A DNA stretch of 62,680 bases, counting the filler, from Rhabdomonas costata (taxonomy: Eukaryota): the NCBI GenBank assembly GCA_019059605.1. It is 43 parts of 43 records of this genome, joined end to end, with 100 filler letters (N's around TTAATTAATTAA, not from the genome) between each part and the next. Parts side by side here need not be neighbours in the genome. Positions count along the whole stretch, not along the records: positions 17,599 to 18,965 come from JAHMHO010018071.1; positions 19,066 to 20,433 come from JAHMHO010018072.1; 41 more parts are not named here. One strand, written 5' to 3'. A program made the translations under genes and the position numbers. Below the pieces are notes generated by a model. The model saw only the letters and a list, made by a program, of their open reading frames with translations, ran no database searches and was not told the DNA's origin. Shown here piece after piece: positions 1-62,680 of this stretch (positions are counted from its first letter, which is position 1; every line of letters starts with the position of its first letter).

Positions 1-344
1 GGGGTTGTGTCAGTTACAGCAGTTGGGGGGCGGGGCAGTAAAGGACTTTGGACGGCGACTTCAACCCTTCGAGGTCACTGGGTCATTGGAGCTGAGGCAC
101 TGTCTCACAGTCCAATCTCTCGAGAAACCCAAGGCATGTGGACACAGCAAGGAAGAATATTGCGTGATAAACCTGTCATGCCGACGACTCGTGGTCAGAG
201 CTAGAGACCTCCCCCTCTTCTAAATAATGACAAATAACGTCGCGTTCAGAGCCGTTAGACTTGCCAAAACTTACACTCTGCTGTCTCTTTTCATAAATTT
301 ATGTTTACTAAAGTTCTTTGCTAGAAGTTTTCCCGGTGTGTGAC

Positions 345-1218
<874 letters not shown>

Positions 1219-1364
1219 CTGTTCAAAAAAAAAGAGGTGAGAGTGCGTCTGCGCAGCAGGGGAGGGGGCATCTATTGTACTACACCGAACGCAACACTGC
1301 AAAGTGCTGCAAAATTGAAGCAGAAATATCGGCAGGGGGGGATACTGCAGATCACCCCCAACCC

Positions 1365-1464
1365 NNNNNNNNNNNNNNNNNNNNNNNNNNNNNNNNNNNN
1401 NNNNNNNNTTAATTAATTAANNNNNNNNNNNNNNNNNNNNNNNNNNNNNNNNNNNNNNNNNNNN
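1365..1464. other. Artificial contig linker (N44-TTAATTAATTAA-N44), first of 42 in the window
   Basis: The same 100-nt spacer with stops in all six frames recurs about every 1.47 kb; ORFs ending in X...LIN in the track are linker artefacts. Confidence 0.99.
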
Positions 1465-2985
1465 TGTGTGTGGGTTGTGAACTCGCTGGAAAGCCTGTCG
1501 ATGATCAGGCTGGAGAGGAGCACCTGCGAGCACAGCACAGAGATGTCCAGTGCTTCTAAACCAGTGCGTCGATGTGTGCAGAGCACATAGTGTGGTGGCT
1601 GATGCAGGCTGCTGTCACGGCCCTCAAACGGCCCTGTGAGCAGTGCATTTTTTGAAGGGGGGGGGGGTTAAAACGCTTAACCGTGTTAAATGGCTCAACG
1701 TTGTTAAGCGGTGTGATACGATACTGCAAGTTTTGTGTTGGGTACCTTTCCTTGGTATTTCTGGCGTGTTAGAGGACTGACTTTGGACTGATTTTGACTG
1801 GGCAATAAACGGTTCCCCGGAGATGTCACACAAAAGTGACAGCTGTGTAACACCATCCCCAAAATGCATCAGACCCCTCTGTGAGTTAGGCTGCTGCCGG
1901 GCGTGGGGAGTGACTGGTCACGACTTCATCGAATAGGGAAGACAAACATCATCTTCAAACGGTGCGCGAACCTAGCAGGAGCAATGATTTTACAAGAGTC
2001 TCCTCGCACGCCGGGACACTGGGGTAAGAGGTCACCACCACCTTGTCCCGCGGTGGACCCCACAACAGTCTGTTGTCTCTCATGCAAACTTTTTCACCTC
2101 GTTTGCATCTTATCAGCAATGCATCGTTCGAAAAGCACTACCATGTCCAGTTATCACTTAGGAAGTCCATACAGCCTCCACCTGGAATGGGTTGGTGGTG
2201 TAATGCATAGCTTGTGCAGAGCCATTTACATGGTGGGTACATCCTTCAGTGATATCACGGGCTTACATACAGTGAACAAAAACATCGCTGTCTAGGCAAC
2301 TGCAGAGCCGGAAATCATGAGACAAAAATGGCGATACACTGACTACTAATACTGAGTATGGTGAAATTTTGTTAAAAAAACTTGCAGATTTAACTGGGAC
2401 ACCGGTATATGAACATTTTGTTTTGTCGGTCATAAATGGGCACCCAAAGGGAACATGAGAGGCCAAAAGAAAATAAGAAAGAAGGAGAGAGAGACGGAGA
2501 AGGCTCGACCCTGTCCCCCAGGTCGCTCAACTCGTTGCTGCGGTACAGCTGCCACGTCAGCAGAACCGCGGTGAGGGCGACAAAAAAGCACGTGAAGATG
2601 GCCAGTAGTGTAATCGTACCCAGCAAAGTGGCATTGGAGACCGGGCCCTGGGGCTGAAAAGGAGGAGGAGGAGGGAGTTGGAGGATGGGGGTCCCCATCA
2701 CCACCATCAACACGTATGTTCAGAACCTCGGATAACTCGGACACCTTACGTGGTACCAAGGAAATGCAAATGCGGTGCAACACAAACTATCTGCACTGAG
2801 TAGACTTTTAAAGGAGGTGACAAACAACACCNNNNNNNNNNNNNNNNNNNNNNNNNNNNNNNNNNNNNNNNNNNNTTAATTAATTAANNNNNNNNNNNNN
2901 NNNNNNNNNNNNNNNNNNNNNNNNNNNNNNNGGTTAGGGGTTAGGGGCTGATGCCCCCTCCTCTGATCTTTCTGCAGACTTTTTC

Positions 2986-3520
2986 ATGACGAAACCTAAG
3001 AAGAAGAAATGGTGTTATGGCAATGTTTCCTCTTTTCCTCTTTGGGAGATGACTACTTGGCTCTTTGGTGTTCTTGGCCTCTTTTGGTATCCTGAAGGTT
3101 CCCACTGTGTGTCCTTTATGTGGTGCTGCTGTGGCTGTCAAGACCCACAGAGGAAGAGAGATGCTGCGCTGTGTGGACTCTGGCTGTGCTAAGTGGGTAT
3201 CTGCCACAGCCGGAACTGTGTTGGAGACATTCTCAATTCCGTTGAAGAAGTGGTTGCAGGTCTTTCTCTGAGCGGTGAGGTCCTCCTTTAGCTCTGTTGT
3301 TGCAGTTTCGGGTTGTGGAAAACAGACAGTGGCCAAGGTTTTCCTGCTGTTAAGGGAGTGCGCCAAGAAGTGCTGTGATGGCTATGGCTGTATTCTGGTA
3401 GGCCCTGGGTCAGTGGTTGAGGTTGATGAGACCGAGTGTAGGCAAAAGAGGAAGGGACTCCATGGCCATGCTACCTCCGTGAAGATGGATGTATGCGGCG
3501 CCGTTGACAGGTCTCTCTGA
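2986..3520 (+). mobile_element. Degenerate Merlin / IS1595(ISXO2)-like DDE transposase, N-terminal part
   Basis: Zinc ribbon CPLC...HRG...CVDSGC, an HTH-like segment (VSGCGKQTV) and the first-Asp motif GPGSVVEVDET followed by KRKG..G. Intronless, with a frameshift near 3065 and TGA stops at about 3269 and 3518. Confidence 0.8.
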
Positions 3521-4849
3521 ATGCTCTCCGATTGGATCCGTTCAGGCTCCATCGGTCCGTTGTCGCCCGCCGAAGCTCTCCTCACCAGCGCACCAGGAGT
3601 CAGCAAGTGACAGAGTACTCACGAGTGTCGTGGGCACTTCAAGCGACCCTCGGACCGTTTCCGCCTGGAGTGCCATTCCCAGCCTCATGCTGCTATGCGA
3701 GTTTAGTGTTCCTCTGTTCCTTTGCTCTGCATATGCGGCGGGTTTCTGCGGGGCGCAAGCAATTGGCCTAGACCTACTCTCCCATAAAGACCGAAGACTG
3801 TGACCACCTATATCTCTCACCTACGTTCCTGTGTTCCTTCATCCGCCCATCACCCGTACACACTGAGCTTTGCTCCTTCTCCAGCTGCCCCTTCGGAAAA
3901 TTTGTTACATGACTGCGAAAAACGGATAAAGCCGTCGAACAGAAGAAGAATTGCACATAACCCAAAAATTAAGTCTGCGACAAACCCGGAAAGTAGCTCA
4001 GCGCAGCCAGGTGCGAAACTAGCGCGTTCTCAATCACAAAGTGTGTCGCAAAGTTCGGAGTCGCGAAGGCCCGGATGACCTGCCCCTGCCCATCCGTACA
4101 CTTCAGAAGAACCTCGTTGGGCTGTCCCAGCTCCTGGTCGGGAATCTCGTACTCATACCGCGTCCCCGATACCAGGCCCTTCCGGCTGCTCGGCTCCGCC
4201 AGCCCAAGCCGCAAAAGCTCCGCCATGCTCACCCCAGGAAGCAAGTCCTCCATCAGAAGGTAGCATCCCTTATCTTCACCTTCCACCCCACCCCCACCNN
4301 NNNNNNNNNNNNNNNNNNNNNNNNNNNNNNNNNNNNNNNNNNTTAATTAATTAANNNNNNNNNNNNNNNNNNNNNNNNNNNNNNNNNNNNNNNNNNNNCT
4401 GTTGGAGTGCATATGCCTCCTCTCCTCCCTCCCTCTTCTCCTTCTCTATGCTTGCTTCCCCTCCACTGCTGATTTCGGACAGTGTTCATGATTATAACGG
4501 ACAGAACGAAAATAGAAATCAGCAGTGGAGGGGAAGCAAGCATAGAGAAGGAGAAGAGGGAGGGAGGAGAGGATGCATATGCACTCCAACAGACAAATAG
4601 CGTCGGATTCTACCAATATCACGGGAAGGGTATCAAATCACTACGCCCTTGAAGTTGCTCCGGTCCTCTCTATTTCTGTCTGCCTCTCGCGGACTGTCCT
4701 TGTCGGACACGGGAGGCACCTGCAAGACGCACATTACGAAGCGCATCACGGCCCACGTCGGGGTAATCCCGCCCACCATCATGAGGGTCTCCTCTGACAG
4801 TGCCGGGCACTGCCCCAACCCGCCCTGGCCTACCCACAGCACTACAGCC

Positions 4850-5589
4850 TCGGCGGCCTGCCGTACGTTGGCCACGCAGCTCGGGGTCCGGACCAGCCGC
4901 CCCCCGACAAAGAACAGCGCGCTGCCCAGCAGCTGAAGCACCCGTGTCAGCTGCAGGGTGGCTTTCACCCGACCCTCTATGCAAACAAGAGAATGCGGTG
5001 GGTTCATGAAATACGGCCCAAAAGGGAACTGCAGGAATTCTGCACCTTCGTGCACCATTTTTTGTAGGAGTCAGCTATGTCCAGCTCTAAAGAAGCCGAA
5101 CTCACCGAGGAACATTTCGCTCAATTTCCTTTCGTCAGCATCAACCGGGGAGTCCACCGAGGACCAGGAAGCCAGCACTCAAGTACACAGGAATAGAAGA
5201 GAGAGTCCACGCAGACGACGGAAAGGCTAGGCCCGGGACACCATACTTTGCACATCACACAAACATCGGCAGCAGACACGCCCTTCGCCCATCACAAATC
5301 ACACACAGGACACACTCAGCTCATGCAAACACACAAATTTGCAGTGAAGTCCCCCCAGGCAGTCCGAAAACACAACCTTCGTCGGTGACAGGGCCAGAGC
5401 AGCGCTGCAGCACAGCGGAGATCTCCTGAGCCAGCACGGGCCACACCGGCTCAAACTTCTCCGAATCCAACGTATCGCAGAGAAGGGCAAAGCACTGCCT
5501 CACCGCGAAGTATGTTCCACAGCTCTCTGCACAAGCCACGGCAGAAGAAGTCCACCACTGCTGCACAAACTGCTGGAGGTGCGTGTGAG
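4850..5589 (-). CDS. Helical-repeat (HEAT/ARM-like, possibly UTP20-like) protein exons: 5377-5589 and one starting at 4950
   Basis: AG/GT-bounded exon encoding ...FALLCDTLDSEKFEPVWPVLAQEISAVL...; downstream LTRVLQLLGSALFFVGGRLV. The family is a guess and the phase between the two exons was not resolved. Confidence 0.35.
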
Positions 5590-7332
5590 CTTGGGGCAGA
5601 AGGAGGGGGAAGGGGGAAGGACCTGATTCCATGTCTCACGAAACCAGAAAAAACCCGCCCCCTCCAAAAAAAAACATTCAGATCGGTGTAAAAACCTTTT
5701 CGGCACCCCCAACCTCGGAAAGATAGAATTGGGTCGACTTTTTTCAATCCGGATGCCCCCACAAANNNNNNNNNNNNNNNNNNNNNNNNNNNNNNNNNNN
5801 NNNNNNNNNTTAATTAATTAANNNNNNNNNNNNNNNNNNNNNNNNNNNNNNNNNNNNNNNNNNNNTGTATTGGGTGAGTTTGGGGTGTGTTGTTCAATTT
5901 CTATGTATACCATGGGTAGTTAAAACCAGGCGCATACCTGGAAATATTGATATATTGATTGATATATCATAAATATTGATATATTCCTCCGTTCTGTGTC
6001 GGAGCTGGGATGGTTTGATGCAGAACTATCTGATCTCATGTGCTGTTTTTTGCGTGGGCCCAGGCGTTTGTGCGTTAGGAAGGCGGCAAGGCCCGCCGTT
6101 GAAAACGCCTATCACATAAAATTCGACGTTGCCGGAAAGGGCAAAAATGCAACAGTCGATGCCGGCTGCATGGCGACAAATGGACCAAACCTGCCCGTTT
6201 GAAAGCTCGCACATCATCTTCGATGCACGCAGAAAGCCTATCAGTATCACGAAGCCACTGCGCAAGGGCTGGCGTCGGGATCATCACCCGGGGAAGGAGA
6301 CAAAGAAATGGGTTCTTTCTTAGCCTCCGTTGGTCTATTTCTCCATATGCTGTTTGCGCTTCCCCTTCTCTTACAGATCCCTATATGTCCGGGAAGTTTT
6401 TGGACTGCTGGAACTTTGCCATGGATGCCATCTTGACCTCGACGGAACCTTTCTTCATGGTCAACGTTAAGCCTTGATATGTGCCAAAGCCTGGAATAGA
6501 TACCCCGTTTTTGGGTCGTCCAGCTCGCAGGAGATTTGCAAGGCTGCTGCATGATTCTTAGAGTTGTTTTGGAACCGAAAAGCTCCACATAACGAGGGTC
6601 GTCCGTTCCATTACAACAGTGTTTTTAAACATGTGGGGTAAATCGGTTGTACGGAGTTGTTTAAAAAAGTGACTGTTAATGCTTCGCTCCCATTCTTGAA
6701 TAGCAAACAACACCCCAAAAGTAACAGAGCTTCAATGCGTTTCATGAGATACTTATATCACCAGTTTTAGCACCAAACTATCCTAATTTATACGGAAGAT
6801 TTTGAAGGCGCAACATGATAACTGTGAAGCTTCTTACGGTTGCCTAAAGGAAAAGGGGATTGTGTGTGCGTGTGTGTCTGTGTGTGTGTGTGTGTGCGCG
6901 CGCGCGTGATTGAGTGAATGAGGGCAAGACCCACGGACGCACAGACAGAACAACCCAATCACGCTGAAAGCGGAAATCGCAAGAGCCGCGCGATTCTATG
7001 CGCAGCAGTGCTGGAAAACAAAAGCCGTCCGCGCCACAACCCGAGCCTCACTTCCAGCACACCGCCGGGGACCAAATAACCAAATCTGGATCAGGAACCC
7101 CGATACGCTGACACAGTTTGCTCAAAGAGACCTTGCCGGAACGGCCCCTGCGGCGGCTTCCTAACAAAGTACCCGCGGACCCGCTGTTCCCGCGCATGAT
7201 CTTTCTTCTGCGGAACCGCCGCAAAACCCCCCNNNNNNNNNNNNNNNNNNNNNNNNNNNNNNNNNNNNNNNNNNNNTTAATTAATTAANNNNNNNNNNNN
7301 NNNNNNNNNNNNNNNNNNNNNNNNNNNNNNNN

Positions 7333-8623
7333 CCGGGGGTACGCTGAAAGGCCTCTGCGAAGCGAAACTTCGAAAACAGAGGAAATAGCAGCTCGTCCTC
7401 CTCCCGACATTCCGATAGCTCCTGCAGAGGAGCACCCCTTGAGTTGCTGATCATAAAAACCGTCGCCAGAGCTCCGTGAATGAGCTCATACCTGAGAAGG
7501 GAGCACGCTTGGAGTGCCAACAGGCGTTTCCGCAGCGTATAATTACTTCAGTGCGCATAAGTGCGCAGAGTTGTCAATATCTTCTCTTGATGGGATGTTA
7601 GAAAATCTCATAATGATGGTCCTGCCACCGCAAGGGATTGAATGCCGCTGTCCGGAGAGCGTTCCGCGCCTTACCGGAAGTCAAATGGAAATAGTACAGG
7701 AAATGCTACTTCCAAGGAAGTGTACACCGGTCAGGTTGAGTAAATTGTTTTTGCTGCGCGTTGGGTAAACTGCGTCAACTGCTCATAAATAATTGTACGA
7801 TTCTTGAAATAAAGCGCGATTCTCAATATAAACGCAAAAATGGAGGTCGAACAAAAAATCCAGAAACACACCGCTGCCCAGACAGCCTATGCACCAACCA
7901 ACGCTTCCCGCTGCCGTCGGAGGCAGCGTCGTACGGAACTCCCGGAAGGCTAATTGGCAGACTTCCGTCCCAGCTATCCAAACAGCGAGTGATCTTTTTC
8001 TTGATTTCCACATCCGGCGTTAAGGAGATGACCCAAGGATAGCACTTCTCATGTACGAATACCCACCTCTTTTTCTGTAATTCAGAGTTCCACAAAATGT
8101 TCTCCACCCGAGAAGAAACCTTGAATTCGTAACTTGTCATCACGGCACCCGGGCGAAAGTGTTGATTAAGGTTGTAGTTCTCGAAATCCGGAAATATCCA
8201 GGACACACAGCGTTGGCTGTCAATTCCCTGCTTCTCGAACTCCGTGGGAAGATTCTCCAGTGCCCACATAAGAAGCACAACTGCGGCCATGCATCTGTCC
8301 AGCTGTGGCGTGCTGCTCCGCTGTTCCTTGGCCTCCCTCAAGGCTGAGTTGATCACCACGTTCGGTGCAACAAAAGGCGACTTGGGTCCCTCCCCGCTGG
8401 TCCACCACCGACAAGTGGCCACAGATAAAATGTGGGCCCTGCAGTGGGATGGATATCTTCTGCGGGCATATGCGAGGCATTGCTCGGCCTTCGCTGTTGC
8501 CTGGCAGGTTGCATCGCTGATGTTCTTTGCAGCCTTCATCAGAGGGTCGTGGTGGCACAAGATGGAACGATGCTCTCGGAATAAAGCAATCAGCTTCTTC
8601 TCCCATTCGTGATCTTCGAGCAC
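7333..8623 (-). CDS. Mono-ADP-ribosyltransferase of the R-S-E (ARTC / cholera-toxin-like) class; exons 8067-~8623 and 7333-7491
   Basis: WT...VINSALRE...LMWALENLP...QRCV (R)...FRPGAVMTSYEFKVSS (STS-like), spliced AG|GTGGGT...CAG|G to YELIHGALATVFMISNSRGAPLQELSECREEDELLFPLFSKFRF (E-x-E). This is the motif order of ART domains. Confidence 0.75.
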
Positions 8624-9076
8624 GCCCCGACAGAAGCAATGAGGGGAAGGATCTGATTGCTTTATGCCGAGAGCATCGTTCCATCTTGTACCACCACAAN
8701 NNNNNNNNNNNNNNNNNNNNNNNNNNNNNNNNNNNNNNNNNNNTTAATTAATTAANNNNNNNNNNNNNNNNNNNNNNNNNNNNNNNNNNNNNNNNNNNNC
8801 GTGACGACTACCGCAGAAGCGATGGACAAAAGACTAAATATTTAACTGGCACAGCCTCACAGATCAAGAGAGGGAAGGTGTGTGTGCGTGTGCGCGCGCA
8901 CGCCCAAACATTCAGAGGAAGACGCTTCCATTGCTGCTGCCCTGTCATTGATGAGCCTGGCCTGGAGTGATCGCTACTGTCTATGCGGAACACTGAAACT
9001 GACATCAATTGCTCGTTAGGGGAAGTTAAGCGCCACAAATCAAGGTGCGGGACATCCTCACAAACATAGAGCGTAC

Positions 9077-10165
9077 TGTTCTGAATCAGCAGCACGGCAG
9101 CGTCGAAGTGGCCGTTCTGAACTGCCGCGTACAGCATGCTCGTGCCATTGCTCGTACTGCCTAGGTTGACATTCGCTCCTAAACGAAAGGTTCGTTCGTA
9201 CAAGGCAAGACTCCATAAAGAAAATTACGCCTAACCTTTCCCCCAAAAATGAAGGGAATACTTTTCCAGGTATAACCGGGGAAGCAAGCAAAAGGTGTAA
9301 AAGAGGCGATAATATTCGTCCGGAACTGAAGCGGCTCTCTTTCTATTTAGTCTGATTTGATTTAGGCTAAGAAAAAAGTCCACGATTTTGGACAGCAAAG
9401 TGTCAACATCACACCGAAAGCTCGCATAATGTAATGTTTTTGGTCAGCATTGAATGGGCCGGTTCGGTCTCGGGAAGAAGTGCTGCGTCCACTTCAGACT
9501 TCAGATGGGTTGAGTGGTGCAGCAATGTTAATGTGCGGAAAGAGAAGACGGAGCATAGATAGCAGGCCGAGGTGTGGTGCTGGAAAGGTCTGTGCGTCAG
9601 GATCAAGCACTGAGGTTTTTAAGCAGATTGTCCAAAAGACAACAATGAGCACAGTGTAAGTAAAGTGAACTAACCAAAAGCAAATTTGCCTATCGCATCC
9701 ACAGCGCCAGCAGAGGCAGACCAGACGAAGAAAAAAGGATAAACTGGGGCACAGCCGAGCAGATACCCTGACACACTACATTGCAGCTGAGGGGAAGTGC
9801 ATACAACGGAAAAGGAATCCTCTCAAAACTAAGGATAGAAATGCAGCTGCAAACACACAGGCACAAGCTGCCCATGCACCATTTTGGCTATAAAAAAGGG
9901 CTCATTTTCGACTCAAAACCATTAAACTGAGAAAGATTGTATCGTTAAACTTACTGCATCGTGGACATTTGCATTGTGTGCGCCAGAGAAACACAAAAAC
10001 ACAACAACAAAAACACACACGAGAATTTCTCAATTGCAGCAGAAATTTCTTCTTCAGGAACTACTGCAGTTGGGCCACGCACACTGATCCACTGCATTCT
10101 CACGACAGGCATCCACCCGTACCGTTCTGGAGGAGCAGCACGGCGACCTTCATGTGGCCGTTTTG
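9077..10165 (-). CDS. Ankyrin-repeat protein, exons 10123-10165 and 9077-9178
   Basis: QNGHMKVAVLLLQN^GANVNLGSTSNGTSMLYAAVQNGHFDAAVLLIQN; the 102-nt phase-1 exon equals one ANK repeat; donors GTACGG and GTACGC. Confidence 0.85.
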
Positions 10166-10503
10166 NNNNNNNNNNNNNNNNNNNNNNNNNNNNNNNNNNN
10201 NNNNNNNNNTTAATTAATTAANNNNNNNNNNNNNNNNNNNNNNNNNNNNNNNNNNNNNNNNNNNNTGTGTTGGGTAATCATAACTGAGGTGTCCAAAAAA
10301 AAGGTTCAAAAAAGACGGCTGACACAACAATCACTGCCACTGGTGTCCTTTCGAGACGTGCTCTTTTTCAGCCTCTTTTTCATGCAAAATTTCAGAAGGT
10401 TGCAGCGTGCTTCAGTTCACTGACAACTGACAACTGACAACTACCACAGGGAACCTTTGCCAACAAGCCAACCAACATGCCGAAAAGAAAACCGCCGGCA
10501 TAC

Positions 10504-10682
10504 CAGCACCCGAACCGGATGTCGTCGATGATCTTCGGGTCAAACTTCGCCCGCTTCACCAGCTCCTTCAGAACCGTCGCACCAAGCACATGGGAGCGAA
10601 CGTCCTTCAGGGAGCCCCCGAAGCTCCCAATTGGCGTACGGCAAGCGGCGACCACCACGACTTCCCGGAGCTTCTGAGCCAT
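10504..10682 (-). CDS. Acetyl-CoA acyltransferase (thiolase), first coding exon
   Basis: MAQKLREVVVVAACRTPIGSFGGSLKDVRSHVLGATVLKELVKRAKFDPKIIDDIRFGC is a typical thiolase N-terminus (RTPIGxFGG); donor GTATGC. Confidence 0.93.
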
Positions 10683-12706
10683 TGGGGTTGTTTTTATTTT
10701 TGTTGGGTTGACTGCCTTTCCCTTACCACAGAAAAACCGGTCTGCCTCTTTGCAGAAGCAAATGAGACAACAAGGGAGCTCTGAGCGTGCAGGCGCGGTC
10801 TCATCCCTCTTAGTCGCCACAATAACTAATCCCGTCGAGTCTTCTGAACGTGTTGTTACACACTTCGCTCCAGATATGCCGACAGCATAGCAGAAAAAGC
10901 AACCAAAACAAAAAACCCGCCGACTTCTCACCGTTCTCGCTCTCACGCAGCACTTAATATCATTTCTTGCGGACGGCTCCGGATGGACGGGTAAGCACAC
11001 TATGGCTCGTTCTCGACTGAAGTGAGAGCCCGCAACGAATCGCCACCACAAGAAAAATCCGGAGTATACAGTTTGTGAGCGGCATGGTGTGCTGGAGCAA
11101 GAGAGAGCAGATACTTAGGCCCACCCCCGCCCTCGCCAGCCCAAAGCCCATATGCAGTATTGTCCGCTTATCCTCAAGACAAAAAGGAGAAGGGGAAACC
11201 TTTGGCTGGTAACGGGCATGGCAGGGAACAGGGGGAGCAGACAGCAGAGAGCAGACAGAGGAGCACGGAGAGACAAAATGAGAGCAGAGGCGCGGGCGAG
11301 GCGCAACTGACCTGTCGGGGTAAGACCATAGTGAGGACGGAAGCTGAGTTCAACTCTGACCGTGAAGAGTTTGGTCCTTGCTTAGCTTTCAGTTAGAAAA
11401 CCGGTGAAATGTTGTGCACAAAGTCAAGTTGGCATTTTGAGTTCTTCGGGGCTCGAAGTAAGCGTGGGGTTGGGTTCCCGATTGAGTAAAAGGAAAACAA
11501 AAATCTGAAATGTATCCCGACGAGGTTTGGCTAAAACGCAAAGCTTTCCAAAGCGCCTCCCCTAAGGGCAGCCGCGCCTGAAGAAAAGTGGGATATGGTA
11601 ATCGGGGGATGCGGAGAGGTAGACAACAAAACNNNNNNNNNNNNNNNNNNNNNNNNNNNNNNNNNNNNNNNNNNNNTTAATTAATTAANNNNNNNNNNNN
11701 NNNNNNNNNNNNNNNNNNNNNNNNNNNNNNNNAGCGCCGAAGGGGAGGACGAGGATCCTGGAGGTCGTTTGAGCCGTCAAGAAAGAACAGACCCGCCCGG
11801 GAGAGTAACTGCGGACCCATCAAGGGGAGTGCCGCGAGCCCGACTCCCATCAGGGGAGTCGGCGTGAAAGCAGTGCGGGGTCAGCACGCCCCTGATGAAG
11901 AGTAGAGTCACAGTCCGATCCCCCGGAAACGGAGTTCACCGCAGAGCGAGCTAAACGAGCAGATCCCGGCCCAGTGCCTCAACACACACATACACATACA
12001 CACACTCACTTACTCACTCACTCACTCACACTTACAAGCACACTCACCCCCCCCCCAAAAAAAAACTTTCGATCGATTTCCATTCCTTTCAATGTCGCCT
12101 CCACTTGGGTTGGTCCTGGAGTCCATTGTTAGTATCCATTGTCATCCGCACAATTCATGTATGTCTTGGAGGTTGTTCTGTGGACTTGGACATGACGTTT
12201 GAAAAGCTTCAAAACAAATTTGTCAGCGCACGGAAGGAAAATGAAGGAAAGAACAAGCTCCGAGAAGCAAAGGGGTTTCTTTCAACTGTAAAAGAAAACA
12301 GAACTCTCATGAAGCAGAATTGGTATTGAAAAAGAAGGTCAGGGTACTGCCCTTCTCTGACTGCAATTCTTAGCCGCTTATGCTCCCTTTGTGTATCTTG
12401 GGTTGAGTTTCGTTGCAGGGTACCCCCAGGCTCCTTCTCGGCCAAAATTGCCCTCGCTGGACGTTGAGTTCTGTGGGGTTCCTCTTCCCAACCACGGCAG
12501 GAGCGAGTATGATTGCAATAAGACGAACACCGGAATAGAGAACAGCTGATGATAGCTGACGAATTATGATGAAAAGATCATTGACGGCCTCCGTCTCGGT
12601 CTCGGTAACTGCACGGAGAGGAGACAGACAAGCATGGCAGCCCCACACGGGAACTGGAGTGAACGTTGGTGGTACACAGTGAAGAAGCAAGGTCACAAAA
12701 GAGAAC

Positions 12707-12825
12707 CGCTTCACCGCCGCGGAACAGTGGTCGCAGGTCTGCCTGAGCTCCAGGCACTCCCCGCGATGCTGCTCGAGGTCCGCCCGCAGGAGCTTCCGTT
12801 TGCAGAACAGGCAGGAGGTCAGGCC
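12707..12825 (-). CDS. TRAF-type zinc-finger exon
   Basis: CLFCKRKLLRADLEQHRGECLELRQTCDHC (C-x2-C...H-x3-C, then the next CxxC), bounded by CAG| and |GT. Confidence 0.65.
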
Positions 12826-13501
12826 CTGAGGTTCCCCAGGGAAGAGCAAATGTGAACGGAAGACAGCAAAGAATCGGGAATGAAAAGAAACGGGAAAAAC
12901 TGCGGTTGTCATTGCGTTGACCAGAAGGGAAGCCCGCTACGATAAGGATCCATTTTCAATCGTTCGCCGTGGGTTTGTAAACTAAACCGACGGAAATCGC
13001 TATTTTGGTACTGAAAGAGCCAATGACAAAACATCCTTTTGTGAGGTGTGATTCTCGTTGAACGAGCAATACGCTGAGTGAGCGAGCCACCAAACCCCCN
13101 NNNNNNNNNNNNNNNNNNNNNNNNNNNNNNNNNNNNNNNNNNNTTAATTAATTAANNNNNNNNNNNNNNNNNNNNNNNNNNNNNNNNNNNNNNNNNNNNG
13201 GTGGTGTGGAAATATAATCCATGGGGCGCAGGTGACATCTGCGGGAAGACCCTGAGAACTCAGCGGAGTGCAGGGGACTACGTTTTGCGTCGAGGCAGGG
13301 ACAGGATGCCCCAGAGGGATGCAGCAGAGAGGGACAAGGGAAAGAAGGAAAAATGGGTCTTGCAGCGGGACAGTGCTCCAACCTTGCTCTGGCGACTCGA
13401 TGGAGCTGTGTGTTCGTGAGTCCCTGTCAGTTGCTGATGATCTCGTGAGAATTGGGTACTGGATTGTCACCTGCCCTTCTGTTCTGTCACTTCTTCCTAA
13501 G

Positions 13502-14254
13502 GTATACCTCTTCGGGCTCACCCCGGGAGTCACCGCGGATGCCACCCGGGCTGTGCTGCAGGGCGTGGTGGGCCACAACCCGGCCAGTATCCGGAACCTT
13601 TCCGTGGGCCACAGCCCGGCCGCGGACCCCTCAGAGGCGCAGTGGTACGCCTTGGTGGAGCTCGCCGTAGACTCCCTAGCCGAGGCAGTGGTGCGGAAGC
13701 TGCACGGCACCTCTTCCGCAGTCTCAGGGCAGAGCAAGCTAAAGGTATGGATGAGTGTGAACAGCTCCATGGGGCAGTGAACGAGCGCAGGTGGTTCCAA
13801 CTTCCCGCGTAACAGGAAGGGGGTGAGGGCCATCGCCCCTTGCCCAATTAATGGTTGGGAGCGCCAGCTGAGGGGTCCCTCAAGTCCCCAGTCATAACAC
13901 ACGTTTGCTGAAATGTCTTTTGAAATGCTTTTCAGCATGTTTGGTGCAGTGGTCGCCATCGAGCTTATTTAAGTTGTCTTTCCTGCAGAGCAGGCACCAC
14001 ACGTCTGACAATAGAGCTAAAGGACCCTCCGTGCGAGCACCCAGGCTGCGCACGTCCTAGATCACGGGCAGCTTTTCTTTTCATCATCGCTCTCTTTCTC
14101 TTGTGCGTGTTTAAATTGAATCTCTGTCATTGATCCCTTGCCTTAGGTTGGACGAGTTCTCCCCGCAGTGATGGCCCCAGGAATGATGGGGATGTACGCC
14201 GCTGCGGCCTTGGCAGCTCAGGCGGCAAACCAGGTCAACGTCGCCGCAGCTCAG
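13502..14254 (+). CDS. RRM-domain protein (RBM5/RBM10-like architecture), exons 13502-13744 and 14147-14254
   Basis: VYLFGL (RNP2)...WYALVEL (RNP1)...AEAVVRKLHG...LK^VGR, followed by Ala-rich AAAALAAQ; canonical AG/GT borders in phase 0. Confidence 0.65.
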
Positions 14255-16211
14255 GTGTGGAACTGACTTGCCATATTTGGGAATTGGCTCGTTTTTGTAA
14301 AAGCCGGATCCAAATTTTGTCTAAATGAATACAGGCCTCTATGGGCCCATCGAAGAACATTTCGATTTTCGGATTTTGCTCAGGATATTAGCAGCGTTGG
14401 GGCATCCGTACTTGTGAAGTGTGGCTGCCCTTTCCTTCAATGCTTCCACTTCCCCTTTTGGCGCTGAGCGGGCGCTTATAGCTCTGTCGAGCACCGAACA
14501 GGTGCCCCTCTCCTGGATTCCCTTCTTGTAATCGCCAACGTTTTCTGCCCCTCCCCCCAACCCAACNNNNNNNNNNNNNNNNNNNNNNNNNNNNNNNNNN
14601 NNNNNNNNNNTTAATTAATTAANNNNNNNNNNNNNNNNNNNNNNNNNNNNNNNNNNNNNNNNNNNNGTTTTTTTGGCAGACATTTTGGCCTTCTGTCTTT
14701 CTTCTTCTTTTGGGGTCCTTTTTTTTCGCTCGAACAAAGAGAAAGAAAACAACAAGAGAGGCCAAATGGGAGGGAAGGGACCTGTGAGCGTGCACAGAAA
14801 AGGCTGGATTTCATATGGACTAAGGTGCAATGGAACTGCTTCCAGCCAGAACAAAACCACACTTAAACTGATGATAGGCTTTTTATTTGGGGGGAGGGGC
14901 GACAATAACAATTACATTTGGTAACCCTGATCACATTTGGAACCGAGTGATCTCGCATAATTGCATCACTCTCTGTCACCAAGCCAGACCCATGTCGATC
15001 TGCGAGTTTTAGGGGGGCAGCTACCAAGCCTTTTGTTCATAAGGCGCAATGCTGCAACCCCAGCCACACAGAGAAGGATACTCCTCAGCTGTACAGCGAA
15101 TTCAAACAGAAGTCAATCAGCCCCCGACAGCAGCGAGATATTCTTCACCACCCCCTCCATCGGACCTAAGCAGAACTGCACCCACGGCAAAACAATAAGA
15201 TAGCCCTAGCTTCCCACCACACTGGCTCGCGGTCTGGCTCGGCGGCCAAGCAGCTTCATGGGTTGCGGAGGGTCAACGCAAAAGAACAGTGTCTCCGGAG
15301 AGAGGGCAAGGGTGCCCCTTCCCGCACCATGGAGAGCGCTGTGAAGCGGGGAAGGGGTGACTTCCATCCGGTGGGTGCTGTGTGGAGGCACATCTGGGTC
15401 AGTGCTGGAGTCACAAGCAGATATCTGAGCAGAAAAAGTTGGCAGTCTACTACAACAGATGCAAAGCGGCCAAAGCGGCCAGACAGTTCACAGACGCAGG
15501 CCGCATCCGTTTCTGAATTTCTCCTTCCTTTTCATCTAACCCCGTCACCCACCGTTCCCCTTCCCCCTCCAACCTGCTCCTTACATTTCTCGTGTGCGTT
15601 CCACCAGTAGCGTTTTCCCACGAAAAAAAGTTGTCCGTTCACGTGTTTATTTTCACATTTGTCAACACAGTGCAGTCCCCGTCACCCAAACCAAACGTTG
15701 CCATTCAGTCTGTTTTTGCGCAGAGCATGCCCCGCTCTGCTGTGCTCTAACCTTAACTGCCGCAGTGCCGCGATTTTTCGGGCACCATCAGTACCAAAAC
15801 GAAGAATAGTGGCTGGCGTGAGGGACGGGATTTTATACAATACGCATCAATCCAAATGAAATCGTCCGGGTACTGAGGGTCCACTCGTGGTGGCCTGGGG
15901 GTAATATCAAATCCAAAGAACCGGAGAGGAGCAGGCTAAGGATTCGCAAGACCTGCAAGGAAAGTGGAAGCCATCGCTGGGTCTGGTCGTTGTGCTGCCA
16001 CAGAGGGGAGTCCAGTTCATCCACCACAAACAANNNNNNNNNNNNNNNNNNNNNNNNNNNNNNNNNNNNNNNNNNNNTTAATTAATTAANNNNNNNNNNN
16101 NNNNNNNNNNNNNNNNNNNNNNNNNNNNNNNNNGTGTTGGGTGTGTGTGGGTGTGGTGTGGGCGTGTGGATACTAGTGCCGAGTTCCCCTGCAGATAGAT
16201 AAAAACCAAAC

Positions 16212-16709
16212 CTCGGCGAGTGGGCTGGTACACATTCATGCGGTTGCTGTGCAGTTTGGTATCAGCCAGGACTCCGGCCGGGAGGGTGGCGGTGGACTGG
16301 ATACCGATCACGCACTCCGAGATGACATTACCCTGTCAGGGAGAAAACCACTGGCTATCCTCTCCGCCTTCTACTAGCCTACCCTCCCATCTTTCAAGAT
16401 AGAAAAAAAGAGAGACATATCATCTTCTATCTCATTACAAAACTCGTCTTCGCCGCGGTGGTGAATAACACCCAGTCCAGCGGTTTGCACAAAATCAGCA
16501 GTTTTTGCCGGTGTGCTACCTATCACATGGATGGAGAGTCCAGCCCGACAGGAAGACGAAAATGTGGGGACCCTGATGTGAAGCACCTGCAAGGAGAGTG
16601 TTGAGCCCCCCTCCAGTTCAAGCCCGGCAATGAAGCAGTGCGAGATAGTGTTGCGAAGAACAACCCCCGTGCTGCCACCGGTGAAGAACAACCCGCTGGC
16701 ACCGCAGTT
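16212..16709 (-). CDS. Right-handed parallel beta-helix (PbH1) repeat protein, exons 16587-16709 and 16212-16332
   Basis: NCGASGLFFTGGSTGVVLRNTISHCFIAGLELEGGSTLSLQ^GNVISECVIGI shows N-x-I-x-x-C-x-x-G periodicity; in-phase GT-AG intron. Confidence 0.7.
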
Positions 16710-17859
16710 CTGCAAAGAAAAAACTACCCCCGTCGGCCAATCCCCAAAATTGAATATTGAATAGCCTGCAAAGGCTGCCCAACGCACATACAGTATAACG
16801 AAAAACGGAAACAGCACACCAAGTCGACTATTTTGTTTTTTAAGTGTCGCGTTCCGCCATAGGGGGGATGAGTGGATGTGGACGGAGCCGCTAGTTCAGA
16901 GATTTGTGATTGAAGGGATGTTGCCGCAGAACCTCTCGATTGTGTTTGGGGGTCGGTTGTTGGGTGATGTGCGGTTTACTGCGATGATTTGTGCATTTGC
17001 ACTACGCCTTTGTTTTCAAATATATGGGGGGCACTCTCTCGCAGCCGGTTTTTTGCGGGCTACTTTCAGTCCTTTTCTGTCTCAACGACACTCCTTGTTG
17101 TTTTGCATCAGATGGTGATTTGTGAGCTGCTCTGAGGATGGCTGAAGGATCCTTATGGCTGTCAATGAAAAATGCTTCGTAACTTTTTGGTAACACGAGA
17201 TTTAGCAGTACGCATTGACTTGTAGGGAGGTGCACCTTCGCGCAAGTTCAGTTTTGTAAAAAAGATCGCGCCGTGGTTAAAAAAGTGACTGCTTCGTTAA
17301 TGTTAACGGTTTCCATATTTTTACATGCCTACAGTGCATGATGTTTGAAGGCCGCTCAGCATTCTTTTAGGTGGGCCGAGTCTTCATTGTGTATTTCGTG
17401 ATGCGCTTTTTCTGGAGGATCGAGATCGTGTGTTGTCTTTCGAATTGCGCGTTTGTAGCATCATGGGGTCGCTCGTCAGTAGATACCCCCCCCACCCCNN
17501 NNNNNNNNNNNNNNNNNNNNNNNNNNNNNNNNNNNNNNNNNNTTAATTAATTAANNNNNNNNNNNNNNNNNNNNNNNNNNNNNNNNNNNNNNNNNNNNAG
17601 GGTAAGGGGTAATCGAAGTCTTTTTCGCTCGCTATCTCTTTCTCGGGTGTCGTGGATGGTTGTGTGCCTGCAGTCGAAAGCCCTCCCATAGGACCCGCTG
17701 TTTCCGCCTCCCATCTACCATCTAGAGTGCGACGGAGCCCTCTGAAGTGTGTGATTGCTTTCGAGTTTACACACACGCGAGCGCGCGCAAAGGCAAGAAA
17801 CAACTGGGGACTTGAGAAACCACCATGCGAGGCACGAGCATCAGTGGGGAGCGCAGGAG

Positions 17860-18300
17860 TCACGACCGTAGGGAGTAGAAGGAGTGAATGCCCGTAGCCG
17901 TGTAGCGGTGGAGGGCATGAACCACCATACATAGGGAGTGAGGGAGCGTAGTCTCCCTCACGACCAGCAAAGAACATCTTGGGGGCCCCATGACTCACGA
18001 ACGCAGTGAGGGAGGCATGGGGTGTCAGGACATACATGCATTAAGGATGGAGGCATGGCCGTAGCGCAGCGTAAGAACGAGGAGTGCAGCGACGAGTGAC
18101 AGTATACCCCTCACATTTAGGAGGAACGAGCGCAGCGAGTGACGACATCAAAACATCGTGGGGGCCCCATGACATCGACCGTAGGGAGATGGCATGGGGT
18201 ATCAGCATCTTCTCTTACATCCATTAGGGGCCCCACGAGCCATCAGCGAGTGGGGATAGTAGGAAGGATGGCATCGAGCATAGCGAGATGACATCCTGAC
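17860..18300 (+). repeat. Cluster of nested DNA hairpins capped by the GA-XC-GNA-GX'-GA motif
   Basis: GACCGTAGGGA 17864 and 18177, GAACGCAGTGA 17999, GAGCGCAGCGA 18128, variants GAGTGCAGCGA 18082 and GAGCATAGCGA 18276. Several sit inside longer stems (CCCCATG..CATGGGG, AGGATG-CATC..GATG-CATCCT). Confidence 0.85.
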
Positions 18301-19536
18301 AAGAACATCCATTAGGGATACGTGTCACTTCACTCTCATGATGGTCCCTTCATCCCTCAGGGCCCATCATGTTCGTTCCGTCCTGGCGTAGCCACAGGAA
18401 GAGAATACAGGTAAAGGTGAAGGTCACGGAGGCATGAGTCACGCAGTGGGTCATGCCGAAGTAGAGGTAAAGACACGAAGCGAAGCGGAGTAGAGGATAG
18501 AGACAAAGCTGGTAGGAATGCTAACATCAACCCTCTCACCTCACCACAAAACTCAAGGCCTCGAAACACCAGCATCATTCACTCCCTCACTTCCACACAA
18601 GCACTCAAGAAGCAGTGGTGACAGAAACAGCAGCAAGGACAACAGGAGGGTCAGAATTCCACACGTCAACCCACACGTCAACCAACTCAGAAGGCAGCAA
18701 GGCATCACAAACACACACCGTAACACAAGCACTGGTAGAGAGCATGGTTGAAGCACAAGGACTGGAGACAGAAACGCTGGAGACAGAAACGAAGGAATGC
18801 AGAAAGGCATCGGAGTCAACATACGCATAAACAACACAGGAATTACCAGCACAGGAGCCACCAACGCAAGATCCACGCATCGTCACACCCTCCAACTCAG
18901 CATCCACACTCACCCTCTGACTCAGCTTGACATCGACACCCTTACAACCAACGCTCGAGACACCANNNNNNNNNNNNNNNNNNNNNNNNNNNNNNNNNNN
19001 NNNNNNNNNTTAATTAATTAANNNNNNNNNNNNNNNNNNNNNNNNNNNNNNNNNNNNNNNNNNNNAGACAGTCAGCTCACCTCCCACGCCATGATCGGGT
19101 TCAGCTGTAGGGTTTGAGTGACGTTGCATCACCGGTCACCTTACGCCTTACCTCATCAAGGGGCTGGTGTACGCTATAGCCTAGCATCCATCACTAGGTC
19201 TTTCATCTGACGCCCAGATACGCCAGGTATCTCACTGTGACTCCCCACGCATAGGGTCCACGTAACACGTATTTCCAGGCGAACCTGATGACAACGTAGA
19301 TCGTGCGCCTCAGCTCAACTTCACCATATGCGTCCATTGGTTACTGGCCTCGTGAGCAACGTCCTTGTTGTATTCGTGTGTGAGTAGAGTGTAGTTGGTG
19401 TCTGTGATCGTCTCGGTCGTCTCACAGCTCGGTAGGACCCGGCCTTGCCTGTCGGTCAACATGCCTGTGACTGTGGATCGCCCTCCCTTCCTTAATGTTG
19501 GCCTTCCAACGCTGGAAATCCCGAAGGAAATCCTAG

Positions 19537-19712
19537 AACCCGAATGCTGAACCCAACCTCCGAAGAGGAACCCCGAATACCGAACCCAAATACCCACGAA
19601 CTCCGATACCCCAACATCCTCGACTCGCAGACACGCATGAAAGCCTCAAACCCCAAACTCAGAACCCGAACCCAGAACTCAGAAATCCCCAACCCAAAGC
19701 CCAGAAACCAAA
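19537..19712 (+). repeat. Degenerate AACCC(G/A)/GAACYC short-unit array
   Basis: Many imperfect GAACCC/AACCCA/AACTCA units with strong A+C skew. Confidence 0.6.
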
Positions 19713-22700
19713 AACACTAAAAGGGTGCAGGAAAGGTGGACCTAAAAAATCGTTTCCCTGCGGCGCCAGAACTTAAATAACGACACGAAAAATGACGCCA
19801 GGGGTATCCACCTCCACCACCTCGGGATACGGGTGCACCTGGGCCCACCTACCTGCACCCCTGAGACCCCTGACACCTAGGGGGGACCTCGAGAGAGATG
19901 AAGGCTAAGACCAGAAGATGCCCACATGCATGCCACTACCATCCCTACCCCTAAATGCCAACAGAGGGAAATGAGGGGTTTGAGGGTGGCTGGGGACCTC
20001 CATGACCCCAGGATACAAGACCACATAGATGCACCTACCTGCATAGGTCAGTGCGGCCGGAGCAGTGCATTTTTGAAGCAAACACAAATGTGAGCACCCA
20101 ACTCGGCACCCAACTTAGTTTCGTACCTCACTCCTTAACATCTCTAGACTGCTCAACGACGTTTGATGGAGCCTGGACTCAAGATCTGATTGCGGACTAT
20201 TCTGATATCGAAAATCGAAACGGAGTCACGGCAAGCGACCATTATGTTTCCTGTTCCGTCAGATCTTGCGATGATCTTCGGAGAGGACATTCAGCTTCAC
20301 TCGATCGTCTCTGTCAACGGGCTGATCGCTGGGATTCATCGCAACCCAACGAAGGTGCCGAATGTTTGTGCCATCCTTTGTTTTGTTGGTATTACGTGTT
20401 CTTCTATCCGGGATTGCAGGCAGTCTAACAAAANNNNNNNNNNNNNNNNNNNNNNNNNNNNNNNNNNNNNNNNNNNNTTAATTAATTAANNNNNNNNNNN
20501 NNNNNNNNNNNNNNNNNNNNNNNNNNNNNNNNNGTGTTGGGTGTGGTTGGTGGTTGTGGTGGATCGATGTCTTGAGCGGGTGGCGGAGCAGAGGCGTGAT
20601 TATCCTGGTTGGGCAACGAGACGCGCTCAGGAGGTGAAGGAGGAGGTGACACGGAGGAGGATGTGAAGATGGTAATCGGGTTCACCAAAAAGGAAGCGGC
20701 GGCTTTCTTTACAGTGGTCCTTCCCGTTTCTTTCCAACCTGGGTCCCATCTCGACGAGGTCCAGGTGAACAAAATAACCACGCCATTTCAAGATGAACAT
20801 TCGATTGACAAATACTGTAAAGCTAAGAGGAAGCCGAGAAGACGACCAAACAATACAGGCATACGGTGTCGAGTGTCCAGTTCCCCGCGATCTCACGCGC
20901 GGGCTCGGCGGCCTCGTCAGCTTCATCTACCGATTGATCACACTGATCACGCTGGACAAGTTTTGCGTACAGGCCGCACGCGTTGGTGTATAACTCGGAA
21001 CATTCTGCAACAGATCGAGGAAGATAACCATCACCAGACATCAAAAATACAAACCATTTGGTAAAAGTACAGCAATTCACGATCCATGCGGTAGCCTTGG
21101 ATTGCGTTCATTTCGGGTGGGTAGTCCGGGTAACGCGGGTCTCCGGTGTCCCAGGAGGGTAACTTGCTCCGATACTACCTCCATGGTGAACTGGAATGAA
21201 GAACGATCGGCATTTATTTGAATAGAGATCTATCATGCTTTCTTGCGCACATGTGCCATGACTGCACCATGAATACTTTCCGCATCGTCGGTTTTTGTTA
21301 AGGTCGAACAAAGCGATTCCAGCCTGAAGTCCTCATACCGGAGTCCCATTGGTCCCGGATGTCGTGCGCCAGGAAGAGGTCAGCGGGGTCAGCGGGTTCC
21401 TGTCGAGCCCTTTGCATCGCCTCCGGCGTGAGAAGCCCAACCCTCTCCATCCATTGGTTGCAGCTGACGAGAACACGACAGAGTTGCCGAGCATCGCTTC
21501 CGGCAAGGGCACATTGAAGCTGTTCCTTGAGCCGATGAGCTTGCACAGCTGCCGCCCAAACCCAAAAGGAAAACGCAGACCAAAACGCTTTGAAGCCAGA
21601 CTCACTGCTGTCGCGGGGTTCAGCTGGAGATGCAGGAGTTGCACATGTCGGGAGTCAGGCCAATGTAACGGTCCCCTTTTCATGCCTGATCACAAGCGTT
21701 TAAAAGTGTTTACAAACGAAGTTGGGGCTCCAAAATCACCAAGTCGGCAAAGCAGGAAGCCTACACAGCTCAAAAGCCACAAAAAACCTAAAACAACCTG
21801 CAAAACTGTTCCCAAATATTTATCCATTGTTGCAAGGATCTTTGACCGTCACCTTGTGGCAATGGTTCTGGCTGCACAGTTCTTACGTTAACCAACAACC
21901 NNNNNNNNNNNNNNNNNNNNNNNNNNNNNNNNNNNNNNNNNNNNTTAATTAATTAANNNNNNNNNNNNNNNNNNNNNNNNNNNNNNNNNNNNNNNNNNNN
22001 TTAGCTTCTACCCACCACCTCCACCACCACCACCACCGTAATTCGTGGCGCCCCCAACCCACTCCCTCGAACGGCCTCCCTTTCCGCTCCACACGTACCG
22101 CACGCTGTCAGTACCTCCGGGGGTTTGCGGGGAAGGGTACAGCTGCCCGCCCCCCGAGTGGAGGGCCCCTGCAGAGTGGCGATTCAGGGGACTATGGACC
22201 GATGCTCCGCGCTGGGGAGCCAGGGCGTGCTTGTGACTATGTCTGGAGAGGCGAGGCCAGAGTTGAGCTTTGTGGAGACCCAAAGCAGCGATCGGAAGGA
22301 GAGGGCTGTGGTTTGGTGGTGGGTTGGGGAAACCTCAATTATTTTTCTGGGCGCTTTTACCCTTTTGGAGCTTGTGTAACGGGCGCTCCGGAAGTGGCAG
22401 GCTATAAAATTTGCCGAGTGGAATGTTTTAGGGCCAACCCCTGTGCCAGGAGTCCGCTGAATTGCATTGCAATTGCAATGAAACAGGAATCACAGGAACC
22501 ACAGGAATCGCAGTTCTTGTAAAAACAAACGGTGTGTAAGACAGCCCTCTGAAAGGGTTGTCATAAAGAGGGGTCCTTCTTTGGAATGGTTATTTAGCAG
22601 GACACCTAAAACGGTCTTTGGGAGCTATTGACTTTGTGCACCGGAATGACCGTGGTAAAGCACATGCAGAGTTCCCCTCCCCACACACCTTATAACACAC

Positions 22701-24952
22701 TTCAACCGTACGTCAAGCCAGCACCTAGCATCAAGAGCCGCTCTACATCCCTCCGCTGCCCGAGACGTACACGAAAGAATACTTCACTTTCTTACCGTTT
22801 CGGACCCGTTTTTTGGAACCAAAAGTTGCGAAAAAGTTTGTGAAAGAGCTGCGCTCACCAGTAAATTTTGTGTGTTTGCGTCTGGGTGGTGGGCCTTCAT
22901 ACCCAACACCGCACCACGGGCCCCCTCCCAAAGCAGAGGCACCCAAGCCCTGGCCTTCCCCAAGGCCGCCCTCGCCGCGCCAGACGCCCCGCTTCGGGTG
23001 AAGTTCCGGCTTCCCCTTTTTGTGGACGGAGATGCGCTCTGGTTCACTGAGGGACCTGAGATCCCGCTTCCTATTCCCCGAGGGCCCTCATACCGAGTCG
23101 GCGCCCGGTCTGGTGAAATTGAGGTGAGGGCCCCAGAGTGCCCTGGGGTGTATTCCCTTGTGTACGCCACCCCATTTAGGAATGGCGCGGTGCGAGTGGG
23201 GGTGACTCGAGTGGAGGTGTTTGTGTCTGCAATGGCCATGTCACGCGAGACGAGCGTGACGGAGGCTCTGCCACTGGCCCCGCGATCCTTTCCTGCAGTG
23301 GTGGAGCAGCCCTGTCCTTCGGATCAATGCTCATCTGCCTCCTCAGGTGGAGCCCCCTCCCCCCCCNNNNNNNNNNNNNNNNNNNNNNNNNNNNNNNNNN
23401 NNNNNNNNNNTTAATTAATTAANNNNNNNNNNNNNNNNNNNNNNNNNNNNNNNNNNNNNNNNNNNNTTGGGGGTGTTGAGCACGCAAATTTATGGTGGAA
23501 GTTGGTGGTGGTGGGGGGTGCGACGGTTACCAGTGGTAACAATTTTAACTAGGGGAGAATATTTTAAAATGTTGTTAATGGCCCCCCCACCAGGTCCCGT
23601 CCCTACCCCAGCCGTCCGCTCCGACCACGGCGCGAACTGGCCTTCGCCCATAAACTAATAAATGAACCAGTACACAGTTCAATGGAGCTGACACGTGCAA
23701 CGACGGCAAAAATGAATCAAAAACGTTAAATTGCCCCAATTGCGGCGGACTTTCAGGTGTTGATCCCCAAATCTCAGATGAGGCCCGGTACGGCACTTCC
23801 AAGCAAGCTAAGTGCACTCAACCACAACATTGACCGGAAAAGATCTGGTATCACCTCTCCAGCCTCGGATTCAAGAACACACACAAAGATCACGAAACCA
23901 GGAAAGGTTGGTGGCTGCCGCTCGCCAACGCCGGAGGCCGATCAGGAGGTTTTTGCGTAAATTTCATCATCAGATGAAAAATCAGCAAGCACACAATTGG
24001 AGATTTACATGACATAAAATCACAAAGGTAAAAATCCAATGGCGCGTACACATACGGGCTGTTCAGTAGTTCGCAGAAGGGCGGCGCTAGAAAGATCGAT
24101 TTAAATCATCAGGCCAAAGGCGAGTTTTCCGTAACAAACGCACTGCGAGTGAAAGCAGGAGACATATTATCTGAAAAGAGCTCGGGTGTAGCCTGGGTAT
24201 GCGTTGTTCAGGACGAACCCGACAACAGGAAAACACGGCTTAGGAAAGCAGGTGGCGACAAGGCAAAGCCGAAATCAAAGGTAAAGTACAAGCGACCAAA
24301 AAGTACACCTACAAGTCGACGAAATTTTTCCAGCGTGGAGCGAGGAGCGCCCAGTTGGAGAGCATTAGAGACCGAAGCTCCGGTGGAAAGGAAAAACATC
24401 TGCCTGCGGGAAAGAAGGCTGAATGAAACCCGTATGGACTACATAAACGGAGGAAGTGATTGCGGCAATGCCTCCATCCCCCCTATACAGCCTCAGCTTA
24501 GTCGCAGATGGTGCGGCACGCCGGTGGGTTGCACACATTGGATAAAGTCAGCACGCAGACTGTGCAGGTGGTGAAGACGTTTATTCTGTTGTTCCTCCGT
24601 GTGGGATGGGTGGAAGTTACGGCTCACTTGGACAACAAGACGCAGGTTGCTTCCAGCACGGTCCTCAAGGACGAAAGCATTCTCCGCCAGGTATTGAAGA
24701 TGCGCTGTGCCTTTTGCATGCATAGAGGGCAAGCGTGAGGTCTAAGTATTGGCTTGCGCCATTAAAGAATTAGTATAATGATTCCAGAAGTGAGGGAAAA
24801 TACCTCGACATGTTTTTGTTGAACCACAAACNNNNNNNNNNNNNNNNNNNNNNNNNNNNNNNNNNNNNNNNNNNNTTAATTAATTAANNNNNNNNNNNNN
24901 NNNNNNNNNNNNNNNNNNNNNNNNNNNNNNNTTTGTTTGTGACCAGCATGTG

Positions 24953-25718
24953 GGAAAGCACTTCTCCCCGGAGCTGCGGGACTTGCTTTCCCACATGCTG
25001 GTCGCAAACCCTAACCGCCGCTACACTCTGGAGGACATCGTGCGTCACCCTTGGTACTGCCCTTTGGGCCTTTTTGAGTGGCCACCCGGTTCCTCGTCCT
25101 TTCTTTATGGCCGCCATTGCTTATTTCTCCTACGCTGTACAACGTACAGCGCGACAGTCGCGACCAACCCCGGATGCCTTTTTATCGTTTTTTTCTGGAC
25201 CGGTTGAGGCTTGGGGCGTCGCCGTTTTGTTTGAAGCCCTGCAAGAGTTTTCTTGCGAGCGAAAGAGGAGAGAAAGATGTGAAAGCACAAGCGCACTCCT
25301 CGATTTTACCGCATGGAACCAATAAGAAGTCCAGCCAGTGTGCTTGTGGTGCAGCTCTGGAATGCATCCCTGAAAGACATCCGTACTGTGGGGGGCTCTC
25401 TTGTTCATCCTCTCCCTCTGTGAAACCTTTTTTCAAACGCCCTCCTCGGGCGCCCACGCCCCTGTATCTTTGTTGTCCTCTGAGCACTGCCGAAGGATGG
25501 AACCATCCTTAAATCTCCGTCACTGTTGCACCTGTTTAAGGGCATTTTGGGTCCTCTCTCTCTCTTTGAGGCGCAAATAAATCCGACACGGTGTCCATTC
25601 CATCTTCGCCAGGATGCAGCCCATGCCGGAGGCGGAGCTGGAGTATGTGCGGCAGTTCAACCCGGACATGGCAACCGCGGCGGAAATGGATGAGGCCATT
25701 GAGCCCGTGGCCGAGGAG
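24953..25718 (+). CDS. Ser/Thr kinase (CAMK/AMPK-like), subdomain XI plus following exon; exons ~24953-25053 and 25613-25718
   Basis: FSPELRDLLSHMLVANPNRRYTLEDIVRHPW (L..ML..NP..R....I..HPW); the Trp codon is split TG|GT...AG|G in phase. Confidence 0.85.
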
Positions 25719-28004
25719 GTCGCCCCCTTGTTATATGCCTTTTCCCGGGCCCTTCCCTTCGCACTCTCTGAACCCCTTCCCTTCCCCTTTTCCACCTCCT
25801 TGCTCAGCGCTTTCGCTTCTTCCTGTGCCTCGATCGATCGATGAACAAACAAACGAAAGGCGGCGCGAATCCAGCTCGCAACGTGTTGCAAAGGAAATGA
25901 TCTGCATTACTCTGGACCATTCCTCCGAAAATGATGACAGCTTGCATCGCCTTGGACGCGCGTTCACATCACCTTATAGTTTGTTGGATCCCCTTGGGAG
26001 CCTCCCTGTGGGTCCCCTTGCCCGGGGATAAACGCGTGTGTTTAATTCCTGTCAGATCATAAACACCAGCTTTTCTGTAGTGCAGTTGAGAGAGGGATGC
26101 GTTTCGTTCGTCTGTCTGCGTTTGTCTGCGCTGCTGAATTCCCATTTCTTGAGCAAACGAGAAGCCAATTTGCCCCGATGCATATCCTGTAGGTAAACCC
26201 CACCCCCCTCTTAAGTGGAATGCGCCCGATAAAAGATGCAGTACCAAAAACTAACAGAGCATTTGTTTCCTTTCGAAGACAATGAGCACCCAACAAANNN
26301 NNNNNNNNNNNNNNNNNNNNNNNNNNNNNNNNNNNNNNNNNTTAATTAATTAANNNNNNNNNNNNNNNNNNNNNNNNNNNNNNNNNNNNNNNNNNNNGAA
26401 GAGAGCCAATATACCAGCTGATGCGTGAATTCGAGCGAAGACAAAAACCTTTCCATTTCCCTCAATACTGAGAAACAAGTAGCAATGGGCACAACAGGAG
26501 CTCAAACAACATTTTTTGGGGATGCCATTCCAAAATCAACTCACCACAAAGGGATCAGGTTCGGCATGGGCGACAAGGAGGCTATTGGTGCGACCCATAA
26601 CTGGGCAACTGCCTTTGTCTGGATTGAATGGGGAAAGACTGAGCTGGATGTCGCGCGTCAGTTCACGGAGACACCAGGTGGATCGCCGTTCCTTTGGAAG
26701 CGCCTTGCGCATGTGTATCGATGGCTACGTAAGTGTGTGTGTGTGTGCGGTACGCGCGCATGAAACTCTAATACGAGCGCGGTTCATTTTCAGCAACCTG
26801 GGAACTCCATTGCAAGTAAAACGCAGCACACCATCTGGGCACGGATATTCATTGCGTGCGCGTGGGAGGGGTGGGATGAAAGGGCTTGCAATGGGTGTGT
26901 CTGTCACCTACACGAACCATTACGCTCAGCTGTTTGCAGGCAGCGAGCAGGGAGTGGAAACGCGCAGAGAGGGGTGTGCAGGAAAAACGCGCACAAAAAA
27001 TGCGGTAAAATTCCAGGAGAGCTGATGGGCAAAGCAGATAATCTCACAATCTGTTTCCCATCGTTACGCCCCTGCACAGCACTGCACAGCACTTCAGCCG
27101 AATGGAGGTTGCTCACAGTGGAGCAGGGAAATACCTCGAATTGATCAAGCACGGTTGCGGTATCAGGTTGGGGAAACTCAGTGGTTCAAACACGACATTT
27201 ATCTGGCGCCGTGGGAAAAAACTGCGGGGATGAGGGGTGTACGTGCACACTCTTCCTTCTTATCGTGTGCACCAAAACCGGATGCGAGTGTATATGTGTG
27301 CACAAGTCAGTGTGAGTGGGTGAGTGGGTGTGGAGGTTGCTGTGTAGCCCCGGTCACAGGAGCACACGAAATGCACGTGTGACTTCGGAGCACCACGACG
27401 ATACACATTAAGTGAGTGAAGTACGCGGTTGCCACGTACGAAGATATGCTTGCTGATGGGGCGACCAGCAGTTTTGGCAAGAAACAAGCGCACAAAAAAA
27501 ACAGTGGCAAAAGTCGAGAACGGAGAAGTCATGGGAGGAACAGAACCTTACAATCTGTTTCCCATCAAGAGAGGCGGAGAGCTAAAGTGACGAAGGAACC
27601 TTACAGGAGAGTGAGAGCACGTACAGCGTTCACAGGTTGTGGAAACCTGGTCCTCCATGCTGAGTTGGTGCGCGGGCAAGTCGGGCACAAGCACTGTGAG
27701 GAGAACTCGTCGTTGTGTATCAAAACAGGAAGATATGCCCAAAAACCCCAAACACACCCACACNNNNNNNNNNNNNNNNNNNNNNNNNNNNNNNNNNNNN
27801 NNNNNNNTTAATTAATTAANNNNNNNNNNNNNNNNNNNNNNNNNNNNNNNNNNNNNNNNNNNNTTGTGGTTGGGTACTTTTGATATCAATTTCGATGTCC
27901 GGAAAGCCTGGTGATACCTTGCGGAGCGGGCTCAGTGTTTTACAACGCTGCTCAGACCTTTCGCCAAAAACGGTCTTTCTGGCACTCATTCGCCTTTTGC
28001 GCAG

Positions 28005-28509
28005 GTATCTCATCCATGCCCCTGTGGCGGGCAAGCGCCAGGACTCCTGGCGGGCCCTGGAGCAGCTCAAGCGGGAGGGCCTGGCCCGCTCCATTGGGGT
28101 CTCAAACTACGGCATCCATCACCTGCAGGAGCTGTTGCAGAGCTGCACCATCCGCCCTGCGGTGAACCAGATCGAAGTTCACCCCTTCCTCACCCAGGTG
28201 CCTTTGGTGGCGTTCTGCCAGTCGCAGGGGGTTTTGGTGCAAGCCTACTCGCCGTTGGCGAGGGCGCAGCGGATGGGGGACCCCGGGCTGGTTCGAGTGG
28301 CTCAGCGAGTGGGGCGTAGCGCTGCGCAGGTGATGCTGCGGTGGGCCCTGCAGCGCGGGATGGTTGTTCTGCCTAAGACGGTGCGGGAGGAGCGTCTGCG
28401 GGAGAATCTGGCGGTGTGGGACTTCGAGCTGGGTCCAGGGGAGGTGGCCGCGCTGGACCAGCTGAACTCTGATCTGGTTACGGGCTGTGACCCCACGAAG
28501 TGGCCCTGA
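28005..28509 (+). CDS. Aldo-keto reductase (AKR5-like), terminal exon
   Basis: After the acceptor TTTTGCGCAG: YLIHAP...WRALEQLKREGLARSIGVSNY...PAVNQIEVHPFL...QAYSPLA...AQVMLRWALQRG.VVLPKT...RLREN..VWDFEL; stop TGA. Confidence 0.95.
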
Positions 28510-29387
28510 AACTCGCTGGATTTACTGTTTGTTAATGTCAGCGGGTTTAAAAATATCATTTGATGTTTTGGAGAACTGCAGTGATCAGTAACAATAGTAT
28601 GGTGTCGCCGCCTTTTCATCAGTCGTTTTTTCGTTTCTTGACCTTTCGTTTCTTTTTTTTTTTTGATATTTTCTCTGCCTTTTTTTTATTGATTAGCCAC
28701 CTTTCCGTGCTTTGAGACTCTGATTTCGAACAACACTCGATGCCCTCATCAATTTTGCTGGGGGACAGCTGTTCTTGCTATGGTTCTTTGTCGCTAGGAC
28801 GGAGGTCCTTGCACTTTGGTTCTCACTGCATACCATATGCTATGGTTGAAGTTTAAGTATCTGTGCACCTCCGGAAAATTGTGCTCAGGGACGAGGGACG
28901 CTTGAACATGTCTGAGACTCAAAGGGGTTTTCTTGGATCAATAGGACGCATAACCGCAAAAGGATTGACCTCTACGGATGTGAAGTGTGTCACAACATTC
29001 TTTGTAGCACCGATGAACAATTCTTCCAGTGTCGATGCCACGGCGACCTTGTGGGCGAACGTACGCTAAAACGTTGTTGTTAAACCCCTGCCATCTTGTG
29101 TCGTTTACCAGCTTCTTCGGCGATCTCTATCTATTTTTTCCTCATCCTCGGGAGGTATTCCATTTTTTCAATGACATCCGCCCACGCCGCTGGCCGGGGA
29201 CCGGAGGTTCCGGCCGTCTCCCACAAACANNNNNNNNNNNNNNNNNNNNNNNNNNNNNNNNNNNNNNNNNNNNTTAATTAATTAANNNNNNNNNNNNNNN
29301 NNNNNNNNNNNNNNNNNNNNNNNNNNNNNTGTGGGTTGTGGGGTGTTGGGCACCTGATGTTGGGGGAAATCCAGAACACCTTGTCCA

Positions 29388-30399
29388 CTCTGATGCAATC
29401 TCTGATCTTCCACAAGATGCTCATCTGCGCGCTGACCGAGGTGGACAAGGTGTTCTGGATTTCCCCCAACATCAGGTGCCCACCGCCCCAAAAGTGCACT
29501 CCGATTCTTCGTGGAATTCGTGGAATGAATTCTTCGTGTGATGCCAAGTTTGGAAAGACATTTGGTCCGCGTCACAATAGAAGTGATAATCTTAGAAATC
29601 CAATGATAAATACATGGAAATGTCAATCCAACGAAGCGGGCAGGGTAACTAGGGTCGCTCAGCGAAATGTTCACATTCATTTATTTGGACATTTTTCCCT
29701 TTTGAAGTGAAGTGAAGTGGACAATCTTGCCGCGTTGACCCACGCCTGTCTTTGTTTTCACCCAGTTTTGTAAGGCTACGTCTGCCGCGAAAAAGACGCT
29801 GCCAAACACCATTTTTTAGGTAGTGGCTAGTGTGACTTTGAGGGGGGTGGGGTGATGATGCACTTTTGCCTCCCTCCTCCCCTCATTTCATGCAAGGTGC
29901 ATAATACCTTTTTGGGGTTTGCTGGATTACCTGGATGGGTACTTATGCACAAGGAAAGACTTGCCAACAGACCTGGAGATTATTGCAAGGTAAATTGCCC
30001 GCGGCCAAAGTCCGCGGTGTGCATTGGGGTGCGTGATGGGGTGATTCTGATTTCGGGGGCGCAAGGGTGCACAATTACCCCCCCCCTCCCTCTAAATGCA
30101 TCGGGTCCCGGACGTAGACCCGCTTCTTTGTGCTAGATTTTTGGGGTGATTTTTGGTCGTGCCTCATTACACGATTTGTGCCGCGTGCCGCTGCACGGAC
30201 AGGAAGGAGGTGAACGTGGGGAATGTGAAGCGGTATGCTACGGAGTTCACTCAGATCGACTTCGAGGCGACGGGCATGGACATGACCTCCGCCATGGCTC
30301 TGATCGAGGAGGTGATCAAGCACGTAGTGAACACCCTGGCCATGGAGGACGCCGCGCTGATCAAGCGGATCTCCGGCCGTGAGCTGCAGAAGATGACCG
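29388..30399 (+). CDS. Archaeal-type asparagine synthetase A (AsnRS/AspRS catalytic-core paralogue), exons ~29388-29475 and 30203-30399
   Basis: Spliced LMQSLIFHKMLICALTEVDKVFWISPNIR^KEVNVGNVKRYATEFTQIDFEATGMDM... is class II aaRS motif 2 in the S.I.HK...SPNIR.E...R...EFTQ.DFE form recalled for AsnRS2/AS-AR; GT-AG intron in phase 2. Confidence 0.72.
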
Positions 30400-30804
30400 G
30401 TGCGTATATGTGTGGTAGAGGGGTGCGTGAACGTATGTTTGGTTTTTATGAGTCATTCATAGCGGTCCAACCGCATTCTCCCAGAACACGGCAACCGCAC
30501 GGGCACTATCAGCCACAAAAATTCAGGCCCAGGGCAATCCCAAAATACCAAGACGCTTGTCTCGCAAGGCAGTTCGGGCACTCACCTAACCCAATTTTCC
30601 AACAAACAATTGCGCATAGCGGTTGCCGTGTTCTGGGAGAATGCGGTTGGACCGCTATGAATGACTCATAAAAACCAAACATACGTTCACCACCCNNNNN
30701 NNNNNNNNNNNNNNNNNNNNNNNNNNNNNNNNNNNNNNNTTAATTAATTAANNNNNNNNNNNNNNNNNNNNNNNNNNNNNNNNNNNNNNNNNNNNAGTTT
30801 GTGT

Positions 30805-31215
30805 TTATGATACTCGGCGGGCCATGCTGGGCCATCGGGGATAGTCTCGGTTCAGCACTCGGGCCCACAGCGAATCCTCCTGGACAAACAGGTTCCAAAG
30901 CCGGCGCACATGCCAAACGCTTCCGTCAAGGTCCTCGAAGGGAAGGTAGGTCAGAATCAGAAACACGATATCCATCGGAAGGGCCCGTAGAGGGTCGGTG
31001 TCCCCACGAAAGCATCGCGCGCACACCCGGTGAGCTCTCGCGTTCTGGTCGGGGTTGAAGTATGAGCAGCACTGGTGGCAAAAGTGGTTCCCGCACTCTG
31101 AGCAGAGGTATTTCCAGCGAAACGCGGTCAGCTTGCGGTCGCACTGCATGCAAAATATCGGGGCCTGTGGGCGCTGCAGAGCGAGTGCTAGGGAAGAGCA
31201 GGAAACGCTTGACAT
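30805..31215 (-). CDS. FYVE-like zinc finger plus F-box protein (N-terminal part)
   Basis: CMQC..LTAFRWKYLCSECGNHFCHQCC...RVCARC (eight-Cys FYVE spacing), then LPMDIVFLILTYL..EDL....HVRRLW......LW (F-box). Confidence 0.8.
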   Translation of the reverse strand: MSSVSCSSLALALQRPQAPIFCMQCDRKLTAFRWKYLCSECGNHFCHQCCSYFNPDQNARAHRVCARCFRGDTDPLRALPMDIVFLILTYLPFEDLDGSVWHVRRLWNLFVQEDSLWARVLNRDYPRWPSMARRVS

Positions 31216-33808
31216 CGTAATGGGATAAAGGAGGCAGCACTGCAAGGGCACAGGTAGCGATGTGACGGACAACATGCCGAACAGAAAAGCACTCGTCAAG
31301 CGCATTGAGACAGCAATTACCACGGAAACAGGGAGCCCTTTAAGTAAGGGTGGAGGACAATAAAAAGCAAAAATCTGACTAATGGGAACCAGAAGCAGCA
31401 GAAACCTAAGTTGCCCAGCATCAGCCCAGACGTTTGGAATCAAAGCAAGTGAACCGATGCCGTGTTTCTCTCTCGCAATGCTATTAGCTTGGGTGGGTGC
31501 TCAACGTACTAGCGTCTTGATGTGGCCACCCTTCCACCGCCCAAAGAATCGGGTTGTTCGCGCCATCTATTCGAGCCACGAACCAAAAGAAGAGGAGACA
31601 TGGGTTACCAGGGTACCAATGCGGAGTGCACAGAGCGCGAGCTTTTGTTTGGCATGGGGGCAGTCAAACAGGCTTCCACTTTGGAAAAGGAAGAGACTCA
31701 CTACCGCAAGAAAGATAAAATGCGCACGGGCAGTTCGGTCGGTATCGCCACAGAAAAGCTGCCATAAAATGAATGACTGCCACGAGAAGAAAACATACGA
31801 GCACAAAAACACTAAAACAAATCAAGGCAGGCAAAGCCAACTCACAAAGCACCTAGTCCAACAAACTCGGCAAATATCTTCCTTCCAAAACTCAAAAAAA
31901 CAAGTGGCCGCCCCTCTCCACCCTTCTCAGTCTCGCGTCTCTCCTGCACACACACCGTCTCTTTAGTGTTTCAGCACAGCTGCCGCCTTCCTTCTGAGCA
32001 TACCCCATAAAACCCTTTGGCTGTCCTTTGGAAGCCTGAAAGCCCCACTTCACCCCAGATCTGGCCTCGGCAAGGACTTGCCACAGGTTCACCCAGGCCT
32101 CTCGGGCAATCACCGCACCTGCCCTGAACGGAGGTAAAACCACACAGAGCCATGCCGCTCGGNNNNNNNNNNNNNNNNNNNNNNNNNNNNNNNNNNNNNN
32201 NNNNNNTTAATTAATTAANNNNNNNNNNNNNNNNNNNNNNNNNNNNNNNNNNNNNNNNNNNNGTGGGGGTGTTGAGAGCCTAACATAAAAAGAAAGAAAG
32301 AAGCCGGCACACCCTTGCAGCAAAACCGCTCTGGAGTTAGTAATAACACAAGCACGTTGATGGATACGTGACGTGCAAAAACATTTCCTCGCCAAGTTCA
32401 ACCCCAGCAGGCTGCATGTCAAGCATCAGATGCATTTACCAACTCTGCATCCAAAATCCTATTGGTACATTCTAGCGGGGACGCTCTGCGATAGCTTTAT
32501 ACGGCAAGAGCAGGAGCACTGGAATACCAATGGCCACTGCAATGGCCCCCGAACGCTAAGCCTCCTTTTTGTATTTCTTTGTGCGCGCCGGAGGTGCTTC
32601 TTTCTTTCTTTTTATGTTAGGCTCTCAACATCCCCTACTGCACACCTTCACCAAGGGTCTCTCGAAGGCTCAGAAAAAGGTCTCACTGTGCCCTCTGCGC
32701 CAGTTCACCGTTGGTGTCGAGACCCAGGGTACGGGATGTAATGAAACATTGCTATGGCCCAAATAGACAAAGTTGGCTTTTGGAAAACCTCAAGTCGTCC
32801 CGAAGCAACACCTGTGGTCACCCTTTGTATTTTTCACATATCTTTGGTTTAGCGGAGAGGCTGTCAACAATAATTCGGGTGGCCGAAGGCTCATGGGGGA
32901 GATTCCTCGGTCTCCTCCATCTCCTCTCAGGGTAACGCACGCGCGAAGCGATCTCAAGAGGATGGTGGCGTTCCCTTGCCTTCGGTCACCCCAACAGCAA
33001 CAGTCGCGGTGAATGCGGTACTGTCTTTATTGCTTTCGTTTGTCTGCACGTCTCACGCAAATCTTCCTTGGTGACTTTGGAAGAAAAGAAAGAGAAGAAA
33101 AGAATCGGTTGTCCGTTTTCCGTGGAGTCTTTCGTCCCGAATACAGTGCTGCTCCCCTTCGGTTAGGTGTAGTCCAGCTCCTGATTTCGGAAATTCTATT
33201 TTGAAACTCTCCTACTCGCTTGAGTCGACACTCCGGCTCTTAGCTTTGGGCGGCTGTTTTTCTTTTGGTTTTTTTATGTCGCTGCAAGCATTGTGTAGAA
33301 AAAGAGGTTGGTAAGGCGATGGATAGGAAGTTAAAGGGGGGCACCCGCCGCGTTTTTTATCTCTCCCCGAAGCGAAATGAGCTAGAGCCTCAATGCCTCA
33401 ATGTATGTGTCGCTGGTCTCAGAAAAACCTGTGCATCGCACGTCAAGAACGCCTCAAACTACCTTGTCACCGTGAAACTATACCCCGGCCAAAGCGAGTT
33501 GGAATGTGGTTTTCCGTTGGGTCGTCTGTTTTCTTTTGGGGAAACAGATCTTCGCCGCCCAGGTCAAGAAGCGCGTGCCTGGGCGCCACCCCCCACGGCG
33601 AGGGGCCCCCCAGGTACACCCCCCAACCNNNNNNNNNNNNNNNNNNNNNNNNNNNNNNNNNNNNNNNNNNNNTTAATTAATTAANNNNNNNNNNNNNNNN
33701 NNNNNNNNNNNNNNNNNNNNNNNNNNNNCAATGTCCTCCTAAGTCAAAACAAGATCCCCAGTTGCGTCAACAGCTTGTGCGAGTGGGTGCGTGGGGAGTG
33801 CGGCTTGC

Positions 33809-34012
33809 CTGCAGCCAGGTATTGATGAACTGAAAGCTCTGGTGTGGGGCCATCCGCTCGGAGAGCGTGCTGAAGTTGCGGATCTCGCTGCACAGGAGGG
33901 TCGAGCGCTTCAGCATGCAGCTGCCCAGCCGCAGGTCGTACAGCGACTTCACCGCCATCAGCGCCAGGAAGTCATGTGGCACAAAGAGGTTCACCACAGC
34001 GTTGAGCTTGTC
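33809..34012 (-). CDS. Class III adenylate/guanylate cyclase exon (bacterial-type linker)
   Basis: DKLNAVVNLFVPHDFLALM...LG...STLLCSEIRNFSTLSERMAPHQSFQFINTWLQ; 204-nt exon with CAG| acceptor and |GCAAGC donor. Confidence 0.85.
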
Positions 34013-36239
34013 CTGCAGCATGGCAGCCCCACTTATCCCACATTCAGTTTAGTTTGGCCACCTCTGTTTACTGCTTATTTGTGAAGAGTGTTTCCGTATT
34101 AGCATGTGCTTGTTAACCCATGACACCCTGAAATCTTGTGTGAAAGCTCTTGGATATCCGATTCTGCCCTCAAGGCAGTCCCAGCTCTGGCAGGCGGTCG
34201 GGTGGACACACTCTATGCAATTAGTATATGAATGTGGAAGATGATGCGGTGCTACTGCCGAGCAACACCATTTAAGGGTGTCACCACCCAGTGCCACTGT
34301 GACCTGGGTGGCCTTTTTCATACCCCGCAGCAGCAGAGGAGCAATCAGTTTGGTAGGCAGGTAGGTCACATCGAACAACTCCGGGAACCCCCGTCAAAAG
34401 ATTTACATGGTGTCCACCCAGAAGATCAACGATGGCTCCTCAGTGGAGCCCCAGACAATCAAACAATCATGCCGATGTCATGTTGAGCCGGAGTGCACTC
34501 TGACTCTAAAATATTATTCGCTTACAGAGAGAGTGAGAGCACCTTTTCTTGCAGGGCCACCGCCATCTTCTGTCGAAGCCTCACGAGCGCTGTCCACGGC
34601 TATACCAAAAACAGCAAACACAGTTGAATTGTGCATTCATACTCACCAGCCCAGCGGCGCCAACATCCAAACACTTGTGCGGCTTGCTCTCGGGTTGTAG
34701 CATTGCACAAGATGCAAGAAAGGGTATTGCGTGTTCAAAACTCGGTCGAAGACAAACATTCACGCTAAAGTGCATCAGGCTAAAAGGCATCAAAAGGCAC
34801 CGGGATGCGCCGAGACTAATTTTACCAGCACCCCATCAAGCATGGTGAGGCAGGCCCGGGCACAGGAAACAGGCAGGCTGGGAGGCATGCCTTTGCGACG
34901 GACCATCCAACAAGCAGCGCCATCGCTAGGGACAGGGTGGAGGACAGCACGGCCAGGATGATGTACCCTAGTTATTTTTTTTTGAGAAACGGGGAAGCTA
35001 AAGAAGCAAAACACCCAATTAAGTGAAATTCATCGCGGAACTCAGCGCCAGGGAAGTTGTGCAGTCCAAATCAGTCAGATTCAACCCCCACCCCNNNNNN
35101 NNNNNNNNNNNNNNNNNNNNNNNNNNNNNNNNNNNNNNTTAATTAATTAANNNNNNNNNNNNNNNNNNNNNNNNNNNNNNNNNNNNNNNNNNNNGGTTGG
35201 TGTTGTGGGGCTAATGACATCGAGCGAATGAGAGAGAGTGTAGCTGAGGGGTGTGTTAAAATGTAAACAAGGCTCGCTGCAGCGAACTCGCTGCGGGATC
35301 CGTGGCGTTGCGGCCTCTTGTTCCGGAGGCCTTGCTCTTTTTCTTGCTTGTGTGTTTTGGCTCGTTTTGTTGAGCCGTTTTACACGTCGACCACAGGAGC
35401 GCATGTCACGTCGTCCGCGCTGGAAGTTATCTCGGAGTGAGCGAGGGTAGTTGGTGATAGGGCTAAGGAGTGAGCGTCGCAGTGACTCCTCTTGAAAGGA
35501 CAGGACCATCTACCTCGGTGATTGGGAATTCCCCAAAATAACTGACCTCCTCGGGGCTTTTTTCTTTTTTTTTCTTTTTTTTTGTGAGTCAAGCTGCATC
35601 TGGATCTGCGGTGTGTTTTGATCGACGAGTAGACTGGAGTTGTGAACTCGATGTCTCCGTTGTATTCCACTTTTCTCGCTGCACTGTTCTGACTGTTCTG
35701 ACTTTCTGAGTGTCTCCGTTCGAGGCTTTCCCTCTAGGCCAAAACATATCCCATAATGAATATTTGACGTGGGAGATTTGCCGTAGTCGTTGTCAGGTGG
35801 CCCGCGAGCTCGGGCTATCGGCAATCTCTTGAAGTATTCCGACTCCAATTCCCACCTGAAAAACTACGCGGGTCTGGCGGGACCAAAGTCGTGACGCTCC
35901 TTTTGCTGGTAAATTCCACCTCATGAGCTCTCCAACCCGTTGGGTAAAACGCAAATGTTTCCGTTTCTTTCTGCAAACAAGGGCAAAAAAGACAGAACAC
36001 TCGGTGTGCGGACTAGAACGCGTCACCCTTGAAGTGGAAACTCGCTCATGCTACAAATCCTCCACACACTTCAACCACCTGACTTCGCCGTAAATTACTG
36101 TTGCTGCAACTGGAACACCCTGCACGTTTTCCTTCCTTCTCCCTTCTCTCATTCTTTCGCCAAAGGTGTTGCTTCGATCCAGTCCTGTTTTCTTCTTCAC
36201 GTTTGTTTGCACTCTCCGAGACACGCCCCGCCAAGAAAA

Positions 36240-36560
36240 ATGGAGCAATCGGGCCTATCCCTCTCCCCACCACGACCAAGTCCCTACCTAGCAAAGCATA
36301 CCGCTTCCCTTCCTTCCGATCCTTCACACAAGGATCGCCTTGCTAGCTGTCCCCGGATGCCCATTCGAGTCTTGCTCGTGGCCCTCACCGTGCTCTCTCT
36401 GGTGGCCGTCGGGGCGATGACCTTTGCCCTCACCCGAACGGACGCAGAGACGGCGCTTTCCCGGGTGGGCCAGAGCTACCGCAGCTTGGCGTGCACCGTG
36501 GTGGAGAATGAGGTGGTGAGCTACTTTGGGGTTATGACCGAAGTGACGCGAAAGCTTGCG
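36240..36560 (+). CDS. Membrane receptor-like protein N-terminus (single TM plus helix, as in receptor cyclases/sensors), truncated at contig end
   Basis: MEQ...MPIRVLLVALTVLSLVAVGAMTFALT (TM) RTDAETALSRVGQSYRSLACTVVENEVVSYF; GC3-rich codons; upstream polypyrimidine tract plus AG at about 36130-36165. Confidence 0.55.
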
Positions 36561-37373
36561 NNNNNNNNNNNNNNNNNNNNNNNNNNNNNNNNNNNNNNNN
36601 NNNNTTAATTAATTAANNNNNNNNNNNNNNNNNNNNNNNNNNNNNNNNNNNNNNNNNNNNCTCTGTATAGGTAGTGGTGTAGCAACCACGTCAACCCTAT
36701 GCGTAGTGGTGGTGATGTTGTGGTGGATCGAGCCCTGTGTGATGTTGTGTGTCATCGCCTTGTCATTCTGTCTGCTGTGTATCCCGCAGTGTAAGTCCTG
36801 AGTGATGGTGTTGGCATCAGGTCATGGCAGCTTGGCATCCCTGCATCAACCCATGGGTCTGTTACCATGGTTCTAGTGCAGTGTGTGTGTCAAGTGCTGG
36901 TTCTGTGCTGATGTTGACGTGGATGGCAACGGAGGATGATGTCAGCATCCCGTGATCGGGGCCATGCATCGAGTGGTGGAGTTGAAGGCGCTCCAACCAA
37001 GTGATGTGTGGTTACGCCAATGCTGAGGGTGAACGTTACCCTTAGCAACGTAGCAACCATCGCTACAAGGCCACACCTTACCACATCAACCCCAAGGGTA
37101 GGAGTTCTGCGTGGCTTTGCCCGGACGGAGTGAGTGAAAGCACCTTAGGGTGGTGGAACGAACGAAGTGACACGTATAGCTAATGGTGGTGTGAGCAAAA
37201 CCGTGCAGCGGTGGAGGGAGCCGTCATGGTTAGAAGTGTTGTGTTAGTGATGGGTTGAGAGAGCGTACCGCATTATGGCGGGGAGCGAACGATGAGAGAA
37301 GGGTTGATGGTCGCTGCGTCACTCCATCCGCGATGCTCCGGTCGTTCCTTGCTCCTTCTTCTGTCGGTCACAA

Positions 37374-37912
37374 TCGCTACGCTCATGTTCCCTCCTGTCA
37401 TAGTCGTCACACTCGTCGCTACGCTCCTCCTGTTCCTCCGGTTCACAATCGACTCTCACTTCGTTCGTGTCTCATGTTCACAACGGTTGTTTCATGGTCG
37501 TCACACTCGGCATTCACGTAGTTCATGCCTCCTGTTCTTCCTTGGTCGACATTCAACTCTCACTGCGTTCGTGTTTCATGTCTCCTACGTTTACCCATGG
37601 TCGTTACAATCGCTCGTTACACTCGCTCATGTTCCTCCGACGTCGACATTCATTCTCACTCCCTCCGGTCGTTCGTATTCATGTCTCCTCTGCATTCAGT
37701 CGTCGTCACTCCGTTCCTCCTCCGGTTCACAATCGACTCTCACTTCGTTCGTGTCTCATGTTCACAGCCATGGTAATACGGTTCACACTCGACATTCACT
37801 GCGTTCATGTCTCCTGTTCACTGGTCGGTCGTCGCGATGCTCCTCCCTCCTGTATACGTGTCGGCATTCACTGCGTTCATGCCTCCAATCCCCACTCATT
37901 CTCGCTACGCTC
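37374..37912 (-). repeat. Degenerate tandem array with ten GA-XC-GNA-GX'-GA mini-hairpins
   Basis: Plus-strand complements TCGCTACGCTC (37374, 37416, 37902), TCACTTCGTTC (37456, 37740), TCACTGCGTTC (37560, 37796, 37868), TCCCTCCGGTC (37660), TCACTCCGTTC (37706). A block of about 45 bp (CCTCCGGTTCACAATCGACTCTCACTTCGTTCGTGTCTCATGTTCACA) is duplicated. Confidence 0.9.
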
Positions 37913-38127
37913 GTATTGTAGCTGGAGTCCTTGCGGAGGGTGGTACCGCCAGGTGCTGAACACGGAACTATCAACCGGTCTACCAAGCATCCAGCTACAC
38001 CCCGACGGGAAAATTTACCCACCCCCCNNNNNNNNNNNNNNNNNNNNNNNNNNNNNNNNNNNNNNNNNNNNTTAATTAATTAANNNNNNNNNNNNNNNNN
38101 NNNNNNNNNNNNNNNNNNNNNNNNNNN

Positions 38128-39337
38128 TGTGGGTGGTGTGCGACCATCGGAGCTTTACGCAGATGAGTGGGTCGCCACATAGCCTGTGGGGACTTTCGTG
38201 GTTCCCTTTGCTCATACACGAGCAGAGTTGCCTCCTCTGCCCTGTACGCCTCCGATGGTCGCACACTATCATCATCAAAAAGACACCACATTCCGTCTCC
38301 TCTCCCCCGAATGTCGACTGTGCAGATGCCAGGTCTAATTGCCACGGTGACTGCACCATTGTGGGTAATTCCCTGGCGGTCAAATTAAACCGAACTCGTT
38401 TGAGTCATAGAACAAGCACCTGCGGGAGCTTTGCCATGCTAGCCTTTTCGTTGCGCGCAATTTCCGTTGACATCTGGGGCATATGAATGCGTTTTCCATG
38501 TCCAGAACCTCATCCCCGAAGTGGTCCATCAGGCACGCATCCAGGGCGACGATAGGTCTTTCCGGGACGGCCATAAGCACAACGGTCTCTTCCCTTACTG
38601 TTGATGTCTTACCTCCACATTCCGGGCATTCAACACTTGATTCTTCCATGTGGGACACGATTTCTTTAATCACATTGTTGGCCTCTGCACTTTCTTGTCC
38701 ATGCTCCTCCACTGGCGTACCAGGACTCAATGCCTTCTTTTGAAGCACCTCCCAGATTTGACTCAGGAACTCCACCACATCGTGTTGACCGCCATATCCA
38801 AATTGGGGTAATGCATCAAACACGGAAGCCCGTTGGGTTCAGGATAGAGTGGTTTCCCAATCATGACATTCGCACCAGTGTCTCCCCAAGGGCCCGCGTC
38901 AGGGATTTACCTCTGCTCACTATCTATTGACCATGTCGTCGGGGCAGAATTCGTCCCATCACTTGGAGGCTCACGTTGAGGAAGCATAAATTCCCTTTGT
39001 CTCTACCAACCTTGTTCCACAGTCCGTACCGGTTCGGTGGTTCTCCTGTGACCACCTTTTCTTCATTGAAGTTCTTCACAAACCGCGTGCCAAGTCCATC
39101 CCTGTCATCCCCGTCATTTCGCCGCTCCGTGGCTTCCGATATGGATTCTTCATCCGTGTTGCTCCCATCGCGCTGTCCATCACATTTCCGAGAGTCGGCC
39201 ATCGCCTCCGTGTCGTCCCCTGAGCCCGCTAAACCTTCCTCTCCTTCACCTGAGTGGACTGTGGGGTTCGAACTTAGCCGTCTTGTCCAACACTTTCTCA
39301 AAAAGCTTCCTGCATTGTGCTGTTGCAATTCTCTCAA
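38128..39337 (-). pseudogene. Degenerate intronless ubiquitin-specific protease (peptidase C19)
   Basis: Cys box GLWN...GNLCFLNVSLQ, QHDVVEFL, CPECG, LDACL.DHFGDEVLD.ENAF.CPRC, LPQVLVL*LKR; several stops and frameshifts. Confidence 0.82.
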
Positions 39338-39656
39338 AATTGCTGCTGCCTCTTACATCCCCGGCGTTGCTTCCGGGGGTTCCTGCCCTCTGGGTGTCTC
39401 CCGTTCTGGCCTGGGGTTTGGTCCTTGGTCCTCCCAACTTTCACCCAAGGGCTCTCTACTTTCTGTTTGGTGGGGTTGCGAGAACCCACCCCANNNNNNN
39501 NNNNNNNNNNNNNNNNNNNNNNNNNNNNNNNNNNNNNTTAATTAATTAANNNNNNNNNNNNNNNNNNNNNNNNNNNNNNNNNNNNNNNNNNNNGGTTTGG
39601 GGTTTGGGTTTTGATTGTTGGATTCGTCTGCCCTGTGCGTTGCCGTTTGTTTCACT

Positions 39657-39757
39657 CAGTTTGCAGTTTGCAGTTTGCAGTTTGCAGTTTGCAGTTTGCA
39701 GTTTGCAGTTTGCAGTTTCAGTTTCAGTTTCAGTTTCAGTTTCAGTTTCAGTTTCAG
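39657..39757 (+). repeat. Compound microsatellite (CAGTTTG)8(CAGTTT)7
   Basis: Read directly from the sequence. Confidence 0.97.
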
Positions 39758-42546
39758 CGGAGTGCATAGAGACCGTTTCTGACGGGTTCCCCCTCCCTTC
39801 TCAAAAGCAGACAGGCGGGAGGCTCGCCCTATACGGGCTACTCTCTGCACCCCCTCGTCCTACTGTAGTTTATTGGGCGTGCTGAGCAAGGGTACTCTCT
39901 CCCTTTTAGCTCAGCACTGGCGACAACAAAAAAAAGGGAGGGAGACGCCACCCTATGATAAATGATGGGTAAGCGGAATTTTTGAAAAAAAACAATTATT
40001 GTGCCGAAATGAAATGACAATCACGGAAAAAATTACAGAAAACTGGCACATTGTACCGAATTGTGAAGCAGGGAAAAAATCACAGAAAACAACAATCAAC
40101 GCAACATGCCCGCACAGTAGCCTCTCGTCGTAATACTTTGGTCTCGAAACAGAGGGAGCCTTTGCAGCAACCGAAAGCCAAGTTTTCCAAAACCACTGAA
40201 GAGGAGGAGGAACAGTGTCCAAGAACTGCTGAACTCTGGGATCAAACTGCAAAGGTGGAGCCAAACTGGACCTGAGAGCCGCGGAAGTGAACACAAGGGT
40301 TATTGAAAAACAGCATCGTGCAGCCTGCGTTCGAGCGCCCTCAATCGTACTATATGTGTTAAAGTGTCAAACCAAACCTCGTGTTACAGCACCTGAAGTT
40401 TGCGCGCGCGCACGCACACACACAAATACACACAACAACAAAGGTTCAGTTAGTTTCACGCCATTTTGCGCCATCTGTCGCCATTGTGCGCGGGCCACAA
40501 CTCCCATGCAAAACCAAAAACCTCTCCAATGGGCAGCGCCTCGCAAAAAGAGAACATCACTCCTCACTCTCATAAACACAGACCTTGTTTGTTGCCCATC
40601 AACTGCGTGGGCCGAAGGCGAAATTGATTGGACGAGATAGGATGGACCCGAAACAGAGGGGCCCAAGAGAAGAGGTGGACGCGGCTGGTAAGACATCGGA
40701 CATTGAGAGAAAATCGAAAAGCAGGGAAGCGTTGAAGTGTCCACAGCAACAGGGCAGTTCGTGAAAGCCGCATAATCAATTAGGGAAGAGGACGGCATCT
40801 CCACGTTGTTTTTCAGCGGATAATCAAGCTCATAAGTGGACAAAAACGGGCGCGCGTTCAAACAAACACAGACACAAAGGAAAAAGATCACAACGGCAAG
40901 AAAAACATTTGCTCAACAAAAACAGACAAACAAAACAACCACACACACCCAACACNNNNNNNNNNNNNNNNNNNNNNNNNNNNNNNNNNNNNNNNNNNNT
41001 TAATTAATTAANNNNNNNNNNNNNNNNNNNNNNNNNNNNNNNNNNNNNNNNNNNNGGGTGGGTGTGCCTCCCTGGCCCACCTCTCTGTGATTGCCGTGGC
41101 GCTGGATGAGTACACGCCAATGGAGGCGGTGCTTCCTCCCGTGCTGCGTGCAAGAACGTCGTGTGGGCCTCGGCCGGTGCTGGCGCGGTGCAGCATTGGC
41201 CGGAGGCTGAGCCCCGCGCTGGTGCGCGCTGGTGGGGATTGTGTTAAGGCTTCTAAGAGAGCGTGCGGAGGAGTGGCCGTTCCAGGATCTAAGTTTGAGC
41301 CGCCGCTGATGGGGGTCAGGAAAGATCTGGTCGGCGGCCACGCATTCCCATTTCCTCGGCATCGGTTTGCACTGGAGCGTTCGCTGAAGTCTCGGCATCC
41401 GCCAGAACAACAGAGCCAGCTTTGAGAAAAGATATGATTGCAGTCGAGGTACCTCGCCGTTAATATAAAGACCCTGCCTGTTCCCTCCCGCAGACCAGTT
41501 CCTTCGTCAGTACCACCCAGGAGAGTATTCATCGGAGTCGGAGCTTTCATCCTTAGGCGCCGTCCTGCGTATCGCTGATGATAACGTTGAGCTTGATGTT
41601 AACGCGAACGTCGTTTGTATTCAAAACCTCAGAGCTCTGTGTATCTCCATGAGATAACTCGACTACGAACAAGAAATGGCCAGATGGGCTATTTGAAAAC
41701 CCTACACCTAAAGCCTACACCAGTTACGGTAGCCGCAGTCCTTCAGGAAACGTTCGCACGGGTATATGCGTCGCGATTACTCTTTTTGGATTTCTTTTTA
41801 TCGTCATCATGTGCACGTGCGGGAATGAGTGTGCCCAATATGCCGGCACACTACTTTCCTCACCACACCTTCCTACCGCCATGCAAAGTTCGAAGAGCAG
41901 ACCGGCGGAATAGTGGAGAGCAGCAGTAGCCTCATCGCCGCTGCCCTTGCGGTTGCCAGGATGTCTTCGTTGACGGCGCTGCGACTGAGTTTGGGAGGCT
42001 CTCCGCCAGTGCACTACAGGTAGTGGGCAGTGACTTTGTCCTGCGGAGCATTATGCGACCTCCCCATTCCAAGTCACAATAGAGTGGGAGCGAGGGTTCT
42101 TCGGGCGGTGACGAAAAGTTAGTATGGTAGGGGTTTTCAATTCAAGTCCTGGGAACGTTTCAGAACGCCGATAGGCTTCCAGATTGGATCTTCTTCCATT
42201 CGCCATGGTATGTCCAGGGCTGAAAGGCGTAGGTAATGTGCGATTCAACTACTACTATTGGTTGCAGTGTAAGTGTTCAGGTTTTCAAGTCAGAGGTCTC
42301 CCTGTCATCTCGGTGATTATATTCGGAACCTAGGCTCTCAAGTTTCTGCCATCCTCTCACCCTTCTTCGCAATGCATTGTATCCGTGGATACCAATATAA
42401 ATCTGTAACCCCCCCCACACNNNNNNNNNNNNNNNNNNNNNNNNNNNNNNNNNNNNNNNNNNNNTTAATTAATTAANNNNNNNNNNNNNNNNNNNNNNNN
42501 NNNNNNNNNNNNNNNNNNNNGGATACCTGCATTGCTCCATTGCGGC

Positions 42547-42996
42547 TTAGGTCTCTGCGACTCCACCCTCCTTCCTTGGGACCTGGAATGTTTTCTCGCG
42601 GGAACGGCCCTTCGGATAGGTGAACGGGCAGCACCAGTTTCTGCAGGCGTCGTCGTGCCAGCACCTCGCTCTGTCTTTGCGGTACGGGCAATTCCTGACC
42701 TCTTCCGCTGATCCTCCGGTACCTCGAGGCTGCCTCACTGACTCTTTGCCCTGGTGCGCCTGCAAATACTTTGGCTTCCCGTTATCCCTAACATAAGGAC
42801 TTTGATTTCTTGCGAAGCTCGATGGTCCGCTTTTACTTCTGCGCACTGGGTCCGTCTCTGCGGGGGTGTGTTCTAGGTGCTCCTCCCTCGGGTGCACAAA
42901 GGGACACCGTTGGAACTTGCATGATATCCCGTGCCAGCATCCCACTCCTGGGGCACAGGTGCTCGTCTTCCTCCTGCTTTCGGCTGCGGCTTTCAT
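42547..42996 (-). CDS. Intronless ORF with C-x5-C-x4-C-x3-H zinc fingers (possible retroelement ORF1/gag or RNA-binding protein)
   Basis: CWHGISCKFQRCPFVHP and a degenerate CWHDDACRNWCCPFTYP in a charged low-complexity ORF. Confidence 0.5.
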   Translation of the reverse strand: MKAAAESRRKTSTCAPGVGCWHGISCKFQRCPFVHPREEHLEHTPAETDPVRRSKSGPSSFARNQSPYVRDNGKPKYLQAHQGKESVRQPRGTGGSAEEVRNCPYRKDRARCWHDDACRNWCCPFTYPKGRSREKTFQVPRKEGGVAET

Positions 42997-45900
42997 GTCT
43001 CGCCCCTGGGAGTATCGGGGGTCTATTTCCTGCGGTCGGCCTCTCCTGCTCTGCGTCTCTTCTCCCTGGATGCTCAGTGCTTGATCCCCGCCACCCTCTT
43101 TCCCTGCCCCTTCTCTCCTGTCGGCTCCTTTCTCACAAAGGAGAACCCGTGATTTTTTTTCTTTGCCTCTTTTGAGCTTGGATTGTCAACTGGTGGAGTC
43201 TTCGACGGAAGTGCGCAAAATAGAAAGTAGAAAAGCGCGTGCAGTGCGCGGCAGAAAGGCAGAAAATAACAAAGGAAAGAATATTAGGCATAGCTTCACC
43301 ACTGTACTCCCCCTAAGTGGGAACACAAGCAAGGCTTCCTAACCCCCTGTAAGCTGTTTAGTGGAAATCCTGAAGCATGGAAAGTGTCGTAACCCCCTTT
43401 TTTCTGAACGAAGGGAATGAAACTGTTAGCTCCTTTTCATGACCGTGCATACCCTTCTGCTTCCTCCCTATCTCTGCCTGAACACAGCAGACCAAGCTGC
43501 CACAGTCGCAGAACACACGCACAGCGGTGAGCCGGTTTCGGTCCCACGGCACCGTTCGCTCCAACGGCACCTCTCCCGAGCACCCGTGACCAGTCGAGTG
43601 GGCGCACCAGCCGGCGATCATACACCCTGTCGCCGAAGGACTTCCTGTTGTTGGCGTATTTTTGGGCGCACGACTGCGGTGGCGTGCGTCCTGTTGAGAT
43701 GTTGGGGCACTCTTCTGCGTGGATGGGCACGGCGCACACCCTCACCCCAACGCCCCGAAACTCACCAAACCCAACCTCGGCCCGCTGAGGTCGCTGCCAC
43801 CCAGGGGCCATCACCACAAAACGACCAGCCCGTCGCCTTGTTTCCTGAGGACTGGCCAGGCACCCAAGCCTGCTCCACCCCACACCCNNNNNNNNNNNNN
43901 NNNNNNNNNNNNNNNNNNNNNNNNNNNNNNNTTAATTAATTAANNNNNNNNNNNNNNNNNNNNNNNNNNNNNNNNNNNNNNNNNNNNACTGTAGGACTGT
44001 AGGTTTGAGACCACCAGCTCGCGTATTTCCTGATAAAACTGAATTAATTGGATTTGAGTGGAATCAGACGTCATTTCTTTCCCGAAACGAAACAAAGTGA
44101 GGAACAAACGAGTTAACTTGAGGGTTTTGTTCCGGTGTACTTCGGGGTGCAACGTCCCCGCCCACGTACAAGAATGTGTGTGTGTGGGGTGAGATAGACC
44201 TTTCTCAGTCATCGTCATAAGTCTTAAGTCTCGCGACTGCTCGAGACTCCGTCATCTCCAGGCAACTTATCTCCCCAATCTGGCACCTGCTCCTGGTTGG
44301 GGTGGGCCAGAGTTGCCTTCATCCTAACGCCTCGATGACATGGATTCGAGCCTACCTCGGTGCCTCACAGTATCCGTACCAGCGTTCTCCCTTCGCACTT
44401 AGCTCAGTGTGTGTGTGGTGTGTGTCACAATTTTTTTTGGGGAAGTAGTCAGCGTTTCAAGCCTTTGTAGGTCCTTCGGCCTCCAGGTTAGGGGGGGAGG
44501 TGAACTTGCTGGTCGAAAGGTACCCGACCAAAAATGGATGTTTTAACTTTTTCAAACCACATGTACCCTCATGAAAGTTTCAATTGTTGTTCAAGTTTCA
44601 ATTTCCTTTCAGCAACTTTTCGTTTCTCCGCCATCAGAAAGAAGTCCAGAATCACCCAGTGAACTTTTCAAGTGCTTGTGGTTGGTTACAGCACTGTTGC
44701 CATGGCAGTTTGAGACTGCAGGGTCACACGGGAGGAAATGTAGAGAGAAGGGTGGAGAGAGAGATGAAGGGAAGATTTGATGGCCAAAGTGATGAAGAGG
44801 AAAGTTAAAATAGAAAGAGAAAGACTATTTTGTGAAGAGGGAGTCGGATACAGGAGAAACTGCGCTTTTTTGGGACCCCCCCCCCCGAGGACTTGGCGAA
44901 CCCAAAATATCGCTAATCGCGCATGACTGTAAAACGAAGTAGACTTGTAGAAGTCGGAAAAGGTCCCTAATCAAAGTAAAAAACCCTATCGCCCTATCGT
45001 GGGGGTGTAGCGACTGTCTTTTCAGGAAAAGCCCATTTTTTTCGTCCAAAATGGCTAATTTTTGAGTTCTGCAACGAGGACCAACAGCGTCCACCGACAN
45101 NNNNNNNNNNNNNNNNNNNNNNNNNNNNNNNNNNNNNNNNNNNTTAATTAATTAANNNNNNNNNNNNNNNNNNNNNNNNNNNNNNNNNNNNNNNNNNNNG
45201 TTTTTTGGGATTTTTACACTATTTTATTATTTTATATTATTATTTTGTCATTAATATCACAAGTGTATCACCACATCAACTTTCAAAACCTTTAAAAGTG
45301 CATAACTTGTAACTTGATGTGGTGATACACTTGTGATATTAATGACAAAATAATAATATAAAATAATAAAATAGTGTAAAAATTCCAAAAAAGAAATAAA
45401 ATCCAGAAAAAGATGAAAAAGAGACAGAGTGGCACGTGATATGTGATGATGCTAAGGGTGTGTTGTACTACTACACATGCACCCCCTACGTTATTGCATA
45501 CTCCCTACATGTAGTGGTTCGTGAATTCCTCCACCCTAAGGTGCCTACATGCACTCACCTACAACGTCTCTACAGTTCGTTGCACCTGCATATGCACGGT
45601 TTCACTCACCCATAGAATAGGTGTACAAAGTCATGTCTGGATTGGCGCCATCCACTTCGGATGTTTGACTCAGGTTGGGTTAACCTTTGTGCTTGGTGCG
45701 TAACCCAATCTGCAGCATCGATCCTACCACTACCATCACCATTTACCTCTATGTGCGTACTGTCTCTACATCTAAGGGCAAGTGTACAGACACCCTATAG
45801 GGTTGTGTGTGGTTAGGGCTAGCGCATAGTTCGATCTGTGTGGCGATACAAACATCTGTGGCTGTGCCTAATCCAGTGTATAGGAACGCTTGACCACTAC

Positions 45901-48900
45901 CACCAACGCCACTACTACTGCACGTAGGTACCTTAGCTGTGGTTCTACCGTATACGTACGGTTCTACCTTCTAAGCTAAGTCATGCACTCAGGTTCAATT
46001 AGGATTGTTGTACGATCTTTTAACGATTCGTCTCTTTTAACGTTACGTCAGTTTAATCTAAAATTATCATAAATTTAGACAACTACCTGGGGTTTCGGGA
46101 TCGGAGCCCTACTCTTTGCATCTCTTCCACATGAGGTACGAAGGAACCATCATGAGAGTAGGTAGACGAATGTGCATAAGCGCCTTCTGGCGGTGGAGCA
46201 CATGAACCACCGCATTTAAGGAGCATGTGAGCACTTGCAAACATGCGACCAGCAATAACCAAAGGGCTCCAAAATACGCATCGGGGTATCGCATTCATGT
46301 AATGTACCCCTTGATGCCATTACGCTGAGTTGGAAAGAGATGGAATTTGATGGAAACCTTACATTAGCGTCTTTGTCTCACATTAGGCGTATTCTCGTGA
46401 CATGCACATTTGATGGAGGCTGGTGCTTCCCACTCGAATTTCCATCGGCAAGAAGGATGTGTTGAGTCACGAGGCCAATGCGTAGTAGGTTAGGCATTCC
46501 CTCACACCCCCTACACACCCCTTGATGGCATCGGGTATCGGGGTGACATAGGTGGCACAGAATGTNNNNNNNNNNNNNNNNNNNNNNNNNNNNNNNNNNN
46601 NNNNNNNNNTTAATTAATTAANNNNNNNNNNNNNNNNNNNNNNNNNNNNNNNNNNNNNNNNNNNNATGTGCTGCGTTTTTTACAAATGTGGTTGTGGGTC
46701 TAAATGCAACAGCTAATGGCGGATCATCATATGCAAATATTTCACACGCAAGGGCTTGAAATTCGAGTCAACAAGTGGGAGTCCAGAGTGTGCCTGAACG
46801 TTCGCATGAGTTGCTAAGTTGTAAAGGAAACTTTCCTTGTGGCGTATAGATTGAAGAAGAAAATGTCCACGATTCCATGCACAATGCGAAAAAAATGCGT
46901 ACCATATGTATTGAGGAATTGGTTTGGTAGGAGCGGAGTATTTAGATAATATGGGTTTTCAAGAAGCTTCGCGATTTGTAGAGACCCTATCTTCATGAAG
47001 TGTTTTTGAAAGAGCTAATGGAATTTCTGGGCAAAGTCAAAAATGTTGTCACGGTACGATTCCCGAACAAATTATCAGGAAGAAATAACGAATCGGACAA
47101 TAATGTGAACAACGTTTAGGAAGTTGATCGAAGTTGCGGTACGCGCACCAATGTTCAATGTAGATGAATGTTGTTGTGCTGATTTAGATCGCGTCTTACA
47201 ATTGCCCCAATCACAAACACGGAGGTTTAAAGCTCTTTGACATCAAGAGAAATTGAAAGATAAATGAATATGGGACAACTAATGAGATTCACGGTAGAGC
47301 TCCTCGTGCGCCAAAAAGTAATTTTTGAGGTCGGCCAAGGTAGCAGCACGCGCGTTTAAGGGCCGCGTCGGATGCGTGGTTGGGACCAGGAAGGTGTGGT
47401 AAGGTAGAAGCAAGTCGGGCTAAAGAGTTCCTTTTTCGAGTTTAACGTAATTGATTTATCTTCTATCAAAAACCATTCTCGAACTTGTTTTCTTAATATT
47501 CTATATAGTGTGCTTATATGGGTCCGAACGCACCGGTTGCACCCAAGATCAAAGTTTAGGCGTTGTTGCCGTTTTTTTTCCTTGGCTTCCTTATGCGTGG
47601 GATGGCGTTAGCAGAACCAAACCACCCGGAGTGGAACCCGCAAAAATTGAGCGTTCGAAATCGACGGTTTGCCAGGGTTCAGGGCAGGACGCCGCAGCGG
47701 AGGCACAAGGATAAAAGGGCCCAATCTAAGAGAGGGGTGGCTTCTAGGAGGGTTGCGCGGGCAGACGAGGAAACAGCCGCACGGAGGCGCATGGTAGGGC
47801 AGAAGAGGGGGTGCCTGGCGGGGGCAAAATAGAAAGGGGGGCCGCAGGTCTCGCGCCAAGGCGCGGGCAGCAAGAAAACGCCAAAGCCCACCACAGCAAC
47901 GCACGGGGAGAACACACACAGAAGCCGGAAAAACGAAGCCCAGGAAAACAGGCACGCCAGGATGGTGCAACAGCTTTTACAAGGGGGGCGCCCGCCCGAA
48001 AACAATGTGCAAGGGGGCAAAAACAAAACANNNNNNNNNNNNNNNNNNNNNNNNNNNNNNNNNNNNNNNNNNNNTTAATTAATTAANNNNNNNNNNNNNN
48101 NNNNNNNNNNNNNNNNNNNNNNNNNNNNNNGGGTGTTGTGAAGGAGCGAGGGCAATGAGAGTGCGGTCCCGTGTTGGTCGCTTTTGTCAGAATGCGAGTG
48201 AGTCCTCCTCGGTTCTAGACCCAGCCCCCCCCTCCCCTGCTACCACTTCTCTGGCTGTAAACAATTCTCTGGATGTAAATTATCCTCCTCCCTGTGGGTC
48301 GCAAGACCGCGCCCCACTAATTTGTGTCACAATTTCCTCGTGCAAACTTTTCAGTGCTGTGTTGTCTTTCCTTCTCGACCTTTCCAGCTCACTCACGAGT
48401 GAGGCTGTGAAGTTTTCTTTTCCTCGGACTTCTTCTGCCTTTTCGTGCGTCTCAATCTGAGTCTAAAGCATTCTCCTTGCACGTTGTGTTGCCCCAGCTC
48501 GGCCTTGATGGGGTTTGATCGGATTTGACATCTCTTCGTTCCCTCGCTCAAATCAAAAAAGGGAACGCCTTCAGAACCCGAAACCGAAGAATGTAGATTT
48601 GTCAGAGTTCTGTTCCCAGTCTACCTCCTCTCCTCGAAGCTTCTCTCTCTCTCTCTCTCTCACGTTCAAACAAGTTTGGGTCCAAATCGGCCACCTTTTC
48701 CTCTTCTTCACCAAGTTCAGTCCACCACCACGCCGTGCCCCGTTTTTTCAGTGGTTTTCATACGTTCTTTTTGGAAGACGGTGTCTGTGCGAATTCTCAT
48801 TACTTTTCCCAGTGCTTCTGCGGGGTCGGCATCATCACTCTGCCGCCCCTACCTGGCAGTGCAGCAGTTCGGGTGAGCAGTTTCCGAGGGCGAGGGAGGC

Positions 48901-49671
48901 TCAGGGAGCCTTTGCGAACCAAATAAAGGATGGGGGATCCTCTCTCGCCTTTAATTGAGAGAGTGTCCTCTCTAGGGATCTGGATGGCTTGCGGAATTCA
49001 GAACTCCCGCGGCACCAGTCCGGTATTTACGATTCCCTCGCCTCCTCACCACAAAAAGGGGGAGGAGGAGAGGGAGATAATTCCCCTTCAGGGAGGGAGA
49101 GTGGGTGAGCGCCCAGTGCCAGTGCTTGGGATTACAGAGACAAGGTGGTTCGCGTTTGCTTTTCCATCTTTTCCCCACTTTTCCCCTCGTTTTCTTTCGT
49201 TTTCCTGCACTTACTTATCATCCTCCTTTTGGTTTTGGGTGAAAGGAGGCGGTGAACTGGAACGCTGTTCTGCTGCATACCTGAGCTGACTGAGTGACAC
49301 TCAGAGGAACCGGAGTTCCTCTGATTGATATGTGTCTTGGGGGCATACACTGTCTGACAGCACTGTCGGGCAGGACGGCCCGCCCCCTCCACAAAACAAA
49401 CACGTCAGCAGAACAGCCGTTGGGTGCGGAAGGATGCTTTTGATTCTCTGCTGTGTATATATGTGAATGTGCACGTGCGCCCCACCCCACACCNNNNNNN
49501 NNNNNNNNNNNNNNNNNNNNNNNNNNNNNNNNNNNNNTTAATTAATTAANNNNNNNNNNNNNNNNNNNNNNNNNNNNNNNNNNNNNNNNNNNNGTTTTTT
49601 GTTCTTACATTATATACAATATGTATAGATATATAATATAAGAACAAAAATTATAATGTAAGTATTATTTA

Positions 49672-50952
49672 ATGAATACATGGCAACACTGCAACAAAAA
49701 CTTAGACATTGATGACAACAGAAGGATATACTTTTTGAATAGAAATGAGTGTAGACAAATTCCGTATTTTAGATGTATAGTTAACGAAAATGAACGTTGG
49801 CACTATTTAGTATGTGAAAAATGCTTTTTCATGTTTGAGGAAATGTTTGAGAAAAAAAGAACACCTGATCAAATTGAAGATTAAATTGAAAATTAATAGA
49901 ACAAATCAATGATGAAGAAACCCAATTGTTGGATAAAGAAGCAGAACTTAGTCAGTTAGTCGATGATCAAGACAAACTGAAAATGAGACTCAACAACTAG
50001 AAGCAAAACAAATAAATAAACCGACGGAGAAAAGAAAAGAAAAGATTGCAAAATTGCGTAAAGCACTTAATGATTCAATAGAATACAAAAATACAATTGA
50101 ACAAGAACTACGAGATGCAGAACAAAACAGACGCGAACTATTAAACATAAAATATGTTCTTGAAAATTTTGTACTGCAAGGTATACCTCCACCTCGAAGA
50201 GTTGGAAAATTAAACGAAAGACATACTGCCTCTCTTGTAAATCCTACTTTGTATAATTTGAAAACCTGATCATCAATAAAACCGTCAACAATACCACCTG
50301 TACGAGTACCATATGATGAGCCAGAGCCACTTGCTCAAAATGTAGTAAAATTAAATCAGAGCAAGCAGATATCAACTGTAGTAAATCCATTACACGAGGT
50401 TAAAACAGAAATTAAACGAGATGACATGCAAGCATGTTTAACAGATGTTTACAATTTATATAGAGATCATGCTACAGATGAGAAAATTTCAAAAGAGTTG
50501 AATACATACAGTACAAGTGGGCTGCAAAAGATATTTGACACAAACAAAAAAAATATACCAGATTATGAAATTTACCTTCGTGAAAAAGTATCATTAGATA
50601 GAAGAGTAGGAAGAAAAGAGTATCACGTGTTAGTAAATATTATCCGCAAGTATAAAGATCAGTATAGTTTTGCAAAAAGAACACAACCATTAATTGAAAA
50701 GGCTTTGAGACAGATTTCAGATATTGGTGTAGATCCTATTAAAGAACTTGATAGGGATAATGTGAGCATTGCAGCACCCCACGTTGAAAGAAGTCATGGG
50801 GAAAACGGCATTAACAGAAATGATAAAATCTGGAAATGTGAGTAAAGGAGCTATAGAGAACAAGAAAGAATTTTTAAAAACGAGAACATACCAATAAAAT
50901 TTAACCCACCAATTAGTGAAAAAATATCAGCTCCAGTTTTAACAGCAAAAAA
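49672..50952 (+). pseudogene. AT-rich, intronless, disrupted coiled-coil ORF of foreign (virus/Polinton-like?) origin
   Basis: Far more AT-rich than the host contigs, with A/T-ending codons. Fragments 49672-49884, ~49893-50269 and 50270-50952 join into one >400-aa frame across frameshifts and stops. Confidence 0.55.
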
Positions 50953-51455
50953 NNNNNNNNNNNNNNNNNNNNNNNNNNNNNNNNNNNNNNNNNNNNTTAA
51001 TTAATTAANNNNNNNNNNNNNNNNNNNNNNNNNNNNNNNNNNNNNNNNNNNNTGGGGTGTTTGGGTTTGGGTGGACATTTGACTTCTGGTGACTTCTGGT
51101 GATTATTGGTGGACTGAGATGAAGAGATAAAGACAATAAAGACAAAAATTAAGTGGATAGAGATATGAGCAAATGAGGCCTGTATGACCCTTTTACACTT
51201 ACGCTTTACGCTTTTACACAGAAATGAGGGTGTATTGCACGCGAGCACACGCAGCCGTGGACGCCGACCCTCGGACACGACGGGATAGAACACGTAGTGC
51301 TGAACATTCAAGTGGGAAGAGCCACGGTAATTGCCTTTGGACAACGTATTGGAAAGAATCGGCTAGGAGCATGGATTATGGATCCCAATTCCCCCCAGCA
51401 TTTTGGTCGGCCTGCTGTACGTTAGAAACACCCAAGCTTCCGCTCAAGTCACTAA

Positions 51456-52196
<741 letters not shown>

Positions 52197-52756
52197 GTGT
52201 GCGCTGTTGTGTAGGTGTGTGTCACACTGCCAACTGCGAGGCGGTAGAACACGCTGGACCATCAGATAAAAACATCCCCCTGGTCAACTCCGCGAAAGGA
52301 TGCCAATCAATCCACACAAATCTGTATATGTGTGTGTGCGGTATGAGTTATGAAGCGACCACATAGCGGGGGAAAGCCGCTTGGTGATGGAGCGACCTCC
52401 GCAGCGCTACCCAAACCCNNNNNNNNNNNNNNNNNNNNNNNNNNNNNNNNNNNNNNNNNNNNTTAATTAATTAANNNNNNNNNNNNNNNNNNNNNNNNNN
52501 NNNNNNNNNNNNNNNNNNGTTGGTTCAAAATACCTTTCGGCATCGTCTGCACACGAATGCATCACATGACTGGAAAGCCTGCAAAACAATGACCGCGGCA
52601 TCCTGAAGCAAAGTTGCTCTCCGGAGGGAGAAATGGGATTCATGAGGAAGAGAGAATTTCTGGACGTGTCCCAACGGAAAGCTTCCCGAACACCTGCTGC
52701 GCTGGGATTCCCTTCCGGCACTCCTTCAGCAGTGTACCTTAAGGCTCCTTTCATTG

Positions 52757-52990
52757 CTCTGTTGACACTTCATGATGTCCTGGAGCTCTGCAGTGACGAA
52801 GCAAAGCTCTGCGAGTGGTTAAGGGGTTAAGGAGTTCTCCGAGAGCCGCCTTCCAAGTGCTCCAAATGTGGCTCTGAGCTGAAGGCCAGTGTGCACAGGG
52901 GCAAGCCTGGCCTGGTGTGTACTGGCTAGAAGTGCCGCCATAGAGCGGCTGCTGCTATGGATGGTCCCCTGCAGGGCACTAAGCTGATCG
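52757..52990 (+). mobile_element. Second degenerate Merlin/IS1595-like transposase zinc-ribbon fragment
   Basis: LCEWLRG*GVLREPPSKCSKCGSELKASVHRGKPGLVCTG*KC parallels FLASFGILKVPTVCPLCG...THRGREMLRCVDSGC at 3065-3190. Confidence 0.55.
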
Positions 52991-54734
52991 TATCCTTTTA
53001 TTCATCTCTCAGGGGGTTAGGAAGAGATGCACGTGCCCCCTAGATCAGAATATTTCGTCTCGCATGGGGTTAGGAGGCGATGCACGTGTCCCCTAAGAAA
53101 AGGTACAATGCTGAAGCTGCTATGCCTCCCTTCCTTCTCACGTCATCAAAACCCTCCTTTTCGCTCAGGTCACGCCTCACTACCATCGCGGAGGGGCAGC
53201 CTTGACTCTCAGCAGCCTCGCAAAGAAGCCCTCCACCTCGGCGTAGCTCCGCGCCGCCACGAGCTCTGCGTACATATCCCGCGCAAACCCGCTGACTGCG
53301 GAGCACCGCGGGGGTTTCGGGGGCACGGCCTCCGCGGCCATTGTTGCGAGGCTGCGCTCTGGGAACGGGGCCGGGGCGGGAACGAAGAAAGGCCGTTGGG
53401 TGAGATTTATTCGGGAGGGTCGCTCGAAGGTCGACCATAGGGAAGGGGCTCGTGAGCGTGCAGAAGAAGATGCCGATGGCCGAGGCTTGTCGGGAGAAGC
53501 GGCTGGTCGTACACCAGATGAGGAGGTGGAAAACCCCCGGCATGAGCCCTCGCCTGCCAAGCAGGAAGACACCACCACGGGTCTGCGAGTGCGAAGGGAT
53601 AGCCAGAAAATCAGGCGAGAATCCCAGCGGGACATCTTCTCCACGACAAAAACGAAGTGCGGGCGCGGGACGAACTCGCAAGAGCGGATTGCCACTGAGA
53701 GATGAGACGCGGGAAACATACGAAACTGTCCTTCCAGGAATGAATACGTTAATAAACATTGGGTTCAGGGTCCTTGACGGTTCGATGAGAATGAAAACAT
53801 CAATGAGAACATCGGCATGCACAGACAGGATCACAAAACATTACACACACCTGACCCAAGAAAAGCAGGATTTCCACCAATAACNNNNNNNNNNNNNNNN
53901 NNNNNNNNNNNNNNNNNNNNNNNNNNNNTTAATTAATTAANNNNNNNNNNNNNNNNNNNNNNNNNNNNNNNNNNNNNNNNNNNNGTGTGTGGTGTTGAGC
54001 TGTCGTTCTCACTCCCATTCGGCAGGGTCCCCCCAGAGCTTTTCGGGGTGGTTCAAGTGGAAGGCAAGCCGAGTCTCGTGCTTCCGCCTGGTGCAGCACC
54101 ATGGCTCGTGCCCCGAGCTGCACGTGCGCAGCGGACACGGCAAGGACGTCCGAGGTGTTTATGTGTAAGTGCGCGTTTTAACGTCCACCGGAGACTCACT
54201 CAGAACCAGTTGTCAGGACGGCAGCAAATGTGGTTTTGCATTTTCCCTTCTCTTCTCTTCTTCCTTCTCCCCATTCCGTCACGTGAGCTTTTCTCATTCT
54301 CCACCCACCACCCCCTATTCACGCAACTTCGTTGTTAGCTCCCGTTTTTTGTCCCGGGGACCTGCTTTGCCTCTTTTCCAACACAACACAAACCCTGTCT
54401 TGACCCCTCGCATATTCATTGCCAATTTTGTTCAAGGCGAGCTCCATAACCTTCAAAAGCTCCTGTGAAAATGGAAAAGCGGGAGGTGAGTTTGTGCTCG
54501 CCAGTGGGCATCCAAACTGTAGATGCCCGACAGTAGCGGTGAGGAAGCAAACGTTTGGGAAATACCCCATCGAGGAGTCAAAGAAGAGGAGACAACGAAG
54601 AGAGTGCAAAGAAACCATGCCAACGTTGCCACTGTTGCTCTGCTCACTGAAAATTGTATGAGACCATCACGTAAGGCCCCTTGGGCAAGAGTGTGTCCCT
54701 TGTTGTTGGTGTATGGGGCTCATCCGATCTGCAG

Positions 54735-54871
54735 AGGTGCTGATGTACCACATTGACACGGACGCCAGCAACCAAATGAAGATCCGCCGGATGCTGGGCA
54801 AGGTTGTGGAGTGCCTCCCCCTGGGAGACTCTGCCAACGAGGTCTCGCAGCAGGAGTGGGAGATTCTCAGG
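54735..54871 (+). CDS. Exon of unknown protein
   Basis: TGCAG| and |GTACTT borders with GC3-rich codons: EVLMYHIDTDASNQMKIRRMLGKVVECLPLGDSANEVSQQEWEILR. Confidence 0.45.
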
Positions 54872-55450
54872 GTACTTGTGTCCCCTGTTGTTCGTTTGTG
54901 TTCCCGCATTCCCTTCACAACAAGGAGGAACGCTGTCTGTAAAGTTGGTTCCGCACTGCACAAGGGGAATTGGGGGGAGGGGTCTCCGTACACGGCAGCC
55001 TACATCCCCCGCACTTTCAGGTTGTCAGCAGGTGAAAAATCGTGCACACAAACTTCGTCATTCACTTCCTTTTTGTACAGCAAAAGCACAACCGCCGGAT
55101 AGACCGTTAAAATAGAAAGCGTCAAAGAGTACCGGGAGTTGAGTACCTTGCAGGTGCAAGGTTTCCTTCTCGTTGTGTTCCTGTGAGTTGGGGTGGGTGT
55201 GGATGCTCGGCTGGTGACCTCTACGTCTCTTTTCGAGAGTTTTGGAGTGTTTCTGGGTGGCTTTTTTTTGCTTTGTCATAGAAGAGTTGTAAGATGCATG
55301 GGGCAGGCAGAGATTTGCGTCCTCTGATGTGGTGATCCGGCGCCCAACACNNNNNNNNNNNNNNNNNNNNNNNNNNNNNNNNNNNNNNNNNNNNTTAATT
55401 AATTAANNNNNNNNNNNNNNNNNNNNNNNNNNNNNNNNNNNNNNNNNNNN

Positions 55451-55900
55451 GGCTCTGCTCTCCCTCCAGTGTATCCGCCCCGTTTCTTGCATCCGCGTAT
55501 GGTCTCCTTCATTCCTCTACTCGCCCCTGCCTCCTTCCACGGAACAGTTGGCCTCACTTCTATTTGTATGGTTCTACTCCCTCCGCCCACTCCACAGGAA
55601 TCCCTTCCCCCCACCGATTTGCATGCCTGTGCTCTTTTGCAAGCCTCTCTACGTAGGTTCTCTCACCTTTGTCTTGTCACAGACAATTCCTCTGCCTTCT
55701 TCTCCACACTTCATGGCCACTGCTCTTCGCGCCACTGGGCGCGTGTTCGTATTCTTAGGCGCATCAATCGGATTTGCCTTACTCACAATCTACAACTGCA
55801 ACTAGCGCTCACACCCTCACACAATAATCCGGCTGACCCCTTTTCCCGCTTCGAACGTTGGGCTCCGCTGCACTGCGTGGTTGAATCGCTCTCTCGGAGC
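55451..55900 (+). mobile_element. RNase H domain of a DIRS-order (DIRS/Ngaro/VIPER/TATE-like) retrotransposon, degenerate
   Basis: LCLVTDNSSAF (TDN at 55679)...RILRRI...NLQL...PSHNNPADPFSR (NPAD at 55826); intronless; the first two acidic residues are not evident. Confidence 0.65.
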
Positions 55901-58636
55901 AACACACTCTTTCTCACCCGCTACTCCCACCCCATCACGCGGTTTTGGTGGCTTCCTCCGGTTTCCCCTCGGCTTTGTTGCTGTGATGTCTTGTGCCCTG
56001 TTGGAAAAACTGAAGTTTCCGAAGGAAACCCGGTTTTTTTTCTGTCCGGGACATTGATTATGACCATGGTTATATAAAACCACTGATCATAACCAACCAG
56101 GTTTTTTGTTACAGCCCTGTAGCTGATGAGGATACTTCAATTGAGATGCCACACGCGGAGGCGTGAAACTTTAATGAGATTGCTATTGGTGAGCCTGCTC
56201 CCTTGAGAGAGCGAGAGAGTGAGAGAGTGAGAGAGCTCATGTTCCTGTTCTTTGTTACTCGACCTTCTGTGTGACCTTGCACGTGTCCAGAACACGAGGC
56301 AAACGCTTGGAGGGAGAGAGATCTGCAGAAGCGCAAAAGCGGTCCCAGGTTCCACGATGACCCAAGCCCAAATAACACGCAACAGGGCAGAACGAAAATG
56401 ACTCTTCCCAAGGAGACAAGCGAAGATACAGGGGGTGCGAAATTGGGTCGAAAGTAATCTAGCGTTAGGTTAAGGAGCTCCTTGCTTGGGGACAATAGTG
56501 TCTTGGTAGAGTGGAGGCCGCCGATATGCAAAACTACAGATGGCTGTTGCTTTGGATGTAAGATGCTACCCTACTGTGACTGGCGGTGGTGGCAAGGCCC
56601 CATGCAGTCAGAGCGTGGCCTGGTGCTATGATCCAAAGCATAACCCGTAAAATGGCACGGGGCCCCAAGTTCTCAAGGGTGATGCTGCTCGCTACACTTC
56701 GCGCTCATAATTTCTAAGATCGAAGACAGAAGCATGATCGAGAGAAAGATGGCCGTAGGGTGGGGCCCCACCTCGCAGGGGGCATGTCCTAGGCTCCCGG
56801 GCTCCTGCTCCACAACNNNNNNNNNNNNNNNNNNNNNNNNNNNNNNNNNNNNNNNNNNNNTTAATTAATTAANNNNNNNNNNNNNNNNNNNNNNNNNNNN
56901 NNNNNNNNNNNNNNNNGGGTTTGGGTTAGGTTAGCATTTCAAAATTGACACGGCGATATTGATATCCTTCTAGCAAGGATAGCTCTGCCGTAGTATTGCC
57001 GCGCTGCTTCTTTCCAGTAACGTCAAGAGCAGGACATGATACTCTTGTGGGGTCACCCAAGCTATTTTCAGAACCGTCAGGAGTTTGCGATGATAAATTG
57101 CATCGGAGAGAAAGGGTACTGCAAAGGGTGTCCCACACATACACGCTGGAGAAGCCTACGAGAAATTGCCTCGCAGCACGCGAAGAAAAGAACTGTTCGT
57201 TTTCTTCGCTGATAAGTATTCTCCCCTCGGTCACCTTGGCGATCTCGCAGGAGTGATGTTCCGGCCCAGGAGCGAGATCCCGTTCATCAGTGGTTCCAAT
57301 GGTGACCTCCCCTCTGTGAAGAGCGGTGACGGAAACGATTCGGAGCTGGAGCTGGGAAGCTGACGGTGTGAGAGAGGCCCCACAGCTCCGGGGGCACGCC
57401 GAAGCCCCTGCCTGTGCGGCGACTTCACGTAGAGCGGAGAGCGTAGAGCGTACAACCGTGTGTGGGCTGTGCGCACCGGAAGTCGTTTTGTATAAAATGG
57501 TGGCGGTTGCCTTTTGACCCTGAACGTTTGCGGGCATAGTATCAAGTCGAAGGCGACGAAATCCATAACTTTCTCCTCGGTGTATTTTGGCCTGAGGGTA
57601 ATCGATAGGTTTTCATTGTTTCTTTTGGAAGAGTCCTGTCGACAACCACATTCATATGCCATTTTTAATGGGACACCCTGTAGCGTGGTCATCTTGATTT
57701 CTTCCAGTGGCTGTGATCGTCTAATACCGTGTGATATTGCTGGGAAAGTTTAACAAAGGCATTAGGCTAATCAGCGGAAGGTTCTCGCGTATCCCTCGAA
57801 ATCATGTCACCAAAATTTCGAACCCTTGTATTTGACCTGTGACTTCGTCAAAAAGGTGGGTGTATTTTCATCAAGAATGCAGGACGTGCCGAACGCTACC
57901 CCAGAGGAGGACCCCGCTTCAAGTCAACTGGCAGATACAAAGAATCATGATCATATATTGAGGATTCCGTTCTTTTCCCGAAATCAATAACAAGAAAACG
58001 ATCCTGAAGTTGTTTGCTTTGGTCCAAGACGAGCTTCCCAAACGCCGCCACCAATTTGCAAAGACGCACGGGTGCAAAGATGCAGGCGCGGAAAGGAAAA
58101 CGGCCGGTCGGGCAAAGTCCCCCGGGCTGCGCGAACCTTCCTTTTGCGTGCCGCCAAACATGCCGATGCAAAATGCCGCAACTGCCCAACGGAGTTCCGC
58201 AAGGTCGATTAGCTAATACCGTTTTACCAGCGCACTTCCGGCGCTTGAAGTGCATTGACCCCGAAAACGGTCACCACCACCCNNNNNNNNNNNNNNNNNN
58301 NNNNNNNNNNNNNNNNNNNNNNNNNNTTAATTAATTAANNNNNNNNNNNNNNNNNNNNNNNNNNNNNNNNNNNNNNNNNNNNTGTTGGTTGTTTGAGAAT
58401 GGTTATTTACAAAGTTTTGGATTGGATTACACGCGCACCTACACGCGCCTTTCTCTCTCATGATAAGGTCAAGGATGATCACGGCAATGGCGGTGGCTGA
58501 GGTCCTGAGCGAAATCTCTCTTCCAAAAAAACGACACTGCTGTAAAATCGATCACTGTCTTCGTTGCTTCCGTGTAGGTTCCTATTTGTATGAGTGCCTG
58601 CCACTCGGTGTGTGTGTGTGTGTGTTTGTCCGGTAG

Positions 58637-58846
58637 GAATGCGCGAAGTTTGTGGAGAACGCGCTGATCCCGATCTACAAGGAGGGCGACGACGGATGCA
58701 TTTTCCAGGACGGGGAGGTGACCACCCCGAAGGGCTGGAAGGAGGCCTACCAGGCCTTCTGCGAGGCGGGCTGGCCGGGGCTGTCGATGCCCCCGAAGTA
58801 CGGCGGGCAGGGCATGCCGTACTCTCTCACCCTGGTCAAGACCGAG
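58637..58846 (+). CDS. Acyl-CoA dehydrogenase (FadE5/DmdC-like subfamily) exon
   Basis: ECAKFVENALIPIYKEGDDGCIFQDGEVTTPKGWKEAYQAFCEAGWPGLSMPPKYGGQGMP; 210-nt phase-0 exon, TAG| ... |GTCTGC. Confidence 0.92.
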
Positions 58847-61315
58847 GTCTGCCTTGGCGCGGGGGCAAAGACGGACCTCTGTGTGTGCGCGTCCACCAAA
58901 TAAGCGGGCTCGGAATGGGTTTGAGAGCTCGTGGTGTCGAAAGTGCAGACGAGCGTTGTAAAGATTTGATGGCAAATGCACACACAACTAAAATATGTCA
59001 CAACGGCATGCAAAGCCAGAGAGGATTAGAAGAACACGTCAAACAAAAGGGAGACACGGCTGCACATCTGAACAAAGAAGCCAACCAGAAGGAATGGCGA
59101 CGAGGGGAAATGTGTGGGTGATGGGCTGGAGGGGCAGGGAAGGGGAAGAAAAAACATAGGAAAATCTGACGGTGCATCTTAAAGTTGAAGCGAATTTGGT
59201 CCCTAGTGGCATGAGACACCCCCTCCCTTCCGGACATCCGAATCGGGTTGGGAATTCGTGCTGTGATATTCTGTGGGCCATGCTTTTGTGCTCTAGGGCG
59301 TTGTGGGGCTGCTGTTGCTTCTTCGTTTTTTTTCTCAGCTCTGTGCTACAGCGAACTGGACGTGGCAGGTAGGCTCACTTCCTTTCCCTCCCCTTCCCTC
59401 CCCTTGTCCGTCACGGGTGTATTGCGCTAAGTAGTCGCGGTCTCCACGCTACCTACTTATTTCCATGTCCAGCCGTACACTGTCGTTTTTGTACCGCATT
59501 TTGACCGGTTTTTTACCGCAAGTTGAAATTCTTCCTTCCGGAATGGTTCAGCCATCACTGCCACGTTCCGCCGATGAAAGAGACGGAAGCCCTTCTGACG
59601 CCTGCCTTTTAATATCGTCCTTTAATGTGATTCATGCGGGGCAAACGCACCTTGAAACGCTCCGGTAATTAATTTTTTTTTTGCAGTTTTTCGCTTCCGG
59701 TGAGTAAGAGGGCGAAGCCCGAAGCAGGCCAGCAGGCCTCCCCAAAACNNNNNNNNNNNNNNNNNNNNNNNNNNNNNNNNNNNNNNNNNNNNTTAATTAA
59801 TTAANNNNNNNNNNNNNNNNNNNNNNNNNNNNNNNNNNNNNNNNNNNNGTTGGGGGGGTGAACATGTCCCAGCAGATAGAGAAGCTGCGGCAAGAGATGA
59901 ACTATATGGGAGGGGGCATCTGCTGAGCACTGGAAAGGCGACACGAGCTCGGGGGGACGAGTTGGATCAGAACTGGAGGGTGCAAGGGGTTTCAAGAGGA
60001 GAGAGAGATACATGGCTGCGGGGGAATAGCGGACAATCTCCCGGGGCCTGGCTTCAGTGGCTGATCCCTGTCACAAGATGCGCTTTAAGCAGCTAGCTTT
60101 CCGGCAGGGTAGGTATCCCACCGAGAATGTGACCTTATAGGGGCGAGGATGATGACAACGGGGACATCTTCTCCGGAAATACAGGATTCAAAAATGGGTC
60201 ACAAGCTCGACTCAACTTCTGTTTCAATGGGTTTCCAGATTTTCTTAACCTCACGGCACCATCGTTCGTTCTGCTAAGCAGTAATTTCCTCCTATTTCCC
60301 AACAAACGGATGATTCACCATTTTGTCGACCCGAGTGCCAACCACACCTAAAGCGCACTTTTATCTACTTTCTGTGGCGATTACGTCCGCGGAAAGCGGT
60401 CTGTGGAAAGCTACGGCCCTGCTAACTTTTTTGTTGCAACCGCTGTGCTTCCTTATTGTTTCCCCCCACTCTTTGGTGGTTCCTCCTTGGCTTCTTGCCC
60501 CGTTTTCACTCATTCTCTTTCATGACTTTGTGCTGCCGTTACCCTTCTTGCGTGAATATTACGTAGATCTGCATTAGAAATTTGTGATGGCAGCACGGTT
60601 CACGTTCTCCTTATCGGGGGCGGGGGGATTACGGTACCTGGGGTTTCTGATACACCTCGGATAGGAGTATGTGACTTATCTTTTTGGAAGCGTGCGGGAA
60701 AGGGGTGCCAACCCCCCAAATCGGACTGTCAAGGACGGGTACATTCACTGAGACACCATGTTGGTGTTAGGCGCCTGTGCGGCTAAGTTTTTTGTCCATC
60801 ATGCTGGTAGTATGCTTAATGCGCATCTCTCAACCCTAATTGCACCTCCAGCACGTCGGTTTAGGTCACCATCCAGTATTACTATGAGCCAACACTTGTA
60901 CAACAATTTATCTGAAGCACAGGAAAGAAGAACAAAAAGAAAATATTTCTTAGTGCGCTGGGAAAATACACGAAAGGAGAAAGATAAAGAGAGAGAAAAG
61001 GGCACAGAAAACAGGAAACCGCGCACATGGAGAGCTTCGTTAGGTGGGCGGCACCGGAGGAAAGGAAAAAGGAAGGCACAACACAAAGGTGCGAGGGCAA
61101 CAGCCGTTTCCGTGTCCCTGGAGTGGGAATGCCGAATACACCCCAGGACTTGCAATTGTGGCTGCGGAGGGTTCGACAAGGTAAAATAATGCAGAAGAGA
61201 ACAGAACACAAACCNNNNNNNNNNNNNNNNNNNNNNNNNNNNNNNNNNNNNNNNNNNNTTAATTAATTAANNNNNNNNNNNNNNNNNNNNNNNNNNNNNN
61301 NNNNNNNNNNNNNNG

Positions 61316-61748
61316 TTTTTTATGCTATTTACAACAGCATTTTCCAGTGGACACACACAAGGGCACAGAAACGTGGGGCCCCAGCAAATTGGTGCAAAGC
61401 AGGAGGCACACACCAATTTGCTGAGGTGTGCACACCACTGGTGGTCCCTTCTGTGGTTTCAAGGGAGAGGAGTAGGGTCGCCTCAGCCGGGCCGGTCCGC
61501 AATATGCTGTGCCCAGGGTCACCCGGAATTTTACGGTCTTGTGTTTACAATGTTTGCAATAAAGTCGTTTACAAAGATTCGAGGTGCTCCGGCTTCAACT
61601 GTGACGTTTATTGATCAAATGTATTCATCATCATAGTTACTTTTGTCGTGGCTTTTTTATGCTATTTACAACAGCATTTTCCAGTGGACACACACAAGGG
61701 CACAGAAACGTGGGGCCCCAGCAAATTGATGCAAAGCAGGAGGCACAC
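61316..61748 (+). repeat. ~95-bp direct repeat (61316-61411 and 61654-61748)
   Basis: TTTTTATGCTATTTACAACAGC...GCAGGAGGCACAC duplicated with one mismatch; the first copy is at the contig start, so it may be chimeric. Confidence 0.8.
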
Positions 61749-62680
61749 GCCATTGACAGCGTTTTTGTCGAACGTTGTATTTTGCCCACGAAGACCGGTG
61801 AGCCATTTCTTGGCCTATAAAGGCGTCAGATTTTCGCGCCGAGAACGTGAAATTTAGTCTGGTTTGTCCTGTGCCGTCGGTAAAGATTATTAGGTTCTGA
61901 TCCGGTTCAGTCATTGTTCCGGTCGTGCGCGAATCAGCGACCCGAGGTCTCCTGACTCAGCAGAACTCAAGATGTCGCTGAGGTGAGCCACCACCCCGTG
62001 GGGCCCCTCCGTGGGTACAGGGCCCACCAGTGCCTGCCGAGAACAATCGCGAGTCGTGCACGCATACAAACACACGCCGTCTCCATGGTGGTGGTGGATG
62101 CTGATGTTTCCTGGTTCGCTTCTCCGCAGTTTCAGCCAGTGCTTTTGCTGCGCTTGCCTGTCTTTTTATCTGTAAGCTCCGAGGCTTTGCGTCGGAATCG
62201 CCTTCCTCGAAGACTTCTCCAGCCGTCGCGGTGGCAGCGGACGAGAGATGTCTAAAGGTTTGTTCTGCTGCCCTCTGTGACCTCTTCTCGCGCTCATCGT
62301 CCGACCGTGTTTCTTCAGCATTTTGAGTTACCATTCTTCGCGCTGTGAAGCTTGAAGAGAGAGAGAGAGAGGAGCACTCTCCTTCGGCGATCCTCCGGCG
62401 ATCCTTGTTTTGGGTGTATTGGCTACGTGTAGGTGTGAGGTTTCCTGTGACTTTCACTGACACTGTCCTTCTGAGGGAGAGTGAGGAAGCACTGCCTAGT
62501 GATGAGGAAGGCTCGCCCGAAAGTTGCCTGTTTCAGAGCGTTGTCTTGCGCTGATGCTGGCATCCTTTGCATCCTGGCTTTGATCGCCGAGAACGGACTT
62601 ATTCTCGTTCACGTTGCCGAGTGGAAGGGGAGGACCGCGGTCTGCATTCGAAAGTTGTAGCAAGTGTCAAACAACACCAC

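What the first reader, a model, noticed from the sequence alone, without database searches (positions are those of the whole stretch)
17860..18495. The same mini-hairpin caps long nested stems on an independent contig
Seen: about six plus-strand copies, here at the tips of longer inverted repeats: CCCCATG-A-CATC-[GACCGTAGGGA]-GATG-G-CATGGGG (18165-18199), AGGATG-G-CATC-[GAGCATAGCGA]-GATG-A-CATCCT (18265-18297) and CCCCAC-[GAGC-CATCA-GCGA]-GTGGGG (18231-18255). A related stem is GTGAGGGAG-CGTAGT-CTCCCTCAC (17938-17961). Finding the motif on a second contig with different flanks argues for a family of structured elements. Inference: it resembles the small mobile palindromic/double-hairpin elements of fungal and algal organelle genomes, or a replication control region.
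Basis: partly seen in the sequence, partly recalled or inferred. Interest (0 to 1): 0.72.

Follow-up and report, generated by a model that had tools for sequence, protein, structure and literature searches.

The report
Strand-specific mini-hairpin array in repeated DNA
Two short contigs from an amplified, unidentified eukaryote carry diverged copies of one gene-less repeat in which a run of small hairpins, each tipped by the same unusually stable three-base-loop fold flanked by G-A mismatches, forms on the purine-rich strand only.

Summary
All four hairpins lie at the stated coordinates. The contig-A hairpins fold far better than shuffles, with z from -2.5 to -5.9.

The shared cap has a precise grammar: 5'-GA, a 2-bp stem, a 3-nt loop (GNA in 15 of 20 units), the 2-bp stem, GA-3'. 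That is a DNA-type mini-hairpin bracketed by a tandem sheared G·A step.

In this 43-contig window the cap occurs only on contig 17599-18965 (+) and contig 36661-38027 (-). It always sits on the purine-rich strand. Its inner and outer stems co-vary.

The two contigs are not independent contexts. They share a 23-nt box (21 identical), a second conserved small hairpin and tail similarity. They are therefore diverged copies of one multi-part, non-coding, apparently multi-copy element.

I found no match in Rfam, phage, plasmid, viral, metagenome or prokaryote collections. No ORF on either contig matched a Pfam family, and GC is like the neighbouring nuclear-looking contigs. The organelle mobile-hairpin reading is therefore not supported.

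Best reading (about 0.45): a nuclear repeat whose purine strand folds back as single-stranded DNA, working like centromeric G·A fold-back satellites.

Two limits apply. The contig-B array is not stable under standard energy rules. The rest of the assembly could not be searched.

The parts
17858..18297 (+). Contig A hairpin array on the purine-rich strand. GA-bracketed caps lie at 17864-17874, 17999-18009, 18128-18138, 18177-18187 and 18276-18286. A 5-nt-loop variant lies at 18231-18255 and a weak unit at 18076-18098. Other hairpins lie at 17889-17919 and 17938-17961.
18165..18199 (+). Best nested hairpin: CCCCATG/A/CATC, then the cap GA-CC-GTA-GG-GA, then GATG/G/CATGGGG.
   Evidence: -12 kcal/mol, z -5.85, 0 of 200 shuffles as good
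18309..18331 (+). Conserved box CCATTAGnnATACGTGTCACTTC, shared with contig B (21 of 23 identical).
   Evidence: local alignment score 36 against shuffles 15.9 +/- 2.3, maximum 24
18332..18371 (+). Segment present in A but absent at this place in B. 18337-18371 forms a hairpin. Its first 28 nt (18332-18359) are 89% identical to 46132-46159 (-) on a third contig.
18371..18395 (+). Conserved GTTCGTTCC followed by CCGTCCnGGC-nnA-GCCAC, a small GGC/GCC hairpin. Its loop is GTA here and AAA in B.
   Evidence: read from the alignment
18431..18457 (+). Further hairpin GGCATGAgTCAC-GCA-GTGgGTCATGCC with a C-GCA-G triloop and no GA bracket.
   Evidence: z -4.67, 0 of 200 shuffles as good
18520..18965 (+). 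T-poor, C/A-rich tail with short local repeats. It is weakly but significantly similar to the tail of B.
   Evidence: score 32 against shuffles 20.6 +/- 2.2, maximum 27
37368..37918 (-). Contig B array: 15 GA-bracketed mini-hairpin units on the purine-rich strand, in a degenerate repeat of about 104 nt.
37111..37186 (-). Contig B copy of the conserved box (37164-37186), GTTCGTTCC (37155-37163) and CCGTCCgGGCaaAGCCAC (37111-37128).
46132..46159 (-). 28-nt module on a third contig (45200-46565, GC 0.433), shared with 18332-18359.

Best explanation
What it is. Contigs 17599-18965 (+) and 36661-38027 (-) are two strongly diverged copies of one gene-less, probably high-copy genomic repeat of an unidentified eukaryote whose DNA was whole-genome amplified. 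The element has three parts:
1. A purine-rich array of hairpins, 450-550 nt long.
2. A conserved core: the box CCATTAGnnATACGTGTCACTTC, then GTTCGTTCC, then a small GGC-NNA-GCC hairpin.
3. A C/A-rich tail.

How each array unit is built. Each unit is a stem-loop whose tip follows a fixed grammar: outer Watson-Crick stem, 5'-GA, a 2-bp stem, a triloop (mostly GNA closed by C-G), the 2-bp stem, GA-3', outer stem. The two GA steps face each other as a tandem sheared G·A pair. The tip is a Hirao-type DNA mini-hairpin.

Why it is strand-specific. The complementary strand would carry C/T mismatches and TNC loops. The fold is therefore specific to the purine strand.

Inferred mechanism. When the duplex is opened by replication, transcription or cruciform extrusion, the purine strand snaps into a row of compact, nuclease- and SSB-resistant fold-backs. 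These are kept by selection, as the purine strands of centromeric G·A satellites are thought to be. Local duplication and slippage at these folds expand and reshuffle the array.

Shown and inferred. Shown: the motif grammar, its strand specificity, its covariation, and the homology of the two contigs. Inferred: a nuclear location, a high copy number, folding as DNA and not RNA, and any cellular role.
For: Motif grammar and specificity:
- The 11-mer occurs 4 times on A(+) and 10 times on B(-), against 0 on both strands of the other 41 contigs.
- GA-N7-GA sites with both inner pairs complementary: 5 of 14 on A(+) and 15 of 30 on B(-), against 37 of 531 elsewhere.
- Only the 5'GA/3'AG tandem occurs (5 and 4 hairpins). 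AG, AA and GG tandems occur 0 times. The shuffle mean is 0.035.

Covariation:
- The inner pair next to the GA step is G-C 9, A-T 8, C-G 3. The loop-closing pair is C-G 17, T-A 3.
- The outer stems were not used for picking units. The structure pairs 73.7% of cells against 49.8 +/- 3.3% in 500 shuffles (0 reach it), and 19.5-41.2% when the partner is slid.
- The first outer pair is paired in 16 of 19 rows, with three pair types.

DNA-type signature:
- 15 of 20 loops are GNA.
- 11 of 20 units have pyrimidine-GA-purine on both strands.
- The review PMC13037366 (passages) reports that only GNA triloops give mini-hairpins, with Tm 70-76 C for GCGNAGC. It also says the RNA versions are less stable and standard thermodynamic parameters miss the effect.

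One element, two copies:
- Box score 36 against 15.9 +/- 2.3. Tail score 32 against 20.6 +/- 2.2.
- A-B is the top pair of 903 contig pairs for shared 11-mers, 13 against a mean of 1.33.

Non-coding and nuclear-like:
- No Pfam family matched any of the 8 A/B ORFs tested.
- GA spacing shows no 3-nt periodicity.
- No Rfam family or tRNA was found.
- GC is 0.537 and 0.535, like the neighbouring contigs.

Known analogue: the HSat3 purine strand forms hairpins and duplexes held by sheared G·A pairs, with a GGA loop (PMC11014236, passages).
Against: - Under standard nearest-neighbour DNA energies the contig-B array is not more stable than shuffles. Its z is +1.90 and 20 of 20 shuffles fold at least as well.
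- Single B hairpins give z of -1.02, -0.38, -2.40 and +0.05. For B the fold therefore rests on non-canonical chemistry that the tools cannot score.
- On contig A both strands and the RNA fold equally well by Watson-Crick rules, with z of -3.40, -3.94 and -3.99. The computation does not choose strand or molecule.
- Many B units are related by local duplication, so the unit counts are not independent events.
- The inner two pairs of alignment A2 were complementary by selection.
- Copy number is inferred from 2 of 43 contigs only.
- No genome, reads or relatives were available.
- Location (nuclear, centromeric or otherwise) is unknown.
Confidence: 0.45

Rival explanations
1. The array is transcribed. 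The hairpins act in a non-coding RNA read from the purine-rich strand, as protein-binding or processing signals, and the conserved box is part of its promoter or its body.
For: - The fold is one-stranded and directional relative to the conserved box in both copies.
- Tandem sheared G·A pairs are also common in RNA (recalled).
- The RNA fold of 17860-18495 has z = -3.99, with 0 of 20 shuffles as good.
Against: - No Rfam family matched, even at E up to 5.
- Loops are triloops of the GNA type (15 of 20). They are not the GNRA or UNCG tetraloops typical of RNA.
- The review states that the RNA counterparts are less stable than the DNA mini-hairpin.
- Only 1 G·U cell was seen among 133 stem cells.
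- No expression data could be obtained.
Confidence: 0.25
2. The hairpins are many separate insertions of tiny mobile palindromic elements of the MITE, REP or RHE kind. They would move as folded single-stranded DNA through an HUH or Y1-type enzyme, and pile up in a permissive spacer.
For: - A 28-nt piece of the hairpin segment 18332-18371 recurs on a third, otherwise unrelated contig and is absent from the same place in contig B.
- Units with identical tips sit in different stems.
- GA-bracketed GNA caps also occur in unrelated viral and metagenome contigs L007, L010 and L011.
- Earlier notes of this scan describe come-and-go hairpin elements with the same junction in giant viruses. These are unchecked leads.
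Against: - Mobile hairpin elements keep their whole sequence, stems included, between copies (PMC2800124 passages). Here only the 11-13-nt tip is kept.
- No copy was found outside the two homologous arrays in the other 41 contigs. The best hit there is 12.4 bits, E 0.64.
- No target-site duplications or empty sites were seen.
- No transposase could be looked for, because the assembly is not held.
Confidence: 0.12
3. The contigs come from an organelle or another small high-copy replicon, and the array is its replication or transcription control region.
For: - Mini-hairpins of this type mark single-strand initiation sites and hairpin promoters in phages G4, St-1, alpha3, ssiA and N4 (review passages).
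- Two of 43 contigs carrying the family suggests a high copy number.
- The element has a sharply conserved core next to the array.
Against: - No organelle gene, rRNA or tRNA lies on either contig.
- GC equals that of the gene-bearing contigs.
- The two copies are far too diverged for copies of one homogeneous replicon.
- Reading with table 4 opens frames only where composition predicts it.
Confidence: 0.1
4. The pattern is chance in purine-rich low-complexity DNA, or an artefact of whole-genome amplification such as fold-back chimeras.
For: - The contigs are amplicon-bounded. 28 of 43 start with at least 9 of 10 G/T and 34 of 43 end with at least 9 of 10 A/C, against 2.6% of internal 10-mers. 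This matches the primer quoted in PMC10781638.
- Six other contigs have palindromic ends.
- GA is over-represented in B, with 109 GA in 620 nt.
Against: - Composition-preserving shuffles give a mean of 0.035 such hairpins against 5 and 4 observed.
- The AG, AA and GG control tandems give 0.
- Fold-back copying would give Watson-Crick pairs. It would not give conserved G·A/A·G mismatches or three to four co-varying inner pair types.
- The same grammar occurs on two separate amplicons that also share a non-palindromic box.
Confidence: 0.03

Closest known systems
DNA mini-hairpins d(GCGNAGC) / C-GNA-G triloops (Hirao and colleagues; review PMC13037366, passages read)
   Same: - A two-base-pair stem closed by C-G around a GNA loop with a sheared G·A pair.
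- Exact GCGNAGC occurs in 4 of the 20 aligned units, and three more times on contig A outside the bracket.
- The fold is one-stranded.
   Different: - Here the mini-hairpin is always bracketed by a further tandem G·A step and extended by variable Watson-Crick stems.
- It is repeated 5-15 times in an array.
- It sits in a eukaryotic repeat, not at a phage origin or promoter.
- A-T and C-G replace the outer G-C in 11 of 20 units.
Purine-strand fold-back satellites: human satellite III (ATGGA/TGGAA)n (PMC11014236, passages read) and the Drosophila dodeca-satellite (recalled, not read)
   Same: - A non-coding repeat whose purine-rich strand alone forms hairpins or duplexes.
- Watson-Crick pairs alternate with sheared G·A pairs.
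- The loops are of the GNA (GGA) kind.
   Different: - There is no short-period tandem unit. Contig A has none and contig B has about 104 nt at 78%.
- The element has unique conserved parts (box, tail).
- Chromosomal position is unknown.
- No guanine-zipper (GGA)n tracts define it.
Repetitive hairpin-forming and double-hairpin elements and GC clusters of mitochondrial genomes (PMC2800124, passages read)
   Same: Small repeated hairpins, sometimes in tandem as double or multiple hairpins, with no known function.
   Different: - Those elements conserve the stems and vary the loops.
- They are scattered through organelle spacers and genes, and differ in GC from their surroundings.
- Here the tip is conserved and the stems vary.
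- Copies are confined to one element type, and nothing indicates an organelle.
GA-bracketed GNA hairpins in uncultured phage or viral contigs (L010 and L011 from IMG/VR; L007 from a metagenome)
   Same: The same 11-mer grammar with an outer Watson-Crick stem. An example is CCAC-GA-AC-GAA-GT-GA-GTGG in L010.
   Different: - These contigs have 32% GC and no sequence similarity beyond the cap.
- The units there lie on both strands of a large inverted repeat.
- This looks like convergent use of one stable fold, not homology.

Membership tests
DNA mini-hairpin (C-GNA-G / GCGNAGC) | Three-base loop of the form G-N-A | tested here: met
   15 of 20 aligned units: GTA 6, GCA 5, GAA 2, GGA 2. The other 5 are GTG 2, ATA, ATC and TAC.
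DNA mini-hairpin (C-GNA-G / GCGNAGC) | Loop closed by a C-G pair, with a second G-C pair outside it | tested here: inconclusive
   The closing pair is C-G in 17 of 20 units. The second pair is G-C in 9, A-T in 8 and C-G in 3. Exact GCGNAGC occurs in 4 of 20.
DNA mini-hairpin (C-GNA-G / GCGNAGC) | Extraordinary thermal and nuclease stability as DNA | not testable with these tools
   Nearest-neighbour energies treat the cap as an open 11-nt loop. The review says such parameters cannot account for the stability.
Organelle mobile hairpin elements (RHE / DHE / GC clusters) | Located in an organelle genome | tested here: not met
   No organelle gene, rRNA or tRNA lies on the contigs. GC is 0.537 and 0.535, like the contigs carrying eukaryotic gene fragments. 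The test is limited to 1.37 kb per contig.
Organelle mobile hairpin elements (RHE / DHE / GC clusters) | The whole element, stems included, is conserved between dispersed copies | tested here: not met
   Only GA..GA and the loop type are conserved. Invariant columns are G7, A8, G16 and A17, and mean column identity is 65%. Stems differ and co-vary.
Organelle mobile hairpin elements (RHE / DHE / GC clusters) | Solo insertions in unrelated contexts, with presence/absence between relatives | tested here: inconclusive
   No cap copies occur in the other 41 contigs. One 28-nt hairpin-segment module is shared with a third contig and absent from B. No relatives are available.
Purine-strand fold-back satellite (HSat3 type) | Long tandem array of a short unit | tested here: not met
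   TRF finds no period over the array on A. On B it finds about 104 nt, 1.8 copies, 78%.
Purine-strand fold-back satellite (HSat3 type) | The purine-rich strand pairs with itself through Watson-Crick segments alternating with sheared G·A | tested here: met
   Pairing strings such as ss|||||ss||| were read around the caps. The tandem step is GA-specific. This is a sequence pattern only, with no physical test.
Purine-strand fold-back satellite (HSat3 type) | Centromeric or pericentromeric location | not testable with these tools
   No assembly is held.
Any Rfam 15 RNA family | Score at or above the gathering threshold | tested here: not met
   There are 0 matches in the window. On the two contigs the best matches are 13.8-18.4 bits against thresholds of 40-60.

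The most novel reading that the evidence does not exclude
A eukaryotic genome carries a high-copy element whose working part is a row of strand-specific single-stranded-DNA mini-hairpins, each a GNA triloop bracketed by tandem sheared G·A. The same fold code is used by phage origins and promoters and by hairpin repeats of giant viruses. In this reading the array acts as a sequence-independent structural signal, for example a centromere or replication-initiation determinant, or the recognition substrate of an ssDNA-handling enzyme (HUH type). The conserved 23-nt box next to it would be the protein entry site.
Probability: 0.15. Interest if true: 0.7.

Novelty: new variant of a known kind. Interest (0 to 1): 0.42.

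Why it matters
Non-B DNA folds are often proposed as the real signal in satellite and centromeric DNA. In the known cases, however, the fold is a by-product of a simple short repeat.

Here the primary sequence of the stems has drifted while a precise non-Watson-Crick tip (GA / 2 bp / GNA / 2 bp / GA) and stem complementarity are kept. This holds on one strand only, in two diverged copies. That is the pattern expected if the fold itself is under constraint.

If it holds across many genomic copies, it would be a natural test set for selection on single-stranded DNA structure in a eukaryote. It would also link to the same fold grammar seen in phages and giant viruses.

As it stands, this is a well-supported structural motif in an unplaced repeat of an unidentified organism.

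Tried and rejected
Genome and reads:
- The window's own genome is not held.
- No assembly-wide census or expression test was therefore possible.

Public searches for the element:
- Box pattern in metagenome contigs: 0 loci.
- Shortened box pattern in viral contigs: 0 loci.
- Box pattern in prokaryote genome contigs: 0 loci.
- blastn of the array against phages, and of the whole contig against plasmids: no match.
- Literature search for five motif strings: 5 papers, each holding only one of the strings, read from the listing as unrelated.
- Earlier findings of this scan by place and by sequence: nothing.

Hairpin pattern GRCATGAACGCAGTGAATGYC in metagenomes (9 loci):
- Seven fall into two groups of mutually similar sequence with a single copy each. 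I read these as coincidences inside genes. This is inferred from context, not tested.
- Only L004 and L007 look like hairpins.
- None resembles the element otherwise.

Coding:
- No Pfam family matched the 8 ORFs of contigs A and B among the 179 ORFs scanned.
- The long minus-strand frames are what a purine-rich opposite strand gives.
- Table 4 adds nothing.
- There is no 3-nt periodicity.

Counting perfect Watson-Crick hairpins of at least 6 bp does not single out the two contigs. A has 4 against a shuffle mean of 1.9, and B has 1 against 2.4. The signal appears only when tandem G·A is allowed.

Organism identity:
- The aldo/keto reductase fragment has best hits of only 45-61% identity, to a mix of fungi, bacteria and unnamed metagenome proteins.
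- Identity is left open. It is a eukaryote by the FYVE, thiolase and aldo/keto reductase fragments.

The 31% GC contig (49594-50952) was checked as a possible mitochondrial yardstick and gave no recognisable gene.

I considered and dropped three readings of the core from the sequence alone: Pol III A/B boxes, a retroelement primer-binding site, and a CENP-B-like box. The order and the matches do not fit. These are recalled consensus sequences and no tool test was run.
Full report
**What the window is**

The 62,680 bases are 43 separate short contigs joined by N-TTAATTAATTAA-N spacers. Forty-two are 1359-1368 nt long and one is 1112 nt.

Most contigs begin with G/T-only bases and end with A/C-only bases:
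- 28 of 43 have at least 9 of the first 10 bases as G/T.
- 34 of 43 have at least 9 of the last 10 bases as A/C.
- Only 2.6% of internal 10-mers reach this level.

Several contigs start with GTGTTGGGTGTG.... That is the tail of the whole-genome-amplification primer 5'-TGTGTTGGGTGTGTTTGGKKKKKKKKKKNN-3', quoted in the methods of PMC10781638 (passage read). I first recalled this primer from memory.

The contigs are therefore amplicon-bounded pieces of an amplified sample.

Pfam scans covered 29 and then 150 stop-to-stop ORFs. They gave only a few eukaryote-type fragments above the curated cut-offs: Aldo_ket_red, Thiolase_N and FYVE. Weaker matches were F-box-like, UCH and tRNA-synt_2. Most of these matches cover only a short stretch of the family profile.

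I read this as genomic DNA of a gene-poor eukaryote. Its identity stays open. The aldo/keto reductase fragment has best hits of only 45-61% identity, to a mix of fungi, bacteria and unnamed sequences.

**The observation**

The finding lies on contig A (17599-18965). All four hairpins are at the stated coordinates and read as written.

| Sequence folded | Molecule | z-score | Shuffles folding as well |
|---|---|---|---|
| 17860-18495, + strand | DNA | -3.40 | 0 of 20 |
| 17860-18495, + strand | RNA | -3.99 | 0 of 20 |
| 17860-18495, - strand | DNA | -3.94 | 0 of 20 |
| 18165-18199 | DNA | -5.85 | 0 of 200 |
| 17938-17961 | DNA | -4.94 | 0 of 200 |
| 18431-18457 | DNA | -4.67 | 0 of 200 |
| 18337-18371 | DNA | -3.73 | 0 of 200 |
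| 18265-18297 | DNA | -3.68 | 2 of 200 |
| 17986-18022 | DNA | -3.33 | 1 of 200 |
| 18231-18255 | DNA | -2.99 | 3 of 200 |
| 17889-17919 | DNA | -2.46 | 5 of 200 |

**The grammar of the cap**

Lining up the tips shows more than a shared mini-hairpin. The unit reads as follows:
- an outer stem;
- 5'-GA;
- two bases;
- a three-base loop;
- the two complementary bases;
- GA-3';
- the outer stem.

The evidence for this grammar:
- The strict form GA-NC-GNA-GN'-GA occurs 4 times on A(+), 0 on A(-), 10 on B(-) and 1 on B(+). Contig B is 36661-38027. The form occurs on neither strand of the other 41 contigs.
- Without asking for any pairing, GA-N2-N3-N2-GA sites have both inner pairs complementary in 5 of 14 on A(+) and 15 of 30 on B(-). 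Elsewhere the figure is 37 of 531, close to the 1 in 16 expected.
- Hairpins with at least 6 Watson-Crick pairs and at least one facing pair of 5'-GA-3' steps number 5 on A(+) and 4 on B(-). In the other 41 contigs there is 1 each on two contigs. The mean over 200 shuffles that keep local composition is 0.035, with a maximum of 2.
- With AG, AA or GG as the facing step, the two contigs have none.
- Among 20 aligned units (5 from A, 15 from B), the loop is GNA in 15. The closing pair is C-G in 17. The next pair is G-C in 9, A-T in 8 and C-G in 3. Eleven units have pyrimidine-GA-purine on both sides. I recall that context as the one favouring tandem sheared G·A in DNA.
- Further tandem GA steps recur deeper in several stems (pairing strings).

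**Covariation**

The inner two pairs of that alignment were complementary by my selection and prove nothing on their own. The five outer pairs were not selected.

- Over all seven pairs, 73.7% of cells pair, against 49.8 +/- 3.3% in 500 shuffles (0 reach it). The figure is 19.5-41.2% when the partner is slid by 1-3 columns.
- The first outer pair is formed in 16 of 19 distinct rows, with three pair types.
- By direct reading, the long hairpins of contig A differ by matched changes. CCCCATG/CATGGGG in two of them becomes AGGATG/CATCCT in the third. A single purine-purine mismatch sits at the same depth in all three: A·G, A·G and G·A.

A covariance model built from the 20 units was run over the whole window without filters.
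- It found 19 hits with E < 0.1, all on A(+) (6) or B(-) (13).
- These were 18 of the 20 training units plus one new unit at 18076-18098.
- The best hit anywhere else scored 12.4 bits at E 0.64.

**The two contigs are not independent contexts**

Read on its minus strand, contig B has the same order of parts as contig A:
- a purine-rich array;
- the box CCATTAGnnATACGTGTCACTTC at 18309-18331 and 37164-37186, with 21 of 23 identical;
- GTTCGTTCC;
- CCGTCCnGGC-nnA-GCCAC, a small GGC/GCC hairpin whose loop is GTA in A and AAA in B;
- a C/A-rich tail.

| Segment compared | Local alignment score | Shuffles (200) | Maximum shuffle |
|---|---|---|---|
| Box region | 36 | 15.9 +/- 2.3 | 24 |
| Tails | 32 | 20.6 +/- 2.2 | 27 |
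| 5' parts | 21 | 15.9 +/- 2.5 | 32 |

The box and tail similarities are significant and the 5' similarity is not.

A-B is the highest of 903 contig pairs in shared 11-mers, with 13 against a mean of 1.33.

Contig A has an extra segment between the box and GTTCGTTCC, at 18332-18371. It contains a hairpin at 18337-18371. Its first 28 nt recur at 89% identity on a third contig, at 46132-46159 (-), and are absent from that place in B.

The two contigs are therefore diverged copies of one multi-part element. Two related copies among 43 otherwise unrelated contigs suggests a high copy number. That is an inference from a very small sample.

**What it is not**

- No Rfam family matches at the gathering threshold in the window. 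On the two contigs at E up to 5, the best scores are 13.8-18.4 bits against thresholds of 40-60.
- No tRNA was found.
- No Pfam family matched the 8 ORFs of the two contigs. The open frames lie on the pyrimidine-rich strand, where stop codons are rare by composition, and look low-complexity.
- Table 4 changes nothing of substance.
- GA spacing shows peaks at 7 and 9 nt and no 3-nt phase.
- Public searches for the element found nothing.

**A result against my reading**

The contig-B array is not more stable than shuffles under standard DNA energies. Its z is +1.90, and 20 of 20 shuffles fold at least as well. Its single hairpins score z of -1.02, -0.38, -2.40 and +0.05.

The program treats the 11-nt cap as an open loop. 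The review of mini-hairpin DNA says that current thermodynamic parameters cannot account for their stability. It gives Tm of 70-76 C for GCGNAGC, states that only GNA loops work, and says the RNA versions are less stable (PMC13037366, passages).

For B, the fold therefore rests on pattern statistics and known chemistry, not on computed energy.

On A, Watson-Crick energetics do not distinguish the two strands, or DNA from RNA. The strand specificity comes from where the G·A steps and GNA loops lie.

Many B units are also related by local duplication, with a period of about 104 nt at 78%. They are not independent events.

**Mechanism**

I commit to the following reading, at about 0.45. The element is a non-coding, multi-copy genomic repeat. 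When its purine-rich strand is unpaired, it folds into a row of compact hairpins. Watson-Crick segments are spliced by tandem sheared G·A steps and capped by DNA-type GNA mini-hairpins. Stem sequence has drifted while pairing and the non-canonical tip were kept. This points to constraint on the fold itself.

The nearest working analogue is the purine strand of centromeric satellites such as human satellite III. That strand forms hairpins and self-duplexes held by sheared G·A pairs with a GGA loop (PMC11014236, passages).

The element is not a member of that class. It lacks a short tandem unit and has unique conserved parts.

The same cap grammar also turned up in unrelated AT-rich viral and metagenome contigs:
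- L010 and L011 each have three strong model hits, only one of them by design of the search.
- L007 has a 16-bp perfect stem capped by the identical 11-mer.
- Earlier notes of this scan describe similar caps in giant viruses and phages. These are unchecked leads.

I read all of this as convergent use of one very stable fold.

**Rivals**

| Rival reading | Confidence |
|---|---|
| The fold acts in an RNA transcribed from the purine strand | 0.25 |
| The hairpins are piled-up tiny mobile palindromes | 0.12 |
| The element is the control region of an organelle or small replicon | 0.10 |
| Chance or amplification artefact | 0.03 |

Those elements conserve stems and vary loops, and they are dispersed in organelle DNA (PMC2800124, passages). 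Here the reverse holds, and nothing indicates an organelle.

**Verdict**

This is a real and sharply defined structural motif family.

It is a new variant of a known kind, namely non-B, G·A-stabilised fold-back DNA and mini-hairpins. It sits in an unplaced repeat of an unidentified eukaryote.

The decisive census, placement, expression and melting tests could not be run here.

Noticed in passing
all contig ends, e.g. 16134-16170, 20534-20560, 10266-10280: Contigs begin G/T-only and end A/C-only (28 and 34 of 43). Several start with the end of the whole-genome-amplification primer quoted in PMC10781638. The first and last ~10-30 bases of each contig are likely primer-derived and not genomic. 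Each contig is probably one amplicon.
   Followed up: partly
4399-4592; 8549-8697; 24935-25009; 29336-29493 and 30421-30695; 45201-45392; 49596-49650: Six contigs have imperfect palindromes (75-89% identity, 55-275 nt) exactly at a contig end, and one has them at both ends. They could be fold-back amplification chimeras or natural fold-back DNA favoured by single-primer amplification. The imperfect identity is unexplained.
   Followed up: no
45200-46565: This third contig (GC 0.433, no ORF of 100 aa or more) shares a 28-nt module with the hairpin segment of contig A. It ends in an AT-rich palindrome of about 190 nt. It may belong to a wider mosaic repeat family.
   Followed up: partly
61316-61415 and 61653-61752; 32265-32304 and 32596-32635: A 100-nt direct repeat at 98% identity lies 337 nt apart on contig 61315-62680. 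A 40-nt inverted repeat at 97.5% lies on contig 32263-33628. Both start at the contig end.
   Followed up: no
L007 1-100: A metagenome contig of 32% GC has a perfect 16-bp stem capped by the identical 11-mer GA-AC-GCA-GT-GA. It is followed by a second cap (GA-AC-GAA-GT-GA) whose flanks resemble a contig-B unit.
   Followed up: partly
L010 950-1500 and L011 (mirror image): Two IMG/VR contigs (94 and 71 kb, 32% GC) carry a large inverted repeat built of many small hairpins with GAA, AAA or TTT triloops. It includes GA-bracketed caps on both strands. There is no match among deposited phages.
   Followed up: partly
49594-50952: This contig has 31% GC, far below the rest. It carries a 191-aa (297 aa under table 4) lysine- and glutamate-rich frame without a Pfam match. 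It is possibly from another organism in the sample.
   Followed up: partly
17982-17993, 18161-18172, 18227-18238: GGGGCCCC(A/C) palindromes precede three of the contig-A hairpins, so the left arm can pair either way. Three copies of ACATCCATTAGGG-like words (18034, 18217, 18305) punctuate the array.
   Followed up: no

Follow-up and report, generated by a model that had tools for sequence, protein, structure and literature searches.

The DNA analysed here (the window, 62,680 nt from the eukaryote Rhabdomonas costata, filler included) consists of 43 separate contigs, each of ~1.37 kb, joined by spacers. One of them, contig A, carries an array of hairpin units on its purine-rich minus strand and two long open reading frames on its plus strand, with the following features.

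36661..38027, no strand assigned: contig A, one unplaced contig of 1367 bp containing the whole of the array described first, bordered by N44-TTAATTAATTAA-N44 spacers (from the N runs and the piece list)
37366..37920, minus strand: array of ~13-15 hairpin units, hairpin centres 34-58 nt apart, with an internal 104-bp duplication (from the hairpin centres and TRF)
37374, 37416, 37456, 37560, 37660, 37706, 37740, 37796, 37868 and 37902 (low coordinates), minus strand: motif copies found by pattern match
37859..37887, minus strand: hairpin with the core GGCAT-GA-AC-GCA-GT-GA-ATGCC, 13 stacked positions (nine Watson-Crick pairs and two tandem G·A steps)
37824..37850, minus strand: hairpin whose 5' arm is (GGA)n and whose 3' arm is (CGA)n, with the loop ATC, six Watson-Crick pairs and three tandem G·A steps
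37789..37813, minus strand: hairpin GACAT-GA-AC-GCA-GT-GA-ATGTC, in which a G-C pair of 37859..37887 is replaced by A-T, both sides having changed
37699..37723, minus strand: hairpin around GAACGGAGTGA, five Watson-Crick pairs and three tandem G·A steps
37655..37675, minus strand: hairpin CGAAC-GA-CC-GGA-GG-GA-GTGAG with a nested motif copy, from the stem scan
37507..37531, minus strand: hairpin GGCAT-GA-AC-TAC-GT-GA-ATGCC, alike in design but with a loop other than GNA, and so missed by the pattern of the initial annotation
37160..37170, plus strand: inverted unit fragment, the plus-strand motif copy of the initial annotation, with 0 of 5 outer pairs and a hairpin-model score of 8.9 bits (E 7.3)
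37259..37918, plus strand: shadow open reading frame of 220 codons, stop to stop, from the ORF scan
37404-38027, plus strand: second shadow open reading frame, in another frame, from the ORF scan

The initial annotation described an array of mini-hairpins of the form GA-X-C-GNA-G-X'-GA, with ten copies on the minus strand and one on the plus strand at 37160, in which X and X' change and always stay paired. All ten minus-strand copies and the plus-strand copy indeed match GA-N-C-G-N-A-G-N-GA, and X:X' is a Watson-Crick pair in 11/11 copies, being A:T in six, G:C in three and C:G in one of the minus-strand copies. The middle base of the loop varies as described (GTA and GCA three times each, GAA and GGA twice each). 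The GA/GA flanks, described as invariant, are present in every copy, but their invariance is partly built into the search pattern. The plus-strand copy at 37160 looks like an inverted piece of a unit rather than a full hairpin. In the comparison with dinucleotide-shuffled controls that had been proposed, here run on the window, the motif matches 18 times against 1.54 +/- 1.12 expected, and none of 100 shuffles reached 18, the copies being related by duplication and thus not independent draws. Fifteen of the 18 matches are paired, comprising the ten of the contig A array, the plus-strand copy at 37160 and four plus-strand copies in a second contig, contig B, and the three unpaired matches (36536, 43406, 48531) all lie outside contigs A and B. 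The minus strand of the array contains 16 CGNAG pentamers; those flanked by GA/GA are paired in 10/10 cases, and the six that lack these flanks comprise two paired, one G-T and three mismatched.

The observation is therefore confirmed, and is stronger than the initial annotation stated: every motif caps a hairpin of 19-29 nt, in which an outer Watson-Crick stem leads through tandem G·A steps to a stem of 2 bp and a loop of 3 nt. This loop is closed as C-GNA-G in all ten minus-strand copies of contig A and in the four copies of contig B, and the non-GNA loops TAC, ATC and ATA are also found within the arrays. Hairpins of array A are separated by a recurring spacer word, GAKTGTRAMC, and the minus strand over 37300-37920 has a purine content of 67.5% and 12 occurrences of CATG against 1.8 expected. 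TRF reports a 104-bp period with 1.8 copies (78% matches) and a 36-bp period with 2.7 copies (58% matches), and the internal 104-bp duplication has 85.6% identity. Spacing and unit length are irregular.

Contig B (17599-18965) contains a second locus of the same kind, on the plus strand. Its features, together with a box common to both contigs, are listed below.

17856..18294, plus strand: second, diverged array, with four exact motif copies, all paired, and further hairpins
17864, 17999, 18128 and 18177, plus strand: the exact motif copies by pattern match, all with X:X' paired
18120-18146, 18173-18191, 18272-18290 and 18074-18100, plus strand: further hairpins from the stem scan
17938-17961, plus strand: perfect 9-bp stem from the stem scan
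18309..18331, plus strand: conserved box CCATTAGnnATACGTGTCACTTC, downstream of array B, from the contig comparison
37164..37186, minus strand: contig A copy of the same box, downstream of array A, from the contig comparison

Boxes outside the arrays are largely collinear between the two contigs, with one out of order. Outside short words the contigs share <=~67% identity, and the arrays have the same hairpin design with different stems. No copy of the element was found in the other 41 contigs of the window, and a covariance model of the hairpin gave nothing convincing in the window beyond contigs A and B (best outside match 13.9 bits, E 0.29). Contigs with 9-mers in common (e.g. 1465-2831) were inspected as further family members and are unrelated.

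The outer stems played no part in choosing the copies. They are paired in 60/95 cells (63.2%), against 21-43% with the partner slid, and the observed outer-stem pairing or covariation score was reached by 0/500 shuffles, although relatedness alone, with no structure behind it, can place sequences ahead of all shuffles in such a comparison. Of five possible outer Watson-Crick pairs, the hairpins form on average 3.07 in contig A (n=15) and 3.4 in contig B (n=5), against 1.08 for look-alikes in the other 41 contigs (n=37). The strand specificity proposed in the initial annotation is also borne out: array A has seven uninterrupted hairpins on the purine strand and none on the other. With tandem GA/GA counted as stacked, these seven compare with 0.09 in shuffles (reached in 0/500), and the three of array B with 0.07 in shuffles, the remainder of the window having 0.09 per kb. 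When the internal loop is left free, it is GA/GA in 5/5 hairpins within the arrays, with no preferred loop among 102 elsewhere. Paralogous units with conserved flanks hold different, equally paired hairpins, indicating swaps of whole cassettes. Of the proposal that structure and not sequence is conserved, one part stands, namely that a fold is common to the units, whose outer stems covary and whose cassettes swap; this fold may be kept by selection or by arm-to-arm copying. All of this evidence comes from two 1.37-kb contigs and from units related by descent.

The two overlapping plus-strand reading frames of 208-220 codons could be taken for a translated repeat protein. Neither a Pfam family nor a relative (0 among 1.84 billion representatives) was found for them, in agreement with their initial annotation as shadows of the repeat, and stop-free runs of >=208 aa occurred in 50/300 shuffled-sequence trials. 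Two frames are open simultaneously across array A, neither the repeat periods nor the indels come in multiples of three, and the minus strand contains 33 TGA codons. The long reading frames are shadows of base composition and the region is non-coding, a warning against taking long ORFs across such arrays for genes. The array might also be an artefact of assembly or amplification, since fold-back repeats lie exactly at the contig ends in six window contigs and the assembly thus contains artefacts, but these fold-backs have long perfect arms, unlike the 20-nt hairpins and their G·A steps, and the second, diverged locus also speaks against an artefact. Protein or artefact, this explanation retains only a very slight probability.

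The reading preferred here, at about even probability, is a non-coding, strand-polar repeat family with imperfect-palindrome hairpin units. A unit could fold, on the purine-rich strand only (the minus strand of contig A and the plus strand of contig B), into a 19-29 nt hairpin. Its outer Watson-Crick stem has 4-7 bp, and between this and an inner stem of 2 bp lie one to three tandem 5'-GA/GA-3' purine-purine steps; the loop has 3 nt and is mostly GNA. The complementary strand would have C·T steps in place of G·A, and no such hairpins are seen on it. The array is embedded in a longer element of ~1 kb or more, found at least twice in diverged form. As to how it evolves and folds in vivo, we infer that it would grow and turn over like other hairpin-forming tandem repeats, by unit duplication and unequal exchange (the 104-bp duplication and the mixed periods being the visible traces), and that the complementarity of the arms might be upheld mainly by whole-cassette exchange and intra-strand template switching, whether or not selection also acts. 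Extrusion from the purine strand would follow whenever replication or transcription opens the duplex. Template switching is a described source of compensatory hairpin changes in the available text of PMC8794818; it is expected to give perfect palindromes, and therefore fails on its own to explain the persisting G·A steps.

In our reading, this family would belong with the purine-rich repeats already known to form G·A hairpins, namely CGAG blocks, satellite III and mini-hairpins. The purine-rich strand of the Drosophila dodeca-satellite folds back through G·A pairs. The purine-rich strand of human satellite III likewise folds back on G·A pairs (PMC11014236), and the arrays resemble it, as described there, in being tandem repeats of which only the purine-rich strand folds, with sheared A-G pairs spaced by Watson-Crick pairs. 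By contrast, satellite III and dodeca consist of many repeats of regular 5-12 nt monomers, whereas the hairpins here are 34-58 nt apart, heterogeneous and covarying. The regular, high-identity head-to-tail monomer of a classical satellite is lacking, the periods having only 1.8 and 2.7 copies and the spacing being irregular. In CGAG-block hairpins, described for the human AUTS2 promoter, G:C pairs alternate with sheared G:A pairs (PMC10085684, available text). A literal C-GA-G opposite C-GA-G occurs in several units here (e.g. 37902-37912 with its flanks, and 18120-18146), and three array units stack two or three C-GA-G steps; at the sequence level, 37824-37850, 37699-37723 and 18120-18146 have three tandem GA steps with G-C/C-G between them. 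AUTS2, as described, differs in being one short stretch of a simple repeat. The array here has ~15 units, in which A-T pairs occur besides G-C, the loop is a defined one of 3 nt and the outer stem is specific to the unit.

The third relative consists of the mini-hairpins d(GCGNAGC) and d(CCGNAGG), which have a C(GNA)G loop, whose G and A can form a sheared pair, and two terminal G-C pairs said to be essential (PMC13037366). Such mini-hairpins are marked by extraordinary thermal and nuclease stability. The arrays share the C(GNA)G triloop upon a 2-bp stem, with the stems GC..GC or CC..GG, which are reported as functional, in 4/10 copies of contig A and 3/4 of contig B. They depart from the very stable mini-hairpin in the AC..GT stem of 6/10 copies in contig A and 1/4 in contig B, which is not among the stems reported as stable in the available text of that review. 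The natural mini-hairpins cited there are single sites in phage or plasmid origins or promoters rather than eukaryotic arrays. The initial annotation names a mini-hairpin word that may occur near the ColE1 primosome assembly site; ColE1 has 0 occurrences in the available text of the review.

These natural examples underlie the role first suggested for the array, a site for priming on single-stranded DNA, in which primase or a single-subunit RNA polymerase would start on displaced-strand hairpins, as modelled on phage G4, RSF1010 ssiA and the phage N4 promoters. Sites of this sort lie next to an origin, on a replicon that exposes one strand, and are read by a primase or a PriA-type protein. The canonical words GC-GNA-GC and CC-GNA-GG are among the variants of the motif, the units are all oriented alike on one strand, and natural uses at priming or promoter sites include some with GGA or GAA 3-base loops and 5-bp stems (PMC13037366). 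The cases documented in the available text of that source, however, come from bacterial plasmids or phages and have only one or two hairpins each, not arrays of 15. The genome is intron-bearing (a window contig carries the first exon of a thiolase and, after it, a GT intron), and the contig flanks of the hairpin array resemble the surrounding eukaryotic DNA, with the same CpG and TpA depletion as the remaining contigs in the dinucleotide signature of the window. No Pfam domain, replication gene or organelle gene was found on contig A or contig B. The conserved words are likewise without matches in these collections, the first conserved pattern having 0 in metagenome and viral contigs and the second 0 in metagenome and prokaryote genome contigs. 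We regard a priming role as highly improbable.

Also improbable, if less extremely so, is a mobile palindromic repeat of organelle type. In some green algae, repeats of this type fill the GC-rich genomes of mitochondria and plastids and fragment short-read assemblies into small contigs. The organelle genomes of chlamydomonadalean algae contain GC-rich palindromic hairpin repeats that wreck short-read assemblies (PMC7235400, PMC6205361), and the likeness would lie in a single family of numerous short, GC-rich repeats that form hairpins, spread through non-coding DNA that is difficult to assemble; the present family occurs on 2/43 small unplaced contigs. Set against this are the lack of organelle genes on both contigs and the CpG and TpA depletion shared with the others, and neither G·A steps nor strand polarity is mentioned for the algal repeats in the available text of these papers.

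Further likenesses were set aside. For the kinetoplast minicircle, the universal minicircle 12-mer had no exact match and nine matches at <=2 mismatches against 5.1 expected, and the genome has introns. Engineered hairpin arrays, sequencing adaptors, and SECIS, k-turn and iron-responsive elements were judged a poor fit to the design (symmetric 2x2 G·A loop, 2-bp stem, 3-nt loop) and to the diverged second locus. Literal 11-mers of the array occur in published papers as primer coincidences only, and no description of such a hairpin array was found in the main texts of open-access papers.

A remaining explanation is that the hairpin shape is selected and is read by protein, on a transcript or on unwound DNA, as a multi-site platform, e.g. 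in heterochromatin, a centromere or a non-coding RNA. Favouring it, two copies at <=~67% identity outside short words keep one design with different stems, and the G·A steps stay constant while the stems vary. With RNA parameters the proposed shape is the minimum-energy structure in 13/16 units. Yet Rfam 15 has no window match at gathering score and, with E up to 1 allowed, none in contig A or contig B, G-U pairs occupy just 1/95 outer cells, giving no RNA-specific signature, unit length and spacing are irregular, and the covariation can be mimicked by cassette exchange among a few palindromic words. This explanation is rather unlikely.

As for the preferred reading, its hairpins are not favoured by standard energy models. 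With the ViennaRNA DNA model, single hairpins have energies of 0 to -5.1 kcal/mol (z <= -1.6 in 4/20, no fold in 3/20), the whole 621-nt array as DNA folds worse than its own shuffles (z +2.2), and as RNA just 5/16 units have z <= -1.9, with z > 0 in 4/16. According to the available text of the review (PMC13037366), the stability of mini-hairpins is beyond the reach of such models, so that these scores decide neither for nor against the folding.

Purifying selection on the design itself (outer stem, Y-GA-R steps and C(GNA)G tip), making the array a strand-specific platform of ~15 non-B DNA or RNA hairpins with a dedicated protein reader in a eukaryote, is a more doubtful proposition. If true, it would make this the first array in nature to conserve, by covariation, the fold of a DNA mini-hairpin and not its sequence, with possible roles in marking a chromosomal domain (e.g. 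a centromere) or in starting synthesis on an exposed strand, as happens with single-subunit polymerases and primases at the mini-hairpins of phages and plasmids. Purine-rich repeats folding through G·A pairs are already known as chemistry and as simple satellites, and mini-hairpins as single phage or plasmid sites; new here is the same chemistry as a heterogeneous array, in which the letters change and the fold is kept at two diverged eukaryotic loci. If the pairing is selected, the arrays offer a system from nature in which the readers of such hairpins can be sought, and if it is kept by arm-to-arm copying, they show cleanly how a mutational process can imitate covariation.

Elsewhere in the window, a 291-aa ORF for which a search found no relatives has a best protein-atlas score of 0.76, and an aldo-keto reductase fragment has its best relatives, drawn from many phyla, at <=~61% identity.

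The mini-hairpin motif GA-X-C-GNA-G-X'-GA, in which X:X' is the inner pair and GA/GA a tandem G·A step, marks one repeat family, found on two of the 43 small contigs. The eleven copies reported in the initial annotation, ten on the minus strand and one on the plus strand at 37160, are all present in contig A (36661-38027), which contains that entire finding, and X is paired with X' in 11/11. The pattern GANCGNAGNGA matches the window 18 times, compared with a shuffle expectation of 1.54 (18 reached in 0/100); 15 of the 18 are paired, including four more on the plus strand of contig B (17599-18965), and the three unpaired matches lie in unrelated pieces. The invariance claimed for the GA flanks is seen in all copies, but is partly built into the search pattern. 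On the minus strand of array A (the purine-rich strand, about 37300-37920) there are 16 CGNAG pentamers; the ten flanked by GA left and right are paired without exception, while the six without comprise two paired, one G-T and three mismatched. In contig B, 8/20 CGNAG are paired, among them 4/4 with GA flanks.

The hairpins extend beyond the motif as first described, and the outer positions also pair. Every piece was scanned for a GA-flanked hairpin with a 2-bp stem and a loop of any three bases, giving 15 matches on the minus strand of contig A, five on the plus strand of contig B, one on the opposite strand of each, and 37 across both strands of the remaining 41 pieces. The scan criteria do not involve the five positions beyond the motif, which average 3.07 Watson-Crick pairs in contig A, 3.4 in contig B and 1.08 elsewhere (e.g. 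GGCAT..ATGCC, GACAT..ATGTC, GACAC..GAGTC, AACAC..GAGTT and CATC..GATG). In an ungapped alignment of 20 units from both contigs, with 27 columns and units picked by the GA and inner-pair rule, 60/95 cells of the five outer pairs are paired (63.2%), against 21-43% with the partner slid by 1-3 columns, and changes on both sides are seen in every one of the five. The observed outer pairing or covariation score is reached by 0/500 column shuffles, a figure that overstates independence since the units, all from two contigs of 1.37 kb, are related by descent. Pairing is 73.7% once the two inner pairs, themselves selected as paired, are added. Three aligned units (37606-37632, 37490-37516 and 37396-37422) represent a recurring spacer word, not clear hairpins. 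Further G·A steps account for many unpaired outer cells; at 37824-37850, 37699-37723 and 18120-18146 a (GGA)-like arm stands opposite a (CGA)-like arm, forming three tandem G·A steps with G-C pairs between.

The element as a whole is present a second time, in diverged form, in contig B. Ordinary BLAST does not align contig A (minus strand) with contig B (plus strand). Short-word comparison reveals a common array vocabulary and a 23-nt box just downstream of each array:
37164-37186, minus strand, contig A: box CCATTAGnnATACGTGTCACTTC
18309-18331, plus strand, contig B: box CCATTAGnnATACGTGTCACTTC

The 87 columns around this box have 67% identity (E 4e-5), and its 14-nt core occurs at these two places only. 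Further common boxes (GTTCGTTCC, CACGTCAAC and CATCAACCCT) are largely collinear, with CATCAACCCT out of order, and the word CACGTCAAC recurs beyond the CCATTAGnnATACGTGTCACTTC box at 36913-36921 (contig A) and 18662-18682 (contig B). A hairpin covariance model recovers 18/20 training rows and two additional units in contig B, and has no convincing match in the remaining 41 pieces (best 13.9 bits, E 0.29). The motif is thus not evenly spread over contigs, a distribution that would have counted against the earlier reading. The plus-strand copy at 37160, which scores only 8.9 bits with the model and adjoins the conserved box, looks like an inverted fragment of a unit. Contig B also carries a perfect 9-bp hairpin (GTGAGGGAG / CTCCCTCAC around CGTAGT, 17938-17961, plus strand), three GGGGCCCC palindromes (18156-18167 and 18227-18238 among them) and a small second cluster of purine-rich hairpins at about 18425-18495.

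Hairpin enrichment is specific to the purine strand. Stacked hairpins were counted with tandem GA opposite GA taken as stacked, and with at least seven uninterrupted stacked positions, at least four Watson-Crick pairs and a 3-nt loop:
Array A, purine strand: 7 hairpins; mean 0.09, and 7 reached in 0/500 dinucleotide shuffles
Array A, other strand: 0 hairpins; mean 0.01 in 500 dinucleotide shuffles
Array B (contig B), purine strand: 3 hairpins; mean 0.07, and 3 reached in 0/500 dinucleotide shuffles
Array B, other strand: 0 hairpins; mean 0.04 in 500 dinucleotide shuffles
Other 41 pieces, both strands: 0.09 hairpins per kb of strand (observed count, no shuffles)

With no constraint on the 2x2 internal loop, it is GA/GA in 5/5 array hairpins, a small sample that represents two types by descent, and 102 hairpins outside the arrays have no preferred loop. 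Purines make up 67.5% of the minus strand of 37300-37920, which contains 12 CATG against 1.8 expected, most of them arising at the CAT-GA boundary of stem ends.

The plus strand of array A contains ORFs of 220 and 208 codons (stop to stop), overlapping in two frames, which were rightly taken for shadows of the repeat: composition alone predicts them, with stop-free runs of at least 208 aa in 50/300 and at least 150 aa in 175/300 dinucleotide shuffles of this strand. Neither ORF belongs to a Pfam family, and comparison with 1.84 billion representative proteins yields no relative. On the minus strand there are 33 TGA. Pfam matches none of 32 further ORFs of at least 45 aa in contigs A and B, a tRNA search finds none, and Rfam yields nothing, even with E values up to 1 admitted. 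The arrays are not coding and not a known RNA, and an origin as coding sequence or artefact is very improbable.

With the DNA parameters of ViennaRNA, the purine strand of the 621-nt array A folds worse than shuffles (z +2.2) and the other strand no better than shuffles (z +1.5); as RNA, z is -1.0. As DNA, four of the 20 single units reach z <= -1.6 and three are unfolded, compared with one and six of their complements. Established parameters are described as unable to account for mini-hairpin stability (PMC13037366), so the energies speak neither for nor against folding. Among 16 units folded as RNA (three spacer-type rows and one duplicate left out), the proposed shape is the minimum-energy fold in 13, at -1.9 to -7.7 kcal/mol, with z <= -1.9 in five and z > 0 in four.

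We think that the arrays work like known purine-rich strands folding on G·A pairs. In chemistry they come closest to the CGAG block (PMC10085684) and the d(GCGNAGC)/d(CCGNAGG) mini-hairpin (PMC13037366), and in genomic kind to human satellite III and similar satellites (PMC11014236); unlike these, the present array is heterogeneous, with covarying units. Natural mini-hairpins described in PMC13037366 include those of the phage G4, St-1 and alpha3 origins, RSF1010 ssiA (CCGAAGG) and the phage N4 virion polymerase promoters (3-base GGA or GAA loop, 5-bp stem); ColE1, named in the initial annotation, is absent from the natural mini-hairpin sections of that review. Each natural example in those sections is a single site on the single-stranded DNA of a phage or plasmid, and contigs A and B show no sign of a replicon, both of which speak against the proposed array of single-strand initiation signals for priming. 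This function is highly unlikely, and tenable only if the arrays lie on an organelle or extrachromosomal molecule.

Paralogous units differ in a cassette-like manner. Two units in contig B have common flanks, ..TGGGGGCCCCATGA and GGCATGGGGT.TCAG, enclosing CTCAC-GA-AC-GCA-GT-GA-GGGAG in one and CATC-GA-CC-GTA-GG-GA-GATG in the other; since the flanks are complementary (CCCCATG/CATGGGG), these hairpins extend to about 45 nt. In contig A, a larger unit occurs in two copies that are identical over about 60 nt and then carry different hairpins (GGAG-GA-AC-GGA-GT-GA-CGAC and GGAG-GA-GC-GTA-GC-GA-CGAG; further on, CC..GG and GC..GC). In both pairs the changes are double-sided at paralogous places, and could reflect either compensating point mutations or the swapping of entire hairpins among units. 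With about as much confidence as doubt, we read the arrays as a non-coding repeat family of hairpin units that is part of a longer element, dispersed in a eukaryotic genome; the array would evolve through duplication of its sequence, arm-to-arm copying and unequal exchange. One-step compensatory changes are documented to arise by template switching (PMC8794818), but this process alone would erase the G·A steps, leaving room for selection; a selected protein-binding platform, RNA or DNA, is possible, if doubtful. A nuclear location of the element is probable: CpG and TpA are depleted in the flanks of both arrays as in other contigs (CpG observed/expected 0.67 and 0.50, versus 0.79 +/- 0.11), array A itself being CpG-rich (1.41), and organelle-type palindromic repeats are an unlikely explanation.

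The 62,680 bases comprise 43 pieces of 1112-1368 bp with spacers of 44 N + TTAATTAATTAA + 44 N (e.g. 38028-38127); as these are independent contigs, neighbours in the window need not be neighbours of contig A in the genome. Pfam search of ORFs in other pieces identifies gene fragments of ordinary eukaryotic kind:
10395-11114, minus strand: thiolase first exon, ending at GT after 'FGC'
27865-28506, plus strand: aldo-keto reductase, C-terminal half
30150-30668, plus strand: class II tRNA synthetase exon
30808-31500, minus strand: ORF with a FYVE match and a sub-threshold F-box-like match
38383-38838, minus strand: ubiquitin hydrolase piece

The thiolase exon has no continuation in any frame beyond the GT, so the genome has introns. 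The closest relatives of the aldo-keto reductase in the protein collection searched are about 60% identical and come from many phyla; the same kind of search with a 291-aa ORF of the window found none. Fold-backs of two near-perfect inverted arms (about 25-130 nt), separated by a short unique loop, occur at the exact ends of six contigs (4399-4592; 8549-8697; 24935-25009; 29336-29493 and 30421-30695; 45201-45392; 49596-49650), and look like artefacts of assembly or amplification, not like a biological feature. Contig 49594-50952 has a G+C of 31%, compared with about 52% for the rest and 43% for contig 45200-46565, and may have a different origin (organelle, contaminant or AT-rich region); no Pfam family matches its 191-aa ORF. 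At 39657-39754, close to the start of contig 39594-40955, there is a clean microsatellite of heptamers, (CAGTTTG) x 14.9. Contig 61315-62680 contains a 100-bp direct repeat (98% identity, 61316-61415 / 61653-61752), and contig 32263-33628 a 40-nt inverted repeat (97.5%, 32265-32304 / 32596-32635).
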